NCBI GenBank assembly: GCA_964349485.1 | Contig: CAYGGE010000002.1 | Location: forward strand, 5,737 to 69,736 | Reading direction: 5' to 3' | From: an uncultured Candidatus Saccharibacteria bacterium | Lineage (GTDB): Bacteria; Patescibacteriota; UBA1384; CAYGGE01 | Length of the DNA stretch: 64,000 nt | Part shown: piece after piece, positions 1-64,000 of the stretch | How the letters are laid out: every line of letters begins with the position of its first letter | Position numbering within the stretch: the stretch's first letter is position 1 | Translations under genes and position numbers: made by a program | The notes under the pieces: generated by a model | The model's database searches: none | The model's input: only the letters and a program-made list of their open reading frames with translations | Told to the model about the DNA's origin: nothing

Positions 1-525
1 CGTCTCAAAAGTGGGGGAACGCTGTACTATAACGATCTGCGGAAGTTTGGCTGGCATAAAGTTGTCGATACGGTGACGATCGCTGACGAACTTGGTCAAG
101 AGTTTGCGGGTGTTGATGCCGCCAGTCCGGCATTTACCCTAGAGTATTTTCGAGAGTTCATAATCAAACGGCCGAATGTCCCGATCAAGATGACGATCCT
201 TGAGCAACGCTATATTGCGGGTTTAGGTAATATCTATGCCGCTGAGGCCTTGTGGCACGCTAAAGTTCGACCCGACCGTATGGTAAAGACACTAACCAAA
301 AAGGAACAAGAGGCGGTTTACAAGGGAATTGTACATGTGATCGATCTCTCGCTGAAAAATGGCGGCTCAAGCTTCAACAGTTACATCGATGTAGCGGGCA
401 AGCAGGGGAATTTCTTGCAGTACGCACAGGTGTACAAGAAGGACAATGATTCACTAGGTCACAAAGTTGAGCGCATCAAACAAGGCGGCCGAACCACTCA
501 TTTCTGTCCTGTCTGCCAAAAATAA
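1..525 (+). CDS. mutM: Formamidopyrimidine-DNA glycosylase (Fpg/MutM), C-terminal part. The gene starts upstream of the window.
   Basis: The frame is open from base 1 (RLKSGGTLYYNDLRKFG...). H2TH motif GNIYAAEALWHAKVRP. C-terminal zinc finger ...CPVCQK. Confidence 0.8.
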   Translation, partial: RLKSGGTLYYNDLRKFGWHKVVDTVTIADELGQEFAGVDAASPAFTLEYFREFIIKRPNVPIKMTILEQRYIAGLGNIYAAEALWHAKVRPDRMVKTLTKKEQEAVYKGIVHVIDLSLKNGGSSFNSYIDVAGKQGNFLQYAQVYKKDNDSLGHKVERIKQGGRTTHFCPVCQK

Positions 526-712
526 ACGAGAACCATCATATGAATTATCAAACTACTTGACAGCGAAAATGTACATTGTTAGTATTAATTTAATGATTAC
601 CTTATTTGTTAGCCTCACGCTCATTGCCTTGACCCTCGTCCTTCGACAGGCGGGCAGTGCTTTGGTTAGCGTCAGGATACAATAATCCGATAAGCAACCA
701 GATGAGTAACAG

Positions 713-743
713 CCCGCCCTATAAGAAGGAGCGGGATTTTTTT
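713..743 (+). terminator. Putative intrinsic terminator after fpg
   Basis: CCCGCC...GCGGG stem followed by ATTTTTTT. Confidence 0.4.
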
Positions 744-968
744 GAGGCATAATGCAAATTAACAATCCGATAAAGAAGGGCTGCCAATTACTTTCTCGCA
801 ATAGAAGGTAACTGGCAGTCCTCCTTCCATCATCATAAAATCGAGGGCTGTAAACCTACGTGCTAGGAACGAGAACACCACTCTAATCCTAATTGCTTTG
901 CTACCAATAAGGCAAACCAGAGGGCTGCTCACCCACGAGGTGTGTTGTATGAGGTCACGTAGGTATCC

Positions 969-1042
969 AAGGCGGTAGATCTAACGGGAAAGGTCCTAGA
1001 GTTGAGGGCTCTAGTATGAAGGTTCGAATCCTTCCCGCCTTA
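969..1042 (+). tRNA. tRNA-like gene with a full cloverleaf and anticodon GAG (Leu-type anticodon). It is atypical: class I (4-nt variable region), A1:U72 and U14.
   Basis: Acceptor AAGGCGG/CCGCCTT. D-arm GATC/GGTC with GG in the loop. Anticodon stem TAGAG/CTCTA, loop TTGAGGG. T-arm GAAGG-TTCGAAT-CCTTC. Discriminator A. Confidence 0.5.
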
Positions 1043-1062
1043 TGACCGGTGGTCAGTAATCG

Positions 1063-1094
1063 GGGGAGCAAGTTGCTCCCCCGAAGGACTTTTC
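1063..1094 (+). terminator. Intrinsic terminator downstream of the tRNA-like gene
   Basis: GGGGAGCA-AGT-TGCTCCCC hairpin, then GAAGGACTTTT. Confidence 0.55.
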
Positions 1095-1124
1095 CACAAG
1101 AGTGGTTTGACAGGTTGGTATAAT

Positions 1125-1300
1125 CGCGGTAATATTATTTGTATGATTCTAGCAATGTCACTACAAGTTTCACTCTACGTTAAGCACGCCTTCGTTCTCC
1201 CAAAATGGGACAGCGTGGCTTTAGTGGATGAAGGAGTGTAGTAACTTCGAGCAAACAGTTAAGACCACTAAGGCCCGCAGATCGAAGCGGGATTTTTGTT
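1125..1300 (+). ncRNA. Candidate small RNA of unknown family, bounded by an extended -10 promoter (TGgTATAAT 1116-1124) and a terminator (1274-1300)
   Basis: TGGTATAAT element. CCCGC-AGATCGAA-GCGGG hairpin plus TTTTTGTT. Only a 32-codon ORF with no RBS inside. Confidence 0.3.
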
Positions 1301-1326
1301 GGTTGAACGTTAAAATTGTCTTCATC

Positions 1327-1398
1327 GGAGTGTAGCTCAGAGGTAGAGCATTGCGACTGGGACGCAACGGTCGTCGGTTCAATTCCGACCACTCCGAC
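1327..1398 (+). tRNA. tRNA-Pro (anticodon TGG)
   Basis: Cloverleaf CGGAGTG/CACTCCG acceptor, anticodon loop ACTGGGA with G37, T-loop TTCAATT. C33 is unusual. The overlapping six-frame ORFs are spurious. Confidence 0.75.
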
Positions 1399-1481
1399 TT
1401 GGGCTTGCGGCAGCCTTGGCAACCTCTCGCAAGAGAGCGACCAAAAGTCGTGATATCGTTCGATAGAAAAAGGAGAATAAA

Positions 1482-1866
1482 AGTGGGGCAAGTGTACGCA
1501 GTCCGTCTCGCCAAACGCGAGAAGAGGGATCTTAAACACGATCCCTCAGGTCTGCTCCCAATCCTCTGCCGGGAGCTTGGCGTAGAGACGGCTCGGACGT
1601 TGAATGAGGAGCCGGGCATATTGCTCGGCTTCCCAGTAGGCCAGATCATCGGGTATGCCCGAAGGGGTGACGAGATGATCTTCCGGATCGGTCAAGATGA
1701 GGTTTGGCTTGATAGCCAGATACAGTTCTACTGCGAAAGTGGTACGGAATTGTTTTCCTCAGTCCAGGGCGAACATCCGGCAGACATGGTGGTGAACCGC
1801 CAGCAATTGGCGGGAATCCTGTTACGGGTCCACACCTTACAGGTGACCATCAACGAGCCAGCGTAG
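1482..1866 (+). CDS. Hypothetical protein. The start is assumed at a GTG downstream of the tRNA.
   Basis: An RBS AAAGGAG precedes the GTG at 1482. The frame stays open to 1866. The longer ORF in the six-frame track overlaps the tRNA and is unlikely to be real. Confidence 0.4.
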
Positions 1867-1985
1867 GACTCACACAACCGAATAGCGGTTTCACAGCGCC
1901 GGGGCAGTTTGTCCCGGCGCTTACCGTATTATGCTAATCGATCAAGAGGGTTGCTCAAGGTAATAGAATAAGCTATTATGACCCC

Positions 1986-2726
1986 ATGGAAAATATTTAT
2001 GCTATTATTCTAGCCGCCGGTAAAGGGACGCGCATGAACAGCGAGGCTTTGCCTAAGGTTCTCTTTCCACTTGGTCGGCAAACCATGCTCGAGCACGCTT
2101 TGGCGCCCATTCACGCCTTCGGGATTGAGAAGCCGGTGATTATCATCGGTTTTTTGGGTCATCTAGTCAAAGAGAAACTTGGTCCGGCCTATGTCTATGT
2201 AAACCAAGAACAACAACTTGGCACCGCCCATGCTGTGCTGATGGCCAGACCCGTACTTGAGGGTAAGAAAGGCTGTACAATCATCGTCACTGGCGACCAC
2301 CCATTCTTCAAAGTTGAGACTTTACAACGCTTAACCGATGCAGTACTAGTTAAGGGTGCCACTATCAGCGTGTTGACAATCCAAAGTGCTGAACCAGAGT
2401 TTGACGCCTTCGGTCGCGTAATTACCGATAATGATGGTCATGTATTGCGGATCGTTGAGAAAAAAGATGCTAACCCCGAAGAACTATCGGCATCGTTACG
2501 CAATCTCAGTGCATATGCAGTTGATAATAGTTGGCTATGGCCGGTGCTTGAACGGATTGAAAAGAGCCCAGTGAGTGGTGAATATTATCTAACAGATATT
2601 GTCGGCGAAGCGGTTCGTGAAGGCAAAAAAGTCTTTGCTGTTCCAATAACTGATCCAGCCGAAGCTTTAGGCATTAATACACCAGAACACTTAGCTGAAG
2701 CGGAGCAAATTCTGGCTAGACAGTAG
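1986..2726 (+). CDS. Sugar-1-phosphate nucleotidyltransferase, GlmU N-terminal-domain-like (UDP-GlcNAc pyrophosphorylase). No acetyltransferase domain.
   Basis: LAAGKGTRM and QQLGTAHAV motifs. 246 aa. Confidence 0.75.
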   Translation: MENIYAIILAAGKGTRMNSEALPKVLFPLGRQTMLEHALAPIHAFGIEKPVIIIGFLGHLVKEKLGPAYVYVNQEQQLGTAHAVLMARPVLEGKKGCTIIVTGDHPFFKVETLQRLTDAVLVKGATISVLTIQSAEPEFDAFGRVITDNDGHVLRIVEKKDANPEELSASLRNLSAYAVDNSWLWPVLERIEKSPVSGEYYLTDIVGEAVREGKKVFAVPITDPAEALGINTPEHLAEAEQILARQ

Positions 2727-2740
2727 TTCGGCTATCAATC

Positions 2741-3499
2741 ATGCGTTCTATCAAAACTTCCGGTATCGTCATCAAACGAATCAATCTCGGTGAAGCAGAC
2801 CGACTGTTAACCATATACACGGCCGAAGTTGGGAAGGTTAGGGCGATAGCTAAAGGAAGTCGCCGAACACTCTCTAAGCTGGCTGGTCACCTCGAGCCAC
2901 TTTCATTAACAATCTTTGAACTACATGAAGGGAAAAGTTTTTTTGTGATTACCAGCGCTGATCTAGTGGCTGGTTTTATGGGGATTCAAAACGATCTCGA
3001 AAAGACAAGCCTTGCTTTTTATCTCCTTGAGATGGTCGATGTCTTAACGACCCATGATCATGCCCATGATGCCATCTTTGACTTACTTCGTGATGGTTTA
3101 ACCTTACTGGAGCAACCTGCAGAAACTGTGGGTACACGGTTATTTGTGGTGGCATTTATGTTGAAATTACTGGCCGAAGTTGGCTATCTGCCTGAACTCT
3201 CTCGGTGTGTAAATTGCCAGAAATCTTTGATGCCAGCAGGTAACTACTTTAGTCCGAGTCTGGGTGGGATTATCGATCCTTCATGTCGTCAAGAGGCTTC
3301 TGACCGACTTAAAGTGAGCTCAACAAGCATCAAAGCGATGCGTTTGTTCCTTAGCAGCTCCCTGTCTGTTGTATACCGCTGTACACTTTCTCCTGAAGTC
3401 CTCGATGAGCTCGAGTATATCATCGAAAGTAATTTGCAATATCATGTCGGTCGTGAATTGTACTCTAAGACATTTGTTATGAAAATTGCCAATGGTTAA
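2741..3499 (+). CDS. recO: DNA repair protein RecO
   Basis: N-terminal OB-fold motif LGEADRLLTIYTAEVGKVRAIAKGSRR. C-terminal Cys motif CVNCQK... Confidence 0.8.
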   Translation: MRSIKTSGIVIKRINLGEADRLLTIYTAEVGKVRAIAKGSRRTLSKLAGHLEPLSLTIFELHEGKSFFVITSADLVAGFMGIQNDLEKTSLAFYLLEMVDVLTTHDHAHDAIFDLLRDGLTLLEQPAETVGTRLFVVAFMLKLLAEVGYLPELSRCVNCQKSLMPAGNYFSPSLGGIIDPSCRQEASDRLKVSSTSIKAMRLFLSSSLSVVYRCTLSPEVLDELEYIIESNLQYHVGRELYSKTFVMKIANG

Positions 3500-3523
3500 A
3501 CAGGTACCTTAATTGGCTCTGAC

Positions 3524-3553
3524 TTGACTACTATCGGGTTCAAGGCGTATATT
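3524..3553 (+). promoter_or_regulatory. Sigma70-like promoter (TTGACT-N18-TATATT) for the 73-aa ORF
   Basis: Read directly from the sequence. Confidence 0.45.
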
Positions 3554-3579
3554 ACGGTCATCAAGGAGGTGCGAGAACG

Positions 3580-3801
3580 ATGTCTAAAAGTCGGAAGAAC
3601 CTGGCGATCAGAGTCGACGAGGTAGGAACAGTCACCGCTGGACGTCGCAAAAAGGAGAAACGAGTAGCCGACAATCGATATGCAGATTTCTCAAGAGCTA
3701 ATGAACATGATCCGTCGACAATTGTGCCCGACGAAGCGGGGATAGCGGCTTACAGGCCGCTGGACAGGAGTCGTCGACGCCCTGGTACGTGGCGTGGATG
3801 A
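3580..3801 (+). CDS. Small basic hypothetical protein (73 aa)
   Basis: Strong RBS AAGGAGGTG 7 nt upstream, and an upstream promoter-like element. Confidence 0.4.
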   Translation: MSKSRKNLAIRVDEVGTVTAGRRKKEKRVADNRYADFSRANEHDPSTIVPDEAGIAAYRPLDRSRRRPGTWRG

Positions 3802-3839
3802 GTTGACTATACAGCTAGTCAAACAAGCTGTAGGAGAAC

Positions 3840-4037
3840 GTGATGAAACTTCGATCGTGGATGGTACGGCTGGTTCGTCGTCTTTTTTGTAAACACGATG
3901 ACCACGTCGTCGAACGGTGGGTGGTTACCCCTTATAGCCAACAGTGGCACCGTGTGCATCACTGTGGAGCGTGTCAACGGTCATGGCAAGAGATCAGCTT
4001 TATCCCGCCGTCTAACTTGCCAAGCGAAGAACCGTAA
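3840..4037 (+). CDS. Small Cys/His-containing hypothetical protein (65 aa, H..C..C)
   Basis: RBS TAGGAGAA, then GTG-ATG. Confidence 0.3.
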   Translation: MMKLRSWMVRLVRRLFCKHDDHVVERWVVTPYSQQWHRVHHCGACQRSWQEISFIPPSNLPSEEP

Positions 4038-4343
4038 TGTCTCATATGTCGGTTGTTCAACCCAAAAGGGGAGCAGAGGTGTTCCAATGCTCCCCCGAAG
4101 GTACCCTTGCATCGACCAATACAAAAGCATATACTAGGTTTATGCCTGTGATAGCTTCTACTCAATTCGACACGAGTTTCTAATGGGGCCACGAGTTCCT
4201 CGTAAACTCTGCGTACCGGTTGAGTGGGAGCTAGTCTCGGCAAAAGATATATTGTAATTCTCTCCATATCATTGTACTATACAAGAGTTGACTGGCTTGC
4301 CCGGGACGTGGGTAAGCTTTTTTCGAAAAAAAAGGGGTTCCAG

Positions 4344-4472
4344 ATGAAGTACGTCACCTCCGGTTGTCGGATCCACGAGAAGGCCTGTCGTCCCAGTTTG
4401 CCCACCGGCAAACAGCGAAAGGTCATCAAGCCCCCGATGGTCCGAAACAAGGATGGCGGCTACAAGAAGTAG
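4344..4472 (+). CDS. Mini-ORF (42 aa) weakly resembling the C-terminal TGKQR motif of ribosomal protein bL31. Possible remnant.
   Basis: MKYVTSGCRIHEKACRPSLPTGKQRKV... A GGCGGCACCGG/CCGGTGCCGCC hairpin follows at 4513-4538. Confidence 0.2.
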   Translation: MKYVTSGCRIHEKACRPSLPTGKQRKVIKPPMVRNKDGGYKK

Positions 4473-4550
4473 CGTGAAGGCCGAGTAACGGCCACACGTT
4501 CACAGCGTTAGGGGCGGCACCGGATACCCGGTGCCGCCTTACTCGTCAGG

Positions 4551-4579
4551 TTGACAAACAGTCTAAAAACTGCTATACT
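4551..4579 (+). promoter_or_regulatory. Sigma70-like promoter TTGACA-N17-TATACT upstream of the CAP-domain gene
   Basis: Read directly from the sequence. Confidence 0.5.
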
Positions 4580-4609
4580 TATTAGAGTAAACCCGAACAA
4601 AGAGCGAAT

Positions 4610-5266
4610 ATGATCCCGTGCCTAACCGGCAGGGGAATTTTTATATCGGAAATTACAAAAACTATGATCAACACTCAAACTCTACAATTTACCGACCAAC
4701 TGACGAAGATCCAGGAGAAAGCTCTGTTGGTGCTTTTAGTTATCCCGCTTGCCGTTTCGATCATTAACGCGACCTATTTAGTTCGTCCGGCCCAAGCTTT
4801 TGAAACGGCCAATCCTATTGAGGAACGACTGATTGACTTAACCAATGCCGAACGGGGACGTATTGGGCTACGAGCTTTAACCTTCAACTCAAAATTATCT
4901 ATCGCGGCCGAACAAAAGGCCACCGACATGTTAGCTAAGGGCTATTTCGATCACCAATCACCTGATGGCCGAGCACCTTGGGATTTCATTGAGAGTACTG
5001 GCTATATTTATCTCAAAGCTGGGGAGAACTTAGCCATCGACTTCCCGGAACTTAGTGAGGTTGTTCCTGCATGGATGGCTAGCCCAACCCACAAAGCCAA
5101 CATTGTCAAACCTGATTATGAAGAGATTGGTATTGCTCATGTACAAGGTAACTTTAATGGTCGCCAAACCACGGTTATTGTTCAAATGTTCGGTACCAAA
5201 CCAGTGACTACTGAGAAAGTGCTCAAAGCACTCGCTGAATCAATTAGTTCTCCCTTACCGTTCTAA
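4610..5266 (+). CDS. CAP/SCP (YkwD-like) domain secreted protein
   Basis: N-terminal hydrophobic segment. CAP motifs LTNAERGR...GYFDHQSPDG...GENLA...W.ASPTHKANI. Confidence 0.7.
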   Translation: MIPCLTGRGIFISEITKTMINTQTLQFTDQLTKIQEKALLVLLVIPLAVSIINATYLVRPAQAFETANPIEERLIDLTNAERGRIGLRALTFNSKLSIAAEQKATDMLAKGYFDHQSPDGRAPWDFIESTGYIYLKAGENLAIDFPELSEVVPAWMASPTHKANIVKPDYEEIGIAHVQGNFNGRQTTVIVQMFGTKPVTTEKVLKALAESISSPLPF

Positions 5267-5305
5267 CTGGTTGTACCTCGTAAGTTCTATGGTTACTAAC
5301 GAGAA

Positions 5306-5341
5306 AACCAGTTAACCAGACAACTAGTGAACTAGACAACC
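5306..5341 (+). repeat. Copy of a dispersed CTAG-containing intergenic motif (AACCAGACAACTAG / CTAGACAACC)
   Basis: Related copies at 8812-8865 and 45939-46001. Confidence 0.4.
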
Positions 5342-5387
5342 ACTCCCGGCTCTTTAAAATTACCCAATGTATCTATAGAATGGACTC

Positions 5388-6803
5388 ATGTCACTAACCT
5401 CTCTTGATCCCATTATCAATTTAGCCAAACGTCGTGGCTTTGTTTTCCCTTCCGCCGAGATTTATGGCGGGACTGGTGGAATTTGGGATTATGGGCCACT
5501 TGGGGTGTTACTCAAAAATAATATCAAAAATGAGTGGTGGAAAGCGGTGATACAGCGACGCTCGGATATGGTACCACTCGATTCGGCGATCATTACCAAG
5601 CACGATGTTCTCAAGGCCTCAGGTCATGTCGATACATTTACCGATCCTTTAGTAGAGTGCAAAAACTGCCACACGCGATACCGTGCTGATAAGCCACCGT
5701 TCGACTTGCCAGGCAATGTGTCTGAAAAAGATGTCGATGCAGTCGCAAAGATTACCAGTATCAATTGCCAGCACTGTGGTAAGAGCGTCTGGACGCCACC
5801 GCGTCGGTTTAACATGATGTTTAAAACGAACTTGGGACCAGTCGATAGTGAAGAGGCGATAGTCTATTTGCGACCGGAGACTGCTCAAGGGATATTCACC
5901 AATTTCAAAAATATCCTTGAAGTTAGCCGAAAGAAACTACCATTTGGTATCGCCCAGATCGGTAAGGCTTTTCGCAATGAGATCCAGACCGGGAACTTCA
6001 TCTTTCGAGACAGGGAATTTGAGCAGATGGAGATTGAGTATTTTGTGGCCCCTGAGGACTCGATACGGGCCCACGAGGCGTGGGTAGGGGAGAGGGAGAA
6101 CTGGTACCTAGATCTCGGTATGAAAAAAGACAACATTCGGATTCGCGAGCACGAGGAACATGAACGGGCCCATTATGCCAAATCAGCGTCGGATATAGAG
6201 TACAATTTCCCAGGCATTGGCTTCTCTGAACTCGAAGGTATCGCCAATCGGGGAGACTACGATCTCATGGCTCATCAGATGGCTTCAGGTAGAGAGATGA
6301 CCTATTTTGATGACACAACGGGCGATAAATTTGTGCCATACGTGATTGAACCGTCGGCTGGCTTAGATCGTGCCGTGTTAGCATTTCTTTGTGATGCATA
6401 TACCGAGTATCCGGATGGGCGGCAGGGGAGCTCGGAAAATTCGCCATCCGAAGTAGGTAATCCAAAAGATCAAAACGAATCCGAAACGGTACTTCATTTG
6501 CATCCTAAACTGGCTCCATATAAAGTCGCGATTCTTCCGCTCATGAAAAAAGAGGGCATGGCCGAGCTGGCTTTGTCGGTGGCCCAGGATTTACGTCAGT
6601 CATTTACAGTTACATATGACGAATCAGCCTCAATCGGGCGACGGTATAGGAGACAGGATGAGATTGGCACGCCCTGGTGTGTGACGATCGATTTTGATTC
6701 CCTTGCTGATCAGACGGTGACGATTCGTGATCGAGACACCATGGCTCAACGACGGGTGGCAATCAAAGAACTGGAAACAGTTATTCGTTCACTGTTGACT
6801 TGA
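5388..6803 (+). CDS. glyQS: Glycyl-tRNA synthetase (class II, GlyQS type)
   Basis: GGTGGIWDYGPLG, FRNEIQTGNFIFRDREFEQMEIEYF (motif 2) and a C-terminal anticodon-binding domain. Confidence 0.9.
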   Translation: MSLTSLDPIINLAKRRGFVFPSAEIYGGTGGIWDYGPLGVLLKNNIKNEWWKAVIQRRSDMVPLDSAIITKHDVLKASGHVDTFTDPLVECKNCHTRYRADKPPFDLPGNVSEKDVDAVAKITSINCQHCGKSVWTPPRRFNMMFKTNLGPVDSEEAIVYLRPETAQGIFTNFKNILEVSRKKLPFGIAQIGKAFRNEIQTGNFIFRDREFEQMEIEYFVAPEDSIRAHEAWVGERENWYLDLGMKKDNIRIREHEEHERAHYAKSASDIEYNFPGIGFSELEGIANRGDYDLMAHQMASGREMTYFDDTTGDKFVPYVIEPSAGLDRAVLAFLCDAYTEYPDGRQGSSENSPSEVGNPKDQNESETVLHLHPKLAPYKVAILPLMKKEGMAELALSVAQDLRQSFTVTYDESASIGRRYRRQDEIGTPWCVTIDFDSLADQTVTIRDRDTMAQRRVAIKELETVIRSLLT

Positions 6804-6830
6804 ATAATCAATAGAAATGTATGAAACGAC

Positions 6831-6859
6831 TTTACAATAGTCAGCCAATAGGCTATAAT
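6831..6859 (+). promoter_or_regulatory. Near-consensus sigma70 promoter TTTACA-N17-TATAAT immediately downstream of glyQS
   Basis: Read directly from the sequence. Confidence 0.45.
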
Positions 6860-6888
6860 CATCAACACATTCCCTAATTTGGGTCTGT

Positions 6889-6930
6889 CCAAGGGAGGTC
6901 CTGCGGAGGGTGTCTTCCTTGGTTTTTTTC
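6889..6930 (+). terminator. Hairpin CCAAGGGAGG...CTTCCTTGG followed by TTTTTTTCTT. It is either the glyQS terminator or a leader attenuator.
   Basis: Read directly from the sequence. Confidence 0.5.
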
Positions 6931-7340
6931 TTAGACGTCCAGCCTGTGACAAGGTTGGCCGGCGGGGTGTTGAGCTCGTATGCATCCGCTTGCGAACTGA
7001 GCTTCACCCAAGGCCCGCACCTGGGTAGGTTGAGAATTGCACACCCTTTAGCCGTACTCCGGGGTGTTGCAAGGTGTAAACCCCTAGGTGCGGGCACGCA
7101 TTGACGCCGTTCGTTCGATGCGCCTTCATTGAGCAAACTCATGATTAGGCGATTATGCCATCGAACGACGACGGACACGCACTGACGGTAATCGGTGCGT
7201 TACCCTGAAGATTCCAGCTTGTGCGCCCCTCGCCAGCGAGCAGGGTTGAAGCGCGGCAGTCGAGTCAACGGGGTCCGTTTTCGGATCAATTGATCCAAGC
7301 TTAGCGCTCGTGTCACTGACACGAGCGTTCTGCGTTTTTA
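6931..7340 (+). ncRNA. GC-rich, highly structured non-coding segment (candidate ~400 nt RNA, family unknown) ending in a strong intrinsic terminator
   Basis: No credible ORF. Several long complementary helices: GCCCGCACCT/AGGTGCGGGC, TCGTTCGATG/CATCGAACGA, ACGCAC/GTGCGT, CCCTG/CAGGG. A 10-bp perfect hairpin CGCTCGTGTC-ACT-GACACGAGCG is followed by TTCTGCGTTTTT at 7305-7340. Confidence 0.4.
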
Positions 7341-7354
7341 GTGGAGTTATCCCC

Positions 7355-7383
7355 TTGACGGTGGATGACTGGTGGGATATTAT
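7355..7383 (+). promoter_or_regulatory. mraZ/dcw operon promoter TTGACG-N17-TATTAT
   Basis: Read directly from the sequence. Confidence 0.55.
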
Positions 7384-7430
7384 TATCTTGTAGTGGAAGG
7401 AAGTGGGGAAAAGTGGAAGAGACTGTGGAT
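7361..7430 (+). promoter_or_regulatory. Array of GTGG(G/A)N direct repeats at ~10 bp periodicity. Putative MraZ operator.
   Basis: GTGGAT 7361, GTGGGA 7372, GTGGAA 7393, GTGGGG 7403, GTGGAA 7413, GTGGAT 7425. Confidence 0.45.
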
Positions 7431-7465
7431 AATATTACCTATCTATCTTGGAGTGATGAACAGCG

Positions 7466-7888
7466 ATGTTTATTGGTGAGTATACAAACAAGATTGACGA
7501 CAAAGGACGCTTGGCAGTCCCAGTTAAATTTCGCAGTGAACTCGCCAGTGGCGCAGTCATCACTCGAGGCTTAGACGGCTGTCTTTTTGTATACACTTTG
7601 AGCGAATGGCGTAAATTAACTGACAGTTTAACAAACCTATCATTGACTGCCGCCAATGCACGAGCCTTAAACCGACACATGTTAGCTGGAGCAATGGAGG
7701 TAACGCTCGATAAACAGGGTCGGGTTATCCTTCCGGGTAGTCTTCGTAAATCAGCTGGCATCGCAACCCAAGTAGTCGTTGCAGGTGTCATGAACCGTCT
7801 CGAGATCTGGGATGAGACGAAATGGCGAGAGTACCTAGAGAAAACAGAAGCCGAAAGTACACAAATCGCTGAACAAATTGTATTCTAG
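7466..7888 (+). CDS. mraZ: Transcriptional regulator MraZ
   Basis: MFIGEYTNKIDDKGRLAVP... The MraZ fold is duplicated. It is the first gene of the dcw cluster. Confidence 0.9.
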   Translation: MFIGEYTNKIDDKGRLAVPVKFRSELASGAVITRGLDGCLFVYTLSEWRKLTDSLTNLSLTAANARALNRHMLAGAMEVTLDKQGRVILPGSLRKSAGIATQVVVAGVMNRLEIWDETKWREYLEKTEAESTQIAEQIVF

Positions 7889-7966
7889 TTGTCCGTGGAA
7901 GTGGGGTTACTGGGGGTGAGGAGAGCTCCAGTAACCCGTCTTCTCCGGATAAAGGGAGAGAGTCTG

Positions 7967-8815
7967 ATGCACATACCTGTATTACTCAATGAAACTCTCA
8001 CAACTCTTTCACTGAAACCAGGAGATACCGTCATCGATTGTACACTCGGTGGCGGCGGCCACACCCAAGCCATGCTTCGGGTGATAGGTTCAGGCGGCCG
8101 TTTATTGGGCCTAGACATGGACGAGCGTACCTTAAATCAAACCGCAAAACGATTAGCGGGCTATCCAAATGTGAAATTAGTCGCTACACGCTTCGATCGA
8201 TTAGAAGAAGTTGCTAATGAACAGGGTTTCAGCCAAGTCGAGGCGATCCTCTTTGATCTCGGCATGTCGAGCATCCAGCTGGACGACAATGACCGGGGGA
8301 TAAGTTTTCAAGTCGATGCGCCACTGGATATGAGATTTGACCAGAGCGATACGTTGACTGGCGCAGAGATTATCAGAAGGTGGAGCGAATCTGAGCTTGC
8401 CGAGATCTTCTTCCGCTACGGTGATCTCTATGATGCTAAACGCTTTGCCCGAACAATAGTCGAGGCAAGACGTCAGCAACCGATTGAGACCACATGGCAA
8501 CTTGTTAACACGCTTGGACTAAAAAATCCTGGCGTTAAAGCCAAGCTGTTCCAAGCCTTACGGATTGCCACGAATGATGAGATGACGAGTCTCGAACAGG
8601 CGATTCCCCAGGCGGTCAGTTTGCTCAAGCCCGGTGGGCGAGTAGCGATCATCACTTTCCATTCACTGGAAGATCGGATCGTTAAACATCAGTTTCGTGA
8701 TAATCATCTGCTCAAGCTAGTTACCAAGAAACCGATCGTTCCGAGCCAAGAGGAGATTAAACAGAATACAAGAAGTCGCAGTGCGAAACTACGAGTCGCG
8801 CTGAAGGTTACCTAG
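7967..8815 (+). CDS. rsmH: 16S rRNA (cytosine1402-N4)-methyltransferase RsmH (MraW)
   Basis: MHIPVLLNETL start with RBS AAGGGAGAG. The SAM-MTase motifs are conserved. The longer upstream extension in the ORF track is unlikely to be real. Confidence 0.85.
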   Translation: MHIPVLLNETLTTLSLKPGDTVIDCTLGGGGHTQAMLRVIGSGGRLLGLDMDERTLNQTAKRLAGYPNVKLVATRFDRLEEVANEQGFSQVEAILFDLGMSSIQLDDNDRGISFQVDAPLDMRFDQSDTLTGAEIIRRWSESELAEIFFRYGDLYDAKRFARTIVEARRQQPIETTWQLVNTLGLKNPGVKAKLFQALRIATNDEMTSLEQAIPQAVSLLKPGGRVAIITFHSLEDRIVKHQFRDNHLLKLVTKKPIVPSQEEIKQNTRSRSAKLRVALKVT

Positions 8816-8865
8816 TTGTCTGGTTGTCTAGTTATAGATGGAACTAGACGATGAGACTACTAGTG
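8812..8865 (+). repeat. Copy of the CTAG-containing intergenic motif (CTAGTTGTCTGGTTGTCTAGTT ... GGAACTAGACGATGAGACTACTAG)
   Basis: Read directly from the sequence. It overlaps the rsmH stop codon. Confidence 0.4.
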
Positions 8866-8887
8866 AACGCCCCAAAGGAGAGATAAC

Positions 8888-9292
8888 ATGCTTATGACCA
8901 ATGGAACGATTATCACACCCGGTACCAGACGAAGAACCATTAATCGTCAGGTTAGTCTGGGACCGATATCGATGCGTATAGTGACGATTGTAATAATTGC
9001 CGCATCGGCGATCATTACCATCGCACAGACCACAAAGACGGCCACGGCTAGCTACTTGTTACGCAGTAAGAACAGTGAGCTGGCTGATGTTCGAGAAAAT
9101 GTGAAACGTCTTGAAACAGAAGAAGTTCGCCTGCGAGCCCTTAACCTCAATAATCTGGTAACTCAAGGCGGCGAACCAACGGTTGCACCTTCACCGACCG
9201 AAAAATTGAGCCCATCAGATAAGATCAACCAGCTACCATCGAGCGCCAATCAAAATATTAGTCAGTTGCCACAATCCTCAGTACTCCCCTAA
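8888..9292 (+). CDS. ftsL: FtsL-like cell division protein (single TM plus coiled coil)
   Basis: Its position between rsmH and ftsI. A TM segment IVTIVIIAASAIITIA followed by a heptad-like region. Good RBS. Confidence 0.5.
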   Translation: MLMTNGTIITPGTRRRTINRQVSLGPISMRIVTIVIIAASAIITIAQTTKTATASYLLRSKNSELADVRENVKRLETEEVRLRALNLNNLVTQGGEPTVAPSPTEKLSPSDKINQLPSSANQNISQLPQSSVLP

Positions 9293-9306
9293 AAGAAGGC
9301 AACATT

Positions 9307-11031
9307 ATGAAACGTACGACAAGTGGACTCTCTGGTGCTCGCCTGGTTGTCTTGCAGGTAGCGACGGTCGTAATCACGTTCATCGTGATCGGCCGTCTTT
9401 TTGATCTATCGATAATCCGACATGCCAATGCTTTAATTACGGCAAAAAATCAATACGGGATCACCCAGACACTGCCTGCGACTAGAGGAATCATCGGTCT
9501 GCGCGACTTAAATGGGGGCAAGGACTATCCGGTCGCGATGAACGTTATCTCTTATCAGGTAGTGGCTGACCCGTTTCTGATTAAGGATCCACTGAAGGTC
9601 GCAGCTGTATTAGAGCCGGTGATCGGCATCTCGGTTAGTGATCTTCTGCCCAAACTATCTGATAAAAAGAAACGTTTCGTCATACTCAAAAAAAAGCTGG
9701 TAAAAGAAGACTCGAAAAAAGTTGATGACTTGAATCTACGAGGTATTAGTCTACAGCCAGTTGAGTCTCGACTATACCCAGAACTAACCTTAGCGGCTCA
9801 CACAATTGGTTTTGTCGATGCCAGTGGTGTAGGACGCTATGGGATTGAGAGTTTTTTTAACGAAGATCTGACAGGTTATGATGGCGAATTGGTCGGGGAG
9901 AAAGATGCCAAACGACGCATTATCAGTGAGGGTAAGTCAGCTAAGCCACGTGACGGTACAGTTATTACCTTGACTATCGATCGGAGTCTTCAGTTTATAG
10001 TTGAAAATCAATTACGCGAATCGCTTAAAAAATATGAAGCGGAGGGTGGTTCGGTGGTGATCATGGATGTTAAAACTGGCGCCATACTCGCACTGGCAAA
10101 CGAGCCGGGGTACGATCTGAACACGTTTAACGAGGTTCCTGCTGACCAACAAGAGCGCTTTATCAACCAAGCAGTCAGTGGAACATGGGAGCCGGGCTCA
10201 ATTTTCAAGACATTTACCCTGGCCGCCGCAATTGATCTCGGTCTGATTCAGCCTGACACCAAGGCTGATCTAGGTTGTAGCGCTAAAGTTGATGGCTTTG
10301 AGATACGTAACTCTCAAGACAAGTGTTATCCAACGCCAGACGTTACTCAAATCTTATCTGATTCGATTAACTTGGGAACGATATGGGCGGCCGATAAAAT
10401 AGGTAACCAGGACTTTGGTAAGTACATTTCAGACTTTGGCTTCGGCAGTAAGACGGGCATTGAACTACAGCCTGAGTCGACTGGTAAGGTAAGCGATAGT
10501 AACAAGTGGAAAAATGTTAATCGGGCGACCATCTCATTCGGCCAAGGCTTATCGGCTTCACCACTGCAAATAGTCGCCGCATATGCCTCAATAGGCAACG
10601 GTGGAAAGCTAATGCATCCTTATCTTGTCGCGAAGCGGGTAGACAGTAATGGCAAGGTCGTCGAGACAAAACCTCGCGAAGTTCGACAAGTTATTAAACC
10701 TGAAACAGCCGCCATGATGACCACCATGCTTGAGAAAGTGGTCACCGAGGGTCATGGCAAACGGGCTGCAGTTCGTGGTTATCGAATCGGTGGTAAAACG
10801 GGGACGGCTCAAGTAGTGGGAAAAGATGGCACTTACGAAGAAGATGCCCACATTGGCTCATTTGCTGGGATTTTCCCTGCTAATGAACCGCGCTTCGCGA
10901 TGATCGTAAAGCTTGATCGACCGAAGGCTGTCGAGTTTGCCGAGAGTTCCGCCGCACCAACCTTCAGTGAGATCGCCAAGTGGTTATTGCATTATGCCAA
11001 GGTGCCACCGACTGAAGTTGTATCACCATAA
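9307..11031 (+). CDS. ftsI: Penicillin-binding protein transpeptidase FtsI (PBP2/3 class)
   Basis: SIFK (SxxK), SDS and KTGTA motifs. N-terminal TM. Confidence 0.85.
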   Translation: MKRTTSGLSGARLVVLQVATVVITFIVIGRLFDLSIIRHANALITAKNQYGITQTLPATRGIIGLRDLNGGKDYPVAMNVISYQVVADPFLIKDPLKVAAVLEPVIGISVSDLLPKLSDKKKRFVILKKKLVKEDSKKVDDLNLRGISLQPVESRLYPELTLAAHTIGFVDASGVGRYGIESFFNEDLTGYDGELVGEKDAKRRIISEGKSAKPRDGTVITLTIDRSLQFIVENQLRESLKKYEAEGGSVVIMDVKTGAILALANEPGYDLNTFNEVPADQQERFINQAVSGTWEPGSIFKTFTLAAAIDLGLIQPDTKADLGCSAKVDGFEIRNSQDKCYPTPDVTQILSDSINLGTIWAADKIGNQDFGKYISDFGFGSKTGIELQPESTGKVSDSNKWKNVNRATISFGQGLSASPLQIVAAYASIGNGGKLMHPYLVAKRVDSNGKVVETKPREVRQVIKPETAAMMTTMLEKVVTEGHGKRAAVRGYRIGGKTGTAQVVGKDGTYEEDAHIGSFAGIFPANEPRFAMIVKLDRPKAVEFAESSAAPTFSEIAKWLLHYAKVPPTEVVSP

Positions 11032-11096
11032 TCAGAGCCAAACATATAACGCGCCAAGACTTTACTGACCCACTAAACTAACCTATACTAAACCCT

Positions 11097-12125
11097 ATGG
11101 AAGCAATCTTACTTGATACCAATGCCCTAACGCGCATCTTCGGTCTGACGGTTTTGTCATTTGTAACGTCCATGCTGATCACGCCGGCGTTTACTACCTT
11201 TCTATATAAAAACCGCTTAGGCAAGAAAATCCGCCAAACGGATTTTAATGAAAAAGCGGCGCCAATCTTCTATAAACTGCATAAGCACAAAACCAATACA
11301 CCGACGATGGGTGGATTGTTGATCTGGGGAGTCGCAGCTGTACTGACGATTATCTTTAACCTGTCGCGTCAGGCGACTTGGCTTCCTCTATTTGTCTTAG
11401 TGATGAGTGGGGTGATCGGTGCGATTGACGACCTCTACAATATTAACGGAATCGGACCAAATAATGGTGGACTTCGATTTCGACACAAATTACTGATCTA
11501 TCTGGTCATTGCGGTGATCGGTGCTTTATACTTTGCCTTCAAATTAGAATGGATATATCGCGGGATCCATATTCCTGGAGTAGGCGATATTGCTCTTGGC
11601 TATTGGTACGTCCCACTCTTTATCACGGTCTTAATCGGTACCAGTTTTGCGGTCAACCAAACAGATGGACTCGATGGCTTAGCCGGCGGATTACTGGTTA
11701 TGGCATTTATGGCTATGGGTGGTATTGCTTTCTTCCAGGGACAGTTTGGTCTGTCTGCTTTCGCCGGCACACTAGTCGGAGCGATCCTGGCGTTTCTCTG
11801 GTTCAATGTCCATCCGGCGCGCTTTTTTATGGGCGATACGGGTTCAATGGCTTTAGGCATGACCCTAGCCGTCATCGCCTTCCTGACGAACACCGTCTTC
11901 ATCTTACCAATCATCGGTTTCGTCTTTGTTATTGAGGCATTATCGACCATCATCCAGATCTTCTCTAAGAAATTCTTGAAGAAAAAAGTCTTTCTTTCCG
12001 CACCAATACATCACCATTTAGAAGCGATTGGCTGGACTGAGACACGAATAGTGGAACGGGCCTGGATTATCGGGGCAGTTCTTGCAGTTTTTGGTCTAGT
12101 CTTGGCCCTAGTGGGTCGAGGCTAG
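11097..12125 (+). CDS. mraY: Phospho-N-acetylmuramoyl-pentapeptide transferase MraY
   Basis: Polytopic membrane protein with DDxxN and NQTDGLDGLAGG motifs of GT family 4. dcw context. Confidence 0.85.
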   Translation: MEAILLDTNALTRIFGLTVLSFVTSMLITPAFTTFLYKNRLGKKIRQTDFNEKAAPIFYKLHKHKTNTPTMGGLLIWGVAAVLTIIFNLSRQATWLPLFVLVMSGVIGAIDDLYNINGIGPNNGGLRFRHKLLIYLVIAVIGALYFAFKLEWIYRGIHIPGVGDIALGYWYVPLFITVLIGTSFAVNQTDGLDGLAGGLLVMAFMAMGGIAFFQGQFGLSAFAGTLVGAILAFLWFNVHPARFFMGDTGSMALGMTLAVIAFLTNTVFILPIIGFVFVIEALSTIIQIFSKKFLKKKVFLSAPIHHHLEAIGWTETRIVERAWIIGAVLAVFGLVLALVGRG

Positions 12126-12184
12126 TCTCTCATTAATTTATCTTTTAGGACAATGATTGGTAGTCAATAGTAAGAATATGCTTA

Positions 12185-12213
12185 TTGACAAGTAGCTTGC
12201 AATAGTGTATTAT
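12185..12213 (+). promoter_or_regulatory. Sigma70 promoter TTGACA-N17-TATTAT with an extended -10 TG
   Basis: Read directly from the sequence. Confidence 0.55.
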
Positions 12214-12236
12214 GGATACAAGAGCAATTGAAGATC

Positions 12237-12266
12237 CCGTTCGCGACCAAGCGACGGGTTTTTTGT
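12237..12266 (+). terminator. Hairpin CCCGTTCGC...GCGACGGG plus TTTTTTGTT about 25 nt after the promoter (attenuator or terminator)
   Basis: Read directly from the sequence. Confidence 0.45.
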
Positions 12267-12379
12267 TACGTAACCTGACCGCAATGGACCTTAACAACTC
12301 GTAACCAGTAATAGCATTTATATTCAATGCCATATCTCAACTGTGGCACTGTTATTCAATCAGCAACTAAGGAGATATC

Positions 12380-12556
12380 ATGAGTAAATTAACTACTGAA
12401 CCAGTGATCGATACCTGTGAGACCTGTCAAAATTGGGGAGCCAATCAGTCTAAGAAACATGACGACAAATCTCACCCAGTGGTCGTCATAGATGAAAATA
12501 AGGAGCCAAGCGATGAGCAAGTTGTTCCAGTATATATCGAGAAAGCTTCGGTTTAA
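12380..12556 (+). CDS. Small CxxC protein (58 aa), not in the ORF track
   Basis: Strong RBS TAAGGAGATATC-ATG. MSKLTTEPVIDTCETCQNWG... A terminator follows. Confidence 0.5.
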   Translation: MSKLTTEPVIDTCETCQNWGANQSKKHDDKSHPVVVIDENKEPSDEQVVPVYIEKASV

Positions 12557-12606
12557 AAATCTGCATCTTACTGTCATCGAGGACCGAATGCGACTTACTT
12601 AAGGCA

Positions 12607-12634
12607 AAAAGACCCATTGCGGGTCTTTTTGTTT
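12607..12634 (+). terminator. Intrinsic terminator AAGACCC-ATTGC-GGGTCTTTTTGTTT
   Basis: Read directly from the sequence. Confidence 0.6.
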
Positions 12635-12660
12635 ACCTGTAATCAAGGTATAGTACGACT

Positions 12661-13446
12661 ATGATCCAATCCAAATTATTGCTTCAGTTTCCTGAGCTTG
12701 TACATGGTTATTCCGACCGATTAGATGGCGATATGGGAGCAAAGCGATTAGCTGGTGAAACCTATGGTGCAAACGAACAAGCGAAGTGGCTGGCTAATCG
12801 ACAGCGCATCTTTGATCGGCTGGGTATTCCAACGAGTCAAGTGATATTAGCCAGGCAGACCCATAGTGCCACCGTGGAGTCGCTCAATCTAACACATATG
12901 GGTAAGGCACATGATAATCTAGCCACTTTTGCCTCGGCCGATAGCTTCATCCTGACCGATCCCGATATCTTTGCCACTGTTTTTACTGCCGATTGCCTAC
13001 CTATCTTTTGTTACGAGCCGAAAAAACGTATCGTCGCGGCAATGCATGCCGGGTGGCGGGGGATTGCCTCGGGGATAATCAAGACATCTATTATGCAGAT
13101 CAGATCATCGGGTGGCATGATAGAAGACTTACGTGTCTGGATTGGGCCCCATATCAAGGTCTGTCACTACGATGCCGATCCAACAGTCGACAGTTTTGTC
13201 GAAAAACAGAAGGCATTTCAAAATGCGCCCGGGATTCTTATCGAGAAGGGTAATAAGAAAATGATTGATCTAACTGCCCTTGCTGTGAGACAATTAACTG
13301 AAGCTAGTGTATTTGATCAACATCTTGAGATTGGCGATTGCACTGTTTGCGAAAGAGAAAAATATTACTCCTATCATGCGGTCCACGGTAAGAACATTGG
13401 TCGGATGATGGGGGTTATTGGCGTGAGGAACTCCGATGGATCTTGA
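12661..13446 (+). CDS. pgeF: YfiH/PgeF family (DUF152) purine nucleoside phosphorylase/peptidoglycan editing factor
   Basis: QTHSATV, TADCLPIF, HAGWRG and CHYD motifs. Confidence 0.75.
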   Translation: MIQSKLLLQFPELVHGYSDRLDGDMGAKRLAGETYGANEQAKWLANRQRIFDRLGIPTSQVILARQTHSATVESLNLTHMGKAHDNLATFASADSFILTDPDIFATVFTADCLPIFCYEPKKRIVAAMHAGWRGIASGIIKTSIMQIRSSGGMIEDLRVWIGPHIKVCHYDADPTVDSFVEKQKAFQNAPGILIEKGNKKMIDLTALAVRQLTEASVFDQHLEIGDCTVCEREKYYSYHAVHGKNIGRMMGVIGVRNSDGS

Positions 13447-14809
13447 AGGGAAAAAAGTTGCAGTGATCGGTTACGGTGTGAACAATGCCGAATTGCCACA
13501 ATATTTGAAAAATCAAGGCGCTATCGTCACGATCTGCGACGAAAATGAACTATTAGCTACCGATGACCCAGAACTGTCGTATCAATTGGGTAGTGATTAT
13601 CTAAACAATCTCGAGCGGTTTGAGATGATTTTTCGGACTCCTGGCCTTTCGTACTACACTAAAGAACTGCAAGTCGCAAAGCAGGCAGGATCAACACTTT
13701 CCAGCCAAACAGATCTCTTTATCCGGCATTTTCCGGGAAAAGTTATCGGCGTGACAGGAACCAAGGGTAAAGGGACAACGGCCAGTCTAATTTACGCTAT
13801 TTTGCTCGAGGCAAAACAGCAAGGTGAACTTGATGGATCGATCTATCTTGCTGGCAATATTGGCACCTCCCCTCTTCAATTTCTTGATGCGGCCGGAGCC
13901 CAGGATTGGGCAGTGCTTGAGCTATCTAGTTTCCAGCTCCAAGGACTCGAAATCAGTCCACAGATAGCCGTGATACTTGACGTCACTGTCGATCATCTTG
14001 ACTATCATCGTGACGAAGCCGAGTATCTATCCGCCAAGAAGAATATCGTCCGGTATCAAAAACCTGAAGATGCTGTGGTACTCAATATCGACTCATTGAC
14101 CAGCATACTATTTGCTGAGGAGACACCGGCTGTGACTTACTTTTTTTCGCGAAGAAAAACGGTTGATCAAGGGACTTTTGTTAACATGCAGTCAGGTCAA
14201 ATTGTACTCCGACTTCCCGAACGTGAGGATTCAACAATTTGCGAGACTAAGGACGTACAACTAGTCGGGGAGTACAATCTTAGCAATATCACTGCGGCAG
14301 TCACTGCCGGTGCACTTGCTGGGGCGAGTAACAAGAGTGTTCGTACGGCAATTACCTCGTTTCATGGGCTACCACACCGTTTGGAGCTCATCGCCACAAA
14401 ATCGGGGATTCGTTATTACGATGATTCATTCGCAACCACACCTGATGCGGCAATCGGTGCGATTGCCGCGTTCTCCGAGCCAATTACCCTGATTGCCGGG
14501 GGATCGTGGAAAGGTGTTGACTATAGCGAGCTAATAGAGACGATTAACACTAGTACAGTTACGACCGTAATATGTCTAGGGCCAGAAGGTCAGCGAATCA
14601 AGAAAATGCTTGATGAGCTGGGTTCTACTATACAGGCTGTCACCGTTGCAGGCACAATGGCGGACATTGTTTCTGTAGCCCGTAGTGTTACAAGCCCGAG
14701 AGGAATTGTATTGCTCTCACCGGCTGCTGCCAGTTTCGACATGTTTAGAAACGCCACTGATCGGGGAGATCAGTTTAAGCAAGCCGTTTTGGCTTTACCA
14801 AACGATTAA
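13436..14809 (+). CDS. murD: UDP-N-acetylmuramoylalanine--D-glutamate ligase MurD
   Basis: KVAVIGYGVNNA N-terminal fold. GVTGTKGKGTT P-loop. dcw order. Confidence 0.85.
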   Translation: MDLEGKKVAVIGYGVNNAELPQYLKNQGAIVTICDENELLATDDPELSYQLGSDYLNNLERFEMIFRTPGLSYYTKELQVAKQAGSTLSSQTDLFIRHFPGKVIGVTGTKGKGTTASLIYAILLEAKQQGELDGSIYLAGNIGTSPLQFLDAAGAQDWAVLELSSFQLQGLEISPQIAVILDVTVDHLDYHRDEAEYLSAKKNIVRYQKPEDAVVLNIDSLTSILFAEETPAVTYFFSRRKTVDQGTFVNMQSGQIVLRLPEREDSTICETKDVQLVGEYNLSNITAAVTAGALAGASNKSVRTAITSFHGLPHRLELIATKSGIRYYDDSFATTPDAAIGAIAAFSEPITLIAGGSWKGVDYSELIETINTSTVTTVICLGPEGQRIKKMLDELGSTIQAVTVAGTMADIVSVARSVTSPRGIVLLSPAAASFDMFRNATDRGDQFKQAVLALPND

Positions 14810-14828
14810 TATGTAGAGAGGTGAGCGC

Positions 14829-15944
14829 GTGCCCAAAGACCACAATAAAGGAACGGTCGATTATACCCTACTCCTCATTATCTTCACTTTAGTGGTGATC
14901 GGTTTATTGGCAGTCTCCTCAGCGTCAGTCGTGGTCTCTTTCGATCGATTTGGTCAAAACTTTTATTATTTACGTACCCAGCTTTTTGCAACCCTGTTGG
15001 GCCTGATCGCCATGGCGATCACTACGGCTATCGACTATCGCTATTGGCGTAAACTAGCTTATCCACTAATGCTTGTGACTATCGCCTTGCTTGTCCTCGT
15101 CCTGATCCCTGGTATCGGACGTGAACTAGGAGGGGCTAGGGCCTGGGTCTACATTGGTCCGATTAACTTTCAGCCCTCTGAAATTGTAAAATTGACCTTC
15201 CTTCTCTATTTTGCGGCTTGGCTAGAGCGTCAGGGTGAAGGAGTGCGAAGACTACATACTGGTTTTATCCCGTTTCTAACCATGCTTGGAGTGATTGCCC
15301 TCCTAGTCATGATGCAACCTGATCTAGGCACCCTGACGATCATTGTAGCCATCGCTGTCGCGATGTTTTTTACTGCCGGCGCGAGCTGGGTTCAGATGGG
15401 GGCAATCAGTGCTGGCGCGGTCGGCATTTTCATGCTATTGATCAAAGTTGCACCGTACCGACTCCAGCGTATAGCGACGTTTCTAGAGCCGACAAAGGAT
15501 TGTCTGGGGTCGGGCTATCAGATCTGCCAATCGTTGCTTGGCATCGGTAGCGGTGGGTGGTTCGGTCTAGGTTTCGGCCAGTCGAAGCAGAAGTTTCTCT
15601 ACTTACCGCAAGCTCACACTGACTCAATCTTTGTAATTCTAGTTGAGGAATTGGGTTTTCTGCGAACGACTTTGATTCTCGTCTTGTTTGGACTTGTCGG
15701 TTATCGTGGCTATAAAATTGCCGAGCATGCCCCGGATATGTTCGGTCGTTTGGTAGCGACGGGCATTACTAGTTGGCTAATCTTCCAGACGTTTGTCAAT
15801 ATTGGTGCCGCATTGAGTATCGTGCCATTAACCGGGATTACTCTGCCGTTCATATCCTACGGCGGCTCATCGATGATCCTAACTTTAGCGGCGAGTGGTA
15901 TATTATTAAACATTTCAAAGCAGATTAAGAGTGAGAACGCATGA
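14829..15944 (+). CDS. ftsW: SEDS-family peptidoglycan glycosyltransferase FtsW
   Basis: GTG start with RBS. Ten-TM SEDS protein. QPSEIVKL motif. Confidence 0.85.
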   Translation: MPKDHNKGTVDYTLLLIIFTLVVIGLLAVSSASVVVSFDRFGQNFYYLRTQLFATLLGLIAMAITTAIDYRYWRKLAYPLMLVTIALLVLVLIPGIGRELGGARAWVYIGPINFQPSEIVKLTFLLYFAAWLERQGEGVRRLHTGFIPFLTMLGVIALLVMMQPDLGTLTIIVAIAVAMFFTAGASWVQMGAISAGAVGIFMLLIKVAPYRLQRIATFLEPTKDCLGSGYQICQSLLGIGSGGWFGLGFGQSKQKFLYLPQAHTDSIFVILVEELGFLRTTLILVLFGLVGYRGYKIAEHAPDMFGRLVATGITSWLIFQTFVNIGAALSIVPLTGITLPFISYGGSSMILTLAASGILLNISKQIKSENA

Positions 15945-17056
15945 CAAAAAGACGTATAGTGATTGCTGGCGGTGGGACGGGCGGTCATATTACTCCAGCT
16001 CTTGCAGTTGCAGCCGAATTAAGTAATGAACAGACCGATATTAGTTTTATCGGTCAGGCTTCTGGTATGGAATCTGAGTTAGTTGCCAAAGCAGGCTACC
16101 CCTTCCACGGAATTAAGGCAGGTAAACTACGTCGATATTTTGATCTTGCCAATGTCACCGATCTTTTCAAGACGATTAGCGGTTTCTTTGCCTCATATAC
16201 GAAACTTAAAGAGCTTCGACCCAAGGTTATTTTCTCCAAGGGTGGTTACGTGGCTGTCCCTGTTGCCTATGCCGCCGCAATGCTCCATATTCCGGTCGTT
16301 ACTCACGAATCTGATGCGGTGATCGGTTTAGCTAATCGGTTGATCGCTAAAAAAGCCAGACTGATTTGTACTGGGTTTCCTAGTGTTAACTATCCAGAAT
16401 CACTTCGTAAAAAAATCGAATATACCGGTAATCCAGTCAGGGAAATTTTCGAGCGAAAAATACCCGCGAAAATTGCTCTCTGTGAGCATTACAAAATCGA
16501 CCCAAAATCACCTATAGTTTTAGTGATTGCCGGTAGCCAAGGATCTAGAGCAATAAACCAACTGATTTTCGATAGCCTAGAGAAGCTGCTGCCAACTATC
16601 TCAATTATACATATTACGGGCGTAAATCATCTGAGTGAAGCGAAGTCAGTACGTGCACTACTTCCAGAGGATCTGCGTAAGCGATACTATGTGCATGATT
16701 TCGTAGGTGACGAGCTTCCAGAGTACATGGCATTAGCTGATCTTGTCGTCAGTCGTGCTAGCGCGGCGGTAATTAGCGAACTAGCGATTATGAACAAGCC
16801 TACGATTCTTATCCCCCTACCAACTGCCGCCTCTGATCACCAACAGGTCAATGCCAAAATCTTAGCCAAGGCGAAAGCCGCACTCTTAGTTCCAGAGTAT
16901 GATTTGACGGCTTCGATCTTGCAAGAGAAGCTGATTGCTCTCATCACAGACAATACACAGCTTGAACAGCTCTCAAGGACAATTGGGGCGTTTGCGACTC
17001 CCGATGCATCAGTCAAAATTGCACGTCTGATCGAGCATGTGGCTAAAGAAAGTTAA
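15941..17056 (+). CDS. murG: UDP-GlcNAc--undecaprenyl-PP-MurNAc-pentapeptide GlcNAc transferase MurG
   Basis: IAGGGTGGHITPALAVAAEL. Confidence 0.9.
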   Translation: MTKRRIVIAGGGTGGHITPALAVAAELSNEQTDISFIGQASGMESELVAKAGYPFHGIKAGKLRRYFDLANVTDLFKTISGFFASYTKLKELRPKVIFSKGGYVAVPVAYAAAMLHIPVVTHESDAVIGLANRLIAKKARLICTGFPSVNYPESLRKKIEYTGNPVREIFERKIPAKIALCEHYKIDPKSPIVLVIAGSQGSRAINQLIFDSLEKLLPTISIIHITGVNHLSEAKSVRALLPEDLRKRYYVHDFVGDELPEYMALADLVVSRASAAVISELAIMNKPTILIPLPTAASDHQQVNAKILAKAKAALLVPEYDLTASILQEKLIALITDNTQLEQLSRTIGAFATPDASVKIARLIEHVAKES

Positions 17057-17069
17057 CGAAGAAGGTGAT

Positions 17070-18464
17070 ATGAACCAGTCAAAACCACAGATTCATTTTA
17101 TTGGCATCAAGGGCGTTGGTATGTCGGCTTTGGCCTTGGTAGCTAATGGACTCGGCCACAATGTGAGTGGCTCGGATGTGAATGAACAGTTCATTACTGA
17201 TCAATCGTTGCAAGATGCTGGTATCTTTGTCGCTTCAGGATTTAATGCTGACCATATACCGACCGACACTGGACTTGTGGTGGTCGGAGGATCGTTTGAT
17301 CAAAACAATCCTGAAGTCATCGCGGCGAAGCAGAGAAACCTGCAAATCTTGACCTATTCCGAGTTTCTGGGTCAACTTTCAGATGATCAAAAAACTATCG
17401 CGATCGCCGGCACACATGGTAAAACGACGACTACCGCCCTATTAGCATATATTTTTGAACAATCTGGAGAGAAGCCAAGCTATGTGATTGGTACTGGAAG
17501 CGTGGCAGGCCTCAAGGCACCGGGTGCAGCGGGAGAAGGAGAATATTTTATTACTGAGGCAGACGATTATAAACGCTCAGTTGCCGATCCAACCCCTAAG
17601 TTTCTTGATCTTAAACCCTACGCGGCAATCGTTACCTCTATTGAACATGATCACCCCGATCTTTTCCCTACTTTGCAGTCCTGTACCGATGCTTTCGTAA
17701 AATTTGCGACCAAGCTTAGGCCCGATGGTTTTCTTGTGGTTAATGCCGACGATGCGGGAGTAACTAGCTTGCGGGCGATAATTACTAATAAAAAAGTCAT
17801 TAGTTACGGTCATGACAATGGTGCCGACTATCGGATTACCCTATCGCAAACTGACGCCGAGAGCCCAGTGCGTTTTTCGCTAGTTACGGCGACTACGACC
17901 TATGGACCATTTGAGTTAGGCCTTCGTGGTAGACACAATTTGTCTAATGCCGCCGCCGCCGTGACGATGGCTTTAGAGCTCGGCTTGTCGCCTGCGAAAA
18001 TCCAAGCTATCTTACCAACATTCGAGTCTGTTGAACGTCGCTACGACTATGTTGGCAAGCGGGGAGAGATTGATATTTACGACGATTATGCCCATCATCC
18101 GACCGCTGTTGCCGTAACCTTAGAGACCTTACGTATTCAGTATCGTCGCCGGCCTTTATGGTGTGTCTTCCAGCCACATACTTACTCTCGTACAAAAGCG
18201 TTACTTGAAGAATTTGGTGCGGCTTTTGGTGCGGCTAGTATGGTCATCATTACCGATATCTATGCTTCAGCGAGAGAAACTGAAGTCACGGTCACAGCTA
18301 ACGAACTAGTACGGGCTATCGCCGCAAATCGCGACTCAGTACAATACGTCAGTCACGATACACTAGAAAAGTATCTAAAGGAGAATTTACCCTCTAATGC
18401 AGTATTGGTGACCATGGGTGCCGGGGATATATATAAAATAGGACGAGCACTCCTCGATAGCTAA
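17070..18464 (+). CDS. murC: UDP-N-acetylmuramate--L-alanine ligase MurC
   Basis: IHFIGIKGVGMSALA... GTHGKTTTT. The start is taken at the ATG with RBS GAAGGTG. The ORF-track start lies 11 codons upstream. Confidence 0.85.
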   Translation: MNQSKPQIHFIGIKGVGMSALALVANGLGHNVSGSDVNEQFITDQSLQDAGIFVASGFNADHIPTDTGLVVVGGSFDQNNPEVIAAKQRNLQILTYSEFLGQLSDDQKTIAIAGTHGKTTTTALLAYIFEQSGEKPSYVIGTGSVAGLKAPGAAGEGEYFITEADDYKRSVADPTPKFLDLKPYAAIVTSIEHDHPDLFPTLQSCTDAFVKFATKLRPDGFLVVNADDAGVTSLRAIITNKKVISYGHDNGADYRITLSQTDAESPVRFSLVTATTTYGPFELGLRGRHNLSNAAAAVTMALELGLSPAKIQAILPTFESVERRYDYVGKRGEIDIYDDYAHHPTAVAVTLETLRIQYRRRPLWCVFQPHTYSRTKALLEEFGAAFGAASMVIITDIYASARETEVTVTANELVRAIAANRDSVQYVSHDTLEKYLKENLPSNAVLVTMGAGDIYKIGRALLDS

Positions 18465-18467
18465 TTT

Positions 18468-19532
18468 ATGATAGACAATTCATTACTCGAACAATTGAGG
18501 TTAAAAATCCCAGGGGTGGCTCAAAATGAGCCATTATCGCGCCACAGTACTATCCGTGCTGGCGGTTTAGCAGCCGCATTTCTGGTCACTAAGACAATCG
18601 ATGAGCTGGTCAGTGCCGTTACGGTCGTAAGGGAACTAGGCATACTCTTTCGAATTATCGGCGGTGGCAGCAATACTCTCTTTTCTGATAAAGGTTTTGA
18701 TGGCCTCGTAATTAAAAACCTGGCCAATGGCATCGATATCGCTGGTGCCAGAGAGGAACTTGATCCGATACCTTGGCAGCCAGTGGCCGAGATCCGTCAC
18801 GAAGCGGCTAATCCTAGCAAATATGTTTCATTTCTCGATCTAAATTATGATGAGCGACCTGGCGATACTCTTGTTACGGTTGAGTCTGGGATCAATCTGA
18901 CGGCCCTAATAATTCGATCCCTCGATGCTGGTCTACTTGGTCTTGAGTGGTTTGGTGGTATACCCGGGACGCTCGGTGGGGCAATATACAACAATATTCA
19001 CGGTGGAACTCACTTTATTGGCGAACGAGTCAACAGTGTTGAGGCATTAACTGGAGATGGATCAAGGCAGAGTTATGCACATGAAGAGCTGGCTTTTAGT
19101 TATGACAAGAGTCGTTTTCACGATACGGCGGAGGTAATCCTGCGTGTTGAGCTATCTTTGACTAAAGGCACAAAACTGGAGATTGATCGAGCCGACGATA
19201 CTTTCCGCCAATGGGTTAGACGCAAAGGTGAAATGCAACCAAAGCTCGGTTCGCTAGGCTCAACCTTTCAAAATATTAGCCAAGCTGATCGACAAAAGAT
19301 TGGCGCACCGACGACGTCTGCCGGATGGATTATCGAGCAGGTAGGGTTAAAGGGACATCGAATTGGTGACGCTCAGATTGCACCTGAACATGCCAATTTT
19401 ATTATTAATCACGGTGGCGCGACCTCGAGCGATATCTATGCGCTAATCCGTCTAGCCCAAAAAGAGGTGAAGAAGAAGTTTGGTCTCGATCTTCAACTTG
19501 AGGTGTTTCTGGTGGGAGAATTTGATTACTGA
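18468..19532 (+). CDS. murB: UDP-N-acetylenolpyruvoylglucosamine reductase MurB
   Basis: FAD-binding GGGSNTLF. C-terminal NHGGATSSD ... LEVFLVGEF. Confidence 0.85.
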   Translation: MIDNSLLEQLRLKIPGVAQNEPLSRHSTIRAGGLAAAFLVTKTIDELVSAVTVVRELGILFRIIGGGSNTLFSDKGFDGLVIKNLANGIDIAGAREELDPIPWQPVAEIRHEAANPSKYVSFLDLNYDERPGDTLVTVESGINLTALIIRSLDAGLLGLEWFGGIPGTLGGAIYNNIHGGTHFIGERVNSVEALTGDGSRQSYAHEELAFSYDKSRFHDTAEVILRVELSLTKGTKLEIDRADDTFRQWVRRKGEMQPKLGSLGSTFQNISQADRQKIGAPTTSAGWIIEQVGLKGHRIGDAQIAPEHANFIINHGGATSSDIYALIRLAQKEVKKKFGLDLQLEVFLVGEFDY

Positions 19533-20506
19533 TGGATCTAGTACTTTTACGTCGAAAACTGAAAGGGCGTCTAAAGGAAAATGTAGTCATTCGGGATTAT
19601 GTTGTTTCTTCAGTTGGTGGAGTTGTCGACTACCTTGTAATCTGTGAGACTGTAGAGTCAGTCATAGAAACTGTCACAATTGCTAAAGAAGCGAACACTC
19701 CCATGGTGGTAATTGGTCAAGGAAGTAATGTTCTTTTCTCAGACGTTGGTTATGCTGGATTAGTGATCGTAAACCGGACGAGTCGTTTGTCGGTCATCCC
19801 AGAAAAAAGTCAGGTGATCGCTGATAGCGGCGTTGTGCTAACCCGACTGATGATGGAGTCGGCGGCCCATGACTTAACTGGACTTGAGTTCTTCTCGTCA
19901 CTTCGAGGCACTATCGGTGGTGCAACGGTCAATAATCGACAAGCTAATGGAGTGGCGATCGGTAAGTTTATTAAAGGCGTGACTGTCTTGATGCCTGATG
20001 GTGCAGTTGTTCATCACCCTGTATCATGGCTCGATTTTGAGCCGTTTATCAGTCGACTGATGCGGGTACGAATGGCCGATCAGACAACATTGATCCCCAC
20101 AATTTTAACCGTTACGTTACAACTCTCGCGCAACAAAAAAGAAGAAATTGTCCGAAAGATTCAACATTTTAGCACACTAAATAAGAAATTCTGGCCACTT
20201 GAAGAGCCATCGATTGGGCCTATCTTCCGTGATCCGGCCCTTGATCAACCGGCTGAGGCCTTTATGCAAGACATCGCCCTTAAAAAAATGAAAATCGGCC
20301 GGGCTAAAATATATCCGGCCAATCACAACTTCATCTTGACACACGATCGAGGTTTAGGCGCGGGGAAAACGGTTGATATTGCCCAGCTCGTACTGGCCAT
20401 GAAAAAGAATGTCCTAGATAATTATGGCGTCTTTCTTGAGGAAGCTTTTGAGTACATAGGTAATTGGGAAAACCTAGAGACCGATGCTGACCATACTATT
20501 ATATAA
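19532..20506 (+). CDS. Second MurB-like paralog (FAD-binding PCMH fold) in tandem
   Basis: VVIGQGSNVLFSD ... NHNFILTHDRG ... LEEAFEY. It sits immediately after murB with an overlapping stop/start. Confidence 0.6.
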   Translation: MDLVLLRRKLKGRLKENVVIRDYVVSSVGGVVDYLVICETVESVIETVTIAKEANTPMVVIGQGSNVLFSDVGYAGLVIVNRTSRLSVIPEKSQVIADSGVVLTRLMMESAAHDLTGLEFFSSLRGTIGGATVNNRQANGVAIGKFIKGVTVLMPDGAVVHHPVSWLDFEPFISRLMRVRMADQTTLIPTILTVTLQLSRNKKEEIVRKIQHFSTLNKKFWPLEEPSIGPIFRDPALDQPAEAFMQDIALKKMKIGRAKIYPANHNFILTHDRGLGAGKTVDIAQLVLAMKKNVLDNYGVFLEEAFEYIGNWENLETDADHTII

Positions 20507-20509
20507 CAC

Positions 20510-21550
20510 TTACCCAAAACTGAGTACAGGGTCACGATCTAACTCCTCGATATTCTTAACATAATCGTTGTGTCTTGTCTGATAATATGCCGCTACTGCG
20601 ATCATCGCGGCATTATCGGTGCACAGTTTTTTTAGATTGGGATAGTGGACAGTCACCCCAGATGGCTTAAGGGCTTTTCTTATGGCTTGTCGAAGAGCAG
20701 TGTTGGCGATGACTCCCCCGCCAAGTAAGACTTGTTTGATCTTGTACTGTTTTATAGCTGGAATTAGCTTAATGAGAATTGCATGGATAGCGACACGTTG
20801 GAAGCTAGCGGCAATATCAACGATTTCTTGTTTGTTTAGTTCGTGCCCGTCGGCCGTCATTTTCTTAATCATATAGAGGACAGAAGTCTTCAGGCCAGAG
20901 AAACTAAAGTTGAGGTCGTTAGAATGTTTCATGGGAATTGGGAAGTCGTACGCATTAGCATCACCCTCTTTTGCTAGACTAGCCAATACCGGTCCACCTG
21001 GATAACCAAGGCCGAGCATTCTGGCAACCTTATCGAAAGCTTCACCCATTGCATCGTCAAGTGTCGCACCGACAATCTCGAAGTCGAAGTCGTCTTTGAT
21101 GAGTACTAATTCAGTGTGGCTACCAGAGAGGAGCAGGGCGAGACTAGGGTGGGTGATGGCGTCGATTGAAGATTTACCTGCTTTTGTTTTGGCAAAGTTA
21201 GCATAGATATGACCAATCATATGATTGACCGCGACTAAGGGTTTGTTAGAGAACGTAGCAAGTTCTTTCGCTTTGCGAACGCCGACTTCTAGGGCGATAG
21301 CCAGACCTGGGCCATAGGTCACCGCAAAGACATCGATCTGTTCGAGTGTAAGGCCTGAGCGTTTAAGTGCCAACTTCATGACTGGGTCGAGTTGCTCGTT
21401 GTGGGCCCGTTGAGCGATACTCGGTACGACACCGCCCCACTGTTTATGGAGTTCGATCTGCGAAGATATCGCGTTTGTCAAAATGACATCGTCACGGCTG
21501 ATCGCGACTGAAGTCTCATCACAACTGGTATCGATGGCTAAAATATGCAT
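20510..21550 (-). CDS. tsaD: tRNA N6-adenosine threonylcarbamoyltransferase TsaD (Kae1/YgjD family)
   Basis: MHILAIDTSCDETSVAI and NHMIGHIYA motifs. Confidence 0.9.
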   Translation of the reverse strand: MHILAIDTSCDETSVAISRDDVILTNAISSQIELHKQWGGVVPSIAQRAHNEQLDPVMKLALKRSGLTLEQIDVFAVTYGPGLAIALEVGVRKAKELATFSNKPLVAVNHMIGHIYANFAKTKAGKSSIDAITHPSLALLLSGSHTELVLIKDDFDFEIVGATLDDAMGEAFDKVARMLGLGYPGGPVLASLAKEGDANAYDFPIPMKHSNDLNFSFSGLKTSVLYMIKKMTADGHELNKQEIVDIAASFQRVAIHAILIKLIPAIKQYKIKQVLLGGGVIANTALRQAIRKALKPSGVTVHYPNLKKLCTDNAAMIAVAAYYQTRHNDYVKNIEELDRDPVLSFG

Positions 21551-21584
21551 AACAAGTAATAATTAAAAACGAATAATGAATAAT

Positions 21585-22682
21585 TTATAGTATAGGTTGG
21601 TCTGAGTAGGTGATCGTTCGTTGATGTTCATTATCGCCGTACTCAAGCTTGACCCAAATTATCTTGGCCTCAGCTGTATAGTTACTCAAAACGTCGGCAA
21701 TTTTGTCGGCCCATTCGATCGCTAATACAGCGTTTGAATCTATCATCTTTGCGAGACCTAAATCAACAAACTCTTTACTGTCAAATAATCGCCAGGTGTC
21801 GATATGTATAAACTGATTAGGAGTATCACCGTAATTGAAATTGTACTCCCTAGATAGAGTGAAGGTCGGCGAAGTGATTGGTTTTGTTACGCCTAGGTCT
21901 TGACCAATACCTTTAGAGAGCTGAGTCTTGCCGGCGCCCATCTCGCCGACTAAGGCAAAGATAAGGGCTCGCTCATTGAGATATTGGCGGTATTGTCCAA
22001 CCAATTGTGCACCGATCTCCTGGGTCTCGGCGGCGCTTTCAGTAGTGACAATGGTTGCCTCTGACAATTTAATATCTCCTTGGCGAAGGATAGTTGGCTG
22101 GTCAAGCGTCGTATCGATTACCGTCGACGGTTCATTTTTTTGGAGAGCTCCGGCGTCGATAATTAGATCGATCAATGACTTTTGATGGGCGGAAATGTTT
22201 TCCAAGATGTCGGAGATTGCATACGGTCGTTTTTTGTATGAGGCGTTGGCTGAACTTGCCGTTATCGGCTTACCATATGCGGCTAAGATCTTACGGATTA
22301 CGCTCGAGTCAGGAATTCGAATTCCTAAAGTAGCGCGTTCAGATTCAACACCTTTGGCCACCTTACCTTTGGATTTCGAGATGATGGTGATTGGCCCCGG
22401 GAGAAAGTTCGTATACAGCCGTTGTGCCTCACTATTAAGTTCGACATACTGACTAGCCATCGCCTGGTCGTTTACGGCGATTGATAGCGGTTTACCCTGC
22501 CGGCGAGCTTTATAGCGCAATAATCTATCTACGGCGGCTTGATTAGTCGCGTCGGCGCCTATACCGTAAACCGTCTCAGTCGGGTAGATAACTAAACCAC
22601 CGGCCGCGAGTACACGGCAGGCAGTATCAATAATCTGTTGGGACTGGGTTGTTTTACAATCAAGGGTAATCATAGTCACCAT
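21585..22682 (-). CDS. Fusion protein. N-terminal domain: L-threonylcarbamoyladenylate synthase TsaC/YrdC. C-terminal domain: TsaE (YjeE P-loop).
   Basis: N-terminal PTETVYGIGADA...SANASYK. C-terminal GEMGAGKTQLSKGI...SPTFTLSREY...HIDTWRL. Confidence 0.7.
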   Translation of the reverse strand: MVTMITLDCKTTQSQQIIDTACRVLAAGGLVIYPTETVYGIGADATNQAAVDRLLRYKARRQGKPLSIAVNDQAMASQYVELNSEAQRLYTNFLPGPITIISKSKGKVAKGVESERATLGIRIPDSSVIRKILAAYGKPITASSANASYKKRPYAISDILENISAHQKSLIDLIIDAGALQKNEPSTVIDTTLDQPTILRQGDIKLSEATIVTTESAAETQEIGAQLVGQYRQYLNERALIFALVGEMGAGKTQLSKGIGQDLGVTKPITSPTFTLSREYNFNYGDTPNQFIHIDTWRLFDSKEFVDLGLAKMIDSNAVLAIEWADKIADVLSNYTAEAKIIWVKLEYGDNEHQRTITYSDQPIL

Positions 22683-22759
22683 TTATACTATAAAACGATC
22701 ATTTTTTGAAGTCCCCATGCTCTTCTCACCCTATAAGCAATGACGTATAATGAGTACAT

Positions 22760-23908
22760 ATGAGGTCAATTATATTATCGCTCCTAGAGCGCTATCTTGT
22801 TCGGCTCGCGCAAGTTACTTTGGCGATCGACAAACCGGTGATTATTGGCATTACCGGAAGCGTCGGTAAGACAACCGCCAAAGAAGCCGTATTCCATCTT
22901 CTTGAAACAGCCAAACTACCGGTTCGTAAAACTGGAGGCAACTTAAACTTCGATATTGGTATCGCCATGACAATCCTGGGTTATGATCATAGCCCAGCGA
23001 TCTGGGAATGGCCATGGGCAATATTGATTGTTCATCTCAATTGGTTGTTACAGCTCTCAAGGCTTACCCATTTACCAGAATATTTAGTAGTCGAGATGGG
23101 AATCGATCGACTGGGCGATATGAAACGTCTGACTAAATGGCTTAAACCATCGATTGGGGTGGTCACCTGGATCGGAGAAGGGCACCATCTGGAATACTTG
23201 AAAGATGCCCCAACCATAGCTAGGGAAAAAGGCGAGATGCTGAGGGTCTTACCTAAGAACGGGCTAGCTATCTTGCCAGCTAAAGATCCGAATATTGCAA
23301 TCTTGAAAGCGATGTCTAGTGCTGATACAGAGCTATTTCAGGCGACGGGTGTTGAGTCGATCGAAGAAATACTTGCTATCATTGCCAAGAGACTAGATAT
23401 CCAGGCATCGATTGCTGAAGAGTCAATGCAAACCTTCAAACAACCTAAAGGACGACTTAATATCTTCGTCGGAATAAAGGATACGACTATTCTTGATGAT
23501 TCTTACAACACCAGTCTGCCAGCCATCCGGATGGCTTTGACTAAACTTAGTGAGCTTCAGGCCAAAAGAAAAGTCGCAATTTTGGGTGATATCCTGGAGC
23601 AAGGGGACTATGAAAAGGAACATCATGAAAAGGCGGCTGATCTGGTGCATGAAACTGCCGATCTATTCATTGGTGTGGGTAGGCGCATGCAAAATGTTAA
23701 GCCTGATTATTGGTTCGCTGACCCTGATGAAGCTGCCCTCAAAATCCCCGATCTGCTTGAGGCTGGTGACGGTGTACTAGTTAAGGGTTCGCAAGGTATG
23801 CGGCTGGAAAAAATTAGTTATTCATTAATTGCTGATAAGCGGCAAGCAAAGAGGTTACTCCCCCGTCAGGACAGACGATGGCAACAGATCCCGTTTGGAA
23901 ATCCGTAG
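22760..23908 (+). CDS. Mur ligase family protein, MurF-like (382 aa). It appears to lack the usual N-terminal domain.
   Basis: IIGITGSVGKTTAKEAV P-loop near the N-terminus. C-terminal Mur ligase domain. Confidence 0.55.
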   Translation: MRSIILSLLERYLVRLAQVTLAIDKPVIIGITGSVGKTTAKEAVFHLLETAKLPVRKTGGNLNFDIGIAMTILGYDHSPAIWEWPWAILIVHLNWLLQLSRLTHLPEYLVVEMGIDRLGDMKRLTKWLKPSIGVVTWIGEGHHLEYLKDAPTIAREKGEMLRVLPKNGLAILPAKDPNIAILKAMSSADTELFQATGVESIEEILAIIAKRLDIQASIAEESMQTFKQPKGRLNIFVGIKDTTILDDSYNTSLPAIRMALTKLSELQAKRKVAILGDILEQGDYEKEHHEKAADLVHETADLFIGVGRRMQNVKPDYWFADPDEAALKIPDLLEAGDGVLVKGSQGMRLEKISYSLIADKRQAKRLLPRQDRRWQQIPFGNP

Positions 23909-23975
23909 GGACAGTATATGTCTCATGCCTCATGCAAGAGCTATATACTGTCTGATATAACTCAATCTATATCGT

Positions 23976-24812
23976 GTGGAGGGCACTATCTTTGTGCAGA
24001 CCAAACAGCGGCGTTTCGCTAGAAATAGACATGTCTATCGACAAGACTATACCTATTTCGACCGGACCAAAGAGATAAAACAGGGAGTATTTATCCCGAC
24101 TTGGGTTTTACCACTCTTCTTTGCCTTGGCCACACTTGCTTTCCTGATTTGGTTTTTTACAAGTGCTCCATGGCTTGCGGTGAAACATATTACAATTGAA
24201 GGTCAAGCAACGTCTGAGGTGATCAAGGAAATCAACAAACTTAAAGGTCAAAACGTCTTGTGGTTGTCGATTACCCGACCTGAAACGGCGATCATTCAGC
24301 ATCAACCTAGTATTAAAGAAATCCAAATTCTAAGAGGCATACCGGACACGCTTCGGGTGAAGTTGATCGAACGGAAACCAGCCCTCTTATGGCAAGTTAG
24401 TAACCAACTCTATACGATCGACGCTACGGGCTTCGTCTACAAACAGGAACTGTTGGCTTCGCGCGACGGCACATACATCTACCCCGACACAAATCTGGCG
24501 GTAGTCACCGATACTAAAGGCATTCCTGTCGAGATCGGCCAGACGGCTGTTCGTTCAGATTTCATTAGTTTTATCCAGTTGCTCCAAGAGCGGTTACCTG
24601 CGGATTACGGCCTCAAATTTCTAAGAGCCGAGATTAATGAAACGACTTTCAATGTTTCTATTCTTACCGACGCCGGTTGGAAAGTGATGTTTGATACGAC
24701 CAGGAAGATTGAACCTCAGCTTAAGACGTTAAAAGATGTGCTGGACGTGAAAAGGGCAGAGATAAAAGAGTATCTCGACCTCAGGGTACGGGGCTGGGTC
24801 TACTATAAGTAA
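23976..24812 (+). CDS. ftsQ: FtsQ/DivIB-like cell division protein (TM plus POTRA)
   Basis: Single TM. POTRA-like ...IKEIQILRGIPDTLRVKLIERKPALLWQ...YTIDATGFV. Confidence 0.6.
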   Translation: MEGTIFVQTKQRRFARNRHVYRQDYTYFDRTKEIKQGVFIPTWVLPLFFALATLAFLIWFFTSAPWLAVKHITIEGQATSEVIKEINKLKGQNVLWLSITRPETAIIQHQPSIKEIQILRGIPDTLRVKLIERKPALLWQVSNQLYTIDATGFVYKQELLASRDGTYIYPDTNLAVVTDTKGIPVEIGQTAVRSDFISFIQLLQERLPADYGLKFLRAEINETTFNVSILTDAGWKVMFDTTRKIEPQLKTLKDVLDVKRAEIKEYLDLRVRGWVYYK

Positions 24813-24861
24813 TTACCTAGAGACAGTCGCTTTGCAATGTTATAATCGGTAGGGAGTATAT

Positions 24862-26550
24862 ATGCAAAAGCGCTGGATAGTTGCCCCGCGTACCCAAGAA
24901 GATCTTATCGATCAGTTACTCGACAATCGGGGGATTGTTAGTCGTGAGGCTTTTTTAGCGTTCGATTATGAGAAACTTCATGATCCTATGGGCTTACTGC
25001 AAATGGACACTGTGGTGGCAAGATTAATTAAAGCGATTGAGACTCAAGAACCGATAGCGATTTTTGGCGATTACGACCACGATGGCACACCGGCAGCTGT
25101 TTTGCTAACTGAAGGTATCGAGCGCTGTGGTGGCAAGGTTACAACAGTATATATTCCGACTCGTGCCGAGGGCTATAGTATCAGTATGACCGTCATCGAT
25201 CAATTTGCCTCAAGCGGGATAAAACTTATGGTTCTCGTCGATTGTGGTATTACCAATAAGACAGAGATCGATTATGCCGATAGCCAAGGAATTGAGACAA
25301 TCGTGATCGATCATCATGTGGTTCAAGTCGATAAATTTCCAACTAAAGCTATTGTCATCAACCCGAAACAAGCGGGCGATACCTACCCATTTAAAGAGCT
25401 CTGTGGTTGTGGTTTAGCGTTTAAGACTATTCAGGCCTTAGCCCGAAATACAGGCAAGATATCTGAGGTCGATTTAAAATGGTTTCTCGATCTGGTAGCA
25501 ATCTCCACGGTTTGCGACATGGTTCCTCTTGTCGATGAGAATCGGATCTTGGTCCACTATGGATTGATCGTCCTGCAGAAAACGCGTCGCTTGGGTCTCA
25601 AAAAGCTATTTGATGTGGCCGCGATTGATCCTAAGACCATTAGTACCTATACGGCCGGATTTCTTATTGGTCCGCGATTAAATGCTCCAGGGAGGATGGA
25701 GCGGGCAAGTATCGCTTATGACTTACTTGTCGCAAAAGATAGCGAGGAGGCAACGCAATTGGCAGTCAAATTGAACGAATTGAATATCGAACGTCAGAAT
25801 GAACTGACTCGTGTATTGAAAGATGCCCAAGCGCAGGTGGAGGCTAGGAAACTGCACGAGAAAAAAGTAATATTGGTTACCGGAGATACATGGCCCGATG
25901 GAATTGTCGGATTGGTCGCTGGTCGCCTGATGGATAAATATGGGCGCCCGACGATTGTCTTATCGATTCGGGAGGATGGCTTAGCCAAGGGCTCTGCCCG
26001 GTCAATTGATGGCTTTCATTTGGTTGAATCACTCAAAGAATGCGAACAGTATCTGATAAAATACGGTGGTCATGCAAAAGCAGCTGGTTTAAGCCTGGCC
26101 AGAGAACAGCTTGAACTTCTCTATGATAAGCTGATCGAGATTGCCGAGGCTAGACTATCCGAAGACGATCTTAAGCCAAAAATCCGAATAGACTGGGTAT
26201 TAGGACCCAATGAATTCACCCTTGAGACGGCGCACTTACTTGTTGGCCTTGAGCCGCATGGATTAGGCAATCCAAAGCCAATATTTATGGTTGAGTCGAT
26301 GACAATCACCGACAGTCGTCTAATCGGTCATGAGAGAACTCATCTTAAAATGCAATTGGCATTTCCTGACGATCGACGGATCGACGCGGTAGCCTTTAAT
26401 GCTTCATCACGCATATCTGAATCTTCGGTAGGCGGTGTGATCGACGTTGTAGGTTTTATGGACATCAACTCATGGCAAGATCGAGAGTCAGTACAGCTAA
26501 AAATCGTAGACTGGCGCTTGGCAGAGAAAGGTGATGATGCCAACAAATAA
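24862..26550 (+). CDS. recJ: Single-stranded-DNA-specific exonuclease RecJ
   Basis: DHDGTPAAVLL, VIDHH and DHH/DHHA1 architecture. Confidence 0.85.
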   Translation: MQKRWIVAPRTQEDLIDQLLDNRGIVSREAFLAFDYEKLHDPMGLLQMDTVVARLIKAIETQEPIAIFGDYDHDGTPAAVLLTEGIERCGGKVTTVYIPTRAEGYSISMTVIDQFASSGIKLMVLVDCGITNKTEIDYADSQGIETIVIDHHVVQVDKFPTKAIVINPKQAGDTYPFKELCGCGLAFKTIQALARNTGKISEVDLKWFLDLVAISTVCDMVPLVDENRILVHYGLIVLQKTRRLGLKKLFDVAAIDPKTISTYTAGFLIGPRLNAPGRMERASIAYDLLVAKDSEEATQLAVKLNELNIERQNELTRVLKDAQAQVEARKLHEKKVILVTGDTWPDGIVGLVAGRLMDKYGRPTIVLSIREDGLAKGSARSIDGFHLVESLKECEQYLIKYGGHAKAAGLSLAREQLELLYDKLIEIAEARLSEDDLKPKIRIDWVLGPNEFTLETAHLLVGLEPHGLGNPKPIFMVESMTITDSRLIGHERTHLKMQLAFPDDRRIDAVAFNASSRISESSVGGVIDVVGFMDINSWQDRESVQLKIVDWRLAEKGDDANK

Positions 26551-27850
26551 TAAAACTATCTATGTTTGTGAGAATTGTGGTAACGAAGCATTGCAGTGGG
26601 CTGGTCGCTGTAATTCGTGTGGGGAGTGGAATACTCTACGCGAAGTAAAGGGGTTGGCGAAGACATCTAACGGTCGTGAGTCAACTAGGCTAGGACTGTT
26701 GCCTGTAATTCAGCCGATCCAAGATGTTCAGTCACTCCAGGAAGCTCGACTCCAGACCGGAATGAACGAATTTGACCGGACTCTGGGTGGGGGGATTGTC
26801 GCCGGATCGGTCGTCCTGATCGGTGGTGAACCTGGTATTGGTAAGTCCACCTTACTAATGCAATTAGCTGGCAATATTAAAAATGTGCTCTATGTCTCGG
26901 GCGAGGAATCGGCTAGTCAAATTAAACTTCGTGCTGAGCGTTTGTCGATTCAAGAAGGCGTTGATATATTTACCGAGACTGATGTGACGATTATCTGCGA
27001 TCAGCTGATTGCCCATAAGCCGAATCTAGCTATCCTCGACTCGGTGCAAACTCTTTATGATCCACAGTTTCCCTCGACGCCAGGTAGTATCATCCAAGTC
27101 AGAGAATGCGCGTTACGAGTACAACAAGTTGCTAAAGCGACCGGTATCCCGATTGTGTTGGTTGGCCATGTTACCAAAGACGGTGGCGTTGCCGGACCTC
27201 GTACACTTGAACATCTGGTCGATGTTGTACTATATCTTGAAGGTGAACGACATCGTGGAGCGCGTATCCTACGAACTGTCAAAAACCGATTTGGAGCTAC
27301 CGACGAAATTGGGATCTTTGACATGCAAGAACAGGGTCTTGTCCCGATCGACAATCCATCGAGTTTTCTACTAGCGGAGCGTCAACTCAATAGCTCAGGC
27401 TCTGCGGTTGGCGTTACCCTCGAAGGTACTAGGCCACTGCTGGTTGAGATACAATCACTGACTAACGCCACGGTCTTTGGTTACCCAAAAAGAACAGCCA
27501 GTGGCTTCGATCTGAATCGGCTTAATGTATTAATTGCCGTACTCCAAAAAAGGGCCGGCATAAATCTCTCTAACCAGGATGTCTATGTCAATGTGATCGG
27601 TGGGATCCAATTGCGGGAGCCAGCGGTTGATTTGGCAGTGATTATGAGTCTGGTCTCCGCCCAAAAGAATATACCACTACCGCCTGACTATGCTTTTTTT
27701 GGCGAGGTTGGCTTATCGGGAGAGATTCGATTAGTAAATCAGGCATCAGCCAGAGAAAAGGAAGCCAATCGCTTAGGCTATGGTAAAAAGTTAACTGCCA
27801 AGAACATTAAGCAAGCAATTGACCAAGTATTCACGAAAGTAGGCAAATGA
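26531..27850 (+). CDS. radA: DNA repair protein RadA/Sms
   Basis: CENCGNE...CNSCGEW zinc finger. GGEPGIGKSTLLMQ. Lon-like C-terminal domain. Confidence 0.9.
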   Translation: MMMPTNNKTIYVCENCGNEALQWAGRCNSCGEWNTLREVKGLAKTSNGRESTRLGLLPVIQPIQDVQSLQEARLQTGMNEFDRTLGGGIVAGSVVLIGGEPGIGKSTLLMQLAGNIKNVLYVSGEESASQIKLRAERLSIQEGVDIFTETDVTIICDQLIAHKPNLAILDSVQTLYDPQFPSTPGSIIQVRECALRVQQVAKATGIPIVLVGHVTKDGGVAGPRTLEHLVDVVLYLEGERHRGARILRTVKNRFGATDEIGIFDMQEQGLVPIDNPSSFLLAERQLNSSGSAVGVTLEGTRPLLVEIQSLTNATVFGYPKRTASGFDLNRLNVLIAVLQKRAGINLSNQDVYVNVIGGIQLREPAVDLAVIMSLVSAQKNIPLPPDYAFFGEVGLSGEIRLVNQASAREKEANRLGYGKKLTAKNIKQAIDQVFTKVGK

Positions 27851-28794
27851 TTACAACTCAGTCTCTCACCATCAAGGAGCTTACACTTTTCCTGGCAATC
27901 TTGACTATCGCTGTTATTGCTCTATTTATCACTCGTCGGCTACTCAAGGTCTCATTTCCATACTTTTTTATGGGTTTAACGGGTTTGATCATTGGTTTGA
28001 TTATTGGCAGTATGGTTGCTTCAGTTCTCTCAGGTCTGCCTGGCGAGTATGGACGAATATTGCCGATTATTGTACAGGTTTTTGTGGCCGTCGGTCTCCT
28101 TGACCTGTTCATCGCTCAAACAAGACCGGTTACTAATTATATCGAGCGTGTTTGGGGCAATGTGCTCGCCAATCCAGACGAAACAAATCGACATGATATC
28201 ATACTGGATACTTCAATTCTGATCGATGGTCGGATCGAGGAATTGATCAATACAGGCTTTATCATCGGTAAATTGATCGTGCCCCAATTTGTGTTACTCG
28301 AGCTACAACAAGTCGCTGATTCAAACGATAGTCGTAAACGGTTACGAGGTCGACGGGGGCTTGATTGCTTACGCCAACTCCAACAAAACAGTCGGATTGC
28401 CTTAGAGGTCACCCAAGATCGATTAGGTGAGAAAGAATCAGTCGATCAGAAATTAGTTAGATTAGCCAAACGTCGGGGCTCACGACTCATGACACTTGAT
28501 TCTAACCTTGCCAGAGTTGCGCAGATCCAATCGGTCATCGTGATCAATATTCATGAACTAGTAGCCGGCTTACGACCGTTGCTGATGCCAGGGGAGCAAC
28601 TGACAGTCAAGATCGTCCAGAAAGGGAAGGAAAAAGGACAAGGCGTCGGTTATATGCCTGATGGAACCATGATTGTCGTTGAAGACGGTGACCGTTACAT
28701 TGGGGAAGATGCGGAGTGTGAAGTGACTCGTATCTACCAGACGACGGCTGGAAAGATGATCTTTGTTGCACCGGTTAGTCGAAAGATAAGATAG
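27847..28794 (+). CDS. Membrane-anchored PIN domain plus TRAM domain protein (YacL-like)
   Basis: N-terminal TM segments. PIN motif ILDTSILIDGRI. C-terminal TRAM-like barrel GEQLTVKIVQ...VTRIYQT. radA-adjacent as in Firmicutes. Confidence 0.65.
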   Translation: MITTQSLTIKELTLFLAILTIAVIALFITRRLLKVSFPYFFMGLTGLIIGLIIGSMVASVLSGLPGEYGRILPIIVQVFVAVGLLDLFIAQTRPVTNYIERVWGNVLANPDETNRHDIILDTSILIDGRIEELINTGFIIGKLIVPQFVLLELQQVADSNDSRKRLRGRRGLDCLRQLQQNSRIALEVTQDRLGEKESVDQKLVRLAKRRGSRLMTLDSNLARVAQIQSVIVINIHELVAGLRPLLMPGEQLTVKIVQKGKEKGQGVGYMPDGTMIVVEDGDRYIGEDAECEVTRIYQTTAGKMIFVAPVSRKIR

Positions 28795-28811
28795 TATGCC
28801 AAATACGTCGG

Positions 28812-31667
28812 TTAGAGTGTTTGTCCTACGTACTGAGTTGTCGATTGATTCTCGTTTTGATTAGTATCGACGGGTCGTAGGGTAAAGTAGTATCGTTGAC
28901 CACTGCTCAGTCCAGTTAGCGTTAAATTGCTTGTCGTGCCAGACTTACTTTCTGGTTCACTTGCGTAACGCAGACCTAATGAACCGGAGCTCTCTGATAC
29001 ATAAACTCGAGTTTTAGACAGATCGCTATCATTTGGATTTTGCCAGTTGATCTGGATTTGACCTTTGCCGGGGGTGATAGTGACTCCACTTACATTGCCT
29101 GGCGCGTTTGATTCCTTATCTACTGTGATAGAGATAGAGGTTTTATTTTTTCGGCCATTTCCATCTTGGGCCTCGGCTACTATCGTATGATTGCCATTGG
29201 TAAGTTGCTTAGCGTCGTAACTCATGCTAAATGGACTCTCGTTACTGGTGCCTATCGAATTACTATCGATAAAGAATTCAATCTGCTTAAGGTTAAATGG
29301 ACTACTGGCTGAGGCTTCTAAAGTGAAGTGGTCGTTTAAAGTCTCACCATTTACGGGCCGACTGATGGAAATTTGTGGCCGATTTTCACTAGTAAACTTA
29401 TCACATTTTCCAGTCGGGGGGAGATTGTTCAAACCATTTTGTTCAGCCCAAGCTCGAACCGGTCCCTCCCATGCTGGGTCAGAGGGTTTTTCGGAACGCA
29501 CGCTTGCATAGTATCGTTCTTCTGTCTCGTCGATTGGGGTTTCGTCAGACGCAAGTAGATCGGTTCCTGTACATAATCGGACTTTAACGTGTACATCATC
29601 CTGTTTAGTTGGTACTTGCCAGCTGGCGAAAACGTCGGTGATCGTACTGTTTGGAGGGGTGGCATCACTGGGTAATTTGTTAGATAATTTATCGATTGTT
29701 ACTGTTTTAATACCTGAAGGTCGGAAGAATGACTCATTGGGCAAACTCTTTATGGCATTATTCATGTACTGTTTGAAAATGGGTACAGCGGCGTTGGCAG
29801 CTAACACACCTTTTCCGAGCGGTGAATGGTCATTGTTGCCTGTCCAAACGACGGTGACCAATGACGGTACGTATCCAGCCGTCCAAGCGTCACGAACGTC
29901 GCTTTTACTATCACTTATGCCGTTTGTAGTGCCGGTCTTAGAAGCTACTTGCCGATTGCCAAAGGACAATAGGTTGCCGAATATTGGTTGTTTAGCGATC
30001 TGATCGGCAAGCATATCGCTCATCTGGAAGGCGATCTGAGGGTCAATCGCCTGCTTGCGACCTTTGTCTGGCTTGAACTCCTCAATCACTTTGCCCTTAA
30101 GATCTTCGATCTTCAGCACTACCGTGATGTCTTGCCTAACTCCGCCATTGGCGAAGGTGCCGTAGGCTTGTGCCAATTCCAATGGTTTGACCTCAGCGGC
30201 ACCGAGCACTAAGGACAGACCGTAACGATCCGGTTGGTCAAGGGTTGTAATCCCTAAATCCTCGGACGTTTTGATTGCATCCTTAATGCCTACCAAGGCG
30301 AGAGCTTTCACGGCGGGGATATTTAATGATTGACCAAGAGCTTCACGCATTGTCTTCGGTCCGGTGTACTGACCATTGAAGTTATTTGGCTTGTAACCAC
30401 CGCCGAAATCTGTCTGGAGATCGTAGAACACAAAAGCTGGGTTGTATTTTAACTTAAGGGCTGCGGCGTAAACTAATGGCTTGAAGGCGGAGCCTGGCTG
30501 GCGCTTTGCGGTGATGACATTAAATTGACCACCGATCTCGCTGTCAAAATAGTCGGCGCTACCGACCATCGACAAGATCTCACCAGTCTTTGGATTGAGA
30601 GAGACAAGGGCAGCGTTTTGGATGCCATATCTTTGACGATTCTGGGCAGCTCCGTCAGCCACGGCTTGCTCTGCGAATCGTTGCTGTTCGACATCGAGCG
30701 TGGTGGTGATTTTTAGACCCTTATTAAAAATCTCTGGACCGTATTTTTCCTCAATTACATCGCGGACATGCATCACAAAATGGGGAGCCAGAATAGTGTC
30801 CCGTCTGGGAACAGTAACGAGCTTCTGGGCTTTCGCGGTATCAACCTCCGCTTGCTTGATGTAACCAATTTTCGACATCTGGGTTAAGGCATAGTCACGG
30901 CGTATTTTCAGTTCATCAACATGTGAGCCGTATGGAGAATAGTAGCTTGGCCGTTGAACCATGGCCGCTAAAGTCGCGCCCTCTGAAAGGGTTAACTCGG
31001 TAGCCTTCTTGCCAAAGTAGGTCTCACTCGCCGCTTCAATGCCGTAAATCTGTCCACCGAACGGAATTTCATTCAAGTAGAGCTCGAGAATTTTATCTTT
31101 GGGAAACATGACTTCGAGTTCAATAGAGAGGATTGCCTCTCGAATCTTTCGATCGAATCGTTTGGCCCCCGACTGAATAATTGCATTCTTTACTAGTTGC
31201 TGAGTTAATGTTGAACCACCATATGCTGTTGTTCGTCTCGTGATATCGTAGTAGGCCGATCTGAGCAGGGCGCGAAAATCAATACCTTTATGACTGTAGA
31301 ATTTTTTGTCCTCTAAGGCGATAAATGCTTGTTGAACATGGCTTGGGATCGAGGAGAGCGGGATAGATATCCGACGCTGCTCACCAGATATGGCGTAGAG
31401 GAGATGTTCGCCAGTTCGATCATAGATCTTGGTGGTTTGCTGAGCTTCTAGGTTGCGACGGATACCTTGAGGGGTCGGTAGATCTTTGGCATACCATGCA
31501 AAAAGCAATGTAATACAGCCCAGCCCAGCTAGTGAGGCCATGATGAAGTACTTTTTTAGCTTCTTTTTGTTCAGATTACGTCCCGATAACCGCTTGCGCA
31601 GATCCTTTGCATCGATTTGCAATGGGTTATGGAAAGCAGACAAAAACCGCCATTTTTTCATGTCCAT
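28812..31667 (-). CDS. Class A penicillin-binding protein (GT51 transglycosylase plus transpeptidase) with a C-terminal Ig/Fn3-like extension
   Basis: GT51 motifs EDKKFYSHKGID, GGSTLTQQL. TPase SAFK, SLN, KTGTT. About 200 aa of extra C-terminal beta-rich repeats. Confidence 0.85.
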   Translation of the reverse strand: MDMKKWRFLSAFHNPLQIDAKDLRKRLSGRNLNKKKLKKYFIMASLAGLGCITLLFAWYAKDLPTPQGIRRNLEAQQTTKIYDRTGEHLLYAISGEQRRISIPLSSIPSHVQQAFIALEDKKFYSHKGIDFRALLRSAYYDITRRTTAYGGSTLTQQLVKNAIIQSGAKRFDRKIREAILSIELEVMFPKDKILELYLNEIPFGGQIYGIEAASETYFGKKATELTLSEGATLAAMVQRPSYYSPYGSHVDELKIRRDYALTQMSKIGYIKQAEVDTAKAQKLVTVPRRDTILAPHFVMHVRDVIEEKYGPEIFNKGLKITTTLDVEQQRFAEQAVADGAAQNRQRYGIQNAALVSLNPKTGEILSMVGSADYFDSEIGGQFNVITAKRQPGSAFKPLVYAAALKLKYNPAFVFYDLQTDFGGGYKPNNFNGQYTGPKTMREALGQSLNIPAVKALALVGIKDAIKTSEDLGITTLDQPDRYGLSLVLGAAEVKPLELAQAYGTFANGGVRQDITVVLKIEDLKGKVIEEFKPDKGRKQAIDPQIAFQMSDMLADQIAKQPIFGNLLSFGNRQVASKTGTTNGISDSKSDVRDAWTAGYVPSLVTVVWTGNNDHSPLGKGVLAANAAVPIFKQYMNNAIKSLPNESFFRPSGIKTVTIDKLSNKLPSDATPPNSTITDVFASWQVPTKQDDVHVKVRLCTGTDLLASDETPIDETEERYYASVRSEKPSDPAWEGPVRAWAEQNGLNNLPPTGKCDKFTSENRPQISISRPVNGETLNDHFTLEASASSPFNLKQIEFFIDSNSIGTSNESPFSMSYDAKQLTNGNHTIVAEAQDGNGRKNKTSISITVDKESNAPGNVSGVTITPGKGQIQINWQNPNDSDLSKTRVYVSESSGSLGLRYASEPESKSGTTSNLTLTGLSSGQRYYFTLRPVDTNQNENQSTTQYVGQTL

Positions 31668-31751
31668 CCTTTTATATGGGGAAACTAGCTTTCAGGTTAG
31701 TGTTAGTATACAATATGAGAAAAGTCAGAACAAGTAACCAAAGTACATTTT

Positions 31752-32930
31752 ATGGTAATTAATGAATTAATAAGTCGTAACGTGACTGAAGTCATCGACG
31801 TCAAACATCTAGAGGCCGTCCTACGAGGTGGGAAGAAGCTTCGAGTGAAGTTGGGGATAGACCCCAGTAAGCCCGATCTTCATATCGGTCACGCGGTGCC
31901 TTTACAGAAGTTACGTTCATTCCAAGAATCTGGACATACAGCGATCTTGCTTTTTGGTGACTACACGGCGCAGTTGGGTGACCCATCTGATAAAGTGGAG
32001 ACCCGGGATCTGCTATCAATTGCCGAAACCCGAGCAAACGCCAAGGCTTATCTAAAACAAGTCGGCCAAGTCCTCGACCTTAAGAGGATTGAGGTTCGCT
32101 ATAATTCAGAATGGTATAACTCGCTTAGTATGCGAGAGACAATTATACTATTGTCGAAAGTCAGCCTTAATCACCTCATGAGTCATGAAACTTTTGTTAA
32201 TCGATTGAACAAAAGTCAGCCTCTACTGACCCATGAAATCATCTATCCAATCATGCAGGGCTACGACTCAGTCATGCTTAAAGCCGATCTCGAATTGGGT
32301 GGCCAAGATCAGAAGTTTAATTGCTTGATGGGTCGTTTTATGCAGCGAGCCTACAACCAGCCAGAACAAGATGTCATGCTCTTTCCATATCTTCACGGGA
32401 CTGACGGTCAACAGAAGATGTCGAAGAGTTTAGGTAATACAATTAATCTGGCTGATAAGAGCATCGATATGTATGGTAAGACCATGTCAATTCCCGATGA
32501 ATTGATTATTGAATACTTCCAACTAACCACCCATTTACCCAGTGAGACTATCCAGACTATCCAAAAAGAGCTAGCCGATAGTGCGACCAATCCACGAGAC
32601 GTAAAGATGCAATTAGCTCGAGAAATTACAAGTATATATCATGGCATAGCTTCAGCGACTAAGGCCGAAGAGACCTTTATTACCCAATTTCAAAAAGGTC
32701 AAATTCCAGACACGATGCCTGAGAAGAAACTCAAAGCTAGTTATAAAACGGTCGTGGCAGCACTGATCGACAGTGGACTAGTCGAGAGTGCCTCAGAAGC
32801 CCGTCGGCTAGTCGAACAAGGTGGTGTGCGGTTTGATGGAAAGGTTATGAACGATCCGCTATCTCCAATTAGAATCAAAAAAGGTCAACTTATTCAGGTT
32901 GGTAAACGTCGATTTGTTAAGGCACGTTAA
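31752..32930 (+). CDS. tyrS: Tyrosyl-tRNA synthetase
   Basis: HIGH (DLHIGHAV), KMSKS and a C-terminal S4 domain. Confidence 0.8.
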   Translation: MVINELISRNVTEVIDVKHLEAVLRGGKKLRVKLGIDPSKPDLHIGHAVPLQKLRSFQESGHTAILLFGDYTAQLGDPSDKVETRDLLSIAETRANAKAYLKQVGQVLDLKRIEVRYNSEWYNSLSMRETIILLSKVSLNHLMSHETFVNRLNKSQPLLTHEIIYPIMQGYDSVMLKADLELGGQDQKFNCLMGRFMQRAYNQPEQDVMLFPYLHGTDGQQKMSKSLGNTINLADKSIDMYGKTMSIPDELIIEYFQLTTHLPSETIQTIQKELADSATNPRDVKMQLAREITSIYHGIASATKAEETFITQFQKGQIPDTMPEKKLKASYKTVVAALIDSGLVESASEARRLVEQGGVRFDGKVMNDPLSPIRIKKGQLIQVGKRRFVKAR

Positions 32931-32944
32931 ACACAGGATATATT

Positions 32945-34660
32945 ATGGTTCAATCACAACTTCATGAACTGACTTTATTAGCAACGCGGCGAGCCTACCC
33001 CGATATAGCGTTACCCCAATTTGTGGTAAGCCATCCAGAGAACGAAGATCACGGCGATTATAGCGTTAACATCGCTCTAGTATTAGCGAGGCAAATCAAC
33101 CAATCATCGTCGTCTGTCGCTGATAATATATTGAGTAACTTTGGGCCTATGGCAATCGTCGATCGAGTAGAGATCGCAGGTCCTGGTTTTATTAACTTTT
33201 ACCTAAAGCCTAATTTCTTTTGGTCACATGTCGAACAGGCCATCGAACTAGCTAGCAACTATGGGCGCGATCAGGCGGTTAGTGGAAAAAGAATTATCTT
33301 TGAATACGGACAACCTAACACCCATAAAGTTGCCCATATTGGTCATCTTTACTCCTATTGTTACGGTGAGAGTTGTTCTCGCTTACTGGAAGCAACCGGA
33401 TCTGATGTTATAAGAGCCAATTATCAAGGCGATATTGGACCGCATGTCGCCAAATGTCTATTCGCTTATCTGAAAAATAATTTACCAGATCCAGAGAGTC
33501 TTTCCGATAAGGTCGCATATCTCCAGGAGTGCTACCAACAAGGATCAACTGCCTACGATGATCCAGAAATAAGTCACGAAATTGATGAACTAAACCGAAG
33601 ACTCTATCGTCACGATCCAGAGATAATCTCTGTGTGGGAAAAGACTAGACAATGGAGCCTCGATGCGTACCGCGAATTTGAGGCCCGGTTGGGTATTCAC
33701 TACGATCGTCATTATCTGGAAAGCGAAGTCTATTCGGCAGGTACAAAGGCCGTAACAGATGCAGTCGGTAAATATTTTTTGCAAGATGATGGAGCAATCA
33801 TCTTTCGAGGCGAGCCTTACGGTTTACACACTCGAGTTTTCGTCAATCGACATGGCAATCCAACCTATGAAGCCAAGGATATCGGTCTGATCCAGAAAAA
33901 ACGCGAGGAATATGATTTTGATTTAGCGATTGTCGAGACTGGCAATGATCAAAAAGAATATTGGCAAGTCGTAAAACAGGCGATTGAATTACTCTTCCCT
34001 GAAATTATCGGAAAGTTGACGACTCTTCATCACGGCATGGTTAATCTTTCGACCGGTAAAATGTCCAGTCGCAGTGGTGAGATCCTCACTGCCTTCTCGC
34101 TTGTCGAGAATGTAAAAGATCGGATTAGAACATTCATAAACGAGCATCGTGACTATCCTGATTCGGAAGTTGAAAGAATAGCTGAGATTGTCGCCATCGG
34201 AGCAATTAAGTACTCCTTGCTTAGATCCTCGGCTGGAAGAGATCTAATGTTCGATATCGAGACAAGTATCTCGTTTGAAGGCAACTCTGGACCATATTTG
34301 CAGTATACCTACGCCAGATGTCAAAGTGTCTTAGTAAAGTCTAATTTTAGTGAGGCAAACGTCAATGCACTTAGCGAACTACCCTTAGATAAGCTCGAGC
34401 CGAAAGAACTGGCCTTGCTTAGATATATTTATAGATATGGTGAAACAATGAATGAGGCTGCTACAAGTTATGCACCACACATGTTGGCTACGTATCTGTT
34501 TGAACTGGCCTCACGCTTTGGAGCCTTTTACGGTGAACATCATATCATCACTGACAATGAGGCTACAACCGAGCTCCGGCTCAGTCTGACTGCTGCCACC
34601 TCACAAGTACTAAAAAATGGACTCCACCTATTGGGAATCGATGTTGCCGATCGTATATAG
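32945..34660 (+). CDS. argS: Arginyl-tRNA synthetase
   Basis: HIGH variant AHIGHL. DALR anticodon-binding domain. C-terminal ...YGEHHI... motif. Confidence 0.9.
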   Translation: MVQSQLHELTLLATRRAYPDIALPQFVVSHPENEDHGDYSVNIALVLARQINQSSSSVADNILSNFGPMAIVDRVEIAGPGFINFYLKPNFFWSHVEQAIELASNYGRDQAVSGKRIIFEYGQPNTHKVAHIGHLYSYCYGESCSRLLEATGSDVIRANYQGDIGPHVAKCLFAYLKNNLPDPESLSDKVAYLQECYQQGSTAYDDPEISHEIDELNRRLYRHDPEIISVWEKTRQWSLDAYREFEARLGIHYDRHYLESEVYSAGTKAVTDAVGKYFLQDDGAIIFRGEPYGLHTRVFVNRHGNPTYEAKDIGLIQKKREEYDFDLAIVETGNDQKEYWQVVKQAIELLFPEIIGKLTTLHHGMVNLSTGKMSSRSGEILTAFSLVENVKDRIRTFINEHRDYPDSEVERIAEIVAIGAIKYSLLRSSAGRDLMFDIETSISFEGNSGPYLQYTYARCQSVLVKSNFSEANVNALSELPLDKLEPKELALLRYIYRYGETMNEAATSYAPHMLATYLFELASRFGAFYGEHHIITDNEATTELRLSLTAATSQVLKNGLHLLGIDVADRI

Positions 34661-34677
34661 AGGTCTGTTCTCGGAGG

Positions 34678-36942
34678 CTATTGGAGCAATGTAAATTCGT
34701 AGAGCTCTTTATCGACTACAACCCATGCTTTATGGGTTTTGGGGTTGGCGCGGATGAGTCTTATCTTCTTCTGCCATTCCTTAGGTAAGAAGTATTGGTG
34801 AACGAACTGACCGTTCTTGTCGAACTCCATTATACGTGGTGCAACTTTATCATTACCACGATCGGTAAGATAGTAGTTATTCGCGTCTTCAATGGCGAAA
34901 AAATTAAGAGGGTCACTAATCGTATCGTAAGGTTTGGGTAGGTTAGTTAGTTTGAAATCAAGCTGTTTGCCTCGCCCATATTTTGTCACTGCTCCCGTTT
35001 TGTGGAGTACAAAGACCGAACCATCGATGGCCAGGCTGATCCCGTCTCTTAAACTGACCCTGTTAGTTTTCGTATATTCTTCGGCTGTTGCTACAGCACC
35101 AGAAAGAGTATATTTCCAAACTTCGCTCCCTGCTGGGTCTAGGAGATAGACGATACCACCGAAACTACTTAGCCCTGTAGCAATTGGGAACGACCCGGCC
35201 GCTAGTGCTAACTTGGTTAGAGTTCGTCCGACGAGCGAATAGAGCTGACCATCGTACGTTTGGAGCGTTAGTTTGTCGGAGTTGTTGTCGAGATGAATTT
35301 GATTGACGGCTGAACTGACTGGAATGGTAGCGAGGAGAGTTGGTTCGCCACCAGTCAGTAAGATACTCTTCATGTCACCGTCTGGCGTGGAGTAATAGAA
35401 CCTACCTTCGGCGATCAGTCCAGTTTGGATACTGTCGGTCAGTGTAAATAATGGTCCATCGACCGTGACACGAGTAGCGCCGGCCAAGGTGTCGAGCTCA
35501 CGATTTGCCTCTTCAACTAAGATCGCAGCGCTTTTTGTAGCTTCTGGATCGGCCTCAATTTGCTCACTTAGCGCGAGTAGCTCGAGGAGCGATGTGCGGG
35601 CCAGATCGTTATTGCCATAGATTTTAGCCTGCTTAGCCTGTTTGGCTAGATCATTCATCTGGGAGACCATGGCTTTGGCCACGGCTGGATTGATAGTTTC
35701 CTTTTTCTGACGAAACTCAATACTAGTGCCAATCGCTACGAGCAAGATGAGAGCGGTCACAATATACCAGGTGCGTGGTGAGCGTTTAATCGCGGCCCCT
35801 AATTGGCCAATTGTACCCATGATGATATTTATAATAGTTTGAATCAATAATGTGAAATTGTTAGCACGATGTTTTTTTGAGGTGTAATGATTGACGACCG
35901 GACCACCTTCTCGTTTACTTGATAACGGTGGTAGATTGAGAGCTAGTCGAGAGGGGATAATCTGTTTGAATGATAGACCAAACTTGTTAGCACTAGGCTC
36001 TGCCTTGTTTTTAAGCATAGCCAAGACTTGAGAGCCGTTCGAAGCTGCGCTTGCGGTCAGATCGACAGTTTTTGGCTTAATCTGTTGGGTATAAATCTTA
36101 TTAACTAACTGTCCTGCCTTTCTGGCCCCGCGATCGAGATGCTTGCCTAGCCATGTCGCAAAATGAATAATAGGAGTGCTGATTTGTTTGGCCTGATATC
36201 GAACAATACTCCACGTAGAATCAATCTGTTGGTCTAGATAAATTGTATCGGTACGAAGGATGAGCGAAGAATTTTCTGCACCTTGGGTTGTTTCAAAATG
36301 GATGATGATCGCGTTGGCTTTTCGAATCTTCATCTGCTTCAATCGTCTTGCAATAGCTTTTCCAGCCTCTTCAAGGGGGAGTTTAAGTAATGGCAGAAGG
36401 TCTTCAGTAGCTAACGCCTGATATGTTCCTGGACTACCGAGGAAGATGGTATCATCTGCTGAGAGTTCGCCGGTAATCATGTTACCAAAGATTTGACCTG
36501 GTTTTTGTTCATTTTGTGTGTCATCGGTTACACGATTTAGCTTACCGTCACGTAGATAGTAGGCTTCAGCCACACCCGTAAAGGCGAGGTGAATTTCATC
36601 GCCGACGACTAAGGCTATCAATGCATGGATAGTGTGGGAAAAGCTTTTCTCATTGTCGCGTTCGAGCTGGTCAAGTAGCCGGTTAGCCTTACTTAATGCA
36701 TATTCAAAGCATTCGAGAGGTGTATGCTTCTCTTGTCGATAGTACTCCCGACTGATCATGTTAATCAGGGAAGAGCCAACCGAGGCGACGCTATTCCACG
36801 GTGAGTCAATTTGGAGAACAAAGTAGAGTTTACCGAGATGATGATCGGCGACATCATTAGCCGATACGACTTTTGAGGTCAAAAAGACTTCAGGCAATTT
36901 ACCCGAATTGGTCAGCCGTATATGAGAAGGAACAAACGACAT
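34678..36942 (-). CDS. Large hypothetical membrane protein. N-terminal degenerate PP2C-like domain, a central TM and a C-terminal beta-propeller-like domain.
   Basis: HALIALVVGDEIHLAFTGVAEAYYLRDGKLNRVTDD resembles PP2C, but the DGxGG metal ligands are absent. TM WYIVTALILLVAIGT. Confidence 0.45.
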   Translation of the reverse strand: MSFVPSHIRLTNSGKLPEVFLTSKVVSANDVADHHLGKLYFVLQIDSPWNSVASVGSSLINMISREYYRQEKHTPLECFEYALSKANRLLDQLERDNEKSFSHTIHALIALVVGDEIHLAFTGVAEAYYLRDGKLNRVTDDTQNEQKPGQIFGNMITGELSADDTIFLGSPGTYQALATEDLLPLLKLPLEEAGKAIARRLKQMKIRKANAIIIHFETTQGAENSSLILRTDTIYLDQQIDSTWSIVRYQAKQISTPIIHFATWLGKHLDRGARKAGQLVNKIYTQQIKPKTVDLTASAASNGSQVLAMLKNKAEPSANKFGLSFKQIIPSRLALNLPPLSSKREGGPVVNHYTSKKHRANNFTLLIQTIINIIMGTIGQLGAAIKRSPRTWYIVTALILLVAIGTSIEFRQKKETINPAVAKAMVSQMNDLAKQAKQAKIYGNNDLARTSLLELLALSEQIEADPEATKSAAILVEEANRELDTLAGATRVTVDGPLFTLTDSIQTGLIAEGRFYYSTPDGDMKSILLTGGEPTLLATIPVSSAVNQIHLDNNSDKLTLQTYDGQLYSLVGRTLTKLALAAGSFPIATGLSSFGGIVYLLDPAGSEVWKYTLSGAVATAEEYTKTNRVSLRDGISLAIDGSVFVLHKTGAVTKYGRGKQLDFKLTNLPKPYDTISDPLNFFAIEDANNYYLTDRGNDKVAPRIMEFDKNGQFVHQYFLPKEWQKKIRLIRANPKTHKAWVVVDKELYEFTLLQ

Positions 36943-37074
36943 GTCAGATCCCTCCTGTCACGGTCACTAACTCAAACCAGAGAACTGCCTCGTAAATGTT
37001 TGCCGAGGACCTTTCTCCTATAATATGAACAGTATAACAGAAAAATAGTACTGAAAGAATTGGCTTACAAAATG

Positions 37075-37413
37075 TTAGTTAATGTAGCTGCCGATTTTTT
37101 CGATATTGGCGGCGAGGATGAAGTCGTTATCTGACAATCCTTTGATGGCGTGAGTTTGAAGTGCGATGGTTACTTTATTGTAGTTGATGGTGATGTCGGG
37201 GTGGTGACCTTCTGCTTCGGCAACGAGGGCAATCTTATCGACAAAGGCGATTGCCTCCACAAAGTTTCGGAAGGTGAACAGATGTTGGATTACCTTATCA
37301 TGCTCCACGATCCACTTGAGCGTCAACTCTTTTTGAAGAGTCTCAATCTCAGGCTTCGTCAATGGGGGAACGTTGCCTTCACAAGGGACGCAGTGTTTTT
37401 CAGTTAAGCTCAT
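37075..37413 (-). CDS. Pterin-4a-carbinolamine dehydratase (PCD/DCoH)
   Basis: EGHHPDITINYNKVTIALQTHA signature. Confidence 0.8.
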   Translation of the reverse strand: MSLTEKHCVPCEGNVPPLTKPEIETLQKELTLKWIVEHDKVIQHLFTFRNFVEAIAFVDKIALVAEAEGHHPDITINYNKVTIALQTHAIKGLSDNDFILAANIEKIGSYIN

Positions 37414-38981
37414 GATGTCTCTTTCAAGTTATAGAGTGATTGGTATTTGGTTCGAATATAATCAACAAAATATTGGGCAGAGAGTGGTTCGCCAGTTACG
37501 TGCTCGATTAGCTTGGCTGCACTGTAGTAGCGACCATGGGCGTGCACATGTGAGCCCAGCCATGTTTTTATGCTACTGAAATCGCCGCTGGCCATCTCGG
37601 CATCCATATTGGGCAAGTCTTGTTGCATCTTACTGTATAACTGAGCAGCATAGAGAGTACCGAGAGTGTAGGTTGGGAAATAACCAAAATAACCGCTTGA
37701 CCAGTGGACATCCTGGAGTACTCCTAGCGCATCGCTTGGAACATCGATTCCTAAGTATTCCTTCATCTTCGCGTTCCAAAGAGCCGGAAGATCTTCTGGC
37801 TCGATAGTACCTTCGATTAAACCTTGCTCAATCTCAAAACGTAAGATGATGTGTAGGTTATATGTCACCTCATCGGCTTCAGTTCGAATGAGCGAAGGCG
37901 TGACACAGTTAATGGCTTTTAGGAATTCTGCAAGCTCGATATTCTCAAACGGTTTAGGGAAAGTCTCTTGCAGTTTTGGATAGAAATGGTCCCAGAAGGG
38001 CTTGCCCAAGCTTATCTCTGTCTCCCAGAGCTTGGATTGTGATTCATGGATGCCCAGAGAGATGGCTTCAGCTAAAGGTGTGCCGTAACATTCACAAGGC
38101 AGACCTTGTTCGTAGAGCGCATGGCCGACTTCATGGGTGGTGGTCAAGATGGCGTAGAGTAAATCTTTTTCGTTGTAACGAGTGGTTATCCGGACGTCTT
38201 CCGGATGTAAAGTTTGGGTGAATGGATGAGTACTCGCATCGATTCGGCCACAAGAGAAGTCATAACCGATCTGCTTGGCGATATGCTCGTTAAACTTGAT
38301 TTGAGTATCGATCGGGTAGGAGCCATCAAGTATGGTCCGGTCGATTGGTTGACCAGCGTCTTGGAGCTGTTTGAGGAAAGCGATAAGAAAGCGCTTGAGT
38401 TCAGCAAAGATGGGAGCTATCTCGCTGGCTTTGACACCAGGCTCGAAAGTGTCGATTAAGGCATCGTAAGCTGATTCCTGGTAGCCAACATAGTTGGCTT
38501 CCTGACGTTTTAACTCGATCATCCGTTTGAGCTGGGGGAGGAAAAGAGCAAAATTATTGGTTTCTCGAGCCTCGGCCCAGATGTGGTGTGCTTCACTGGT
38601 GACTTGTGTCAGCTCTTTAACGAAAGCCGTTGGTAGCTTCTGCTCTCGTGCGTACTCCAACCAAACTTCTCGGACAATTGCCGCTTCCCTATCAGGGAGA
38701 TTGCCAGCATCGAGTTGGGCTTTGGCTTTAGTCAGACAGCCATCGTCATCGATCGCTAAAAAACGTTCGTGGAGTAAGCCAGCCAGATAGCTCATGGTCT
38801 CGCCCCGTAATGACGCGCCTTTTTTGGGCATCTTAACTTGCTCGTCCCAAGAAAGGAGAGCCAACGTAGACTTAAGATGGGAGAGCTCACGAAGTCGCTC
38901 GCAAAGTTCACTACAGTGGATGTATTGCATAATGTCCTTTGACCTGCAGTATAACAATATACGTCTGGTTTGAGAAGGCAC
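37410..38981 (-). CDS. M32 carboxypeptidase (Taq-type)
   Basis: HEVGHALYE, HESQS and DxRxxxxEA-like motifs. Confidence 0.85.
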   Translation of the reverse strand: MPSQTRRILLYCRSKDIMQYIHCSELCERLRELSHLKSTLALLSWDEQVKMPKKGASLRGETMSYLAGLLHERFLAIDDDGCLTKAKAQLDAGNLPDREAAIVREVWLEYAREQKLPTAFVKELTQVTSEAHHIWAEARETNNFALFLPQLKRMIELKRQEANYVGYQESAYDALIDTFEPGVKASEIAPIFAELKRFLIAFLKQLQDAGQPIDRTILDGSYPIDTQIKFNEHIAKQIGYDFSCGRIDASTHPFTQTLHPEDVRITTRYNEKDLLYAILTTTHEVGHALYEQGLPCECYGTPLAEAISLGIHESQSKLWETEISLGKPFWDHFYPKLQETFPKPFENIELAEFLKAINCVTPSLIRTEADEVTYNLHIILRFEIEQGLIEGTIEPEDLPALWNAKMKEYLGIDVPSDALGVLQDVHWSSGYFGYFPTYTLGTLYAAQLYSKMQQDLPNMDAEMASGDFSSIKTWLGSHVHAHGRYYSAAKLIEHVTGEPLSAQYFVDYIRTKYQSLYNLKETS

Positions 38982-39033
38982 GGGGCTTCATGGGCAAAAA
39001 AAGACCTTGCTTGGTCGCAATAGTAAAGTTTTT

Positions 39034-39109
39034 TGGTCAGGGTGGCGGGGCTCGAACCCGCGACCTCCGGACCCCCAGCCCGACGCGCTACCAACTGCGC
39101 TACACCCTG
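39034..39109 (-). tRNA. tRNA-Pro (anticodon GGG), CCA encoded
   Basis: Reverse complement CAGGGTG...CACCCTG-A-CCA. Anticodon loop CTGGGGG. Confidence 0.8.
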
Positions 39110-39477
39110 TTTACGAACTATACATTATTCGTTAATAACTATTAATTTGTACTGTAGCTCCGGTGAGCGAAATGCCGTTGGTCTCGATTGGTGCAAGGTT
39201 GCCTTTCTAGTTGCCTAGAAGTGTATCGGCAGAGACCGCCGATACGGTATTCCAGTCGCTCAGTCATAAAATAACCAAGAACCGGAAGTGGCGAACCGTG
39301 GGTGCCCGCACGTTTGGTCCACGGACCAAACAGATATGAGGCCGTATCATCCGCCTCTACGATATAAACGAGACGAACGATGACCCAGTTGCAAAATGTT
39401 GAAAGCCCAACGACAAATCGTCACCGAGAGCTATAGGTACTCTAGCATAAGTAGAACATGAATTAAAGGGAAATAAC

Positions 39478-40113
39478 CTAGAAAATGCCAGGACTGCCGC
39501 CACCCATAACTAGACCGTATACGGCTCGTGCCGGAGTGAAGATTAAGGTTTGTAGCAATGGAAAACCGGCGTAGGAGAGAACAATTAATCCGATCAGCAG
39601 ATAAGAGCCGTATCGCTCGAGGTGCAAGTAGGTCTCAAAATCTAAGAAAGTACCGAGGATCTTTGAACCGTCGAGGGGAGGGATCGGGATCAGGTTGAAG
39701 AACATCAAGATTAGGTTGTACCAAACTATTGTCTGGGTGAAGATCATGGCGATCGAGCCAGTTTCTGGTTGAAACAGATAATTAAAGCCAGTGAACAACA
39801 GTGCTAGCAACAGATTAGAGATGGGTCCGGCCAAGGCGACTTTCAAATTATCAACCATTGGATTGCGAAAATTGTTAGGATTGACCATAACTGGTTTAGC
39901 CCAGCCTACGCCGATGACTAAGATCATGATGGTGCCAATCGGATCGAGGTGGGCTAGGGGATTGAGGGTCAGACGGCCCATCGACTCGGCAGTGGGGTCA
40001 CCAAGTCTCTTGGCGATAAAAGCGTGGGCTGCTTCATGAATCGACAAAGCCATAACCAGTGCGATTGCCAGGATAACGAACAATAGCGGATTCTGACCTA
40101 GGAGCTGGAGCAT
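39478..40113 (-). CDS. M50 family (site-2 protease-like) membrane metalloprotease
   Basis: HEAAHAFIAKRLGDPTA HExxH motif. Polytopic. The start is taken at MLQLL with RBS GGAGG. Confidence 0.7.
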   Translation of the reverse strand: MLQLLGQNPLLFVILAIALVMALSIHEAAHAFIAKRLGDPTAESMGRLTLNPLAHLDPIGTIMILVIGVGWAKPVMVNPNNFRNPMVDNLKVALAGPISNLLLALLFTGFNYLFQPETGSIAMIFTQTIVWYNLILMFFNLIPIPPLDGSKILGTFLDFETYLHLERYGSYLLIGLIVLSYAGFPLLQTLIFTPARAVYGLVMGGGSPGIF

Positions 40114-40210
40114 GATGAGACCTCCATTCTTGCACTTATTGCTTCTGTATGATACCATAGCAACGTCGTCAGTCGAAATTACTCTGTTTTGTATCAAGCA
40201 AGGAAACTAC

Positions 40211-40432
40211 ATGAAAATGCCAATTCTTACTTTCCGTGATTACTGTGTGATCTGCGGTAAAGGCCCACAAATGGGGCTCAACCGGCCGCACTCCTTAAAG
40301 AAGACCAAAAAAGTTATCCGACCAAACCTTGGGGTCTGGAACAACCTCAATATTTGCGCTTCCTGCCGAAAGAGCCTTTCCAAGCCCGAACATATTAAAA
40401 AAGTTCAGGTTAAAGAGCCAACCGCCAATTAA
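40211..40432 (+). CDS. rpmB: Ribosomal protein bL28
   Basis: CVICGKGPQMGLNRPHSLKKTKKVIRPNL...CASCRK. Confidence 0.7.
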   Translation: MKMPILTFRDYCVICGKGPQMGLNRPHSLKKTKKVIRPNLGVWNNLNICASCRKSLSKPEHIKKVQVKEPTAN

Positions 40433-40457
40433 TCTAGTTCATTAGAAAATCGGCAAC

Positions 40458-40487
40458 TAAAAAATCCCGTTTGCACGGGATTTTTTA
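40458..40487. terminator. Bidirectional intrinsic terminator AAAAAATCCCG-TTTGCA-CGGGATTTTTT
   Basis: Read directly from the sequence. Confidence 0.6.
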
Positions 40488-40502
40488 GTTTGAAAAGCCT
40501 GA

Positions 40503-40877
40503 TTACTCTTCAGAGGTGTTGCTGGTTGCAGCATCGTCAGAGACGGGAGCTGGTGTAGCGGCAGGAGCTTCGCCTCGGTCTGCAGCTTGCTTCTGTCGGA
40601 AACAGTCAGCACACAGAACGTTGCTAGGATCGCGGGGCTCGAAAGGCACTTCACCCTCTGCACCACAGTTGGCGCAGGTGATTTTGTGCATTGTTCGAGG
40701 ACCACGATTGTCCCGGCCACCGGCACCACCGGCTTGCTTCTGCTCTTTAATCTTGCGTCGGCAATCGGCACAGCGAATTGGAGCAGAGAAGCCCTTGGAG
40801 TTGTAAAACTCCTGTTCGGATGCGGTCCAGACAAAGTCTGTGCCACAATCACGACAGGTAAGCGTTTGGTCTTGCAT
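40503..40877 (-). CDS. Duplicated zinc-ribbon protein (two Cx2C...Cx2C modules) with an acidic Ala/Pro-rich tail
   Basis: TCRDCGTDF...CADCRRK and TCANCGAEG...CADCFRQK. Locally elevated GC. Confidence 0.5.
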   Translation of the reverse strand: MQDQTLTCRDCGTDFVWTASEQEFYNSKGFSAPIRCADCRRKIKEQKQAGGAGGRDNRGPRTMHKITCANCGAEGEVPFEPRDPSNVLCADCFRQKQAADRGEAPAATPAPVSDDAATSNTSEE

Positions 40878-41259
40878 GGTTCATTTCACCTATTTCGGTT
40901 TAGTACCACGGAGGAAAATTTTCCAGGGGGTAATAACCATTTGTCTAAGGGGACTCGACGCACCCTACGGATTTTCCTACGGGGTACCCTTACAATGCCT
41001 AGATTATAGCAGAATGAGTTAGAATAGTCAATCGGTTAGTTACTCCATTGACAAAAACGGATATTTCATGCAGTATATGTTACGAACGAGCCACTCTCGA
41101 ACAGTACTCGTTTTTTGACGGATCGTCCGTCAAAGCGGTTTCCATAATATAATGACTGTAAAAAGCATTCAAGGGCAGATCGCGCCAACGTTGCGCGTGA
41201 GGGTCTACATCTACTAACACCCCCCCTAATAACACCTCCCTAACGGGACTCTCGATCTT

Positions 41260-41297
41260 CTGGGCCGGCCATTTCTGTGGCCGGCCCAGCTTTTTTC
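41260..41297 (+). terminator. Very strong intrinsic terminator (12-bp GC stem CTGGGCCGGCCA/TGGCCGGCCCAG plus CTTTTTTC)
   Basis: Read directly from the sequence. Confidence 0.6.
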
Positions 41298-41407
41298 TGC
41301 GAGCGATACAATCCAGAGAACTGTCCCTAACTTAGTGCGTATTATAGTCATTGGTAAATGTTAAGTGTGGTATAGTGTTTACTACTATTCGAATTTAGGG
41401 AGCATAT

Positions 41408-41722
41408 ATGGCGAACAAATTACTTTTCTCGACGCTTATGAATGTCTCTCTTGCAGGGCTCTATATTTTTGGCATCTCACAATTTCTCTTTTACGGTGAA
41501 AAAATTTTTAACGCAACTGAAGATAGTAATTTGGCACCATTCCTGTTGTTACTTCTTTTCTCCCTCTCAGCCGCCGTAGTGGGCAGTCTAATTTTCGGTC
41601 AGGCCGTCATTTTTTTCCTGGAAAATAAACGATTAGAAGGCATAAAATCAGCTTTTTACAGTATCGGTTGGTTATTCTTATTCACCCTCATCATCGTTGT
41701 GGCTCTAGTCTTGATTAAATAG
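41408..41722 (+). CDS. Small hypothetical membrane protein (3 TM)
   Basis: RBS GGGAG. Hydrophobic. Confidence 0.4.
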   Translation: MANKLLFSTLMNVSLAGLYIFGISQFLFYGEKIFNATEDSNLAPFLLLLLFSLSAAVVGSLIFGQAVIFFLENKRLEGIKSAFYSIGWLFLFTLIIVVALVLIK

Positions 41723-41763
41723 TTATCAAAAAAAGGACAGAGCAGTCGGCTGTGACTGCTCTG

Positions 41764-42630
41764 TCAGAGATATGGGTTTGGTGCGTCGTTGATCAGAACG
41801 TGCCCCTCGATCGTCCGAAGAAAATCGAGCAACTTTGGGTTATCATTCCCAAAGAAGTAGGTTTGACGACCTTCGTCTGTTATTCCCTCCATGAAGTGCT
41901 TTCCGGACTTTAGTCGTGCGATCACGTCGTCAAGGTAGTAAGTCCTCGAATGTTCGGCGTGGTGCAAAGGCTTATTATGCCGTATCTGTAGATGGAGGAG
42001 AGCGAACTCCGGCATATTAAATGTGTGGAAATAGATCTCTGTGCCCTGTGGCTCATCGATTCCATACACATTCGCAAGCTGATCGTAGACATGTTCTCGC
42101 AGTCGCTCGAGGCTGGTGACATCTGACGCCTCAAGATCGAGTGGTGTCGCCAGGTATCGTACACACAGCTCTTCTTCGATCTCTCGTATACGCAGTTGTA
42201 ACAGACGATCGACTGTAATCGGTCCATCCTGTGGATCATGGCGCAGGAAAGGCTCGATTGCCCTGTGCGCATGCCAGGCTACCAGTTCGAGCCGACCAGT
42301 GTTTCTCCAAGATCTCGCAAAGTTCTGGAAGAGAGTCTCAGGAGCGTACTTGGGTAAGTTTGGTCGGACGAAAAAGGCACCATCAGCAGTCCTGCTGAAC
42401 AAGCTTGGACACTGGTTGAGAAAATCCCGATCAACGGATGGCGCACCGTTGAGGAATTCTCTAACGAAGTCAGGGAGTCTTACCTGGTGGTAGGCAACCC
42501 TCAGATTCTCAAGGGTGTTGTCCGGAAACCGGACAATTTGACAATATGGTATACCGTAGCGATTATCCTTATTCCGGTTCATTGCCTTAGCTTTCTGGAC
42601 TAGTGTTATACGGGTCAGAACACCAAACAC
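41764..42630 (-). CDS. Hypothetical protein with Rx(4-6)H-like HEPN-type motifs
   Basis: HAHRAIEPFLRH and RHNKPLHH. No confident family assignment. Confidence 0.4.
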   Translation of the reverse strand: MFGVLTRITLVQKAKAMNRNKDNRYGIPYCQIVRFPDNTLENLRVAYHQVRLPDFVREFLNGAPSVDRDFLNQCPSLFSRTADGAFFVRPNLPKYAPETLFQNFARSWRNTGRLELVAWHAHRAIEPFLRHDPQDGPITVDRLLQLRIREIEEELCVRYLATPLDLEASDVTSLERLREHVYDQLANVYGIDEPQGTEIYFHTFNMPEFALLHLQIRHNKPLHHAEHSRTYYLDDVIARLKSGKHFMEGITDEGRQTYFFGNDNPKLLDFLRTIEGHVLINDAPNPYL

Positions 42631-42773
42631 TCTAGATTGTATATTCTGAGCGTGATAACAGCATATACTAGCTTACCTGACCACTTTAGTCAATGTATTG
42701 AGTAGGTCTTGTGCATGTTGTAAAATGACCTAACTAACAACAAAGGGTTGTTCATGCCTGAGAAGGAATAGAA

Positions 42774-43127
42774 ATGTACCTCGTGACAATTTCTGGTCTG
42801 CCGCTGGTTCTGACCTATGGTAGTGTAGCCAAGGATCTTGCAATGAAGTTGGTGCCAGAAGCAATCAAGATGCACGATCCTGAAGCTGAAGTTGTAGTCT
42901 TTGAACCTGCTGATCTTGTTCAATGGCGTCGCGGTGAGGTCATGATGTGTAGGATCGATTCTGACCGCTTCGATAACATCAGTCACAGACAGGCAGTGGT
43001 AAGTGCTGTCGCCGATGCATTTCGGGGCATAAGGAGTTCAATGATCAGTGATACGACCGAGCTTAAGACGTGTAAGGTCGTTATCTACACTGGTCTGCTA
43101 AACATCGATCTGGAAACAATTATCTGA
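42774..43127 (+). CDS. Hypothetical protein (117 aa)
   Basis: RBS-like AAGGAATAG. A GC hairpin follows downstream. Confidence 0.35.
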   Translation: MYLVTISGLPLVLTYGSVAKDLAMKLVPEAIKMHDPEAEVVVFEPADLVQWRRGEVMMCRIDSDRFDNISHRQAVVSAVADAFRGIRSSMISDTTELKTCKVVIYTGLLNIDLETII

Positions 43128-43407
43128 GGACAAAGGAGCCTTGCGTCCGGTGGCTGTAGCTACCGGACGAACTCGTTATATATGCAATATATTAGATTCT
43201 AAAGATAGACATATTTCAAAGAAGGTATCGGGGTAATGTCTGTACTCGTATTTTTGGCAGGCCATCGCCGAAATTGTTAGAACTCTTTGTACTAAGAACA
43301 CAGATCTCATAATTCCTGAGTTTGCGATAACTTAAAAGGCGACCCATACGAGGGGCCGCCCTGCCAGCTAACTGCTGGTGCAATATTTGATTATGTTGCG
43401 CCTACGA

Positions 43408-44220
43408 CTAGGCTGCGACGCTCAGTCCCTTCACGCGAGCCGGATCGAGCTTGCTGCCACCTTTGGGGAAGATGGTGGCGTAGCCGAGCATCAGCATGTT
43501 GAAGTGGATGCGGCCGTCACTGATGTTCTGCGGGACGGTGTGTTCGGCATTGACGGTCAGGCGGTTGATATGCCAGAGCTCCCACTCGCCGTTCTCGGGG
43601 TTAATACGAGCCGTCCACTCGCCTTCGATGATGACCTGGCCGTTCTGGATCTCCATGCTTTTGATCGGTCCGCGGTAGGCCACGCCGTCTTCGACAGACT
43701 CCAGATCGCCACCGATCAGATCGGTTCTGGCGAGCACCTGGTCCCAGCGAAGGTGAGCTGGGCCGCGACCCGTAGCGTTGGAGAGCATCAGGATCTCTTC
43801 GGGCGGATCCCAGCGATCCCGCACGCTCATCGTATCCTGAGTTTCCAGATACCGATAGGGGACGTAGACGGTCTTGCCGTGGGGCGGTGCCCAGAGGGTC
43901 ACTTCGGCCTGCTCGTTGTCGGTCGGATGACAGCCGCTGATGACGCCGTAGACCTCCTTGGGCTCGCCGTAGTAGATCCAACTGATCCAGACGATGGTAG
44001 CGGTGGTGCGCTTGGCCTCTTCAGCCTCCCGCTCCGTCCGTTCCCATCCTTCTTTCCAGGTCTGGAACTCGGCTTCCGAAACACGAAGGTGCTCGGGCCG
44101 TTCGTCCTTGATCATCTGGAAGCCCGCGAAGCGGCCTTCCCGACAGGCGGACTTGGCGAGATATTCCCGATCCCGCTTCTGTTCTTTTGCCCACTGGTTC
44201 TTCATCCATCGCTCGTTCAT
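43408..44220 (-). CDS. Hypothetical protein encoded in a ~62% GC segment (likely horizontally acquired)
   Basis: Strong RBS GGAGGAG before ATG. Trp/Glu-rich sequence. The +strand 285-aa ORF over the same span looks like an antisense shadow. A minus-strand hairpin terminator lies at about 43340-43375. Confidence 0.45.
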   Translation of the reverse strand: MNERWMKNQWAKEQKRDREYLAKSACREGRFAGFQMIKDERPEHLRVSEAEFQTWKEGWERTEREAEEAKRTTATIVWISWIYYGEPKEVYGVISGCHPTDNEQAEVTLWAPPHGKTVYVPYRYLETQDTMSVRDRWDPPEEILMLSNATGRGPAHLRWDQVLARTDLIGGDLESVEDGVAYRGPIKSMEIQNGQVIIEGEWTARINPENGEWELWHINRLTVNAEHTVPQNISDGRIHFNMLMLGYATIFPKGGSKLDPARVKGLSVAA

Positions 44221-44427
44221 CGGTCTCCTCCATAGGCCGTCATGGTGACGGCGGTAGCGAACGACTAAAGTATCGAATTAAAGAGCGCCAGAGGATAGAG
44301 GTAGTAATACTGCACCTCGATCGTGACGCAAAAGTATAGCATAAATCATCAGGTTTGTCAACCTGTTAAGAACTAAAAAACAGCGGTTCAGCTGTATCAG
44401 TTGAAATTCATATTTTTATAGAAGTGA

Positions 44428-44967
44428 TTAGCTTAGTAAGCGTTTAATTTCATCATGCTTCTCTGGGTGTTTTTCTAACCAAAGATGAACGCCTCGCTCT
44501 ACGTTTTCAGGGGTTGGAACATAACTAATAACATTCAGATTAGCGGGCTGGTTGATCGGTTCTGGATCGTACTTTCGTTTCAGCTTTAGGATAATTTCAA
44601 TAGCTCTAAGTCTAACAGTCCAGTCTATATCACTAAGATACTCATAGGTCTTAGCGCCATCTTTTTCAATGGCTGTGGCATTGATAGTTTTTGTTGCCAA
44701 TGTAGCGGCCTTTAGTAAGTCAGCTACCCACTTATCAGATAATCCTGATTCTTCTAGCTGATCTGAAAAATCAAGTTTTCTCAAGTTCTCGTGGCCTATC
44801 TGTGCTGCGCTTTCTCGACTAGTCACATCATAAGCTCTAGACGCTGCTTCTGTTGCATTCCTGGTCTCAATGTACTCTTTGACGAAGACATGTTCTTTGA
44901 TCGTTTTTGGAGGACGTGTAGACATGCTATTGTCGGGTCGCCACAGTGTGCTAGAGATCCACGACAT
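44428..44967 (-). CDS. Phage terminase small subunit-like protein
   Basis: HVFVKEYIETRNATEAASRAYDV...IGHENLRK resembles the Terminase_2/P27-type HTH region. Confidence 0.5.
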   Translation of the reverse strand: MSWISSTLWRPDNSMSTRPPKTIKEHVFVKEYIETRNATEAASRAYDVTSRESAAQIGHENLRKLDFSDQLEESGLSDKWVADLLKAATLATKTINATAIEKDGAKTYEYLSDIDWTVRLRAIEIILKLKRKYDPEPINQPANLNVISYVPTPENVERGVHLWLEKHPEKHDEIKRLLS

Positions 44968-45874
44968 TGTTAATAATGAGTGGGGTTATCGTACCAGGAA
45001 GCTGAAGAAAACGGGTGGTAAACCACTCCATCCCTCCATGCTCTACGACATGTTTAAGAACCCGCTTTACTATGGTCAAAACATCCGTCCTGATGGAACG
45101 GTCCACCAATGTGCCCATAAGACCATGGTGACAGAAGAGGAGTTTTGGCGAGCTCAAATCTTACTTGGCCGTAAAGGACGCACCCGTTCTAAAACCCACA
45201 CATTCGCCTACACGGGGTTAATTCAATGTGGGGAGTGTGGATGTGCCGTGACAGCCGAAGAGAAGCATAAGATCAATTTAAACGGTGGTATGCGGCACTA
45301 TATTTACTACCACTGCACGAAAAAGAAGCTCGATCACAAATGTACTCAACCATCATTTGAGCAAAAGGCTCTCGAGCGCCAAGTTGATGCCCAATTGGAG
45401 AGAATGGCGATCTCAGAGAAGTTCAAGGACTGGGCAATTAAATATTTAAAAGAAACCAGCGAAGATCAGATGAGTCAGTACAATCAAATTACCAAAACGC
45501 AGCAAAGCGCTTATGCTGATGTCGAGAAGAAGCTTGGCAAATTGCTTGATCTAAAACTGAACGAGCTCATAACCGACGAAGAGTACAAGACTAGTAAAGA
45601 ACAATTACTAGCCGAACAAGTCGGTATCGAAGAGCAACTAAAGGCAAATAAGTACAGCTCACATAATTGGATCGAACTAGCCGAAAAAACCTTTGATTTT
45701 GCCTGTCACGCCCGTTACTGGTTCCAAAATGGTACCCTTGAAGATAAAAAAATAATCCTTCAAACCATCGGAGGATCGAACCTCTCGCTGAAGGACAAAC
45801 AACTACGATTTGAACCAGATAATATCTTCACTGTGCTGGCAAATCGGGACAAAAATTCGGATTGGCAGGGGTAG
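44870..45874 (+). pseudogene. Large serine recombinase remnant. Recombinase domain, Zn ribbon and coiled coil are present. The N-terminal resolvase catalytic domain is missing.
   Basis: ...GYRTRKLKKTGGKPL..., CGECGC...YYHC zinc ribbon, C-terminal coiled coil. The stop overlaps the tRNA-Trp 3' end. Confidence 0.6.
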
Positions 45875-45936
45875 AAGGAATCGAACCCTCGTATCAGGTT
45901 TTGGAGACCTGCGTTCTACCATTGAACTATACCCCT
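45863..45936 (-). tRNA. tRNA-Trp (anticodon CCA), CCA encoded
   Basis: Reverse complement AGGGGTA...TACCCCT-G-CCA. Anticodon loop CTCCAAA. Confidence 0.75.
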
Positions 45937-45938
45937 GT

Positions 45939-46001
45939 GCTAGCTATCTGGTAGCTAGTTGTCTGGTTTTTATACCTAACTAGACAACTAGATTACTAGA
46001 C
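45939..46001 (+). repeat. Copy of the CTAG-containing intergenic motif with inverted repeat CTAGTTGTC...GACAACTAG
   Basis: Read directly from the sequence. It lies between tRNA-Trp and rpmG. Confidence 0.4.
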
Positions 46002-46003
46002 AT

Positions 46004-46171
46004 CTATTTAACTTCTTTATGTGCAGTGGTTTTCATGCATTGTGGGCAGTATTTTTTGAGTTGCATGCGATCCGTACCAGAGTTGATCTTATTCTTACTG
46101 GTTCGATAATTAGCCCGACCACATTCTGGGCAGGATAACGAAAACTCGAAGCGGTTACCTTTTTTAGCCAT
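46004..46171 (-). CDS. rpmG: Ribosomal protein bL33
   Basis: MAKKGNRFEFSLSCPECGRANYRTSKNKIN...KKYCPQCMKTTAHKEVK. Not in the ORF track because it is under 60 aa. Confidence 0.8.
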   Translation of the reverse strand: MAKKGNRFEFSLSCPECGRANYRTSKNKINSGTDRMQLKKYCPQCMKTTAHKEVK

Positions 46172-46257
46172 ATGAACTCCTAGAGATAATAACGCATATT
46201 ACTTAATAGATTATGTGGGGCTATGGTACTTCTCGTCGCATAGCTCCTCGAAGCAAG

Positions 46258-46333
46258 TGGAGCCACCTGTCGGATTTGAACCGACGACCCGCTGTTTACA
46301 AAACAGCCGCTCTGGCCACTGAGCTAAGGTGGC
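46258..46333 (-). tRNA. tRNA-Thr (anticodon TGT), CCA encoded
   Basis: Reverse complement GCCACCT...AGGTGGC-T-CCA. Anticodon loop TTTGTAA. Confidence 0.75.
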
Positions 46334-46334
46334 A

Positions 46335-46409
<75 letters not shown>

Positions 46410-46477
46410 ATTTTTGCAAATGAAGCAAGAAAGTATCAAACATCTCACAGGGGTAGCTTCTCACCAATTCGCCGATA

Positions 46478-46563
46478 TGGTGCCGGGTGAAGGATTCGAA
46501 CCTCCGTAGCCCGAAGGCGTCAGATTTACAGTCTGATGTAATTGGCCACTCTACCAACCCGGC
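46478..46563 (-). tRNA. tRNA-Tyr (anticodon GTA), class II with long variable arm, CCA encoded
   Basis: Anticodon stem-loop TCAGA-CTGTAAA-TCTGA. Variable arm CGCCTTCGGGCTACG. Confidence 0.75.
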
Positions 46564-46631
46564 ACACCAAATAAGCCTGAATCACCTGACAAATGTACCA
46601 TATTGTTTGACTTTTGCCAAGGGACGATGAG

Positions 46632-47159
46632 TTACTTTTCTCGAAGAGCTTTGAGAATTTCTTCTCGGACAATCTTACGCAGTACTTTAGCCATCTCGTC
46701 GGTTGCAATAGGCTCAGACGATGGATCAGACACCTCTTCATCTAGATCGGAGATGATGGCCGCTTCTGCCTCATCGATATCCTCAGACAATTGTCGTTCG
46801 GTTTCATCAAGATCTTTCATGAGGGCCGCTTCTGTCTCATCGATATCCTCTGAAATAGCTTCCTCTAACTCATCAAACCCTCCTACCAAGGTCTCGGTTT
46901 GTTGACTGACTGAACGCTGGATGAAGATGGCGAGATAGATCGCTTCAAGCGACACCACTGTCGTTAGGATCAGCAGTACTGTGTCGAGAGCGACGCCAAA
47001 GGCGACTAGTGCAAAGATGATCAGAAAAAACAGGGTATGGAGAAACAGTGAAGTCGTTGAGCCAACCCAAATCATGGCCCTATTGGTCATGCGATCGAGT
47101 ATTGGGGGTTCTTGTGGTGTTCTCACCGCCACTTTTCTTGTTGTGCGCTTTCCGTTCAT
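46632..47159 (-). CDS. DUF1003-like two-TM membrane protein with an acidic repeated C-terminal region
   Basis: LDRMTNRAMIWVGSTTSLFLHTLFF... Repeats of L.KDLDETE / SEDIDE.EAA. The +strand ORF 46603-46905 is a shadow. Confidence 0.45.
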   Translation of the reverse strand: MNGKRTTRKVAVRTPQEPPILDRMTNRAMIWVGSTTSLFLHTLFFLIIFALVAFGVALDTVLLILTTVVSLEAIYLAIFIQRSVSQQTETLVGGFDELEEAISEDIDETEAALMKDLDETERQLSEDIDEAEAAIISDLDEEVSDPSSEPIATDEMAKVLRKIVREEILKALREK

Positions 47160-47258
47160 CTCTCCTCCTCAAGTCTCACCTTAACAAACAAAAAACTGCA
47201 TCTGTTTCGTCGAGGAGACTGCAGTTTGTAGCTTACACATTAACACAGGTAAGCAGGA

Positions 47259-47789
47259 TTAACCAGAGCCGTTGATACACTTAGACTCAAAACGATCGTT
47301 AAGGAAGTAGAGCATGGCAGCTGACGCCGTGGCAACATTGAGCGAATGACCGGCTCCGAGCATCGGCAGGTGTACAGTCTTATCGACACGAACTAGGATA
47401 TCTTGCCCAATTCCATCGGTCTCATGTCAGACAATCAGCGCAAGCGGAAAGTTGTAATCAACTAAACGGTAGTCGACGCTATGCATACTTTTTTCAAGGG
47501 CCACAATTTGATAATCTCTTGCTCTCAGCTCACTAATTGCCAATTCAGTCGTGTCGAAATGTTTGAAATCGACGCTATCAATCCCTGCCAAGCCAGTTTT
47601 TCGAAGTTCTTTGTCGGCCCGCTTACTAACCCAATCCGGCCTCTGGTCATGCGTAATTTTTGGATAACCGCTTAGACCACAAAGGTAAATGGCCTCAAGA
47701 TTCACTCCATCTGCAATGCGAAACAATGATCCGACATTGTAGAGCGAACGGATATTATCGGCAATTATCACGATCGGTAGACGAGTCAT
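47259..47789 (-). pseudogene. trmL: SpoU/TrmL-family tRNA 2'-O-methyltransferase carrying an in-frame TGA (47427-47429) at the conserved Gly of the LIVGxE motif
   Basis: N-terminal part VIIADNIRSLYNVGSLFRIADGV. After the TGA the same frame continues: HETDGIGQDILVRVDKTVHLPMLGAGHSLNVATASAAMLYFL (SpoU motifs 2 and 3). Confidence 0.7.
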
Positions 47790-47877
47790 GAATTTGTTCC
47801 TAGTTATCCCCATATTGCAGGGTATCATATCTAATGCGACAATGAGCCTAATATTCGAGTAATCCCTGGAGGTTTCG

Positions 47878-47985
47878 ATGGATGATCACAGCGCAACACC
47901 TGCTGACGACATGAACGACGAAGAAGCTGGCAAAAAGGAAGATGCTGGCATGATGACTAGCGAGCCAAGCACCGACGAAGAATAG
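47878..47985 (+). CDS. Mini-ORF encoding a 35-aa acidic peptide
   Basis: RBS GGAGGT 5 nt before ATG. Immediately followed by a strong terminator. Confidence 0.3.
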   Translation: MDDHSATPADDMNDEEAGKKEDAGMMTSEPSTDEE

Positions 47986-48000
47986 GCCTGTAAAGTCTCG

Positions 48001-48030
48001 AAAAAAGTCCGCTTTGGCGGACTTTTTTTG
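48001..48030. terminator. Bidirectional intrinsic terminator AAAAAAGTCCGC-TTTG-GCGGACTTTTTTT
   Basis: Read directly from the sequence. Confidence 0.6.
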
Positions 48031-48037
48031 TAAACAT

Positions 48038-48841
48038 TTAAACTCGGCCCGCCTTGACGTCGTCTAGCATTTTACGATATTTGCGGTTAGCTGGGTCATA
48101 TTTCAAAGCCTGTTCAAGTGAGTGCATGGCTTTAGCTGGACTGCCAAGATTAAGATAGGAGATGGCTAGATTGAAATGGCGGCTCGCTACCCCAGGCTCA
48201 AATTTAATAGCCTGTTGAAAGGCGTCTCTGGCATCTTCGTAGTTCTTCTGTTCTAGGTAGATAATTCCAAGTCGGCTGTAGATCTTGGGGTTAGTTGGAT
48301 CTTCAGTGGCCAGTTTTAGATATAGTTTCTCAGCTTTACGATAATCTTTGATCGCGAATAGATCATCGGCTTCTTGATTGAGATTCTTAGCCTTCGATCG
48401 GAACGATGGAATTGGTTCATTTTTCGGTGCGGTCTCTGTTAAGATCGGTTCAGCAACTGACTTGGCCTGCTCTAGGTCAGTCCAAAATTCATGTGGCCTC
48501 GAAGTATCATTGGTAACAGGCTCTGCAGGCGCGCGTACTGTATTGACTGGTTGTTTTGGGAGACTAAACTTTGGCAAATTAATCTTTGGTGCATTAAATT
48601 GAGGCCATTGAAATGCCGGTTTGTTGATAGTTTTGGGCGGTGCTGGCTTATCTTGTGTGGTTCGTTTAATGTCCGCTCGAGGAAACTTTATCAGTTTAGG
48701 TAGTTTTGGTAGCTGAAAAGAGGGCGCTGTTGTTGCCGTAGATTGATCTTGTTTGGCTAACTCTATCGCCTCAGGGAGGCGACGGATGAGGACTATAAAA
48801 GCGATGGCGAGGGCGATGACAATAATAAAAGCATAAATCAT
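48038..48841 (-). CDS. Membrane-anchored TPR-repeat protein
   Basis: N-terminal TM. Pro-rich linker. C-terminal TPR repeats. Confidence 0.6.
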   Translation of the reverse strand: MIYAFIIVIALAIAFIVLIRRLPEAIELAKQDQSTATTAPSFQLPKLPKLIKFPRADIKRTTQDKPAPPKTINKPAFQWPQFNAPKINLPKFSLPKQPVNTVRAPAEPVTNDTSRPHEFWTDLEQAKSVAEPILTETAPKNEPIPSFRSKAKNLNQEADDLFAIKDYRKAEKLYLKLATEDPTNPKIYSRLGIIYLEQKNYEDARDAFQQAIKFEPGVASRHFNLAISYLNLGSPAKAMHSLEQALKYDPANRKYRKMLDDVKAGRV

Positions 48842-48869
48842 AGGATTTCTCTCATGCTAGCAAGTAAAA

Positions 48870-49547
48870 CTAACCCTTAGTATAGAGCTCCAGGGCTAAA
48901 TTATCAAGTAAGAGACGCCTGTTGACGTTGGTTTGGGCCGCCGGTAGGTAGTCCATGATAATCTGCTGTTTTTTAGGTTGATGTTCGAACTCTTGCAACC
49001 AGGCCTCTAATACCGTCGAAAGTCCGAACTCACTCTCGGCAATTTCTTTTGCAGTCTCAAAATATTCAACTAGTGACTTGGCAGTCAATGCGGAGACAAG
49101 GTCAGAAATAGATGAGTTGGTAGATGTGCTGATGACCTGACAGCGCGAACGAATTGTAGGGAGAAGTGCATCGATCTGGGTGGTCGCTAGGATCAGGTAA
49201 GTTCGGGACGGTGGTTCCTCGAGGGTTTTTAGTAGGGCATTGGCAGCTTCTGCAGTTAACTGTCTGGCATCGGTGATGGCTATTAGTTTAATCGGGCTGT
49301 TGTAAGTACTCATCCCGACAAACCGCCTGATGTCCCGGGCATCCTTAATTTTCAAGGGCTCTAAACCGTCAAACAAAATGTAATCAGCCGGGCTGATGGC
49401 CAGTTGTAATAAAAATTCACTAATCAATCGCCTCGCTTCTTCATGAGGTATGAGCAGTAGTGTTGCATGATGGAGTTGGCCCGATCGATAGTTATCGAGG
49501 AGAATATTGCCCATGGTTTGACTATCATACCATAGCCGAGACAGCAT
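48870..49547 (-). CDS. holB: DNA polymerase III delta-prime subunit-like (HolB)
   Basis: ANALLKTLEEPP and TIRSRC motifs. Degenerate Walker A. Confidence 0.7.
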   Translation of the reverse strand: MLSRLWYDSQTMGNILLDNYRSGQLHHATLLLIPHEEARRLISEFLLQLAISPADYILFDGLEPLKIKDARDIRRFVGMSTYNSPIKLIAITDARQLTAEAANALLKTLEEPPSRTYLILATTQIDALLPTIRSRCQVISTSTNSSISDLVSALTAKSLVEYFETAKEIAESEFGLSTVLEAWLQEFEHQPKKQQIIMDYLPAAQTNVNRRLLLDNLALELYTKG

Positions 49548-49634
49548 AAGGTTTGTAAAGACGGGTGTGAGTTCACCTCGCTTGCGTTGCGTATCTGGGG
49601 ACTTTCGTTATAATGGTGCCATAAGGGAGTATCT

Positions 49635-50315
49635 ATGAACGCGATTATGTTGAAAGATGTACAGAAGGTCTATCGCACAGGAACACTACTCGTTCCAGTT
49701 CTCTTAGGGATCGATTTAGAGGTCAAAAAAGGGGAGATGGCGGCGATCATGGGGCCATCGGGGAGCGGAAAGTCGACCCTTATGAATATCATTGGTCTTC
49801 TTGATCGACCAAGTCAGGGCGAACTCATTCTCGACGACAAGCCGATCGATCTTTCCATGCCTGATAGCCGATTGGCGAAGATGCGCAGTCAGAGTATCGG
49901 CTTTGTTTTTCAATCATTTAACCTTTTACCGAGGATATCAGCGCTCGCGAACGTCCTGCTGCCTGCCAGTTATGCCAAGGGAAACCGTGCGGATCAGGAG
50001 AAACGGGCGGTGAGTTTGCTTCGCCAAGTTGGTTTAGCCGAACGAATGTTGCACAAGCCGACCGAATTATCTGGTGGAGAAAAGCAACGGGTGGCCATCG
50101 CCCGGGCGCTCATGAATAATCCAGAAATTGTTTTAGCCGACGAGCCTACAGGAAATCTGGACTCAAAAAGTGGGGCCGAGATCATGGCTATCTTGAAAGA
50201 CCTAAATAAAAAAGGCAAGACGATTATTGTCATCACCCACGATCCAAACATTGCCAGACAGTGTGATCGGATCATCCAAATTGAAGACGGTAAAGTGGCA
50301 GGGGGTGTCCGATGA
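49635..50315 (+). CDS. ABC transporter ATP-binding protein (MacB/LolD family)
   Basis: GPSGSGKST, LSGGEKQRVAIARAL and ADEPTGNLD motifs. Confidence 0.9.
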   Translation: MNAIMLKDVQKVYRTGTLLVPVLLGIDLEVKKGEMAAIMGPSGSGKSTLMNIIGLLDRPSQGELILDDKPIDLSMPDSRLAKMRSQSIGFVFQSFNLLPRISALANVLLPASYAKGNRADQEKRAVSLLRQVGLAERMLHKPTELSGGEKQRVAIARALMNNPEIVLADEPTGNLDSKSGAEIMAILKDLNKKGKTIIVITHDPNIARQCDRIIQIEDGKVAGGVR

Positions 50316-51526
50316 CTGAAAATATTAAATCCGCCCTCCTTTCAATCTGGAGCAATAAGATTCGAAGTGTACTGAATATCCTTGGTGTAGTAATTGGTGT
50401 TGCCTCAGTGACGATCCTAATTGCTTTAGGTCAAGGTCTCAAGAATGACGTCTCAGGCATGATCCAAGGATTTGGTACCAATGTTATTGCAATCATTGCC
50501 GGTAAGATCGACACCAACAGTCCAACCAGTCAAGGCGGAACCAATCCGGCCAGTTTTATTTCTGGCGACATCTTAACACTCGCCGATGTTGAAACTATCC
50601 AAAAATCAGCCGATATTGTAGCCTCGGCACCTATCAGTTTGGCAACGGGGTCAATCCGTTACGGCGAAAAACAGACCGTACCAGTAGCCATGGGCACCTT
50701 CCCAAACTTTTTGACTGCCTACCAACTGCTTAAGATCGACAAAGGAGAGATGTTTACTTCACGGGATGCCGGCAACGTGATCGTCCTTGGCAAACAGGCG
50801 GTAAAGGATCTATTTGGCGATAAAGAGCCTATCGGTGAAACAGTCAACTTAGCGAAGACCGATTTTAAGGTTATCGGTACGACTAAAGCCCTAAAGAGTT
50901 CGGCGGCCTTTGGATCGGAGATGGACTCAATCTCGATTCTGCCATTCGATGCCGTGACTGCGATGAATAAGGGACAGGCTAAAATTGCCCGAATCGTGGC
51001 TAAGGCAAGCGATACAGCTGACGTGAAGCAGGTTAAAACTACTCTTAAAACAGCCTTGCTCGATAATCACAAGGGTGAAGAAGATTTTACAGTGTTAACT
51101 CAAGACGATCTGCTTGGTTTATTCAATACTTTTCTTAATCTGGCGACTACCATGGTCACTGCGATCGCCGCTATTTCGCTGATCGTCGGTGGTATTGGAA
51201 TAATGAATATCATGCTGGTGACCGTGACTGAACGAACCAGAGAGATTGGTTTAAGAAAGGCAGTTGGCGCTACCAAGTCTGCTATCCTCTTTCAATTTTT
51301 GGTGGAGGCGGTGATTGTCACCTTTGTGGGGGCGACCCTTGGACTATTGATCGCCTTTATCGCGGCGAGCGTCGTAACGGCCAAAACCGACCTGACACCA
51401 TCGATTACAGGATCAACAATCCTATTAGCCGCTGGCATTTCTATTGTGATCGGCGTCATCTTCGGCCTCTGGCCTGCGGTCCGTGCCGCCCAAAAAGATC
51501 CGATCGAAGCGTTAAGGTATGAGTAA
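50312..51526 (+). CDS. ABC transporter permease of FtsX/MacB type with a large extracytoplasmic domain
   Basis: N-terminal TM, about 200 aa periplasmic domain, C-terminal 3 TM FtsX-like. Confidence 0.85.
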   Translation: MTENIKSALLSIWSNKIRSVLNILGVVIGVASVTILIALGQGLKNDVSGMIQGFGTNVIAIIAGKIDTNSPTSQGGTNPASFISGDILTLADVETIQKSADIVASAPISLATGSIRYGEKQTVPVAMGTFPNFLTAYQLLKIDKGEMFTSRDAGNVIVLGKQAVKDLFGDKEPIGETVNLAKTDFKVIGTTKALKSSAAFGSEMDSISILPFDAVTAMNKGQAKIARIVAKASDTADVKQVKTTLKTALLDNHKGEEDFTVLTQDDLLGLFNTFLNLATTMVTAIAAISLIVGGIGIMNIMLVTVTERTREIGLRKAVGATKSAILFQFLVEAVIVTFVGATLGLLIAFIAASVVTAKTDLTPSITGSTILLAAGISIVIGVIFGLWPAVRAAQKDPIEALRYE

Positions 51527-51595
51527 CTAAAATCTGATATAGAAGATTTATTACATCTTATGTTCTAAGTGTTTGGGGGCTTTGAAGAGGAAATC

Positions 51596-52549
51596 ATGGA
51601 TTATGTTCGTCCATTTTCAAAACTCGCTAGCCGTGATGTAACTATTGCGGGCGGTAAGGGTGCTTCACTTGGTGAAATGACTGGCCGAGGCATCTCTGTC
51701 CCTCCAGGCTTTGTGATATTAACCACGGCTTTCGAGCAATTTATTGATTCTGCTGAACTCCACAATGAGATTGAATCTCAATTGGCGAAAGTCAACCATC
51801 ATGAGATGGAGACTATCGAGCGAGCTTCCGAGCATATACGAAATCTCATCATGACGGCCGTCATGCCTGAAGCTATTAAGAAAACTATTCTTCATGATTA
51901 CCACGAGCTTGACGCGCCATTCGTGGCCGTTCGCTCATCAGCTACAGCGGAGGATGGAGCTAATGCCTCATGGGCGGGGGAGCTTGATAGTTTTCTTAAC
52001 ACGACGAAGGAGACTTTGTTAGAAAATGTTATGCGTTGCTGGGCTTCACTCTTTACCCCTCGGGCTATTTTTTACCGGATTGAAAAGGGCTTTCAGTCGA
52101 GCAAAGTTTCTGTGGCCGTCGTTGTGCAACAAATGGTCGAGTCTGAGGTTTCTGGTATCGCCTTTTCGGTCCATCCCGTGACCGAAGACCAAAACCAGCT
52201 TATTATTGAAGCTGCCTGGGGCTTAGGCGAGGCAATAGTATCAGGATCGATTACACCCGATAATTATGTTATTGATAAGCGGGACTGGTCGATCATCGAT
52301 TGCTATAAAGCGGATCAAGAGCGAGAGATCGTGCGAAAACCGGCCGGCGGCAATGAATGGGTCGTGGTCTCAGAAACTAAACGATCGATCCAGAAACTTT
52401 CAGATGCTAAGTTGATTGAATTAGCGATGCTTGTTGTTAAAATTGAGCAACATTACGGCTTCCCCTGCGATATTGAATGGGCGATGGTCAAAGAGAGGCT
52501 TTACGTCCTTCAGTGTCGTCCAATTACTACTCTTAAAGAGCCAAAATGA
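51596..52549 (+). CDS. PEP/pyruvate-binding (PPDK_N-type ATP-grasp) domain protein
   Basis: VTIAGGKGASLGEMTGRGISVPPGFVI... The start is taken at MDYV with RBS GAGGAAATC. Confidence 0.65.
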   Translation: MDYVRPFSKLASRDVTIAGGKGASLGEMTGRGISVPPGFVILTTAFEQFIDSAELHNEIESQLAKVNHHEMETIERASEHIRNLIMTAVMPEAIKKTILHDYHELDAPFVAVRSSATAEDGANASWAGELDSFLNTTKETLLENVMRCWASLFTPRAIFYRIEKGFQSSKVSVAVVVQQMVESEVSGIAFSVHPVTEDQNQLIIEAAWGLGEAIVSGSITPDNYVIDKRDWSIIDCYKADQEREIVRKPAGGNEWVVVSETKRSIQKLSDAKLIELAMLVVKIEQHYGFPCDIEWAMVKERLYVLQCRPITTLKEPK

Positions 52550-52559
52550 TATATAAAAT

Positions 52560-53987
52560 ATGAATATTGATGTCTTCAAAAATGCTTTAGCCGAAGATCG
52601 CTTCAAGCAGAAGGGAAGCGTGACGCCTCTCTACTTATTGGGGGCGGGTATGAGTGGATTTAACATCAAGCCGATCCTTGGATATGGATATACCGATTTT
52701 CTTTATATCTATAAGGAAAGTTACGGTGAAATGCATTACTTAATACGCGACTTTAATGATATGTGGCAGATAATCAAAGCGAAACTGGCTCACAATCCTC
52801 ATTACTTAGCTCAGGTTCGTCGTGATTATCAAGATCGATTAGTCGAGCATGAGGATCTATACCACATGATAGATAAGACCGATCTAAGTGCTTTGAACGA
52901 TACTGAATTGCTGAAAGTATTACGACAAACAAACACCTTATATATTAATAATGCTTGTGGTACCGCTCATATTTGTGAGGCTGTCAGCCACAATGCTGAG
53001 GCGGAGCTCATTGCACACCTCCCAAAAAGCCTTACCGATAATGACAATTTTGCCGAATTATTCGCGACTCTGACAGCGCCAACCGAACAATCATTTTTGA
53101 GTCGTGAGGAAGATGAGCTGGCCCGCATTGCCACACTAAATGAATCCGAGCTAGCCTCGGCCCTTGAGAAACATCAGAAACGCTACCACTGGGTCAATAA
53201 TAGTTATGCTGGTGATAAGTACCTGTCAATAGATGATTTTAGAGGTAGATTAGGTCATGCCGAAGCACTATCTCTTAGGAAGGATATGAATGCAGAAAAA
53301 AACGCGCTGTTTTTACGTTATCAGCTCAATGAATCAGCGCGAATGACGATTCATTTGATCGATTTTACTGCGAGCTGGCAAGATGAACGGAAAGGCAATA
53401 TTCTTAAAACGATTCATTATCTTGATCGACTTTTGCTGGAACTGGCTCGCCGTACAAAAATTGACATTCGTTATTTACGCTATCTTTTCCCAAGCGAGCT
53501 TGAAAAAGCACGTGTATTGGCCGATATTGAAGGGAAGCATAGCCAAATAAGAGTCAGATACGAAGGTGTTGCGATCTATACAGATGAAAAGCGATTAATC
53601 ACTGCGACTAGGGAAGATTACTCTCATATCGTCAATTTGATTAAAGGCCTTGCTCCTGATGCTGACGGAGTAGTCAGGGGTTTAGTCGCCCGAAAAGGTA
53701 TGATTAGTGGTAGGGTAGCTATCGTTCACGATGTCACTGAACTAGACAAAGTTAAAAATGGCGACATTATCGTTGCCTCTATGACCCGACCGGAGTATAT
53801 GCCAGCCTTACGAAAAGCGGCGGCCATTGTGACTGATGAAGGTGGAATTACCTGTCATGCGGCGATTGTTGCAAGAGAGTTAGGGGTACCATGTATTATC
53901 GGTACTAAGCATGCCACCACTGCTTTGAAAGACGATGATTTTGTAGTGGTCGATGCGAACAAAGGTGTCGTCTCAATACTTTATTGA
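52560..53987 (+). CDS. Protein with a C-terminal PEP-utilising-enzyme mobile (swivel His) domain. Likely the partner of the preceding ORF.
   Basis: C-terminal GMISGRVAIV...TDEGGITCHAAIVARELGVPCIIG. Confidence 0.65.
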   Translation: MNIDVFKNALAEDRFKQKGSVTPLYLLGAGMSGFNIKPILGYGYTDFLYIYKESYGEMHYLIRDFNDMWQIIKAKLAHNPHYLAQVRRDYQDRLVEHEDLYHMIDKTDLSALNDTELLKVLRQTNTLYINNACGTAHICEAVSHNAEAELIAHLPKSLTDNDNFAELFATLTAPTEQSFLSREEDELARIATLNESELASALEKHQKRYHWVNNSYAGDKYLSIDDFRGRLGHAEALSLRKDMNAEKNALFLRYQLNESARMTIHLIDFTASWQDERKGNILKTIHYLDRLLLELARRTKIDIRYLRYLFPSELEKARVLADIEGKHSQIRVRYEGVAIYTDEKRLITATREDYSHIVNLIKGLAPDADGVVRGLVARKGMISGRVAIVHDVTELDKVKNGDIIVASMTRPEYMPALRKAAAIVTDEGGITCHAAIVARELGVPCIIGTKHATTALKDDDFVVVDANKGVVSILY

Positions 53988-54061
53988 ATCCCAATCTGGT
54001 CCATTATTCGGTATACTATAATTTGATTCAAAGTAATTTCCAGTAAGACATTCTATCTTCC

Positions 54062-54090
54062 TTGACGCCCTATAGGGCGGTTGGTATTAT
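54062..54090 (+). promoter_or_regulatory. Sigma70 promoter TTGACG-N17-TATTAT with a 12-bp palindrome GCCCTATAGGGC in the spacer
   Basis: Read directly from the sequence. Confidence 0.5.
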
Positions 54091-54130
54091 GGATGTACAA
54101 GGTTAAATCTGTTCTTGAGGAGGGGATTAG

Positions 54131-57100
54131 GTGAAGCTTCGTTTTTCTGGATATGCTCACTATTTCGTTGCAGCCTGTTTTGTGGTGGGCTTAGTATTGA
54201 GCCAAGGATCAAATCCAACTCGAGCCTACGCCGCTCCTCCATGTAATGGTGCGGCTGGTTTGCGTTATACTGAGATTGCGACCGATAATGCCCACGATCA
54301 GCAAGATACCACCTTGTACAAAAATCTACCTAATGGTCGTAATCCAGGTGCTGATCCCTTTCTTGCAGTGACTGCTTCAGGTGGCCAACAGTCCAGAGCG
54401 GTGATTGGGTTTGACTTGTCAGCGTTACCGGCCGATATTATCGTTCACTACGCACAGCTAGTACTTGGGAGTCCCTTGGGAAGCTCACGAGTTTTCTTTT
54501 CTGGCAGCCGAGGGGTCAGCGCTTATCGATTAACTCAACCTAATTGGTCAGAGATTAAGGCGAACTGGAATCGTTACAATACATTTCTGTTTGGTAATCT
54601 GGCTTGGAACAGTGCAGGTGGGGACTTCGACTCAAGTGATCGACGTGCGATTAATGGGGTCGAGTATGCCTGTTACCCTGAGGTCATCGAGAAGGATGTC
54701 GCGACCGTCACTGACTGGGTCGCTAGTACACTAAACGGTACTAAGCAGCTTGACTTACTGTTAAAACAACCAGGAGTGACTGGTGTCTATCAGTTTAAGA
54801 GTTCCGAGGCTAGCGGGTCACAAGGCTACGGTGATCGGCCGGCTCTTGGTGTGGTTTACTCACATATTATTTCTGGCTACGTTTTTAACGATAGCAATGC
54901 CAATGGTGTCCGGGAAAATGGCGAAGTTGGTGTCAGTGATATCCCTATTCAACTAAAAGTTAGTAATACAAGTGCGGTTGCAGGGGCGACTGCTAGCGAA
55001 ATGGGGGACCCTGGTCACTACCGTTTTTTTAAAGAACTGACTGGTTCAACAGCTAATGAATATCTTGACGGTACAAAGCAATACAAGGTTGAAGCACTCA
55101 TAAGCGGTAGGCAGCGGACTGACAGTCCGTGGGTACCAACTACCGATTCGCCTAATACAACTCCCTTCGCTAACCCTCGCCGTGACTTGGGAGTCGCCTA
55201 CTCACCTATTCAATTTTGTGTAAAAGATGCCACTACAGGTGCTCCGATTGCTGGAGCCGATGTGACAGTTCCCTGGACGATTATCCGCGGCGGCAGTTCA
55301 GGGCAAGATGGGCATCTCATTACTGATTCTGAAGGTAAAACTGATCTCAGTAAGATCGATTATACACTAGTGCCAGTTGGCTATACCGGTTTTGCTAGAG
55401 TGAAAGTAAACGGATATCAGTTGGGTGCCATGACCTGGTCGAGAATACTCGGTGACTCAGCTCCTAAATGTCTTCCACTTAAGCCATTGCCAAAGTTTTG
55501 TGTTGTTGGGCAAACTGATTCAGCCGATGCTGTGCCGATTGTTGGAGCTCATGTTGAACCAAACCCACCGTCAAACGATATGATTCGAACCGATCTTTCC
55601 TCTCCTGATAATCGTGGCTACTTGATTACTGGCAATGATGGTCGGACAAACCCGACATTTCTCGAACCTGACCGTATGTCAGCCAATAGCACGGCGAGAG
55701 CCAAAATTACGGCCAATGGATTTGTAACTAAGGAAGAGCAATGGACATTCAATGGTGATGCTTTGCAACCGGCCTGTTTTGTATTGACAAGATCAGATTC
55801 GGCTCCACTACCGACCGTCCAATTTAAAATTAACGACAGCGTAACTGGATCTGGAGTGGCTGGGGCAAGGATCAGCGGTAATTACATCCTCGGTAATCCA
55901 CCCAATCCTGACACACCAAAGCTAGTCACGGGTAGCGATGGAAAGACTGATACGAGCCATGTGAACATTCCATTTCTTCAATCGGTGGGCAAAGGGGGGA
56001 GCATGGGTGCTACCATCACTCACCCAGCATATATCGATAAATCTACAACCTGGATTTACGATGCTATCTTAGGCCAATTGGTGCCAATTACGTTTGTTCC
56101 AGCTAAATTGCAGTTTTGTGCCCGGGATATCCAAGCTATTACAACAAAAATTGCGGGTGTCAAAATTGAACTACCGACTGCAGGGGTCATACGCTCTAAT
56201 CCTCCGAATCCTGACGCCCCAAACCTAATTACGAAAGCAGATGGTTGCACCGATTCTACGTATCTTGATTACAATACACTCAATAATTTGGTGAGTCAGA
56301 ATCAGAACTTAACCGGAACTAAAACGGGCTATGAATCCAAGACAATAGTTTGGCAATATCTAAAACAAGCTAACCAAGTTGTCAATATCGATTTAACTCG
56401 ATTCACTCCACCGTCGGCTGACTTGTCGATTACGAAGACTTTTACCGATGGTTCAAGAGTTAAGACTTTGATGCAGGGCGAGACTGGTACCTATCGTTTG
56501 ATCGCTAAAAATACCAGTACGACAGTGGTGGCGACAGATGTATTGATTCGAGATATCCAGTCTGACGATCACCCCACGACTGATGCTCACCGCGTTGCCT
56601 GGTTGCCAAACACTGCCGAAAGTACAAGTAATCCACATCAACTTGATTGGACGCGAACCGATCTCCAGCCTGAGCAGACAGTCACACATGAACCTGAGTT
56701 TATAGTTCGCTGTAATGCCCCACTGACTAGTCCGACAAGCCCATTACGTAACTTAGCCCTGGTCACCGCCACGACCACCGATCCGAGTCCAGCCAACAAC
56801 ACCGATAACGATCTCAGACTGTTTATTGTTCCTGGTGATGCCCGCCTATCACTAGCTGTGACGTCGACACCATCGGTTGTTCAGTCAGGCAATTCTTTCG
56901 TGCTCAGCTCACAGTTGACCAATAATAGTCTCACCACGGACGCTCGACATGTGACATTGTCAACCATTTTGCCAAGCCAACTGAGACCGCAAGCTGGTTC
57001 GACAACCGGCGGAGGAATTATTGCTGGACAGAAAATTAGTTGGGTCATCGATCGATTGGCGAAAGGTACTACCTCTACCTATTCGGTGTCGGCCACTGTT

Positions 57101-58447
57101 AATCAAAATGTCTCGGCTCAGATCGTCAATCTCAATGTCTCTGCTGTTTCACTGGCCGCCGACCCAGCCGGTAGTTGTGGGACGGCCTCGGCAGTCAGTT
57201 CGATTCGAATCAATGGCCCTCTCTCGACCATCAGTAAAAAAACTTCGACAGCCGACGTTGAAAAAGGTGAGGAGTTTATCTACTACGTTCGCCTGAATAA
57301 CCAAGGCAACAGTGATTTGTCGGCGACGGCCACCTTAACTGATCAGCTTGATCCTCGCCTAGAGTTTGTTCGACAAGATAGTTGTAAGGTCATCGACGTC
57401 ACCGCTGAAGATGTCGCGCTTGGCTCATTGTGTGGTGCCGATCAATCGCCAAATCCAACTGTCTCTGGCCAAACATTGAGTTGGAGCGTGAGCCGGGTGA
57501 CTGCCAACACGGCGATAGTATATCCAGTTGTGGTTAAGGTTCGTAGTACAGCTACAGCAATCAGCTGTCCTGACCTGATCAACAACGACTTAATCATAGA
57601 TCAGGGTGGTGTGACAGCTAGAGTTAGTTCAGGGGTAAATTTCTACGCGGCCCAATGTCTTGAGGGTAATCTCTACGCCAGAAATGCCAATGCACGCGGT
57701 GGGGTAAACGAAGGAATAAAGATTACGGGTAGCGACGTGATTATCGCCCCGCAATCAGTTCTCGCCTCAACTCAGAGCATAGTCTGTACCTCTCCAAAAT
57801 GCGCCAATGTCCCTTGGAAGATCGCCAATTATGAGGAAGCCACGTCGGTAGGGTTGAACTTTACTGACGTCAAGAAGCGGATGGAGCGCAATAGTTTACG
57901 GGTTTCATCAGGTCAAACCACCTTGAAGTCCAATAATTTGAGTGGCGGCTTCAACTTTTACACGGGGACGAACGATGATAGCTATCGGGCAAAGGCCCAA
58001 TTCCCTGAAGGACGGGTATGGTACACCGGCGGTGACCTGACGATCGACACGGGCGTTACAGGACGAGACTTTGTCTTTACCGGCAAAGGGACAATCATTG
58101 TCGGTGGCAATCTATACGTCACTGGTCAAGGAAAACTCAAATATAAGAGCGAATCGTTTCTTAGTCCAGGCAATTCAGTATCTGACGCGGTTGGATTCAT
58201 ATTGGCTAATGGCAATGTGTCTGTTGGTGCGGATGTCCGTCAAATCGTTGGTGCATACTATGCGCCTAATGGCAATATTAACTTCGACGGACCAGGGACG
58301 GGCCAGCTAAGACCTGCCAATGGTATCTTTATTGGGAGTTCGATCAATGTCGATCGCAATAAAGTAGTCTTTCGCTACAATAATCGGCTGAACAGTTCTG
58401 CTGGTGCGCCACCTGGCTTCTCGTTCGCCAGTTCGCCTGGTAAGTAA
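54131..58447 (+). CDS. Giant (1438 aa) secreted repeat protein, DUF11-like conserved repeat domains. Putative adhesin or pilus-associated surface protein.
   Basis: GTG start with RBS GGAGGGG. Signal peptide. Repeated about 70-aa modules (..NPPNPD.P.L.T..DG.TD...). DUF11-like LSITKTF.. repeats. Confidence 0.75.
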   Translation: MKLRFSGYAHYFVAACFVVGLVLSQGSNPTRAYAAPPCNGAAGLRYTEIATDNAHDQQDTTLYKNLPNGRNPGADPFLAVTASGGQQSRAVIGFDLSALPADIIVHYAQLVLGSPLGSSRVFFSGSRGVSAYRLTQPNWSEIKANWNRYNTFLFGNLAWNSAGGDFDSSDRRAINGVEYACYPEVIEKDVATVTDWVASTLNGTKQLDLLLKQPGVTGVYQFKSSEASGSQGYGDRPALGVVYSHIISGYVFNDSNANGVRENGEVGVSDIPIQLKVSNTSAVAGATASEMGDPGHYRFFKELTGSTANEYLDGTKQYKVEALISGRQRTDSPWVPTTDSPNTTPFANPRRDLGVAYSPIQFCVKDATTGAPIAGADVTVPWTIIRGGSSGQDGHLITDSEGKTDLSKIDYTLVPVGYTGFARVKVNGYQLGAMTWSRILGDSAPKCLPLKPLPKFCVVGQTDSADAVPIVGAHVEPNPPSNDMIRTDLSSPDNRGYLITGNDGRTNPTFLEPDRMSANSTARAKITANGFVTKEEQWTFNGDALQPACFVLTRSDSAPLPTVQFKINDSVTGSGVAGARISGNYILGNPPNPDTPKLVTGSDGKTDTSHVNIPFLQSVGKGGSMGATITHPAYIDKSTTWIYDAILGQLVPITFVPAKLQFCARDIQAITTKIAGVKIELPTAGVIRSNPPNPDAPNLITKADGCTDSTYLDYNTLNNLVSQNQNLTGTKTGYESKTIVWQYLKQANQVVNIDLTRFTPPSADLSITKTFTDGSRVKTLMQGETGTYRLIAKNTSTTVVATDVLIRDIQSDDHPTTDAHRVAWLPNTAESTSNPHQLDWTRTDLQPEQTVTHEPEFIVRCNAPLTSPTSPLRNLALVTATTTDPSPANNTDNDLRLFIVPGDARLSLAVTSTPSVVQSGNSFVLSSQLTNNSLTTDARHVTLSTILPSQLRPQAGSTTGGGIIAGQKISWVIDRLAKGTTSTYSVSATVNQNVSAQIVNLNVSAVSLAADPAGSCGTASAVSSIRINGPLSTISKKTSTADVEKGEEFIYYVRLNNQGNSDLSATATLTDQLDPRLEFVRQDSCKVIDVTAEDVALGSLCGADQSPNPTVSGQTLSWSVSRVTANTAIVYPVVVKVRSTATAISCPDLINNDLIIDQGGVTARVSSGVNFYAAQCLEGNLYARNANARGGVNEGIKITGSDVIIAPQSVLASTQSIVCTSPKCANVPWKIANYEEATSVGLNFTDVKKRMERNSLRVSSGQTTLKSNNLSGGFNFYTGTNDDSYRAKAQFPEGRVWYTGGDLTIDTGVTGRDFVFTGKGTIIVGGNLYVTGQGKLKYKSESFLSPGNSVSDAVGFILANGNVSVGADVRQIVGAYYAPNGNINFDGPGTGQLRPANGIFIGSSINVDRNKVVFRYNNRLNSSAGAPPGFSFASSPGK

Positions 58448-58458
58448 TCTAACTGTCT

Positions 58459-59139
58459 ATGAAGGGAATTGTCATGGATAATCCAATACCGGCCGGGCCG
58501 TCCGATGCTGTCTTCCCTCCACGGGAGGCAAGTCAGCAAGCAAGAAGCATTGCACCAATTACCGCCATTACTCGACCGTACGATGTTATCTTTGCAGTAT
58601 TGGCTGCCCTACTAGTCTTACTTGGTATCTTTATTCTCTATTCCGGTACTGTTTCAACCAATGCCCGGATTAGACGGGCTGAGAGTTCAATTGCTGAGGT
58701 AACAGCGATTATTAATCGAGAGCCCCTAGCTGGTGTAGGTCGTCAAGCCGATCAGTTGGTAGCAGTAGTTGACGGCTACGATAAGGTGATCACCGCACAG
58801 CATGATTTCACACGGTTGCTTGATGATATTGCTGTTCGTGTTCCATCAGAAGTGAAAATGCTATCCATGTCGGCTGATTCAAAAGGTCAGTTCCGATCAA
58901 CTTTACGCGCCAAAAGTTTTATCGCCGCCGGGAAAGCGATTCTCGGCTTACGCCAGGCCAAACATTTAAAAACCGTGACACTTGAGACTATCAGTTTCGA
59001 CCCAAAAACGAGCGCTGATATAGACTTTTCAATTCTAGCGACAGTTGAACTTTCAATGTTGCAAGGTACGGAAGGTACAACATTTGATCAAACATTAAAA
59101 CCGAACCTTTTTGCACCTGATAATATTAAAAGTCAGTGA
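58459..59139 (+). CDS. PilN-like type IV pilus assembly protein (single TM)
   Basis: TM YDVIFAVLAALLVLLGIFIL. Its position in the T4P locus. Confidence 0.45.
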   Translation: MKGIVMDNPIPAGPSDAVFPPREASQQARSIAPITAITRPYDVIFAVLAALLVLLGIFILYSGTVSTNARIRRAESSIAEVTAIINREPLAGVGRQADQLVAVVDGYDKVITAQHDFTRLLDDIAVRVPSEVKMLSMSADSKGQFRSTLRAKSFIAAGKAILGLRQAKHLKTVTLETISFDPKTSADIDFSILATVELSMLQGTEGTTFDQTLKPNLFAPDNIKSQ

Positions 59140-59145
59140 GGAAAT

Positions 59146-59715
59146 ATGAATAGTTACGCCCTACACATTAAACCTTCAGTAATCATTATCGTTAGCTGTT
59201 TATTGTGGGTAATAGCCGGGACTTACTTCTTCGGTTTGCCATTGTCGCGTGAACTGGCAGCGCGAACTGCAGTTCTAGCTCAAAAAGAACGCCAATCAGA
59301 GCGACTAACTAAGCGACAAAAAGCACTTACATCACTGCAAACCAAGCTAGGTAACTACGATGCCCTACTTCAACGACTGTCAATTGCCTATCCGAGTGAT
59401 GAGCAGGTAGTTGAAGCGATGGTACAGATTCAGTCGATGACAGTCCAGGCTGGGCTCAATATCATCGAGCTTAAACCGACACGGGCGCAGGCAGGTGGCT
59501 TACCGGTTAATTTAACCACATCGGGTAACTATGCTAATACGATCGTGTTTCTAAACCAATTGAAGCACAACATTCGTCCAGTAAGAGTTGACGCCTTTTC
59601 TTTGGCTAAAGCAACCGATGGTAGTGAAAATATAATTGCCACCTATCAACTAAGTCTTGGATTTGCTTCAGTAAGTCAAGTAGTAACTTCTCCTTCAACC
59701 AAGGAGAGTCCATGA
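59146..59715 (+). CDS. PilO-like type IV pilus assembly protein
   Basis: N-terminal TM, coiled coil and a C-terminal periplasmic domain. Locus context. Confidence 0.45.
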   Translation: MNSYALHIKPSVIIIVSCLLWVIAGTYFFGLPLSRELAARTAVLAQKERQSERLTKRQKALTSLQTKLGNYDALLQRLSIAYPSDEQVVEAMVQIQSMTVQAGLNIIELKPTRAQAGGLPVNLTTSGNYANTIVFLNQLKHNIRPVRVDAFSLAKATDGSENIIATYQLSLGFASVSQVVTSPSTKESP

Positions 59716-59960
59716 AAATGACCCCAACTGCCATCTTTGGTCTCATTGCTTGTCTAAGCATTGTCTTGATCTATGGTTGGTTAATTCGTGGCGGCTTGCG
59801 AAAGCCAGCAATTAATTATACTCCGACAAATGAACCTGCAGTCACCGCAGACTCGATCTTAACCGATCAATTCTTTGCTAAGTTACAACTACGTAATACC
59901 AATGGACCATTACCGATTACCGTTACCAAAGAGGAGCTGGGAACAACTAATCCTTTTTAG
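59712..59960 (+). CDS. Small TM protein in the pilus locus
   Basis: Overlapping start. One TM. Confidence 0.35.
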   Translation: MKMTPTAIFGLIACLSIVLIYGWLIRGGLRKPAINYTPTNEPAVTADSILTDQFFAKLQLRNTNGPLPITVTKEELGTTNPF

Positions 59961-59965
59961 AGCCT

Positions 59966-62227
59966 ATGAATGCATCAGTTTCAGACTCACCACTACTTGC
60001 TGAACTGCTTAAATCTGGTCGTCTTACGCCAGAGGTTATTTCGAACATCCCAGATGCGGTCAAACAAGCTGATCTTGAGACATATCTGATCGCCGAAAAA
60101 TTAGTCACCGATGCTGAGATTGTTGAGGCATACGCCGCCCTTTATCACTTACCGTTCGTCCGTTTAAGTACTCGCGTTATTGACCCAACAGTGCTACGCC
60201 TAATCCCAGAACTGATAGCTAGACGTTATGATGTTGTCGCTTATCAGAAGGAAGGTGATATTGTCCATGTTGCCCTATCTGCTCCAAAGCGTATGGTTCA
60301 AACAGGGAACGTCGGCCTCTTAAAACGGTTGCAACAAGAACTCAACCTACGTATCGCTCCGGCATTTGCTCCACTATCTGAAATTCGTCAGGCTTTCGCT
60401 GGCTATAATGCACGAGAAGACGAAAAAGATTCCAACTCAGGCGCAAGCCAGGCTTCCAAGAGCGAATCAGTTAATCTAGCAGTCCAAGTCATTCCTAAGG
60501 AAGTTTCATTTGATGGACTGTCGATAGTCCCCGACGTCTTGGCCACTTTTCCCTACGAAGTCGCCAAGCGTTACCAAGTAGTGCCCTTTGCGAAGCCGAA
60601 GATAGGTGCCCTATCAGTAGCAGCGCGCAATCCTGACGATCCTACACTACGAGAATTACTACAGTTTGTGCAGAGTCGAAATGCACTAGCAATTACAGTC
60701 TATCCGGTTAACGAAGCCAATTTTGCCCTAGCACTATCTCAGTATCAAGTAAAATCTGCCGCTGCCCCTAGTGTTGGTGATATTGGAGCTCCACAGCAAG
60801 GAACTATTCAGCCAGTCGATGACCTGCCCGTCGCGACTAGGACTGAGCAGATCATTCCAGAGATAAAATCAGAAGAGGTTTCGACCCTTTCGACAGCCCC
60901 GAAAGCCTTTGATCCAGAACGCTATCATTCATCTTTACCATCAGAAAATCTCATTATCACCAATCAAAATACCGAGAATATTCTTGAGAGCTACTTTGCC
61001 AAAGAGCCTCGTCAAGTTAATGACGTCATCGAAATTGTTCAATCGGGCAATATCCCTCGAGTAGTTGCAGGGTCGATCGCCTATGCAATTATCTTGCGTG
61101 CTTCAGACATTCATATTGAAGCGGCCAAGGAAAAAGTCCGTTTGCGCTATCGGATCGATGGTGAACTGACCGATATCCTCTACCTACCTCGGGTCATGTT
61201 AGCCCCGCTTGTTTCTCGAGTAAAAATCTTGGCCCAAATGAAGATCGATGAAAATAGAGTGCCACAGGATGGTCGTTTTAATGTCAGTTTCCACGGACGG
61301 GAGATCGATATTCGAGTCTCCACTTTACCAACAATCCACGGCGAAAAAGTGGTGATGAGAATTCTAGATCGAGCGGCTGGAGTGATGACACTTGCCGATA
61401 TGGGACTTGACGGAACGAACCTTAAACGAGTCGAATCGAGCATGAACAAAGCCTACGGCATGTTGCTGGCAACCGGACCGACTGGTTCCGGTAAGACAAC
61501 TACCCTTTATGCGATCATGCAACAGATCTCCAAACCTGAAGTCAATGTCGTCACGATAGAAGATCCAGTGGAGTATGAGTTGCCAGGGATCAACCAAACT
61601 CAAATCAAACCAAAGATCGGGTTCAATTTTGCCGATGGGCTCCGAAGTATCTTACGCCAAGACCCGAACGTGATTATGGTCGGCGAGATTCGGGATAAGG
61701 AGACTGCTGAGATGGCGACTCAAGCCGCTCTCACCGGTCACCTAGTACTCTCGACTTTGCATACTAACAACTCTAGTGGAGCCATGCCACGCTTAGTCGA
61801 TATGGGAATCGAGCCTTTCCTAATTACATCTTCAGTCAATGCGGTCATCGGTCAACGTTTAGTACGCCGTATTTGTCCCGATTGTAAGCAAGTGGCAAAG
61901 TTGCCCGAAGCAGTCTTGACGAAAATTGCCAACGAGCTGGCAATCGCCAATGTTGCGTCAGAGCTTAAGGATCAAACCAAATGGCAGATTGTTGCCGCCA
62001 AAGGCTGTGCTAAATGTCACAGCGGTTATCGTGGTCGAATCGGACTGTTTGAGATATTAACTCTAAGTGAAACAATCGAATCACTTGTTGTCAAAGGCGA
62101 ATCAGCTTCGGTTATCGAATCGGCTGCAGTCAAAGAGGGGATGATTACCTTAAAGCAAGATGGTCTGGCTAAGGTTGTCACTGGCTTAACCACGCTTGAG
62201 GAAGTCTTGAAAGCGACTGAGGAGTAG
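59966..62227 (+). CDS. pilB: Type IV pilus assembly ATPase PilB (GspE family) with tandem N-terminal T2SSE_N domains
   Basis: GPTGSGKTTTLYA, Asp box, His box and a tetracysteine motif CPDC...CAKC. Confidence 0.85.
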   Translation: MNASVSDSPLLAELLKSGRLTPEVISNIPDAVKQADLETYLIAEKLVTDAEIVEAYAALYHLPFVRLSTRVIDPTVLRLIPELIARRYDVVAYQKEGDIVHVALSAPKRMVQTGNVGLLKRLQQELNLRIAPAFAPLSEIRQAFAGYNAREDEKDSNSGASQASKSESVNLAVQVIPKEVSFDGLSIVPDVLATFPYEVAKRYQVVPFAKPKIGALSVAARNPDDPTLRELLQFVQSRNALAITVYPVNEANFALALSQYQVKSAAAPSVGDIGAPQQGTIQPVDDLPVATRTEQIIPEIKSEEVSTLSTAPKAFDPERYHSSLPSENLIITNQNTENILESYFAKEPRQVNDVIEIVQSGNIPRVVAGSIAYAIILRASDIHIEAAKEKVRLRYRIDGELTDILYLPRVMLAPLVSRVKILAQMKIDENRVPQDGRFNVSFHGREIDIRVSTLPTIHGEKVVMRILDRAAGVMTLADMGLDGTNLKRVESSMNKAYGMLLATGPTGSGKTTTLYAIMQQISKPEVNVVTIEDPVEYELPGINQTQIKPKIGFNFADGLRSILRQDPNVIMVGEIRDKETAEMATQAALTGHLVLSTLHTNNSSGAMPRLVDMGIEPFLITSSVNAVIGQRLVRRICPDCKQVAKLPEAVLTKIANELAIANVASELKDQTKWQIVAAKGCAKCHSGYRGRIGLFEILTLSETIESLVVKGESASVIESAAVKEGMITLKQDGLAKVVTGLTTLEEVLKATEE

Positions 62228-62320
62228 TGGTGTTTGTAACACTTCGGATGATAAACAATGCTATACTATAGTTCATAGTACCGAAAAACCTGCTGATTAG
62301 TACCTGTTTAAGGAGGAGTG

Positions 62321-63418
62321 ATGGCTGACAGCCAACCGTCTGCACAAGTCGCGATTAGCACTGCGTCGACCCGCATGAAGAAACTACTCGATGAGGCGAT
62401 TGCGAAGAAAGCTAGTGATCTACATGTGGCTGTTGGTGTGCCACCCATCTTGAGGGTAGACGGGAAACTTGCAGCGGTTAGCGGGCAGGATCCGCTTACG
62501 CCTGTCGAAACCCGAAAACTGGCGGAAAGTCTCATGACTGAGGCCCAGCTTGAACGGCTCCTTGAGCAACGCGATATTGATTTCTCATTCGGTTATCAGA
62601 CAATGCGTTTTCGAGCTAATATATTCTTTGAACGGGGGAGCATCGGGGTGAGTCTACGTCTTATCCCCAAGGAGCTTCAATCTATAGGTGACCTAAAATT
62701 ACCGAGCTTTCTGGAGAAATTTACCTTACCGACTCAGGGTTTGGTACTGATTACCGGTCCAACCGGTCACGGTAAGACCACTACCGTCTCTGCCCTGATC
62801 AAGCATATTAACGATACGCGACGAGAGCATATTATTACGATTGAAGATCCAATCGAGTACATCTTTGAGCACAAGAAGAGTGTTATTCAGCAACGAGAAG
62901 TTGGTAGTGATGCCACAAGTTTTGCGAGTGCACTTCGAGCCGCCTTGAGAGAAGATCCGAACATTGTTGTCTTGGGCGAGATGCGTGACCTGGAGACAAT
63001 TGAAGCGGCTTTAACCGTTGCTGAGACCGGTCATCTGGTGTTCGCTACGTTGCACACAAATAACGCCGCTCAAACCGCTGACCGTATCATCGATGTTTTC
63101 CCGCCTCACCAACAGACCCAGATACGTAGTCAACTGGCCAATGTTCTCCTAGGAATTGTGTCTCAGCGGTTGCTACCAAGAGTCGCGGGCGGCCGGATCG
63201 TGGCGGCTGAAATAATGATTGCCAATGCCGCAGTTCGTAACTTAATTCGTGAGGGTAAGGCCCATCAGCTCAATAACATCATCCAGACTTCAGCGGCTGA
63301 AGGAATGATCGGTCTCGATAAGATCCTGGCTGAGTTAGTGACCAAGGGTGAAGTGACGATTGACGACGCTTTAACCTGGGCGAACGATCCAAAGCAGTTC
63401 AAATCAATGGTGTATTGA
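62321..63418 (+). CDS. pilT: Twitching motility ATPase PilT
   Basis: GPTGHGKTTT. LREDPNIVVLGEMRD. RBS AGGAGGAG. Confidence 0.9.
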   Translation: MADSQPSAQVAISTASTRMKKLLDEAIAKKASDLHVAVGVPPILRVDGKLAAVSGQDPLTPVETRKLAESLMTEAQLERLLEQRDIDFSFGYQTMRFRANIFFERGSIGVSLRLIPKELQSIGDLKLPSFLEKFTLPTQGLVLITGPTGHGKTTTVSALIKHINDTRREHIITIEDPIEYIFEHKKSVIQQREVGSDATSFASALRAALREDPNIVVLGEMRDLETIEAALTVAETGHLVFATLHTNNAAQTADRIIDVFPPHQQTQIRSQLANVLLGIVSQRLLPRVAGGRIVAAEIMIANAAVRNLIREGKAHQLNNIIQTSAAEGMIGLDKILAELVTKGEVTIDDALTWANDPKQFKSMVY

Positions 63419-63532
63419 ACACAATCTTAAAGCCAAATTACAGATGTTAATTTTAAAACTCAATTATAAAAATATTGAAACAGAAATCTGACAAATATTT
63501 TATAATTTGACGACGGAATACGGATTTAGCTC

Positions 63533-64000
63533 ATGACAATGCCCATCATCAACTACGTTTCAATCCGCGATAAGGCATTTCTGTCACGCCAGTTAGCGAC
63601 CATGATGAGTAGTGGTATTCCACTAGCCCAGTCGATCAACGTGCTGGTGGCTGAGACAGACAATCCTCTGATTCGGGGGACACTCAGTCAGATTGTTCAT
63701 GATCTCGAAGGGGGACTGTCTTTTTCATCGGCGATTGAGAAGCATGCCTATCTCTTTAACAGTACTTATGTTGCCGCGACACAGGCTGGTGAGGCCAGCG
63801 GTAAGCTTGAAGATGTCTTGCTTGATTTGGCGCTCCATATCGAGCGAGAGAGCGCCGTTGTCAGTAAGATAAAGAGTGCGATGATCTACCCGGTCTTTAT
63901 TATCCTGGCTATGTTGGCCGTCATTACGCTCATGATGATTCGCGTTTTGCCTCAACTCAAAGTCATCTTCAATGAGAGCGGAGTTGAGTTACCGGTAGCT
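63533..64000 (+). CDS. pilC: Type IV pilus platform protein PilC (GspF family). N-terminal part; it continues beyond the window.
   Basis: MTMPIINYVSIRDKAFLSRQLATMMSSGIPLAQSI... GspF repeat. Confidence 0.75.
   Translation, partial: MTMPIINYVSIRDKAFLSRQLATMMSSGIPLAQSINVLVAETDNPLIRGTLSQIVHDLEGGLSFSSAIEKHAYLFNSTYVAATQAGEASGKLEDVLLDLALHIERESAVVSKIKSAMIYPVFIILAMLAVITLMMIRVLPQLKVIFNESGVELPVA

Follow-up and report, generated by a model that had tools for sequence, protein, structure and literature searches.

A YD-type MurB and an overlapping, probably non-catalytic MurB derivative in the dcw cluster of an uncultured Saccharibacteria bacterium

Gene order at the murB1-murB2 locus

The stretch of DNA analysed here (the window) comprises 64,000 nucleotides of contig CAYGGE010000002.1 (positions 5,737 to 69,736, forward strand) from the assembly GCA_964349485.1 of an uncultured Candidatus Saccharibacteria bacterium. 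Two consecutive MurB-like open reading frames (ORFs), which we refer to as MurB1 and MurB2, follow murC in this window and are closed off by a convergent gene:

17037..18464, + strand: murC (UDP-MurNAc:L-Ala ligase), an ORF that adjoins MurB1 on its 5' side in the same operon
18468..19532, + strand: MurB1, an ORF of 354 aa; YD-type MurB, presumed catalytic UDP-N-acetylenolpyruvoylglucosamine reductase
19530..19534, + strand: stop/start overlap of MurB1 and MurB2 (TGATG), translational coupling
19532..20506, + strand: MurB2, an ORF of 324 aa; MurB-derived, without the catalytic residues, proposed non-catalytic partner
20510..21550, - strand: tsaD, an ORF convergent with MurB2 that closes the murB1-murB2 transcription unit

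Both reading frames had been pointed out in an earlier note on this DNA, and both proved real; the start of the second indeed overlaps the stop of the first, the MurB1 stop TGA (19530-19532) having one base in common with the MurB2 ATG. The tandem order and the start/stop overlap are conserved in every lineage checked (loci L003 and L008-L011). TGATG itself is kept in L008, the overlap is 11 nt in L009 and L010, and by coordinates it is 4 nt in L011 (MurB1 ORF end 6004, MurB2 match start 6001) and in L003 (gene table, with the upstream fragment translated). The murC of the window has an intact Walker A motif (GTHGKT), and its orthologues occupy the same position in L008-L011. The position of tsaD is kept in L003 and L008-L010, and a TsaD Pfam match was found on the tsaD orthologue in L003 and L024. 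The pair had been placed at the end of the dcw cluster, which is correct for the co-directional block from mraW to murC that it closes, but not for the cluster as a whole, which resumes beyond the inverted tsaD/tsaC-tsaE pair with a Mur ligase, ftsQ, recJ and radA. A promoter and terminator scan of positions 13000-24500 gave counts equal to the shuffled expectation and was uninformative, and Rfam and tRNA scans returned no rRNA.

Fold and active sites of the two proteins

The assignment of both ORFs to the MurB fold, made in the earlier note from the letters alone, is supported in agreement by Pfam, NCBIfam and AlphaFold/Foldseek. The FAD_binding_4 (PF01565) and MurB_C (PF02873) domains score 57.4 and 99.5 bits in MurB1 and 69.4 and 38.8 bits in MurB2, all above the gathering scores, and the top NCBIfam matches of both proteins are all MurB equivalog models. 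MurB1 passes the TIGR00179 cut-off (180.1 vs 144.5) and lies below that of NF010480 (216 vs 259), while MurB2 is below both (129.4 and 158.7, respectively). The two proteins share 26% identity (BLASTP, E = 1e-26). For the AlphaFold models (pLDDT 91.3 for MurB1 and 77.8 for MurB2), the top 18 Foldseek matches in the PDB are in each case MurB structures only (TM 0.65-0.82 overall, 0.69-0.82 for MurB2), whereas other PCMH flavoenzymes are far behind, with TM mostly 0.35-0.45 and at most 0.58 in partial or high-rmsd alignments (rmsd >7 Å). Matches of MurB2 to other PCMH/VAO families (DprE1, D-lactate dehydrogenase, sugar lactone oxidases) have NCBIfam E values of at least 0.03 and are far below the cut-offs. 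Membership of MurB2 in a different FAD-linked oxidase family, the outcome that would have contradicted the MurB assignment, was thus rejected on both the NCBIfam and the structure matches. The quoted motifs were likewise found as described (NHGGATSSD and LEVFLVGEF in MurB1, NHNFILTHDRG and LEEAFEY in MurB2), and the second ORF is indeed a more divergent MurB-family protein rather than an ordinary MurB. The features on which the comparison of active sites rests are the following, with canonical residues numbered as in E. coli MurB (verified identical to PDB 1MBB), on which the alignment was anchored:

18741..18860 (approximate limits), + strand: lineage-specific insertion into the MurB1 FAD-binding domain, ~40-48 residues long and left without a MurB2 counterpart in the BLASTP alignment of the two proteins
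19101..19106, + strand: MurB1 codons Y212-D213 of the YDxS signature, Asp replacing the catalytic Arg159
19715..19729, + strand: MurB2 G62-Q-G-S-N66, FAD pyrophosphate-binding loop, retained
20180..20182, + strand: MurB2 N217, replacing Arg214 (N in 30/30 orthologues vs R in 102/106 canonical MurBs)
20210..20236, + strand: MurB2 S227-IGPIFRD-P235, former active-site loop (Ser229 to Pro230, Asn233 to Asp234)
20435..20455, + strand: MurB2 L302-EEAFE-Y308, former LExEV motif (Glu325 to Ala305)

In MurB, Arg214 places a positive charge beside flavin N1/O2 and stabilises the reduced flavin. According to the account of Benson 1997 given in PMC12844806, Arg159 and Glu325 bind the substrate carboxylate and Asn233 is one ligand of the diphosphate, and Ser229 appears there as the general acid of the reaction (Benson, Walsh, Massey 1997, as listed in PMC12844806). 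Scored on the catalytic triad Arg159, Ser229 and Glu325, MurB1 lacks only the arginine and MurB2 lacks all three.

The description of the first copy as canonical therefore stands only in part. MurB1 retains S265 (E. coli S229), N269 (N233) and E345 (E325), and Ser229 and Glu325, as well as Asn233 and His288, are kept in 24/24 MurB1 orthologues; on the other side are D213 at the Arg159 position, Lys at the Arg214 position, a His-Gly-Gly where canonical MurBs have Gly-Ala-Tyr (123-125), and the insertion of ~48 residues. Asp occupies the Arg159 position in all 24 MurB1 orthologues and in 43/43 other YD-type sequences, compared with Arg in 100 of the 106 canonical MurBs. The insertion measures 44-63 residues in YD-type homologues vs ~10 in other MurBs, and residues 103-116 of MurB1 have pLDDT <50. 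The YD type is a Patescibacteria-wide MurB variant with an extra disordered loop. Our literature search found no assay of a YD-type MurB. Around 80 YD-type loci of other lineages in metagenomes, with flanks of up to 10 kb per side (shorter on short contigs), a second MurB-like ORF is absent in 80/80 within the flanks examined, and the YD gene lies directly 3' of murC in 21 of them. This presence as the sole MurB-like gene argues that the YD type is functional, and it appears to work alone elsewhere. MurB1 is most likely the presumed enolpyruvyl-UDP-GlcNAc reductase that would supply UDP-MurNAc.

The losses in MurB2 are of another order: none of the three catalytic residues survives, and most of the substrate ligands have been exchanged as well. 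The 30 orthologues are uniform in P111 to R, G123 to Q, Y125 to N, R214 to N and S229 to P, and nearly so in N233 to D (29/30), E325 to A (29/30, against E in 106/106 canonical MurBs) and G266 to E (28/30); position 159 is variable, with F or L as the usual residues, position 288 carries Q or N in place of His, and the AGW UDP-binding motif is missing. The pairing of N217 with Arg214 also appears in the HMMER alignment of MurB2 to 4PYT. What is kept is the FAD-loop motif GxGSN: IGQGS and VLFSD are invariant except that N66 is found in 29/30, corresponding to E. coli G47, G49 and S50 in 30/30 and N51 in 29/30. A C-terminal LIEYE tail is also conserved among the orthologues and, like the overlap with MurB1, gives an indirect hint of a non-catalytic role. 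With this set of replacements, MurB2 is very probably inactive as a reductase.

The type II MurBs (PDB 4PYT, Listeria 3TX1, S. aureus 1HSK) share with both proteins the three-domain PCMH/MurB fold, the Pfam domains and the slot after murC, with TM of 0.78-0.82 for MurB2 and 0.75-0.77 for MurB1. Like them, MurB1 has the general-acid Ser, Asn233 and Glu325, and it differs in Asp159, Lys214, the His-Gly-Gly at 123-125 and its insertion; MurB2, unlike them, is without Arg159, Arg214, Ser229, Asn233, Glu325 and the AGW motif. The S229A mutant of E. coli MurB (PDB 1UXY), which is reportedly severely impaired, resembles MurB2 in keeping the fold while losing the general acid, for which MurB2 has Pro. 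That mutant is a single engineered change that keeps FAD and still binds substrate, whereas MurB2 represents a natural loss of the entire substrate and NADPH ligand set, under selection.

Descent and conservation of MurB2

The word paralog in the earlier note implied a local duplication, and the phylogeny does not bear this out. In neighbour-joining (NJ) trees, the only kind built (100 bootstrap replicates), MurB1 and MurB2 are sisters in 0/100 replicates, so tandem duplication was rejected; the copies belong to two deep MurB lineages, with MurB2 joining the single-copy dcw murB of other Patescibacteria in 100/100 and MurB1 joining the separate YD-type lineage in 97/100. MurB2 groups with other degenerate sequences in 96/100 replicates, a grouping that may reflect long-branch attraction. 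The outgroup loci L001 and L004 contain murC, one canonical murB, ftsQ and recJ, and on these trees MurB2 descends from the murB ancestrally located between murC and ftsQ, the copy that usually follows murC in patescibacterial dcw clusters. Single-copy dcw genes such as those of these loci (Berkelbacteria P0042 in L001 and P0034 in L004) are its closest canonical relatives (37-40% identity), with a common C-terminal EYxGxW signature and murC-murB-ftsQ-recJ order; each is the sole murB of its cluster and keeps the YRxS, GSxFKNP and LEEE(I/V)EY motifs that are absent in MurB2. The window murC is 32-39% identical to the murC of YD-type loci and 26-29% to degenerate MurC (L026, L022, L006). We make no claim that murC was transferred together with MurB1, as the MurC NJ tree is unresolved, the tandem clade being non-monophyletic in 80/100 replicates.

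Is MurB2 a decaying gene or one that is maintained? Even in the comparison with the closest relative, L008, the genes of the window show saturation at synonymous sites (pS 0.75-0.84), so dN/dS is not computable and was left aside in favour of pN and pS. Among nine neighbouring genes, only one has a lower pN than MurB2 (0.115), which evolves more slowly than MurB1 (0.203), murC (0.258) and murG (0.320). Of 14 contig-matched pairs, 13 show MurB2 as close to its window copy as MurB1 is, or closer. An intact MurB2 reading frame is found in >30 clusters at 90% identity, and 73 columns of the alignment of the 30 orthologues are invariant; the clade forms one representative at 50% identity (608 bits), the next one scoring 270 bits. 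The remodelled C-terminal domain, which has only 31% identity to canonical relatives, is as conserved within the clade as the FAD domain (0.80 and 0.78). Twelve positions conserved throughout the family carry other residues in MurB2, each of them conserved in ≥90% of its orthologues, and 9 of 13 pocket positions reach ≥90% compared with ~46% of all positions, a modest enrichment. MurB2 is under strong purifying selection. With its catalytic residues lost, its frame intact and selection acting across lineages, it fits the pattern predicted for a pseudoenzyme. The earlier suggestion of neofunctionalisation or a pseudo-enzyme thus named the right class of explanation, because the catalytic residues are replaced under strong purifying selection, its tandem-paralog part excepted.

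Degenerate MurB-like proteins form a large and varied set in these bacteria, apparently undescribed so far, with at least 77 clusters at 50% identity, and MurB2 is its best-conserved member. The related copies evolve fast (29% mean identity), and many of them, unlike MurB2, have lost the FAD loop; some adjoin a MurC without the Walker A motif. The more distant degenerate dcw MurB-like proteins have no common set of replacements, which argues against a new conserved chemistry. Loci L006, L007, L022 and L026 carry a degenerate dcw MurB with no adjacent MurB1, the degenerate copy of L026 being the only MurB in its dcw cluster, and the catalytic MurB of these four lineages was not located. Among the 120 matches listed per search, none combined a YD-type and a degenerate MurB on one long contig. 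A literature search on MurB in CPR, Patescibacteria and Saccharibacteria, on its paralogs and on inactive forms returned no description of a dead MurB.

Possible roles of MurB2

These data raise a key question: why would a MurB without its catalytic residues be conserved so strongly next to an apparently competent one? Since every catalytic residue is lost in a protein that is nevertheless strongly conserved, MurB2 is probably a non-catalytic helper rather than a spare enzyme. The explanation that we prefer, with roughly even odds of being right, is that the operon co-produces one catalytic MurB and one non-catalytic derivative of MurB. MurB1 would perform the reduction of enolpyruvyl-UDP-GlcNAc; with this second MurB available, the ancestral dcw murB could have lost its NADPH- and substrate-binding and protonating residues, while its fold and FAD-loop motif were kept and purifying selection continues to act on it. 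Through the start/stop overlap, MurB2 would be made together with MurB1, as a stoichiometric partner or scaffold that could hold or regulate a MurC/MurB/MurG precursor-synthesis complex. The specific role of scaffold or regulator is slightly less assured, somewhat short of an even chance. Against the preferred explanation stand that every solved MurB structure is, to our knowledge, that of a monomer, that MurB1 itself is without Arg159, and that no catalytic MurB was located in L006, L007, L022 and L026, where the degenerate dcw copy has no MurB1 beside it. In its favour, Mur enzymes are known to be physically linked in MurC-MurB fusion proteins (PMC4803751), and Mur enzymes co-localise and form complexes with MurG (PMC6420597). 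The fusions (Verrucomicrobium spinosum MurB/C, PMC4803751; P0321, P0332, P0348) illustrate a MurB/MurC proximity that a non-catalytic MurB could preserve; in them, however, one polypeptide contains an intact MurB domain, whereas the two MurB-like proteins here are distinct chains, one of them dead.

A pure scaffold would need neither the invariant pocket replacements nor the retained FAD loop, and a new ligand-binding or catalytic function fits these features at least as well. MurB2 would then be a neofunctionalised flavoprotein that binds FAD in a pocket rebuilt for another small molecule (R125, R136, Q137, N139, N217, W221, P230, D234, E242, A305) and acts as an oxidoreductase or a cell-wall-linked ligand sensor. 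We consider this alternative rather unlikely, though it is the main rival: the GQGSNVLFSD loop (N66 in 29/30) and the GGA motif are kept in the 30 orthologues while many other degenerate copies lost the loop, and the twelve replaced positions and the equally constrained C-terminal domain speak for it, but Arg214 is gone together with the known NADPH, diphosphate and UDP ligands, the neighbouring genes hint at no new sugar or substrate pathway, the distant degenerate relatives share no replacement set, and the pocket enrichment is modest. A role of MurB2 as a redundant isozyme, a UDP-N-acetylenolpyruvoylglucosamine reductase working with unconventional residues, would accord with its complete MurB fold and its two Pfam domains, with the name UDP-N-acetylmuramate dehydrogenase that some source pipelines give its orthologues, and with lineages such as L026; it is made improbable by the joint loss of R159, R214, S229, N233 and E325, general acid included, by the scores below the TIGR00179 and NF010480 cut-offs, and by the apparently competent MurB1 directly upstream.

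We give just as little credence to an obligate heteromer whose two subunits share one active site, MurB2 contributing the arginine or arginines absent from MurB1. The near-invariant R175, R178 and R180 of MurB2, in the segment corresponding to the missing Arg159, and the conserved overlap of the two genes fit such an arrangement, but other YD-type MurBs, which likewise carry R159D, have no second MurB-like gene in any of the 80 loci within the flanks examined, often standing directly after murC, canonical Patescibacteria MurBs are also often basic at the +3 position, and in solved structures the MurB active site sits inside one monomer. The idea that MurB2 has no protein function, being either a decaying relic or an ORF retained for a cis effect on expression of the operon, as has been suggested for the placement of murB among the Bacillus subtilis dcw genes, draws on the loss of catalytic residues and on the fast evolution of related copies. 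It is strongly disfavoured, and we regard it as hardly credible: the frame is intact across clusters, pN is low at saturated pS, with MurB2 more conserved than MurB1, murC and murG, and a downstream gene for such coupling is lacking, since in its clade MurB2 is the last gene before the convergent tsaD.

Returning to the preferred pairing of a catalytic and a non-catalytic MurB, EnvC and NlpD are degenerate LytM factors that activate amidases. By analogy, MurB2 would be another catalytically dead paralogue whose remaining part in peptidoglycan metabolism is that of a partner or activator; those proteins have an unrelated fold, are periplasmic and act by an established mechanism, whereas the partner of MurB2 is putative. 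Corynebacterium glutamicum likewise has more than one murB homologue, of which murB2 is called essential, and the excerpted text of PMC9671496 gives no sign of catalytic-residue loss there.

The usual picture of MurB is that of a simple monomer, essential, encoded by a single gene and useful as an antibiotic target. It is possible, and we put this forward tentatively, that a large group of Patescibacteria keeps a dead MurB (some lineages also a Walker A-less MurC) in the dcw operon as a structural subunit of a precursor-synthesis or divisome complex while a YD-type MurB carries out catalysis, MurB2 being the FAD-retaining and best-conserved member of a pseudoenzyme family not described before. 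The YD type itself represents an active-site variant without the textbook Arg159. Some of the degenerate proteins are already annotated automatically as UDP-N-acetylmuramate dehydrogenase, so metabolic reconstructions of Patescibacteria may assign the catalytic step to the wrong gene. These organisms reportedly lack flavin synthesis and have very few flavoproteins (PMC4508563), and an additional protein with an FAD motif is therefore notable. If our explanation is true, a conserved and co-translated dead MurB would mean that the MurB fold also serves cell-wall synthesis in a non-catalytic capacity, the degenerate MurB/MurC set that ultra-small bacteria keep in their dcw operon would point the same way, and the pair would offer a concrete handle on the long-suspected complex of Mur enzymes.

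The MurB1-MurB2 pair in the dcw locus

In the window, a co-directional dcw block extends from mraW to MurB2 and is followed by an inverted insert.

Features of the locus
starts 7889, + strand: mraW
starts 9307, + strand: class B PBP
starts 11097, + strand: mraY
12661-13446, + strand: Cu-oxidase_4 gene of the YfiH/PgeF type, within the dcw cluster between mraY and murD
starts 13436, + strand: murD
starts 14829, + strand: ftsW
starts 15941, + strand: murG
starts 17037, + strand: murC
18468-19532, + strand: MurB1, 354 aa
19532-20506, + strand: MurB2, 324 aa
20510-22682, - strand: tsaD and Sua5/TsaC-TsaE fusion gene, inverted within the dcw cluster between MurB2 and Mur ligase-ftsQ-recJ
22760-23908, + strand: short Mur ligase, 382 aa, middle and C-terminal domains only

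The stop codon of MurB1 overlaps the start codon of MurB2 by one base (TGATG). Convergent tsaD lies three bases past MurB2 and is followed by the tsaC-tsaE fusion, an inverted arrangement also kept in the homologous loci L003, L008 and L009; past these genes, the plus-strand cluster picks up again with the short Mur ligase, ftsQ, recJ and radA. This ligase looks like a relocated murF-like gene (murE or murF). In two other homologous loci, L022 and L026, a Mur ligase of ~411 aa sits between PBP and mraY, and the same slot is empty in the window (11031-11097).

Both proteins matched Pfam FAD_binding_4 and MurB_C, and all of their best NCBIfam matches were MurB equivalogs; against the TIGR00179 cut-off of 144.5, MurB1 passed at 180.1 and MurB2 fell below at 129.4. 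The identity between them is 26%. The first 18 PDB matches of their AlphaFold models (pLDDT 91.3 for MurB1 and 77.8 for MurB2) were MurB structures only, with other PCMH flavoenzymes well below (TM mostly 0.35-0.45, maximum 0.58). Thus, the two consecutive MurB-fold ORFs described in the earlier note are confirmed, and a better match of MurB2 to another FAD oxidase family is rejected.

The tandem order is likewise present in relatives. The series murD-ftsW-murG-murC-MurB1-MurB2 was found, as far as the contigs reach, in four species representatives (L008, whose MAG is labelled Berkelbacteria, and L009-L011, labelled Saccharibacteria; the MAG labels conflict), and L008-L010 run on into inverted tsaD. 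L003 starts inside MurB1 and continues with MurB2, tsaD, tsaC-tsaE, Mur ligase, ftsQ and recJ, and at least 14 further contigs, matched across two search lists by their identical lengths, carry orthologues of both genes. The overlap reads TGATG both in the window and in L008 and measures 11 nt in L009 and L010 and, by coordinates, 4 nt in L011 and L003; its retention despite this changing form points to selection for coupled, roughly stoichiometric translation.

Elsewhere in the window, four clustered tRNA genes (Trp, Thr, Thr, Tyr; 45863-46563) adjoin an ORF whose product has a recombinase zinc-ribbon domain (44870-45874), and the ORFs upstream of this one (41764-42630 and an overlapping pair at 43378-44235) had no Pfam matches; together these may be the remnant of an integrated element. 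A PPDK_N domain (51569-52549) and a PEP-utilizers mobile domain (52560-53987) are encoded on the + strand by two adjoining ORFs rather than one phosphotransferase. A 754-aa ORF (34678-36942, - strand) had no Pfam match at E <= 1e-5, and a large ORF of 1438 aa occupies 54131-58447 (+ strand).

Catalytic residues of MurB1 and MurB2

Alignments were anchored on the E. coli MurB sequence, which is identical to PDB 1MBB (342/342 residues) and whose numbering is used here. According to the summary in PMC12844806 of work by Benson and colleagues, the substrate carboxylate is held by Arg159 and Glu325 and the diphosphate by Tyr190, Lys217, Asn233 and Gln288, while Ser229 is the general acid.

MurB1 belongs to a MurB subtype widespread in Patescibacteria, named here the YD type for its YDxS motif, of which no characterised member was found. 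Its traits are Arg159 to Asp, Arg214 to Lys, Gly-Ala-Tyr(123-125) to His-Gly-Gly and, often, Ser229 to Cys, and the relatives of MurB1 are insertion-bearing proteins of this type from Dojkabacteria, Pacebacteria and many further lineages.

Features of MurB1
18741-18860, + strand: FAD-domain insertion of ~48 residues (residues ~92-131; 103-116 modelled as disordered); YD-type insertions span 44-63 residues and are partly disordered
19104-19106, + strand: D213, Asp at the catalytic Arg159 position

Residues in MurB2 and 29 orthologues (n=30), MurB1 and orthologues (n=24) and other YD-type proteins (n=43), in that order
GxGSN FAD pyrophosphate loop: G, G, S 30/30, N 29/30; kept; kept (S, A or T at 50)
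P111: R 30/30; P; P
G123: Q 30/30; H 24/24; H 43/43
Y125: N 30/30; G 24/24; G 41/43
R159: F/L, variable; D 24/24; D 43/43
R214: N 30/30; K 24/24; K 42/43
S229: P 30/30; S 24/24; C 37, S 6
N233: D 29/30; N 24/24; N 41/43
G266: E 28/30; G; G
E325: A 29/30; E 24/24; E 42/43

In the C-terminal catalytic region, whose motifs the earlier note called canonical, MurB1 retains Ser229, Asn233, His288 and Glu325; the protein as a whole is less canonical, given R159D, R214K, the His-Gly-Gly change and the insertion. The greater divergence of MurB2 is borne out: at 12 positions near-universal in MurBs, it carries a different residue that is itself conserved. On the best-supported reading, MurB2 has lost the general acid together with the two carboxylate ligands but keeps the fold and FAD-loop motif, and it cannot bind NADPH or enolpyruvyl-UDP-GlcNAc as canonical MurBs do.

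Separate origins and degenerate relatives

A key question is whether the tandem paralogs arose by duplication in place. Three layers can be told apart among the relatives of MurB2: a tight clade (51-100% identity) with the GP / D / EA replacements in every member; canonical single-copy MurBs of other Patescibacteria (30-42% identity, e.g. the Berkelbacteria protein P0042), with YRxS, GSxFKNP and LEEExEY intact and a C-terminal EYxGxW signature in common with MurB2; and ordinary bacterial MurBs. In the loci L001 and L004, a canonical relative of MurB2 is the sole murB, between murC and ftsQ-recJ. Three database proteins among the MurB2-profile relatives (P0321, P0332 and P0348; 699-785 aa) are MurC-MurB fusions with catalytically canonical MurB parts.

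In neighbour-joining bootstraps (71 sequences, 297 columns, simple distance), the MurB2 clade grouped with degenerate forms and canonical dcw-type MurBs in 100/100 replicates and MurB1 with the YD type in 97/100. The two were sisters in 0/100, which rules out local duplication. These groupings and the single-murB loci indicate that MurB2 is the resident dcw gene; MurB1, on the same evidence, comes from a separate deep MurB lineage and ended up between murC and MurB2. MurB2 joined other degenerate forms in 96/100, which may reflect long-branch attraction.

The triad of R159, S(C)229 and E325 is absent from ~77 of the next 146 representatives matched by the MurB2 profile, and the top matches of a search with an alignment of degenerate MurB-likes included further degenerate members. 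Residue calls for the very divergent sequences rest on MAFFT alignments, with motif windows inspected. These proteins have the Patescibacteria EYxGxW C-terminus in common and no common replacement set, yet Ser to Pro is frequent; the GxGSN loop is degraded in many of them and intact in the MurB2 clade. A degenerate MurB-like fills the dcw slot past murC, with no MurB1 alongside, in L006, L007, L022 and L026. The last, on a 385-kb contig, has the order mraW, PBP, mraY, ftsW, murG, murC, murB-like, ftsQ, recJ, radA, a 314-aa ORF (at the position of the window's PIN/TRAM gene, with no Pfam match on record), PBP1a, tyrS and argS, a backbone order shared with the window that marks it as a relative. 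The adjoining MurC has lost its Walker A motif in three loci:

L026, 8566-9996: MurC
L022, 6640-8043: MurC
L006, 3578-4981: MurC

These carry LGRYEAPL, LGEYESRL or LDEYEAPL where AGTHGKTT is expected, with no Mur_ligase_M Pfam match on record, and a dead MurC may be paired with a dead MurB.

Conservation and possible role of MurB2

Nine genes were compared between the window and its closest relative, L008; synonymous sites were saturated in all (pS 0.75-0.84), which precludes a dN/dS estimate. The pN of MurB2 (0.115) was the second lowest, after ftsW (0.098) and below MurB1 (0.203), murC (0.258) and murG (0.320). In 13 of the 14 pairs matched by contig, MurB2 equals or exceeds MurB1 in similarity to the window copy. 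Clade-wide conservation is no lower in the remodelled C-terminal domain (0.80) than in the FAD domain (0.78), with identities to canonical relatives of 31% and 41%, respectively. Among 1.84 billion representatives searched, the clade corresponds to one 50%-identity representative (608 bits; next match 270 bits). Low pN and clade-wide conservation rule out a decaying pseudogene, and a functionless relic is unlikely. The orthologues (alignment A1) end in a conserved, clade-specific acidic tail, W...(E/D)xLIEYE, absent from canonical dcw-type MurBs, which could be a docking peptide; the window tail (20456-20503) is of similar size, lacks LIEYE, which was not found in its other reading frames either, and terminates in DADHTII.

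A scan of metagenomes with a YD-type profile yielded 80 loci (854 kb), and no second MurB-like ORF was found in any of them within flanks of up to 10 kb each side (shorter on small contigs). In 21 of the 80, the YD gene immediately follows murC, sometimes with ftsW and murG near, and for three of these 21 the contig measures 0.3-1.05 Mb. The result supports the view that MurB1 is self-sufficient as an enzyme: outside the tandem clade, YD-type MurBs appear to work alone, which argues against an obligate heteromer with a composite active site, an unlikely reading, as is a residual MurB role for MurB2.

We therefore favour a model in which MurB1 would carry out the MurB reaction and MurB2, produced together with it, would serve the cytoplasmic machinery for peptidoglycan precursors without catalysis, as a partner, scaffold or regulator. 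Such a role is plausible given that MurC-MurB fusions occur naturally (PMC4803751), that Mur enzymes are reported in co-localisation and complexes with MurG (PMC6420597), and that degenerate MurB, and even MurC, persist within the dcw operon in particular. The chief alternative, that MurB2 is a flavoprotein put to a new use or a ligand sensor, is favoured by the fact that the new pocket residues and the FAD loop are invariant. For Patescibacteria, an absence of flavin biosynthesis and a very small number of flavoproteins have been reported (PMC4508563), which makes an extra FAD-motif protein noteworthy.

The relatives are annotated at source as 'UDP-N-acetylmuramate dehydrogenase' or 'FAD-binding protein', and full-text literature searches turned up no account of a catalytically dead MurB, the YD-type variant or degenerate MurB/MurC pairs in Patescibacteria. 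MurB2 is, to judge from its residues, probably a pseudoenzyme paralogue of a well-known enzyme, and it offers a way to test for roles of Mur enzymes other than catalysis.

Follow-up and report, generated by a model that had tools for sequence, protein, structure and literature searches.

A conserved TsaC-TsaE fusion encoded beside tsaD in Patescibacteria may tie the synthesis of TC-AMP to the docking of TsaE on TsaD

The t6A modification is universal and is essential in many organisms. Its canonical bacterial system, as described in E. coli and T. maritima (PDB 6N9A and 6S84), comprises TsaC or TsaC2 and a TsaB-TsaD-TsaE complex. The intermediate TC-AMP has been described as very unstable (PMC6009658), and both the route that it follows from TsaC to TsaD and the actual role of the TsaE ATPase are open questions in the field (PMC6009658, PMC6614819). 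Missoury et al. placed TsaE at the entrance of the TsaD active site with tRNA excluded, and proposed that TsaE readies TsaD for a transient contact with TsaC, during which TC-AMP is handed over, ATP hydrolysis afterwards ejecting TsaE (PMC6009658). The residues of Walker A, Switch I (SPTF) and Switch II (HxDxYR) of TsaE are required for an ATP-driven reset (PMC6614819), a step in which the role of TsaC2 is an open question according to Luthra et al. (PMC6614819), and an interaction of YrdC with the complex is unreported according to Oberto. The locus analysed here shares with the canonical system the TsaC, TsaE and TsaD families, their catalytic and switch motifs and their folds, but it encodes TsaC and TsaE as one polypeptide and has no linked tsaB. 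A preliminary description had stated that bacteria normally use separate TsaC and TsaE proteins, which holds for model bacteria, and that the fusion is an uncommon architecture. This second statement is correct relative to the bacteria that have been studied, but the fusion is widespread in Patescibacteria (CPR) and is also found in DPANN archaea.

The fusion gene lies in a 64-kb stretch of an uncultured Candidatus Saccharibacteria genome (contig CAYGGE010000002.1), hereafter called the window (Table 1). No stop codon or frameshift interrupts positions 21585..22682 of the minus strand. Public gene calls begin at an ATG at 22673, which gives a protein of 362 aa and is likely the true start. A domain scan with Pfam and NCBIfam placed both halves above their curated cut-offs in the same ORF, and every sequence motif quoted in the preliminary description (PTETVYGIG, SANASYK, GEMGAGKT, SPTF and HIDTWRL) was found in the protein, so that the claimed fusion of a complete TsaC domain with a complete TsaE domain is confirmed. 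The AlphaFold2 model of the fusion, built on a 77-sequence alignment, has a mean pLDDT of 91.8 and a pTM of 0.65 and displays two canonical folds.

Table 1. Coordinates of the tsaC-tsaE fusion gene, its domains and its surroundings in the window
Feature	Position	Strand	Basis or detail
tsaD, bacterial-type tRNA A37 threonylcarbamoyltransferase, 346 aa	20510..21550	-	TIGR03723, PF00814
AT-rich 34-nt spacer from fusion stop codon to tsaD start codon	21551..21584	-	sequence
tsaC-tsaE fusion gene	21585..22682	-	single uninterrupted ORF, 365 aa from first ATG
TsaE (YjeE) P-loop ATPase domain, aa 215-346	21645..22040	-	Pfam, NCBIfam, fold
Walker A of the TsaE domain, G246-E-M-G-A-G-K-T253	21924..21947	-	GxxGxGK[TS] in 53/53 copies listed
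Inter-domain linker, aa 203-214, variable in sequence	22041..22076	-	from end of TsaC (LRQG) towards first TsaE strand
TsaC (YrdC-type) threonylcarbamoyl-AMP synthase domain, aa 24-202	22077..22613	-	Pfam, NCBIfam
Divergent intergenic region between fusion and Mur-ligase gene, 77 nt	22683..22759	.	sequence
Mur-ligase gene	22760..23908	+	

The identity of the N-terminal half deserves some care, since its Pfam family (PF01300, Sua5_yciO_yrdC; 166.8 bits over aa 24-202 for a cut-off of 25.1) also includes YciO and HypF's YrdC-like domain, and since the model is structurally well matched by YciO (1k7j). A YciO-like domain, or another carbamoyl-adenylate paralogue working outside t6A synthesis, could thus be imagined at this position. 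The tetrad formed by the KxR and SxN motifs (KRSN) is the criterion that separates true TC-AMP synthases from YciO (PMC4615747, PMC10321239), and it is intact in the fusion (K58, R60, S144 and N146): in an alignment with solved structures, T. maritima TsaC2 and P. abyssi Sua5 have their KxR and SxN motifs opposite K58-A-R60 and S144-A-N146 of the fusion, whereas YciO has neither motif. The domain also scores 190.1 bits on the TsaC equivalog model TIGR00057, well above the cut-off of 123.2, and it shares its polypeptide with TsaE and its locus with tsaD. We therefore regard a function outside t6A synthesis as highly improbable. Across the 53 species-level copies listed, the lysine and the asparagine of the tetrad are each kept in 52 and the serine in 49, and an arginine occupies position 60 or 61 in all of them; the tetrad is degenerate in the fused TsaC domain of one sub-lineage (L007/P0080 and P0093). 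At the structural level, the N-terminal domain of the model superimposes on E. coli YrdC (1hru) with a TM of 0.84 and an rmsd of 2.9, and Sua5/TsaC2 structures are matched at an E-value of 2e-20, Sua5 giving the best full-length fold matches. However, the fusion is a TsaC-type and not a Sua5-type enzyme because its C-terminal domain is TsaE and the SUA5 domain is absent, Pfam reporting only PF01300 and PF02367 in the protein.

The C-terminal half is equally well defined. It matches PF02367 (TsaE) over aa 215-346 with 99 bits for a cut-off of 26.6, and the TsaE equivalog TIGR00150 with 79.8 bits for a cut-off of 60.1. Besides Walker A, it contains a Switch I (S271-P-T-F274), a Switch II of the form H293-x-D-x-W297-R298 (HIDTWR) and an EW motif (E323-W324), and these four elements are invariant or conservatively substituted in all 53 species-level copies listed. 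The modelled domain resembles H. influenzae YjeE (1htw) with a TM of 0.81 and an rmsd of 2.4, and also matches T. maritima TsaE (6n9a_E) and 6s84_E.

A frameshift, an assembly error or the loss of a stop codon could in principle have merged separate tsaC and tsaE genes on this contig only. The overlapping ENA contig k141_4205, which holds the one other copy of this exact sequence, brings no independent check on this point because its DNA is identical to that of the window over all 21 kb overlapping. The decisive evidence comes from other species. In a collection of 5.8 billion proteins, the best 120 matches (347-393 aa, 51-100% identical to the window protein), which stem from five data sources, all contain both PF01300 and PF02367. 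A scan of species-representative genomes found the complete fusion in at least 51 of the 80 loci listed, and these 51, together with one locus fetched separately, make up 52 distinct related loci, each of which has both domains in one ORF. Finally, when a 136-aa query covering the junction was searched exhaustively, 147 cluster representatives (50% identity) were retrieved at E <= 1e-10. Some 140 of them, in proteins of ~350-370 aa, align as a single stretch over the junction, and only one indel occurs there among 32 aligned sequences. The recurrence of the same single ORF, with a near-constant junction length, in at least 52 other species-level loci rules out two miscalled genes or a hidden frameshift or stop between the domains, the refutation that the preliminary description had foreseen, and leaves an artefact restricted to this contig with a practically negligible probability.

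The named hosts of the fusion are mostly Patescibacteria and include Saccharibacteria, Woesebacteria, Microgenomates, Amesbacteria, Levybacteria, Dojkabacteria, Kerfeldbacteria, Pacebacteria/Paceibacterota and entries labelled 'Patescibacteria group'. Many copies come from metagenome-assembled genomes titled 'uncultured Gammaproteobacteria' or 'uncultured Pseudomonadales'; they interleave with CPR copies in a neighbour-joining tree and these genomes are probably mislabelled. Fusion-bearing assemblies that are complete or nearly so include the Woesebacteria chromosome CP066686.1, BOKR01000001.1 (1.17 Mb), GCA_040960375.1 and GCA_964403585.1, as well as the archaeal MAGs GCA_038999265.1, PFTQ01 and JAGVVZ01. 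A few CPR genomes (L060 and L061) encode a stand-alone TsaC. A further candidate for a CPR TsaC devoid of TsaE (L058) turned out to be a fusion interrupted by a run of N. As for the host of the window itself, contig k141_4205, which shares window positions 1-39420 and reaches ~36 kb further left, carries in this left extension a bacterial 23S rRNA gene with a group I intron and a LAGLIDADG ORF. Introns of such kind in rRNA are a recognised CPR trait.

The association with tsaD is also largely conserved. In the window, tsaD is a separate ORF in another reading frame, with a score of 379.2 bits on TIGR03723 (cut-off of 296.1) and of 284 bits on PF00814. The gap of 34 nt and the common minus strand bear out the description of the fusion as lying immediately upstream of tsaD. 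No terminator-like site was found in this gap, and the two genes are presumably co-transcribed. Their promoter is presumed to lie within 22683..22759, a region in which no sigma-70-like promoter was found on the minus strand and the single match is on the plus strand. The pair is inserted in antisense orientation inside a cluster of cell-wall and division genes, where mraZ, rsmH, a PBP gene, mraY, murD, ftsW, murG, murC and two murB copies are followed by the oppositely oriented tsaD and fusion genes, and then by the Mur-ligase gene and a POTRA (ftsQ-like) gene. Among the 52 related loci listed, 49 have tsaD downstream in the same orientation, where it overlaps the fusion or is separated from it by at most 60 nt in 34 and lies within 4 kb in 15; two of the three loci that have no tsaD downstream end at a contig edge. 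The ORFs found between the two genes in the 15 looser arrangements are mixed (HIT family, HAD-like and orphans), and the neighbourhoods of the related loci are otherwise unrelated.

These features lead us to a reading that we consider reasonably likely, in which the fusion is a bifunctional t6A protein of CPR that ties TC-AMP synthesis to the docking of TsaE on TsaD. Its N-terminal TsaC domain would convert threonine, bicarbonate and ATP into the unstable TC-AMP, while its C-terminal TsaE ATPase would bind the TsaD platform where the active site opens, in competition with tRNA, and would reset this platform through ATP hydrolysis. With the two domains joined by a linker of ~10-17 residues and the fusion presumably expressed together with tsaD, each docking of TsaE would bring a source of TC-AMP beside TsaD, so that TC-AMP might be loaded while tRNA is excluded. 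ATP hydrolysis would then free the fusion protein, and tRNA could bind and receive the threonylcarbamoyl group. A conserved TsaC-TsaE fusion is what the hand-over hypothesis of Missoury et al. would predict, and it lends this hypothesis a classical Rosetta-stone support. Because TC-AMP is so unstable, proximity should matter kinetically. It is important to recall that, in a TobZ-like arrangement of TsaC and TsaD, TsaC and TsaE would lie on opposite sides of TsaD (Missoury et al., PMC6009658). The short linker of the fusion is probably unable to span the distance to a TobZ-type position of TsaC, and the coupling would therefore operate by proximity rather than through a TobZ-type tunnel.

The main rival to this coupling is a neutral fusion, in which adjacent genes of one pathway merged in streamlined CPR genomes and the two domains work independently, as they do in systems made of TsaC and TsaB/TsaD/TsaE. 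Such a merger would have benefits of its own, as it fixes expression at 1:1 and spares regulatory sequence. The properties of the linker can be read in this way: it is variable in sequence and is predicted with a lower confidence (pLDDT of ~76, compared with ~92 for the whole protein), and the pTM of only 0.65, which leaves the relative orientation of the domains unfixed, suggests that there is no fixed inter-domain interface. Known fusions such as alr::yjeE, yeaZ::rimI::ygjD and TsaC/HemK seem to reflect co-expression, and some CPR genomes have a stand-alone TsaC. Against neutrality, the order of the domains and the length of the linker are kept at 40-70% identity, and also across a transfer into archaea (see below): the spacing between G202, at the end of TsaC, and T220, at the first TsaE helix, is 17 residues in 34 of the 53 copies listed (range 14-28). 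This conservation points to a selection acting on the fused state, and we consider a neutral fusion possible but rather less probable than the coupling of TC-AMP synthesis to TsaE docking. The stand-alone TsaC of L060 and L061 and the degenerate tetrad of L007/P0080 and P0093 nevertheless indicate that this coupling is not obligatory.

The cassette formed by the fusion and tsaD is not confined to bacteria, as it occurs on genuinely archaeal (DPANN) contigs. Three independent Aenigmarchaeota assemblies (L012, L018 and L098) share an identical gene order, in which aIF2-alpha, PAC2, an eukaryotic/archaeal-type uS2, LemA and a Hel308-type helicase are followed by the fusion, TsaD, an archaeal DnaG, Hjc, Orc1/Cdc6 and PolB. 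Further copies lie on a 241-kb contig with an archaeal RqcH (L017), on a Micrarchaeota contig that carries aIF-2/aIF5B (L031), and on two contigs labelled 'archaeon' and Diapherotrites, with genes for diphthamide synthase (L097) and deoxyhypusine synthase (L099). In L012, L017, L018 and L031, the gene upstream of TsaD exceeds both the TsaC and the TsaE cut-offs, and the transferase is of the bacterial TsaD type, with 368-381 bits on TIGR03723 versus 164-179 bits on the Kae1 model, for which the cut-off is 375. By comparison, control DPANN loci encode a genuine Kae1 (412-475 bits), then a stand-alone TsaC. Since the Aenigmarchaeota group comprises ~30 clusters at 90% identity, the cassette appears to have been passed on stably in this group following a transfer between domains.

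TsaB was not found in any of these neighbourhoods. A check for a separate tsaB had been recommended; within the genomic context that we covered, i.e. the window, the ~8 kb to its left provided by the ENA contig, and ~20 kb per genome around the related loci, the gene was not found, and tsaB is thus unlinked to the tsaCE-tsaD cassette. Indeed, none of the 53 ORFs of the window besides TsaD belongs to PF00814 according to Pfam, and phmmer searches with E. coli and Vibrio TsaB as well as a three-sequence HMM hit only TsaD/Kae1 in the window and in 99 loci (1.65 Mb), with no tsaB within ±10 kb of any related locus. Viral contigs, scanned for CPR contamination, yielded no TsaB either. Two ORFs considered as divergent TsaB candidates, one of 302 aa (L003/L007) and one of 198 aa (L004), were rejected, as they have no Pfam or NCBIfam match and look helical or membrane-like.

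One may wonder whether fusion and TsaD form a self-sufficient, TsaB-independent system, in which TsaD would act as a Qri7-like homodimer with the TsaE domain docked on the TsaD-TsaD interface instead of a TsaB-TsaD one. The absence of any TsaB-like gene from the DNA searched agrees with this idea, all the more as tsaE and tsaD of many other bacteria have tsaB in their cluster (PMC6009658), and just these two genes, with no other recognisable one, have moved together into DPANN archaea, where a native TsaB is absent. Qri7 is active without accessory proteins, and two Mycoplasma species have neither TsaB nor TsaE (PMC4615747, PMC6009658). Several observations speak against it. The inspected DNA amounts to ~20 kb per genome and most phyla have a dispersed tsaB; in every system studied so far, TsaE touches TsaB and depends on TsaBD for its ATPase activity (PMC6009658, PMC6614819); the known TsaB-less bacteria lost TsaE too (PMC4615747), whereas the TsaE motifs of the fusion are strictly conserved. 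Short 'peptidase M22' (YeaZ-like) genes, present in some CPR genomes, also count against the idea, which we hold to be doubtful. Because all solved complexes show TsaE in contact with TsaB, and because the bacteria known to live without TsaB are also devoid of TsaE, it is more likely that tsaB is located elsewhere in the genomes that bear the fusion. We judge it equally unlikely that the two genes constitute a TsaB-independent module, mobile between CPR and DPANN, which supplements or replaces KEOPS in the latter. If this were nonetheless true, no simpler cellular, non-organellar t6A system would be known, the cassette would be a rare instance of a bacterial tRNA-modification pathway at work in archaea, and the interest of the locus would be higher.

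Several consequences can be drawn from these data. A natural fusion that is so widely conserved argues that TsaC and TsaE act on TsaD at the same moment; the coupling reading would support the published hand-over hypothesis, and the fusion provides structural and kinetic studies of the hand-over with a stable construct that already exists. In the same vein, the DPANN cassettes with a bacterial-type TsaD show that the pathway can cross domains as a two-gene unit, and raise the question whether TsaB, or KEOPS in archaea, is dispensable. On a more practical level, public sequences with both Pfam domains are named 'L-threonylcarbamoyladenylate synthase' only, and because of this annotation surveys based on stand-alone TsaE may wrongly score fusion-bearing CPR genomes as TsaE-less. 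We found no mention of a TsaC-TsaE (YrdC-YjeE) fusion in t6A reviews, in the 2023 phylogenomic survey of Sua5/TsaC or in fusion catalogues, and our literature search returned no paper on the t6A gene content of CPR. As no paper was found, the fusion seems new to the literature, though the sequences were already public.

A comparison with the described t6A fusions and related enzymes helps to situate this architecture. The fusions reported so far, namely TsaN of Pandoravirus (TsaD-TsaC-SUA5-TcdA), yeaZ::rimI::ygjD, alr::yjeE and TsaC/HemK, do not combine TsaC with TsaE. In Sua5/TsaC2, the TsaC domain is followed by SUA5, a place taken here by the P-loop ATPase TsaE, and the Sua5 loop is of ~20 residues (PMC10321239) while the linker of the fusion is short and variable. 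TobZ and HypF covalently couple an adenylate-forming step to the transfer machinery, as the fusion would, and thereby protect a labile carbamoyl-adenylate. However, the synthase of TobZ/HypF is joined to the transferase itself (a YrdC-like and a Kae1-like domain share one polypeptide, an architecture that the fusion does not have), with an internal channel between the two sites, whereas here its partner is an accessory ATPase that binds TsaD on the opposite face (PMC6009658). The archaeal Kae1-Bud32 fusion (e.g. MJ1130) likewise joins a core t6A enzyme to an ATPase/kinase regulator of the transfer, and its natural occurrence has been taken as evidence of a functional linkage (PMC4615747). In that case it is the transferase that is joined to the regulator, while in the present one the TC-AMP synthase is joined to it and the transferase remains separate. 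Finally, no stable complex between TsaC and TsaBDE has been isolated in the canonical system (PMC6009658), whereas the association of TsaC with TsaE is covalent in the fusion.

The pair formed by the TsaC-TsaE fusion gene and a bacterial-type tsaD (scored with TIGR03723 in L012, L017, L018 and L031) also occurs in genuinely archaeal (DPANN) genomes, labelled Aenigmarchaeota, Micrarchaeota and Diapherotrites (seven loci, see table). The genes flanking these cassettes are archaeal, e.g. uS2_euk_arch, archaeal DnaG, Orc1/Cdc6, aIF-2, Hjc and PolB, and the Aenigmarchaeota group of the fusion comprises ∼30 clusters. These observations imply that the two-gene t6A module has been transferred between domains.

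The fusion may be present outside CPR and DPANN too, as suggested by a locus recorded as Planctomycetota (L042) where its neighbors, identified by eye as FabF-like, GcvT-like and AlaRS genes, are not CPR-typical. This is also the sole fusion locus devoid of tsaD within 10 kb. Numerous MAGs with the fusion bear the title "uncultured Gammaproteobacteria" or "uncultured Pseudomonadales" (L015, L019, L022, L025-L030, L034, L036, L040, L041, L051, L052, L056 and L057), a record taxonomy that is probably wrong; in the tree, the fusion proteins of these MAGs are intermixed with those labelled CPR. The title "Gammaproteobacteria" is also carried by the 1.57-Mb contig of L007 (= L003), whose fusion belongs with the proteins P0080 and P0093 to a sub-lineage with a degenerate TsaC tetrad (K to R, SAN to TAA-P) and intact TsaE motifs. 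In L007, the fusion and tsaD are separated by a 302-aa orphan ORF without any family match, and stop and start codons overlap at its borders. Besides, a HIT-family (histidine triad) gene recurs beside, or between, the fusion and tsaD in several unrelated lineages, one archaeal among them.

In the window, the tsaCE-tsaD pair is inserted antisense within a dcw-type cell-wall/division cluster ordered as mraZ, rsmH, PBP, mraY, a Cu-oxidase_4 family gene, murD, ftsW, murG, murC, murB, [tsaD, tsaCE], a Mur ligase gene and a POTRA/ftsQ-like gene. Two MurB-like genes stand there in tandem, the second being the more divergent copy (MurB_C match with an E value of 1e-9 versus 1e-28 for the first). Further left, the ENA contig k141_4205 (L085) carries a bacterial 23S rRNA gene containing a group I intron, accompanied by a LAGLIDADG homing-endonuclease ORF and followed by a 5S rRNA gene. 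Such an intron with a LAGLIDADG ORF in the 23S rRNA gene is a typical CPR feature. This otherwise identical contig stops at window position ∼39420, near a tRNA-Pro gene, and the right-hand 24.6 kb of the window have no counterpart in it; the window therefore stems from a longer or different assembly. Toward its right end, a 1438-aa ORF precedes small ORFs and two type II/IV secretion-family ATPase genes (T2SSE match, best E value of 1.9e-127), which may be part of a type IV pilus-like locus.

Coordinates of the features in the window and in the compared loci (L-numbers)
Feature	Locus	Positions	Remark
dcw-type cluster	window	7466-24812	
First MurB-like gene	window	18468-19532	
Second MurB-like gene	window	19532-20506	
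tRNA-Pro	window	39034-39109	
ORF and ATPase genes	window	54131-63418	
Intron-bearing 23S rRNA region	L085	1-3229	∼7-10 kb left of window start
Group I intron	L085	473-720	
LAGLIDADG ORF	L085	993-1463	
Tetrad-degenerate fusion locus	L007 (= L003)	9989-13034	
HIT-family gene	L024	13525-13929	opposite strand
HIT-family gene	L051	8942-9307	opposite strand
HIT-family gene	L055	11056-11460	opposite strand
HIT-family gene	L099	12921-13373	opposite strand
Fusion without nearby tsaD	L042	10004-11080	
Archaeal fusion + tsaD	L012	10004-12153	
Archaeal fusion + tsaD	L017	9944-12545	
Archaeal fusion + tsaD	L018	10001-12952	
Archaeal fusion + tsaD	L031	9962-12172	
Archaeal fusion + tsaD	L097, L098, L099	10001 to ∼12170 in each	
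Kae1, then stand-alone TsaC	L066, L069, L074, L076, L078	∼7500-10700 in each	

Stand-alone TsaC-like proteins are encoded on giant-virus contigs (L088-L096, IMG/VR giant-virus MAG contigs) and share 28-35% identity with the TsaC half of the fusion; the viral collection yielded neither TsaE nor a fusion. In five other DPANN loci, a stand-alone TsaC gene directly follows a genuine Kae1 gene, an adjacency that is the archaeal equivalent of the close linkage between synthase and transferase.

Follow-up and report, generated by a model that had tools for sequence, protein, structure and literature searches.

A compositionally foreign gene cassette of an uncharacterised beta-barrel family in a tRNA-adjacent variable region of a Saccharibacteria genome

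A sharply GC-rich block in the genome of an uncultured Candidatus Saccharibacteria bacterium is best read as a moron-like, monocistronic accessory gene of an uncharacterised beta-barrel family, horizontally acquired and lying in a decayed integrated element downstream of a tRNA-Trp gene, a reading to which we assign a probability of roughly 60%. The block was found in a 64,000-nt (64-kb) stretch of assembly GCA_964349485.1 (CAYGGE010000002.1:5737-69736), hereafter the window, from whose first letter its positions are counted. We propose that a monocistronic cassette, consisting of a promoter, a 5′ untranslated region (UTR), a 270-aa ORF and a hairpin, would have arrived horizontally and would now reside in the decayed remains of an element that had integrated downstream of tRNA-Trp. 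The cassette may have been transferred as part of a mobile element or into one, and expression from its near-consensus predicted promoter would probably be constitutive.

The GC content is ~61% at 43330-44255, compared with 46.6% for the whole window. In 200-nt windows it holds at 0.595-0.63 over 43400-44199 and drops to 0.375-0.46 outside the block, a level reached by 43100-43399 at one edge and from ~44200 at the other. At a scale of 800 nt the block peaks at 0.611, while the rest of the window gives 0.465 ± 0.021 with a maximum of 0.535 (z = 6.8), which bears out the sharp block of ~62% GC noted in a preliminary description of this DNA. It is the sole strong compositional outlier in the 64 kb, and its dinucleotide delta* lies in the top 0.7% of windows. 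The transitions span ~60-100 nt at both edges, and the edges coincide with a terminator-like hairpin (~43336-43362) and with a 5′-UTR hairpin and start codon (~44220-44252). The limits originally given for the block, 43378-44250, match a spurious ORF on the plus strand; the functional unit is, as predicted from the elements set out below, a compact promoter-to-terminator cassette at 43329-44365.

At the level of the gene, the 270-aa ORF has a GC content of 60.6%, with GC1/2/3 of 0.61/0.43/0.775. Its GC3 ranks first of 49, against 0.464 ± 0.053 in the other ORFs. The comparison of codon usage proposed in the preliminary description also singles it out, with a codon bias B of 0.675 against 0.29 ± 0.09 and a maximum of 0.50 elsewhere. 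Translational selection for high GC3 was considered and rejected in this genome: the genes of the ribosomal proteins L33 and L28 have an ordinary GC3 (0.43 and 0.51), and high expression thus fails to account for the excess. The neighbouring genes of the element are also host-like, with 200-nt windows of 0.375-0.50 over a terS-like ORF and a recombinase remnant and a GC content of 0.44 for the remnant ORF itself. Hence, the composition of the 270-aa gene is foreign to the window genome, and that of the cassette is unlike both host and element.

Full-length ORFs are open on both strands of the block, one of 270 aa on the minus strand (43408-44220) and one of 285 aa on the plus strand (43378-44235). 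The preliminary description had reported both, taking the former for the gene and the latter for an antisense shadow, and we reach the same assignment. In the minus frame GC3 exceeds GC1 and GC1 exceeds GC2, as is expected when GC-rich DNA is read in its true coding frame. GC in the plus ORF peaks at position 1, which pairs with position 3 of the minus frame. The product of the minus strand has homologues, and against the closest of them, encoded at locus L004 (71% amino-acid identity), dN/dS in the minus frame is 0.27. These comparisons show the minus-strand gene to be real and, as judged from the substitution ratio, under purifying selection. In the antisense frame, which is codon-complementary, stops arise solely from the sense codons TTA, CTA and TCA, none of which is used by the 270-aa gene, and the plus ORF is therefore an automatic shadow. 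The frame stayed fully open in 2000/2000 synonymous-codon permutations of the gene and is interrupted in homologues (for example 70/192, 74/194 and 67/114 codons). A plus-strand gene was rejected, given that codon choice explains the openness of the frame and that homologues do not keep it open.

A broader doubt is whether the block holds a protein gene here at all, the alternatives being a structured RNA, a plus-strand gene or a chimera of the assembly. For these one can cite the long ORFs on both strands and one sub-threshold Rfam match, sR32, which scores 16.6 bits where the gathering score is 40. However, three further assemblies share these junctions, the 270-aa protein is called identically in the independent assemblies L001-L003, and in L004 the ORF is conserved along with its AT-richer regulatory flanks. 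Rfam scans by gathering score and E-value returned no credible structured RNA or riboswitch, and a fold signal is absent from both the whole transcript (z = -1.46 against shuffles) and the 5′ UTR (z = -0.96). Added to the dN/dS of the minus frame and the codon-choice origin of the plus ORF, these results leave such explanations hardly any chance, and we consider them effectively refuted.

The elements of the cassette all lie on the minus strand. The predicted promoter (44333-44361) is of the sigma-70 type, with TTGACA, a 17-nt spacer, TATACT and an extended -10 TG (11/12 matches). Counted from the start that this promoter implies, the 5′ UTR is ~100 nt long (44221-44325), with ~80% identity to L004, and it contains a 7-bp hairpin (44236-44252). 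The strong ribosome-binding site described earlier, GGAGGAG, is indeed present at 44225-44231, 4 nt before the ATG. A terminator-like hairpin (43336-43362) begins 46 nt past the stop codon and has a 10-bp stem and a 7-nt loop followed by UUUU. The hairpin terminator of the preliminary description therefore stands as regards its stem, which is stable compared with shuffles (z = -3.0), and less well as regards termination, given that the U-run is just 4 long and a simple terminator scan made no call there. Across the family, a hairpin and T-run lie downstream of most copies, and a near-consensus promoter of the form TTGACA-17-TGCTAnAAT precedes nearly every copy (L005-L010, L013 and L020). An unrelated neighbour gene in L021 (a 112-aa ORF, ~10440-10480) is preceded by a like promoter, and the motif looks like a general strong-promoter consensus of these genomes.

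Locus L004, on a 69-kb contig from another sample, has 80% nucleotide identity to the window over 43778-44327, a stretch that takes in promoter-proximal DNA, the 5′ UTR and codons 1-148. The -35 element and the TGCTA of the -10 element are shared with the window promoter, and the 3′ flank with the hairpin (43329-43387) is 90% identical. The alignment shows the putative cassette to be conserved between the two loci; in L004 the neighbours are unrelated, a His_Phos_1 fragment and an acetyltransferase gene flanking the cassette. The part that encodes the C-terminal domain in the window (43388-43777) corresponds to a mere 41 nt in L004, and the final seven codons there, KKLCVTT*, resemble KGLSVAA* in the window. 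The two modules of the window protein recur together in a more distant homologue, P0008 (48% identity), so the fused form would be the older one and L004 derived from it by internal deletion. The L004 contig also carries a second sharp GC block (0.56-0.61) over a radical-SAM gene at 5000-5800, which drops to 0.34-0.38 within ~300 nt, and the contig is patchy beyond the family gene.

The 270-aa protein is made up of two modules. Residues 1-148 (43777-44220, minus strand) are predicted to form two long helices followed by four strands (pLDDT 50-70), and residues ~156-268 (43417-43755, minus strand) a small beta-barrel domain for which AlphaFold, with an alignment of 72 sequences, gives a short helix and eight strands (pLDDT 97-98). 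The homologue search suggested in the preliminary description gave relatives in number but no known family. A word-index search found seven homologues, and an exhaustive HMMER search, run over 1.84 billion cluster representatives, gave 211 proteins at E <= 1e-3, 83 of these at E <= 1e-10. Nearly all of the 211 matches cover residues ~156-268 alone and are standalone proteins of 105-135 aa, while the N-terminal module is rare (P0002, P0008, P0021, P0043 and P0212). For the 270-aa protein itself there was no match in Pfam, PHROGs, NCBIfam or PADLOC, and searches of the PDB with phmmer and with profiles gave no match for the window protein or the family. Among the relatives, 43 members scanned against Pfam and 100 scanned against NCBIfam and PHROGs belong to no curated family, fusions and one weak PHROG match (phrog_32481, E = 0.0076) aside. 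The sole Pfam matches are those of P0036 and P0085, in which the beta-barrel domain is fused to a histidine phosphatase domain (His_Phos_1) that provides the match.

A few members have other N-terminal extensions, and forms of ~190 aa have a conserved helical tail ending in HQKVY. In the long forms L005, L006, L007, L011 and L015 this tail is ~80 aa long (...EEFLWxYIEAVTGEKxVHQKVY); the window protein and the forms of 115-125 aa lack it and end just past a KVKGL motif (window 43408-43431). In L004 a short His_Phos_1 ORF (6796-7203) lies just upstream of the gene with the N-terminal module. A functional link to histidine phosphatases was considered and dropped, as this fragment has no specific similarity to the fused domains. 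The predicted domain can be compared with small beta-barrels of the Sm/LSm/Hfq-like or PH-like kinds, but structural Z scores are always below 8 with a de novo designed barrel as the top match, those barrels have five strands versus eight in the window domain, and neither by sequence nor by profile does the latter resemble a PDB chain. The product would be cytoplasmic, and we would guess, with low confidence, that the barrel binds a ligand (nucleic acid or protein) and that its role is not one of housekeeping but accessory or related to conflict or host interaction. Where sources are named they are Candidatus Saccharibacteria, Microsaccharimonas, Paceibacterota, Uhrbacteria or "Patescibacteria group", and a scan of GTDB with the alignment of the C-terminal domain, of limited sensitivity, matched Saccharibacteria alone. 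So far as sources are named, the C-terminal family thus appears restricted to CPR/Patescibacteria.

On the minus strand, the window runs through an intact tRNA-Tyr (46478-46563), two tRNA-Thr genes, rpmG (L33) and tRNA-Trp(CCA) (45863-45936, minus strand). Past the 3′ end of tRNA-Trp follow a remnant of a large serine recombinase, a terS-like ORF, the GC-rich cassette and three ORFs without matches. The recombinase remnant (44870-45874, plus strand, 334 aa) has Recombinase and Zn_ribbon_recom domains and matches phrog_95; the catalytic resolvase domain is absent from the ORF and from the DNA upstream in all frames. Over its first 98 nt the remnant overlaps the beginning of the oppositely oriented terS-like ORF (44428-44967, minus strand), which is host-like in GC and of which the N-terminal part alone matches PF03592 and phrog_51. 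From these truncated domain matches, both look like decayed genes of an element. The three further ORFs encode 288 aa (41764-42630, minus strand, with a mild rise in GC to 0.56 at 42100-42299), 117 aa (42774-43127, plus strand) and 104 aa (41408-41722, plus strand), the last two each alone in their 90% clusters, and none has a match in Pfam, PHROG, NCBIfam or PADLOC. They stand between the cassette and the zf_Tbcl and L28 genes and are probably part of the same variable region as the cassette.

A relative of this region, L021, was found through the 90%-identity cluster of L33. It is colinear with window positions 54097-46005 (~8 kb, 67-72% nucleotide identity) through L33, and its tRNA-Trp follows directly (10202-10275). 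Synteny stops at the 3′ end of tRNA-Trp, and past it the genes of L021 are unrelated, with no tblastx match, within the 1.6 kb that remain before the contig ends, a length that limits any claim of absence there and counts against the moron reading to that extent. As L021 differs past tRNA-Trp, the region downstream of this gene is variable, and its start with a recombinase remnant is the signature of an old integration. The gene comparison shows the 270-aa gene to lie in a variable, tRNA-adjacent region with a recombinase remnant. Taken together, the tRNA-Trp, the recombinase remnant, the terS-like ORF and the synteny break support horizontal acquisition. A point against it is that no att-type direct repeat of the 3′ end of tRNA-Trp occurs within 38500-46700. 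Searches for a phage or plasmid origin gave no tblastn match in INPHARED or PLSDB, and scans of IMG/VR gave none either.

Other copies of the family are also found near tRNA genes. In L008, a Candidatus Saccharibacteria locus, a 125-aa member separates the tRNA-Tyr and tRNA-Thr genes of the tRNA/L33 cluster described above, a site at which a gene is absent from both the window and L021. The members in L010 and L007 lie ~120-165 nt (depending on the start codon) from tRNA-Gln and ~770 nt from tRNA-Glu, respectively. In L021 tRNA-Thr and tRNA-Tyr are separated by a PDDEXK_5 gene, and the tRNA-Tyr itself is split in the anticodon loop by a group I intron (9539-9768; RF00028, 72.7 bits, E = 3.9e-18). 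The tRNA-Tyr/Thr/Thr/L33/tRNA-Trp cluster is an insertion hot spot (window 45863-46563; L008 1-1000; L021 9000-10300).

Morons are independent accessory transcription units in phages and prophages, with their own promoter and terminator and an atypical GC content (Cumby, Davidson and Maxwell 2012, PMC3594210). The window gene resembles them in its own predicted promoter and terminator-like hairpin, in a GC content sharply unlike that of the flanking element genes, and in its position between a terS-like ORF and small ORFs, with related copies in unrelated contexts. It differs in that what is left of the element amounts to a truncated recombinase and a partial terS, without structural genes; in that the family lacks matches in PHROGs (the weak phrog_32481 aside), INPHARED and IMG/VR, with no related intact phage known; and in that most family members are found in ordinary chromosomal contexts. 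The terS-like ORF and the truncated, integrase-like recombinase are the sole phage-type flank of the cassette, all other neighbours being without matches, and for an element without phage structural genes the label of prophage is weak. The region can also be set beside tRNA-associated islands, which it resembles in abutting the 3′ end of tRNA-Trp, in its recombinase gene and in the break of synteny at the tRNA. Here, however, the recombinase is of the serine type without a catalytic domain, so no functional integrase is present, flanking direct repeats are lacking, and just the 0.9-kb cassette rather than the whole region is compositionally atypical.

The preliminary description had proposed recent horizontal acquisition from a high-GC donor, and its two parts fared differently. 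The foreign composition and the variable, tRNA-adjacent site agree with acquisition, but the high-GC donor is not shown, given that the named relatives are all CPR/Patescibacteria, that fetched flanks have 35-54% GC and that the excess of GC3 is family-wide. It had also held that homologues at the same GC level in close relatives would indicate a conserved native gene. Such homologues do exist (62% in L006 and ~60% in L007), yet they are themselves non-syntenic GC islands in low-GC genomes and so give no indication of a conserved native gene.

Direct capture from a high-GC organism outside the CPR, for example the actinobacterial host of an epibiotic Saccharibacterium, is improbable in our judgement. 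Saccharibacteria live on high-GC Actinobacteria, and the codon positions of the gene (0.61/0.43/0.775) fit a genomic background of ~56-65% GC by the Muto-Osawa and Lawrence-Ochman regressions, which reproduce the values of the host ORFs. The preferred codons CGG, CCC, CCG, CAG and CTG also look driven by mutation bias and not by tRNAs. Nevertheless, no named match is attributable to a non-CPR organism, the GTDB scan, within its limited sensitivity, points to Saccharibacteria alone, and CPR-like flanks of low to middling GC surround all 17 related loci for which there is DNA (35-54% GC in fetched loci). In addition, the promoter and 5′ UTR, both conserved in L004, have 47-48% GC and follow the CPR promoter type.

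The composition of the window gene is shared across its family. GC3 was ranked among local ORFs of >= 120 aa at ten other loci with the C-terminal domain, and the family gene came top in 9/10 and second in the remaining one; the exact chance of ranks this extreme is 11 / 7.6e10, or ~1.4e-10. Mean host GC3 ranges over 0.26-0.65 and that of the family gene over 0.56-0.87, the two being unrelated, and even in the GC-richest host, L011 (mean GC3 0.65), the family gene still ranks first. The high-GC3 copies are mutually diverged (dS 0.7-1.6), and the upstream non-coding DNA of the family genes is host-like. In most members the GC implied by GC3 exceeds that implied by GC1 and GC2, the reverse of amelioration, although the amino-acid composition of a single gene weakens this test. 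One recent transfer out of a genome of high bulk GC fails to explain this family pattern, and both the family-wide excess and the level of GC3 above that implied by GC1 and GC2 count against recent transfer with amelioration. This leaves either an unsampled high-GC reservoir that repeatedly seeds CPR genomes or a gene-specific force that holds GC3 high.

These ranks, the stability of rank in L011, the codon-position pattern, the divergence between copies, the host-like upstream DNA and promoters, and the restriction of named sources to CPR/Patescibacteria all favour a family that has been long resident or slowly mobile in CPR and whose high GC3 was made in place by a gene-specific force. Such a force could be selection for GC-rich codons or mRNA, whether for stability or to escape nucleases that target AT, or it could be GC-biased gene conversion at a locus prone to recombination. 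We nonetheless consider this unlikely, as the copies are non-syntenic, several abut tRNAs or occupy variable regions, and the copy in the window adjoins a recombinase remnant. Moreover, the excess (up to +0.5 GC3) is far above the known effects of bacterial biased gene conversion or translational selection, the signal for RNA structure is absent (z = -1.46), and relatives with the N-terminal module only, in L016 and L018, are no GC3 outliers. We retain the moron-like, horizontally acquired cassette as the preferred reading.

Taken alone, an accessory gene of foreign composition in a variable region next to a tRNA is of a known kind and a routine case. In practical terms, the analysis establishes the minus-strand gene as real, dismisses the antisense ORF and flags a stretch of mobile DNA in a CPR genome, and it defines an uncharacterised small beta-barrel family with 211 cluster representatives, several architectures, a confident predicted fold and no curated family. 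What neither a single transfer nor expression level explains is the family-wide excess of GC3. As a tentative and rather doubtful suggestion, a gene-specific process may hold the synonymous GC of this beta-barrel family far above that of the host in many CPR lineages, candidate processes being selection acting on the DNA or its mRNA, a hyper-recombining locus subject to biased gene conversion, and continual re-seeding from an unsampled high-GC, CPR-associated replicon. If this were true, the copy in the window would be an instance of a general, undescribed compositional phenomenon and not a one-off transfer, and if the excess were intrinsic, the family would provide a clean natural test case for the determinants of synonymous GC in bacteria.

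Follow-up and report, generated by a model that had tools for sequence, protein, structure and literature searches.

A SpoU-family RNA methyltransferase gene in the 64-kb stretch of DNA analyzed here (the window) carries a TGA codon within its reading frame, and the question is whether this codon is decoded, was introduced by an error, or ends translation. The original prediction offered fresh pseudogenization, a sequencing error and site-specific readthrough as alternatives and named the gene trmL.

Reading frame and conservation of the interrupted codon

The SpoU-family frame lies on the minus strand from 47789 to 47259 and has 176 codons, counting the internal TGA. As predicted, the TGA is located at 47427 to 47429 (codon 121, minus strand; the plus strand reads tca), and the translation of 47828 to 47259 (minus strand) runs ...DYNFPLALIV*HETDGIGQDILVRVDKTVHLPMLGAGHSLNVATASAAMLYFLNDRFESKCINGSG*. 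The start was assigned to the ATG at 47789 (MTRLP...; MTRLPIVIIADN...), in agreement with the starts of homologues and with the publicly called 120-aa product P0001, so that the interval from 47259 to 47789 covers the SpoU gene exactly. After the TGA, the same frame runs for 55 codons to the TAA at 47259 to 47261, and the claim that it carries on through all downstream motifs was confirmed, with every invariant residue present. The frame is composed of the following parts.

47259 to 47789, minus strand: whole frame of the SpoU-family (SPOUT class) RNA 2'-O-methyltransferase, recognized by translation, PF00588 and gene order; 176 codons and the terminal TAA
47430 to 47789, minus strand: N-terminal 120 codons, comprising the region of motif 1 and the central sheet as far as strand LALIV; corresponds to P0001 (120 aa) and is the part translated under the standard code
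47427 to 47429, minus strand: in-frame TGA, codon 121, followed by C (UGA-C), in place of the invariant motif 2 Gly (hhhG-H-E-x-x-G)
47262 to 47426, minus strand: 55 codons 3' of the TGA that encode the remainder of motif 2 (HETDG), then motif 3 (LPMLGAGHSLNVATA) and a C-terminal helix; would not be translated with the TGA acting as a stop
47259 to 47261, minus strand: original stop TAA; the ends of homologues fall within a few residues of it

P0001 matched the N-terminal part exactly, on contigs from NCBI, ENA and Logan. No in-frame start codon was present between the TGA and M143, and a functional C-terminal fragment therefore cannot be made.

The position of the TGA at the conserved Gly of the family was likewise borne out. 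The corresponding column, the Gly of motif 2, was occupied by Gly in all 27 aligned homologues (39 to 64% identity). Comparison with orthologous genes in related genomes, the check that had been proposed, showed GGN at codon 121: GGC or GGT in all six orthologous loci, which were retrieved through exact-protein look-up, and, among the matches listed, GGC in 25, GGA in 22, GGG in 14 and GGT in 13 of 74 further, more distant loci from the genome scan (relatives of at most 44% identity). TGA occurred at this codon in none of these 80 loci, the distant ones being those among the matches listed. The degenerate pattern A-h-h-h-TGA-H-E-T-[DE]-G had a single match in the JGI metagenomes, by chance, on a contig of 65% GC without SpoU homology. 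Given that no TGA was found in the loci compared and that the motif scan gave only this chance match, the TGA is an isolated case and not a trait that the family conserves. The stop is aligned with an invariant residue in a recognizable gene and is not a chance pattern.

The nearest homologues (55 to 66% identity, 170 to 178 aa) were all full length and located in a conserved gene order. The window shares with the orthologous loci L082 and L087 the succession of ABC/MacB, holB, TPR, a small ORF, SpoU, a membrane protein of ~175 aa and rpmG. Between the TPR and SpoU genes of the window, on the opposite strand, there is a tiny, very acidic 35-aa ORF (47878 to 47985, plus strand; MDDHSATPADDMNDEEAGKKEDAG...), and a 37-aa ORF is called at its position in loci L082 to L084. 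The rpmG gene (46004 to 46171) is part of a minus-strand cluster at 45863 to 46563 together with tRNA-Tyr, tRNA-Thr(ggt), tRNA-Thr(tgt) and tRNA-Trp, and the 3' CCA of the tRNA-Trp gene (45863 to 45936, minus strand) is encoded.

The nearest named SpoU homologues, among the matches listed, came from Patescibacteria, Saccharibacteria and Peregrinibacteria with 40 to 44% identity. In a database of 5.8 billion clusters, there was no protein of 66 to 100% identity, so that intact alleles of this species are unsampled; a species-specific pattern of 34 bases, left as N at the mutated site, did not find one in the JGI metagenomes either. Sampling of the lineage is poor: GlyRS matches reach 81% identity at best, and about 57% for the nearest named sequences, from Armatimonadota and Chloroflexota.

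Enzyme class and predicted effect of the truncation

With Gly set at codon 121, the conceptual product scored 84.8 bits against Pfam PF00588 SpoU_methylase (gathering cut-off 29.7 bits) over profile positions 2 to 142 of 142. All three SpoU motifs were found in frame, namely, motif 1 (N..G...R) as N18, G20 and R24, motif 2 (hhhGxExxG) as LIV-[TGA]-HETDG, and motif 3 (IPM.G..SLN) as LPMLGAGHSLNV, the sole deviation being the stop at the motif 2 Gly. The frame, which is uninterrupted in an active enzyme of the SpoU/TrmH class, is thus broken here by the TGA at codon 121, and the recorded product has 120 aa.

TrmH (SpoU) is the tRNA Gm18 2'-O-methyltransferase, and TrmL (YibK) is the tRNA Cm34/Um34 2'-O-methyltransferase. 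The name trmL found no support. The two TrmL equivalog models scored far under their cut-offs (TIGR00185, 39.1 bits versus 190.6; NF007683, 19.1 versus 282), and TrmL ranked lower than TrmH by both sequence and fold. The TrmH model NF008295 was the best NCBIfam match with 74.7 bits, also below its equivalog cut-off of 227 and restricted to residues 61 to 161, and the RlmB model of NCBIfam reached 47.7 bits versus a cut-off of 160. Among solved structures, the best match by sequence was TrmH of Aquifex aeolicus (1zjr, E = 4.8e-16, residues 6 to 170), compared to E values of only about 3e-4 for TrmL-type PDB chains. By sequence, the protein therefore appears closer to TrmH than to TrmL, with its TrmH membership not established.

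The likeness to TrmH (1zjr; 1v2x from Thermus thermophilus; 7edc from E. coli) extends to the top fold matches and to motifs 2 and 3, which align residue for residue, LVVGNELQGV and IPMYGMAQSLNV with LALIV*HETDGI and LPMLGAGHSLNV of the window. The 74.7-bit match covers only the C-terminal two thirds, and, in contrast to TrmH, the window protein has its own insertion of ~25 residues after strand 2 (GYPKITHDQRPDWVSKRADKELRKTGL), is devoid of the TrmH terminal extensions, and is encoded by an interrupted gene. With TrmL it shares the minimal single-domain SPOUT architecture, a similar size (about 155 to 175 aa) and the same three motifs, but TrmL appeared among the fold matches only at rank 24 and lower.

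The structure was modelled on the orthologue P0002, which is 65% identical to the window protein, using a 46-sequence alignment. The model (pLDDT 96.6, pTM 0.92) shows an alpha/beta SPOUT fold and matched the PDB entries 2ha8, 1zjr, 5l0z, 1v2x and 1gz0 with a probability of 1.00 and TM scores of 0.73 to 0.78; the best fold matches were the methyltransferase domain of TARBP1 (2ha8), TrmH (1zjr, 1v2x and 7edc), RlmB (1gz0) and AviRb. The Gly equivalent to codon 121 is G123 of P0002, directly after the strand formed by residues 118 to 122. According to this model, the 120-aa product is missing the motif 2 loop, a helix, a strand, the motif 3 loop and the long C-terminal helix, and the segment after the TGA is predicted to form the knot region and C-terminal helix in P0002. 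In solved SpoU enzymes, motif 2, motif 3 and the C-terminal helix make up the knot, the AdoMet site and the dimer interface. Since the elements of all three would be lost, the 120-aa product should be inactive, which the model strongly suggests.

Genetic code and usage of TGA in the window

With table 11, 57 of the 64 kb fell within 51 ORFs that were 150 aa or longer. The stop codons of 47 curated ORFs were 20 TAA, 13 TAG and 14 TGA, including the TGA of the SpoU gene. Three of the 13 other genes ending in TGA do so in ATGA stop/start overlaps (15941 to 15944, 27847 to 27850, and 50312 to 50315), and glyQS (5388 to 6803), which had been put forward as an example of a true TGA stop, encodes 471 aa, compared to 460 to 491 aa in close homologues. 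Because TGA ends these 13 genes and glyQS has the length of its homologues, the standard bacterial code is in use and a genome-wide UGA=Gly code (code 25) is excluded, in agreement with the original prediction. An alternative code across the window was also rejected on ORF density; dropping TGA from the stops only inflated overlapping ORFs, and table 11 coverage was already dense.

The code-25 genomes of Gracilibacteria and Absconditabacteria/SR1 resemble this locus in having UGA where Gly is required. They differ in that their genes contain many UGA codons, which tRNA-Gly(UCA) decodes and which do not serve as stops, whereas the window has one in-frame case in about 47 genes. A tRNA with the anticodon UCA was absent among the seven tRNAs of the window and two in the 4.6-kb upstream flank, together about 69 kb of the genome.

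The SpoU gene was the only one in the window with a substantial homologous in-frame extension past a TGA. Extensions of the other genes were mostly short; one longer extension, after 58459 to 59139, corresponds to the neighboring PilO-like gene, which starts at an ATG of its own. Pfam searches recovered an ordinary, intact housekeeping set without any split gene, including the dcw cluster, tsaD, recJ, radA, tyrS, argS and type IV pilus genes. A scan for other interrupted genes by same-frame ORF pairs was too noisy to be used, and the pairs mraZ/rsmH and murC/murB and a pilus pair are neighboring but distinct genes.

Two tandem murB-like genes (FAD_binding_4 and MurB_C; 18468 to 19532 and 19532 to 20506) close the dcw cluster, and the first of them directly follows the murC stop in the murC frame. 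An uncommon fusion of Sua5/TsaC with TsaE, for t6A synthesis, adjoins tsaD (21585 to 22682 and 20510 to 21550, both on the minus strand). Two ORFs in different frames encode a PEP-synthase/PPDK-like enzyme, PPDK_N at 51569 to 52549 (326 aa, ending in TGA) and PEP-utilizers at 52560 to 53987 (475 aa). A stand-alone PPDK_N gene, of 314 aa, is present in the orthologous locus L082, too, so the split is probably natural and not due to a frameshift.

Origin of the stop codon

The TGA is probably a real and evolutionarily very recent nonsense mutation, which would make the gene a fresh pseudogene or null allele of a dispensable SpoU/TrmH-class RNA 2'-O-methyltransferase; of the three alternatives offered originally, fresh pseudogenization was the best fit. 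One base change would suffice, most likely GGA to TGA, i.e., G to T on the coding strand and C to A at plus-strand position 47429. The proposed GGA to TGA change is plausible in that GGA is common, accounting for 18% of the Gly codons in the window and for 4 of 12 in the SpoU gene. Its starting point is the less firm part, since the nearest orthologues use GGC or GGT, and an ancestral GGA is inferred and not observed. Under the standard code, translation would end after residue 120, leaving an inactive product with the N-terminal half of the SPOUT domain and without motif 2, motif 3 and the C-terminal helix. Such a loss could be tolerated if the enzyme class is individually dispensable. In E. 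coli, trmH, trmL, trmJ and rlmB are individually dispensable in culture, and by analogy the same may apply to the organism of the window.

All invariant residues of the family were kept, before as well as after the stop. Identity to 21 orthologues averaged 0.60 upstream and 0.62 downstream of the TGA, and the ratio of 1.04 lies within the downstream/upstream ratios of intact orthologues (0.84 to 1.08), so that the untranslated tail is without detectable drift and the event would be recent on the scale of these divergences; the same picture is equally expected from an error or from functional readthrough. The locus resembles ordinary bacterial nonsense pseudogenes in its one premature stop, its intact orthologues in the same gene order and its dispensable function. 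No difference from them was detected, this case being very young and without secondary lesions, and as a pseudogene it is an ordinary one of a kind already known.

The TGA could also be real but leaky, with unprogrammed near-cognate readthrough, mostly by tRNA-Trp, yielding a little full-length protein from an allele that is weakened and not null. The intact downstream frame and the stop context UGA-C would fit; this context, according to Poole, Brown and Tate in 1995, is reportedly the weakest for termination in E. coli. An influence of the fourth base on termination is documented (PMC5373646). However, TGA-C ends three ordinary genes in the window, which indicates that the context terminates well enough here. 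Readthrough would insert Trp where all homologues examined have Gly, in the loop opening the SAM-binding knot, and its product would probably be inactive. A tRNA-Trp with a 4-bp anticodon stem was recently shown to read UGA in bacteria (PMC13092985), but the tRNA-Trp(CCA) at 45863 to 45936 (minus strand) has a canonical 5-bp stem (CAGGU/ACCUG), so this way of reading UGA does not apply to that copy. The 106 nt around and after the UGA folded no better than shuffled sequences (z = +0.83), which argues against any SECIS-like or stimulatory hairpin. Leaky readthrough is therefore considered unlikely.

A sequencing, consensus or assembly error, with GGA in the organism and an intact gene, was judged a little less likely still. 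A single-base difference with a perfectly kept downstream frame does look like an error, and low coverage can leave consensus errors in metagenome-assembled contigs. On the other hand, the TGA was present in three separately built assemblies that were 100% identical in DNA, namely, the window, which presumably belongs to the 150-kb NCBI contig, a MEGAHIT contig of ENA ERZ27247828 (L001) and a Logan contig of run ERR3094296 (L088). An assembler-specific error is unlikely on account of this identity from three different pipelines, which weakens the assembly-error alternative of the original prediction. Five indexed contigs carried the 120-aa product, and the same number with the same size distribution carried the identical neighboring TPR gene; among the readable contigs, none combined identical neighbor genes with an intact SpoU gene. 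The same genotype was also found in ERZ27247830; across ERZ27247828, ERZ27247830 and the ERR3094296 assembly (loci L001, L088, and L091 to L093), the DNA was 100% identical to the window for as much as 16.8 kb. The assemblies sharing the TGA probably come from one study or population, perhaps with reads in common, and so are not independent evolutionary observations. Elsewhere, the window was free of frameshifted or split housekeeping genes, which also speaks against an error.

Programmed, site-specific recoding of this one UGA into a functional enzyme, by Gly insertion through a tRNA(UCA), selenocysteine or a frameshift, is very improbable: the coincidence that UGA means Gly in code-25 lineages, with Patescibacteria among the named homologues, and the intact downstream frame are all that favor it, against which stand the lack of a tRNA(UCA) among the tRNAs surveyed, TGA as the normal stop of 13 neighboring genes, the unstructured RNA after the UGA, and the absence of TGA from the relative loci with a single chance match metagenome-wide. 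Selenocysteine insertion goes with a SECIS element just 3' of the UGA and a catalytic Cys/Sec site, and the site here is an invariant Gly, not a Cys. A prfB-like frameshift is not the route either, because homology stays in frame 0 and the shifted frames close after 11 codons (+1) and 2 codons (-1); prfB itself is not in the 64-kb window. Site-specific readthrough thus gained no positive support from the tRNAs, the RNA fold, the tRNA-Trp stem or the metagenome motif scan. It is similarly hard to credit that an organism with UGA as a stop elsewhere decodes this one UGA on purpose, whether as Gly through a dedicated suppressor tRNA or through readthrough favored by the context. Were it true, it would represent a transitional state toward the UGA=Gly code of some Patescibacteria, or serve a very low dosage of the methyltransferase.

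If the nonsense mutation is real, the strain has just lost one RNA 2'-O-methylation and provides a small case of gene loss still under way in a bacterium that is uncultured and poorly sampled. The appropriate annotation is a pseudogene flag or "SpoU family RNA methyltransferase, internal stop", and the locus should neither be named trmL nor be read as evidence of an alternative code; of the scenarios considered, the unlikely one of recoding is alone in bearing on the start of UGA reassignment.

Several other regions of the window attracted attention. A 754-aa ORF at 34678 to 36942 (minus strand) had zero Pfam matches, and a probable surface protein of 1438 aa (54131 to 58447, plus strand), upstream of the PilO-like, PilB and PilT genes, contained only DUF11 and SdrD_B-like repeats. 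The segment 39110 to 45936, between tRNA-Pro(ggg) (39034 to 39109, minus strand) and tRNA-Trp(cca) (45863 to 45936, minus strand), is gene-poor with few Pfam matches and looks like a decayed mobile element; by arithmetic, the end of the 75-kb ENA contig of the same strain is expected near 39.4 kb. A large serine recombinase ORF in this segment (44870 to 45874, plus strand) has the Zn_ribbon_recom domain only, without the catalytic resolvase domain, which indicates that genes do decay in this genome. A terminase-small-subunit-like ORF (44428 to 44967, minus strand) overlaps the 5' part of the recombinase ORF, whose 3' end overlaps the tRNA-Trp gene by 12 nt, and long ORFs are found on both strands at 43378 to 44235.
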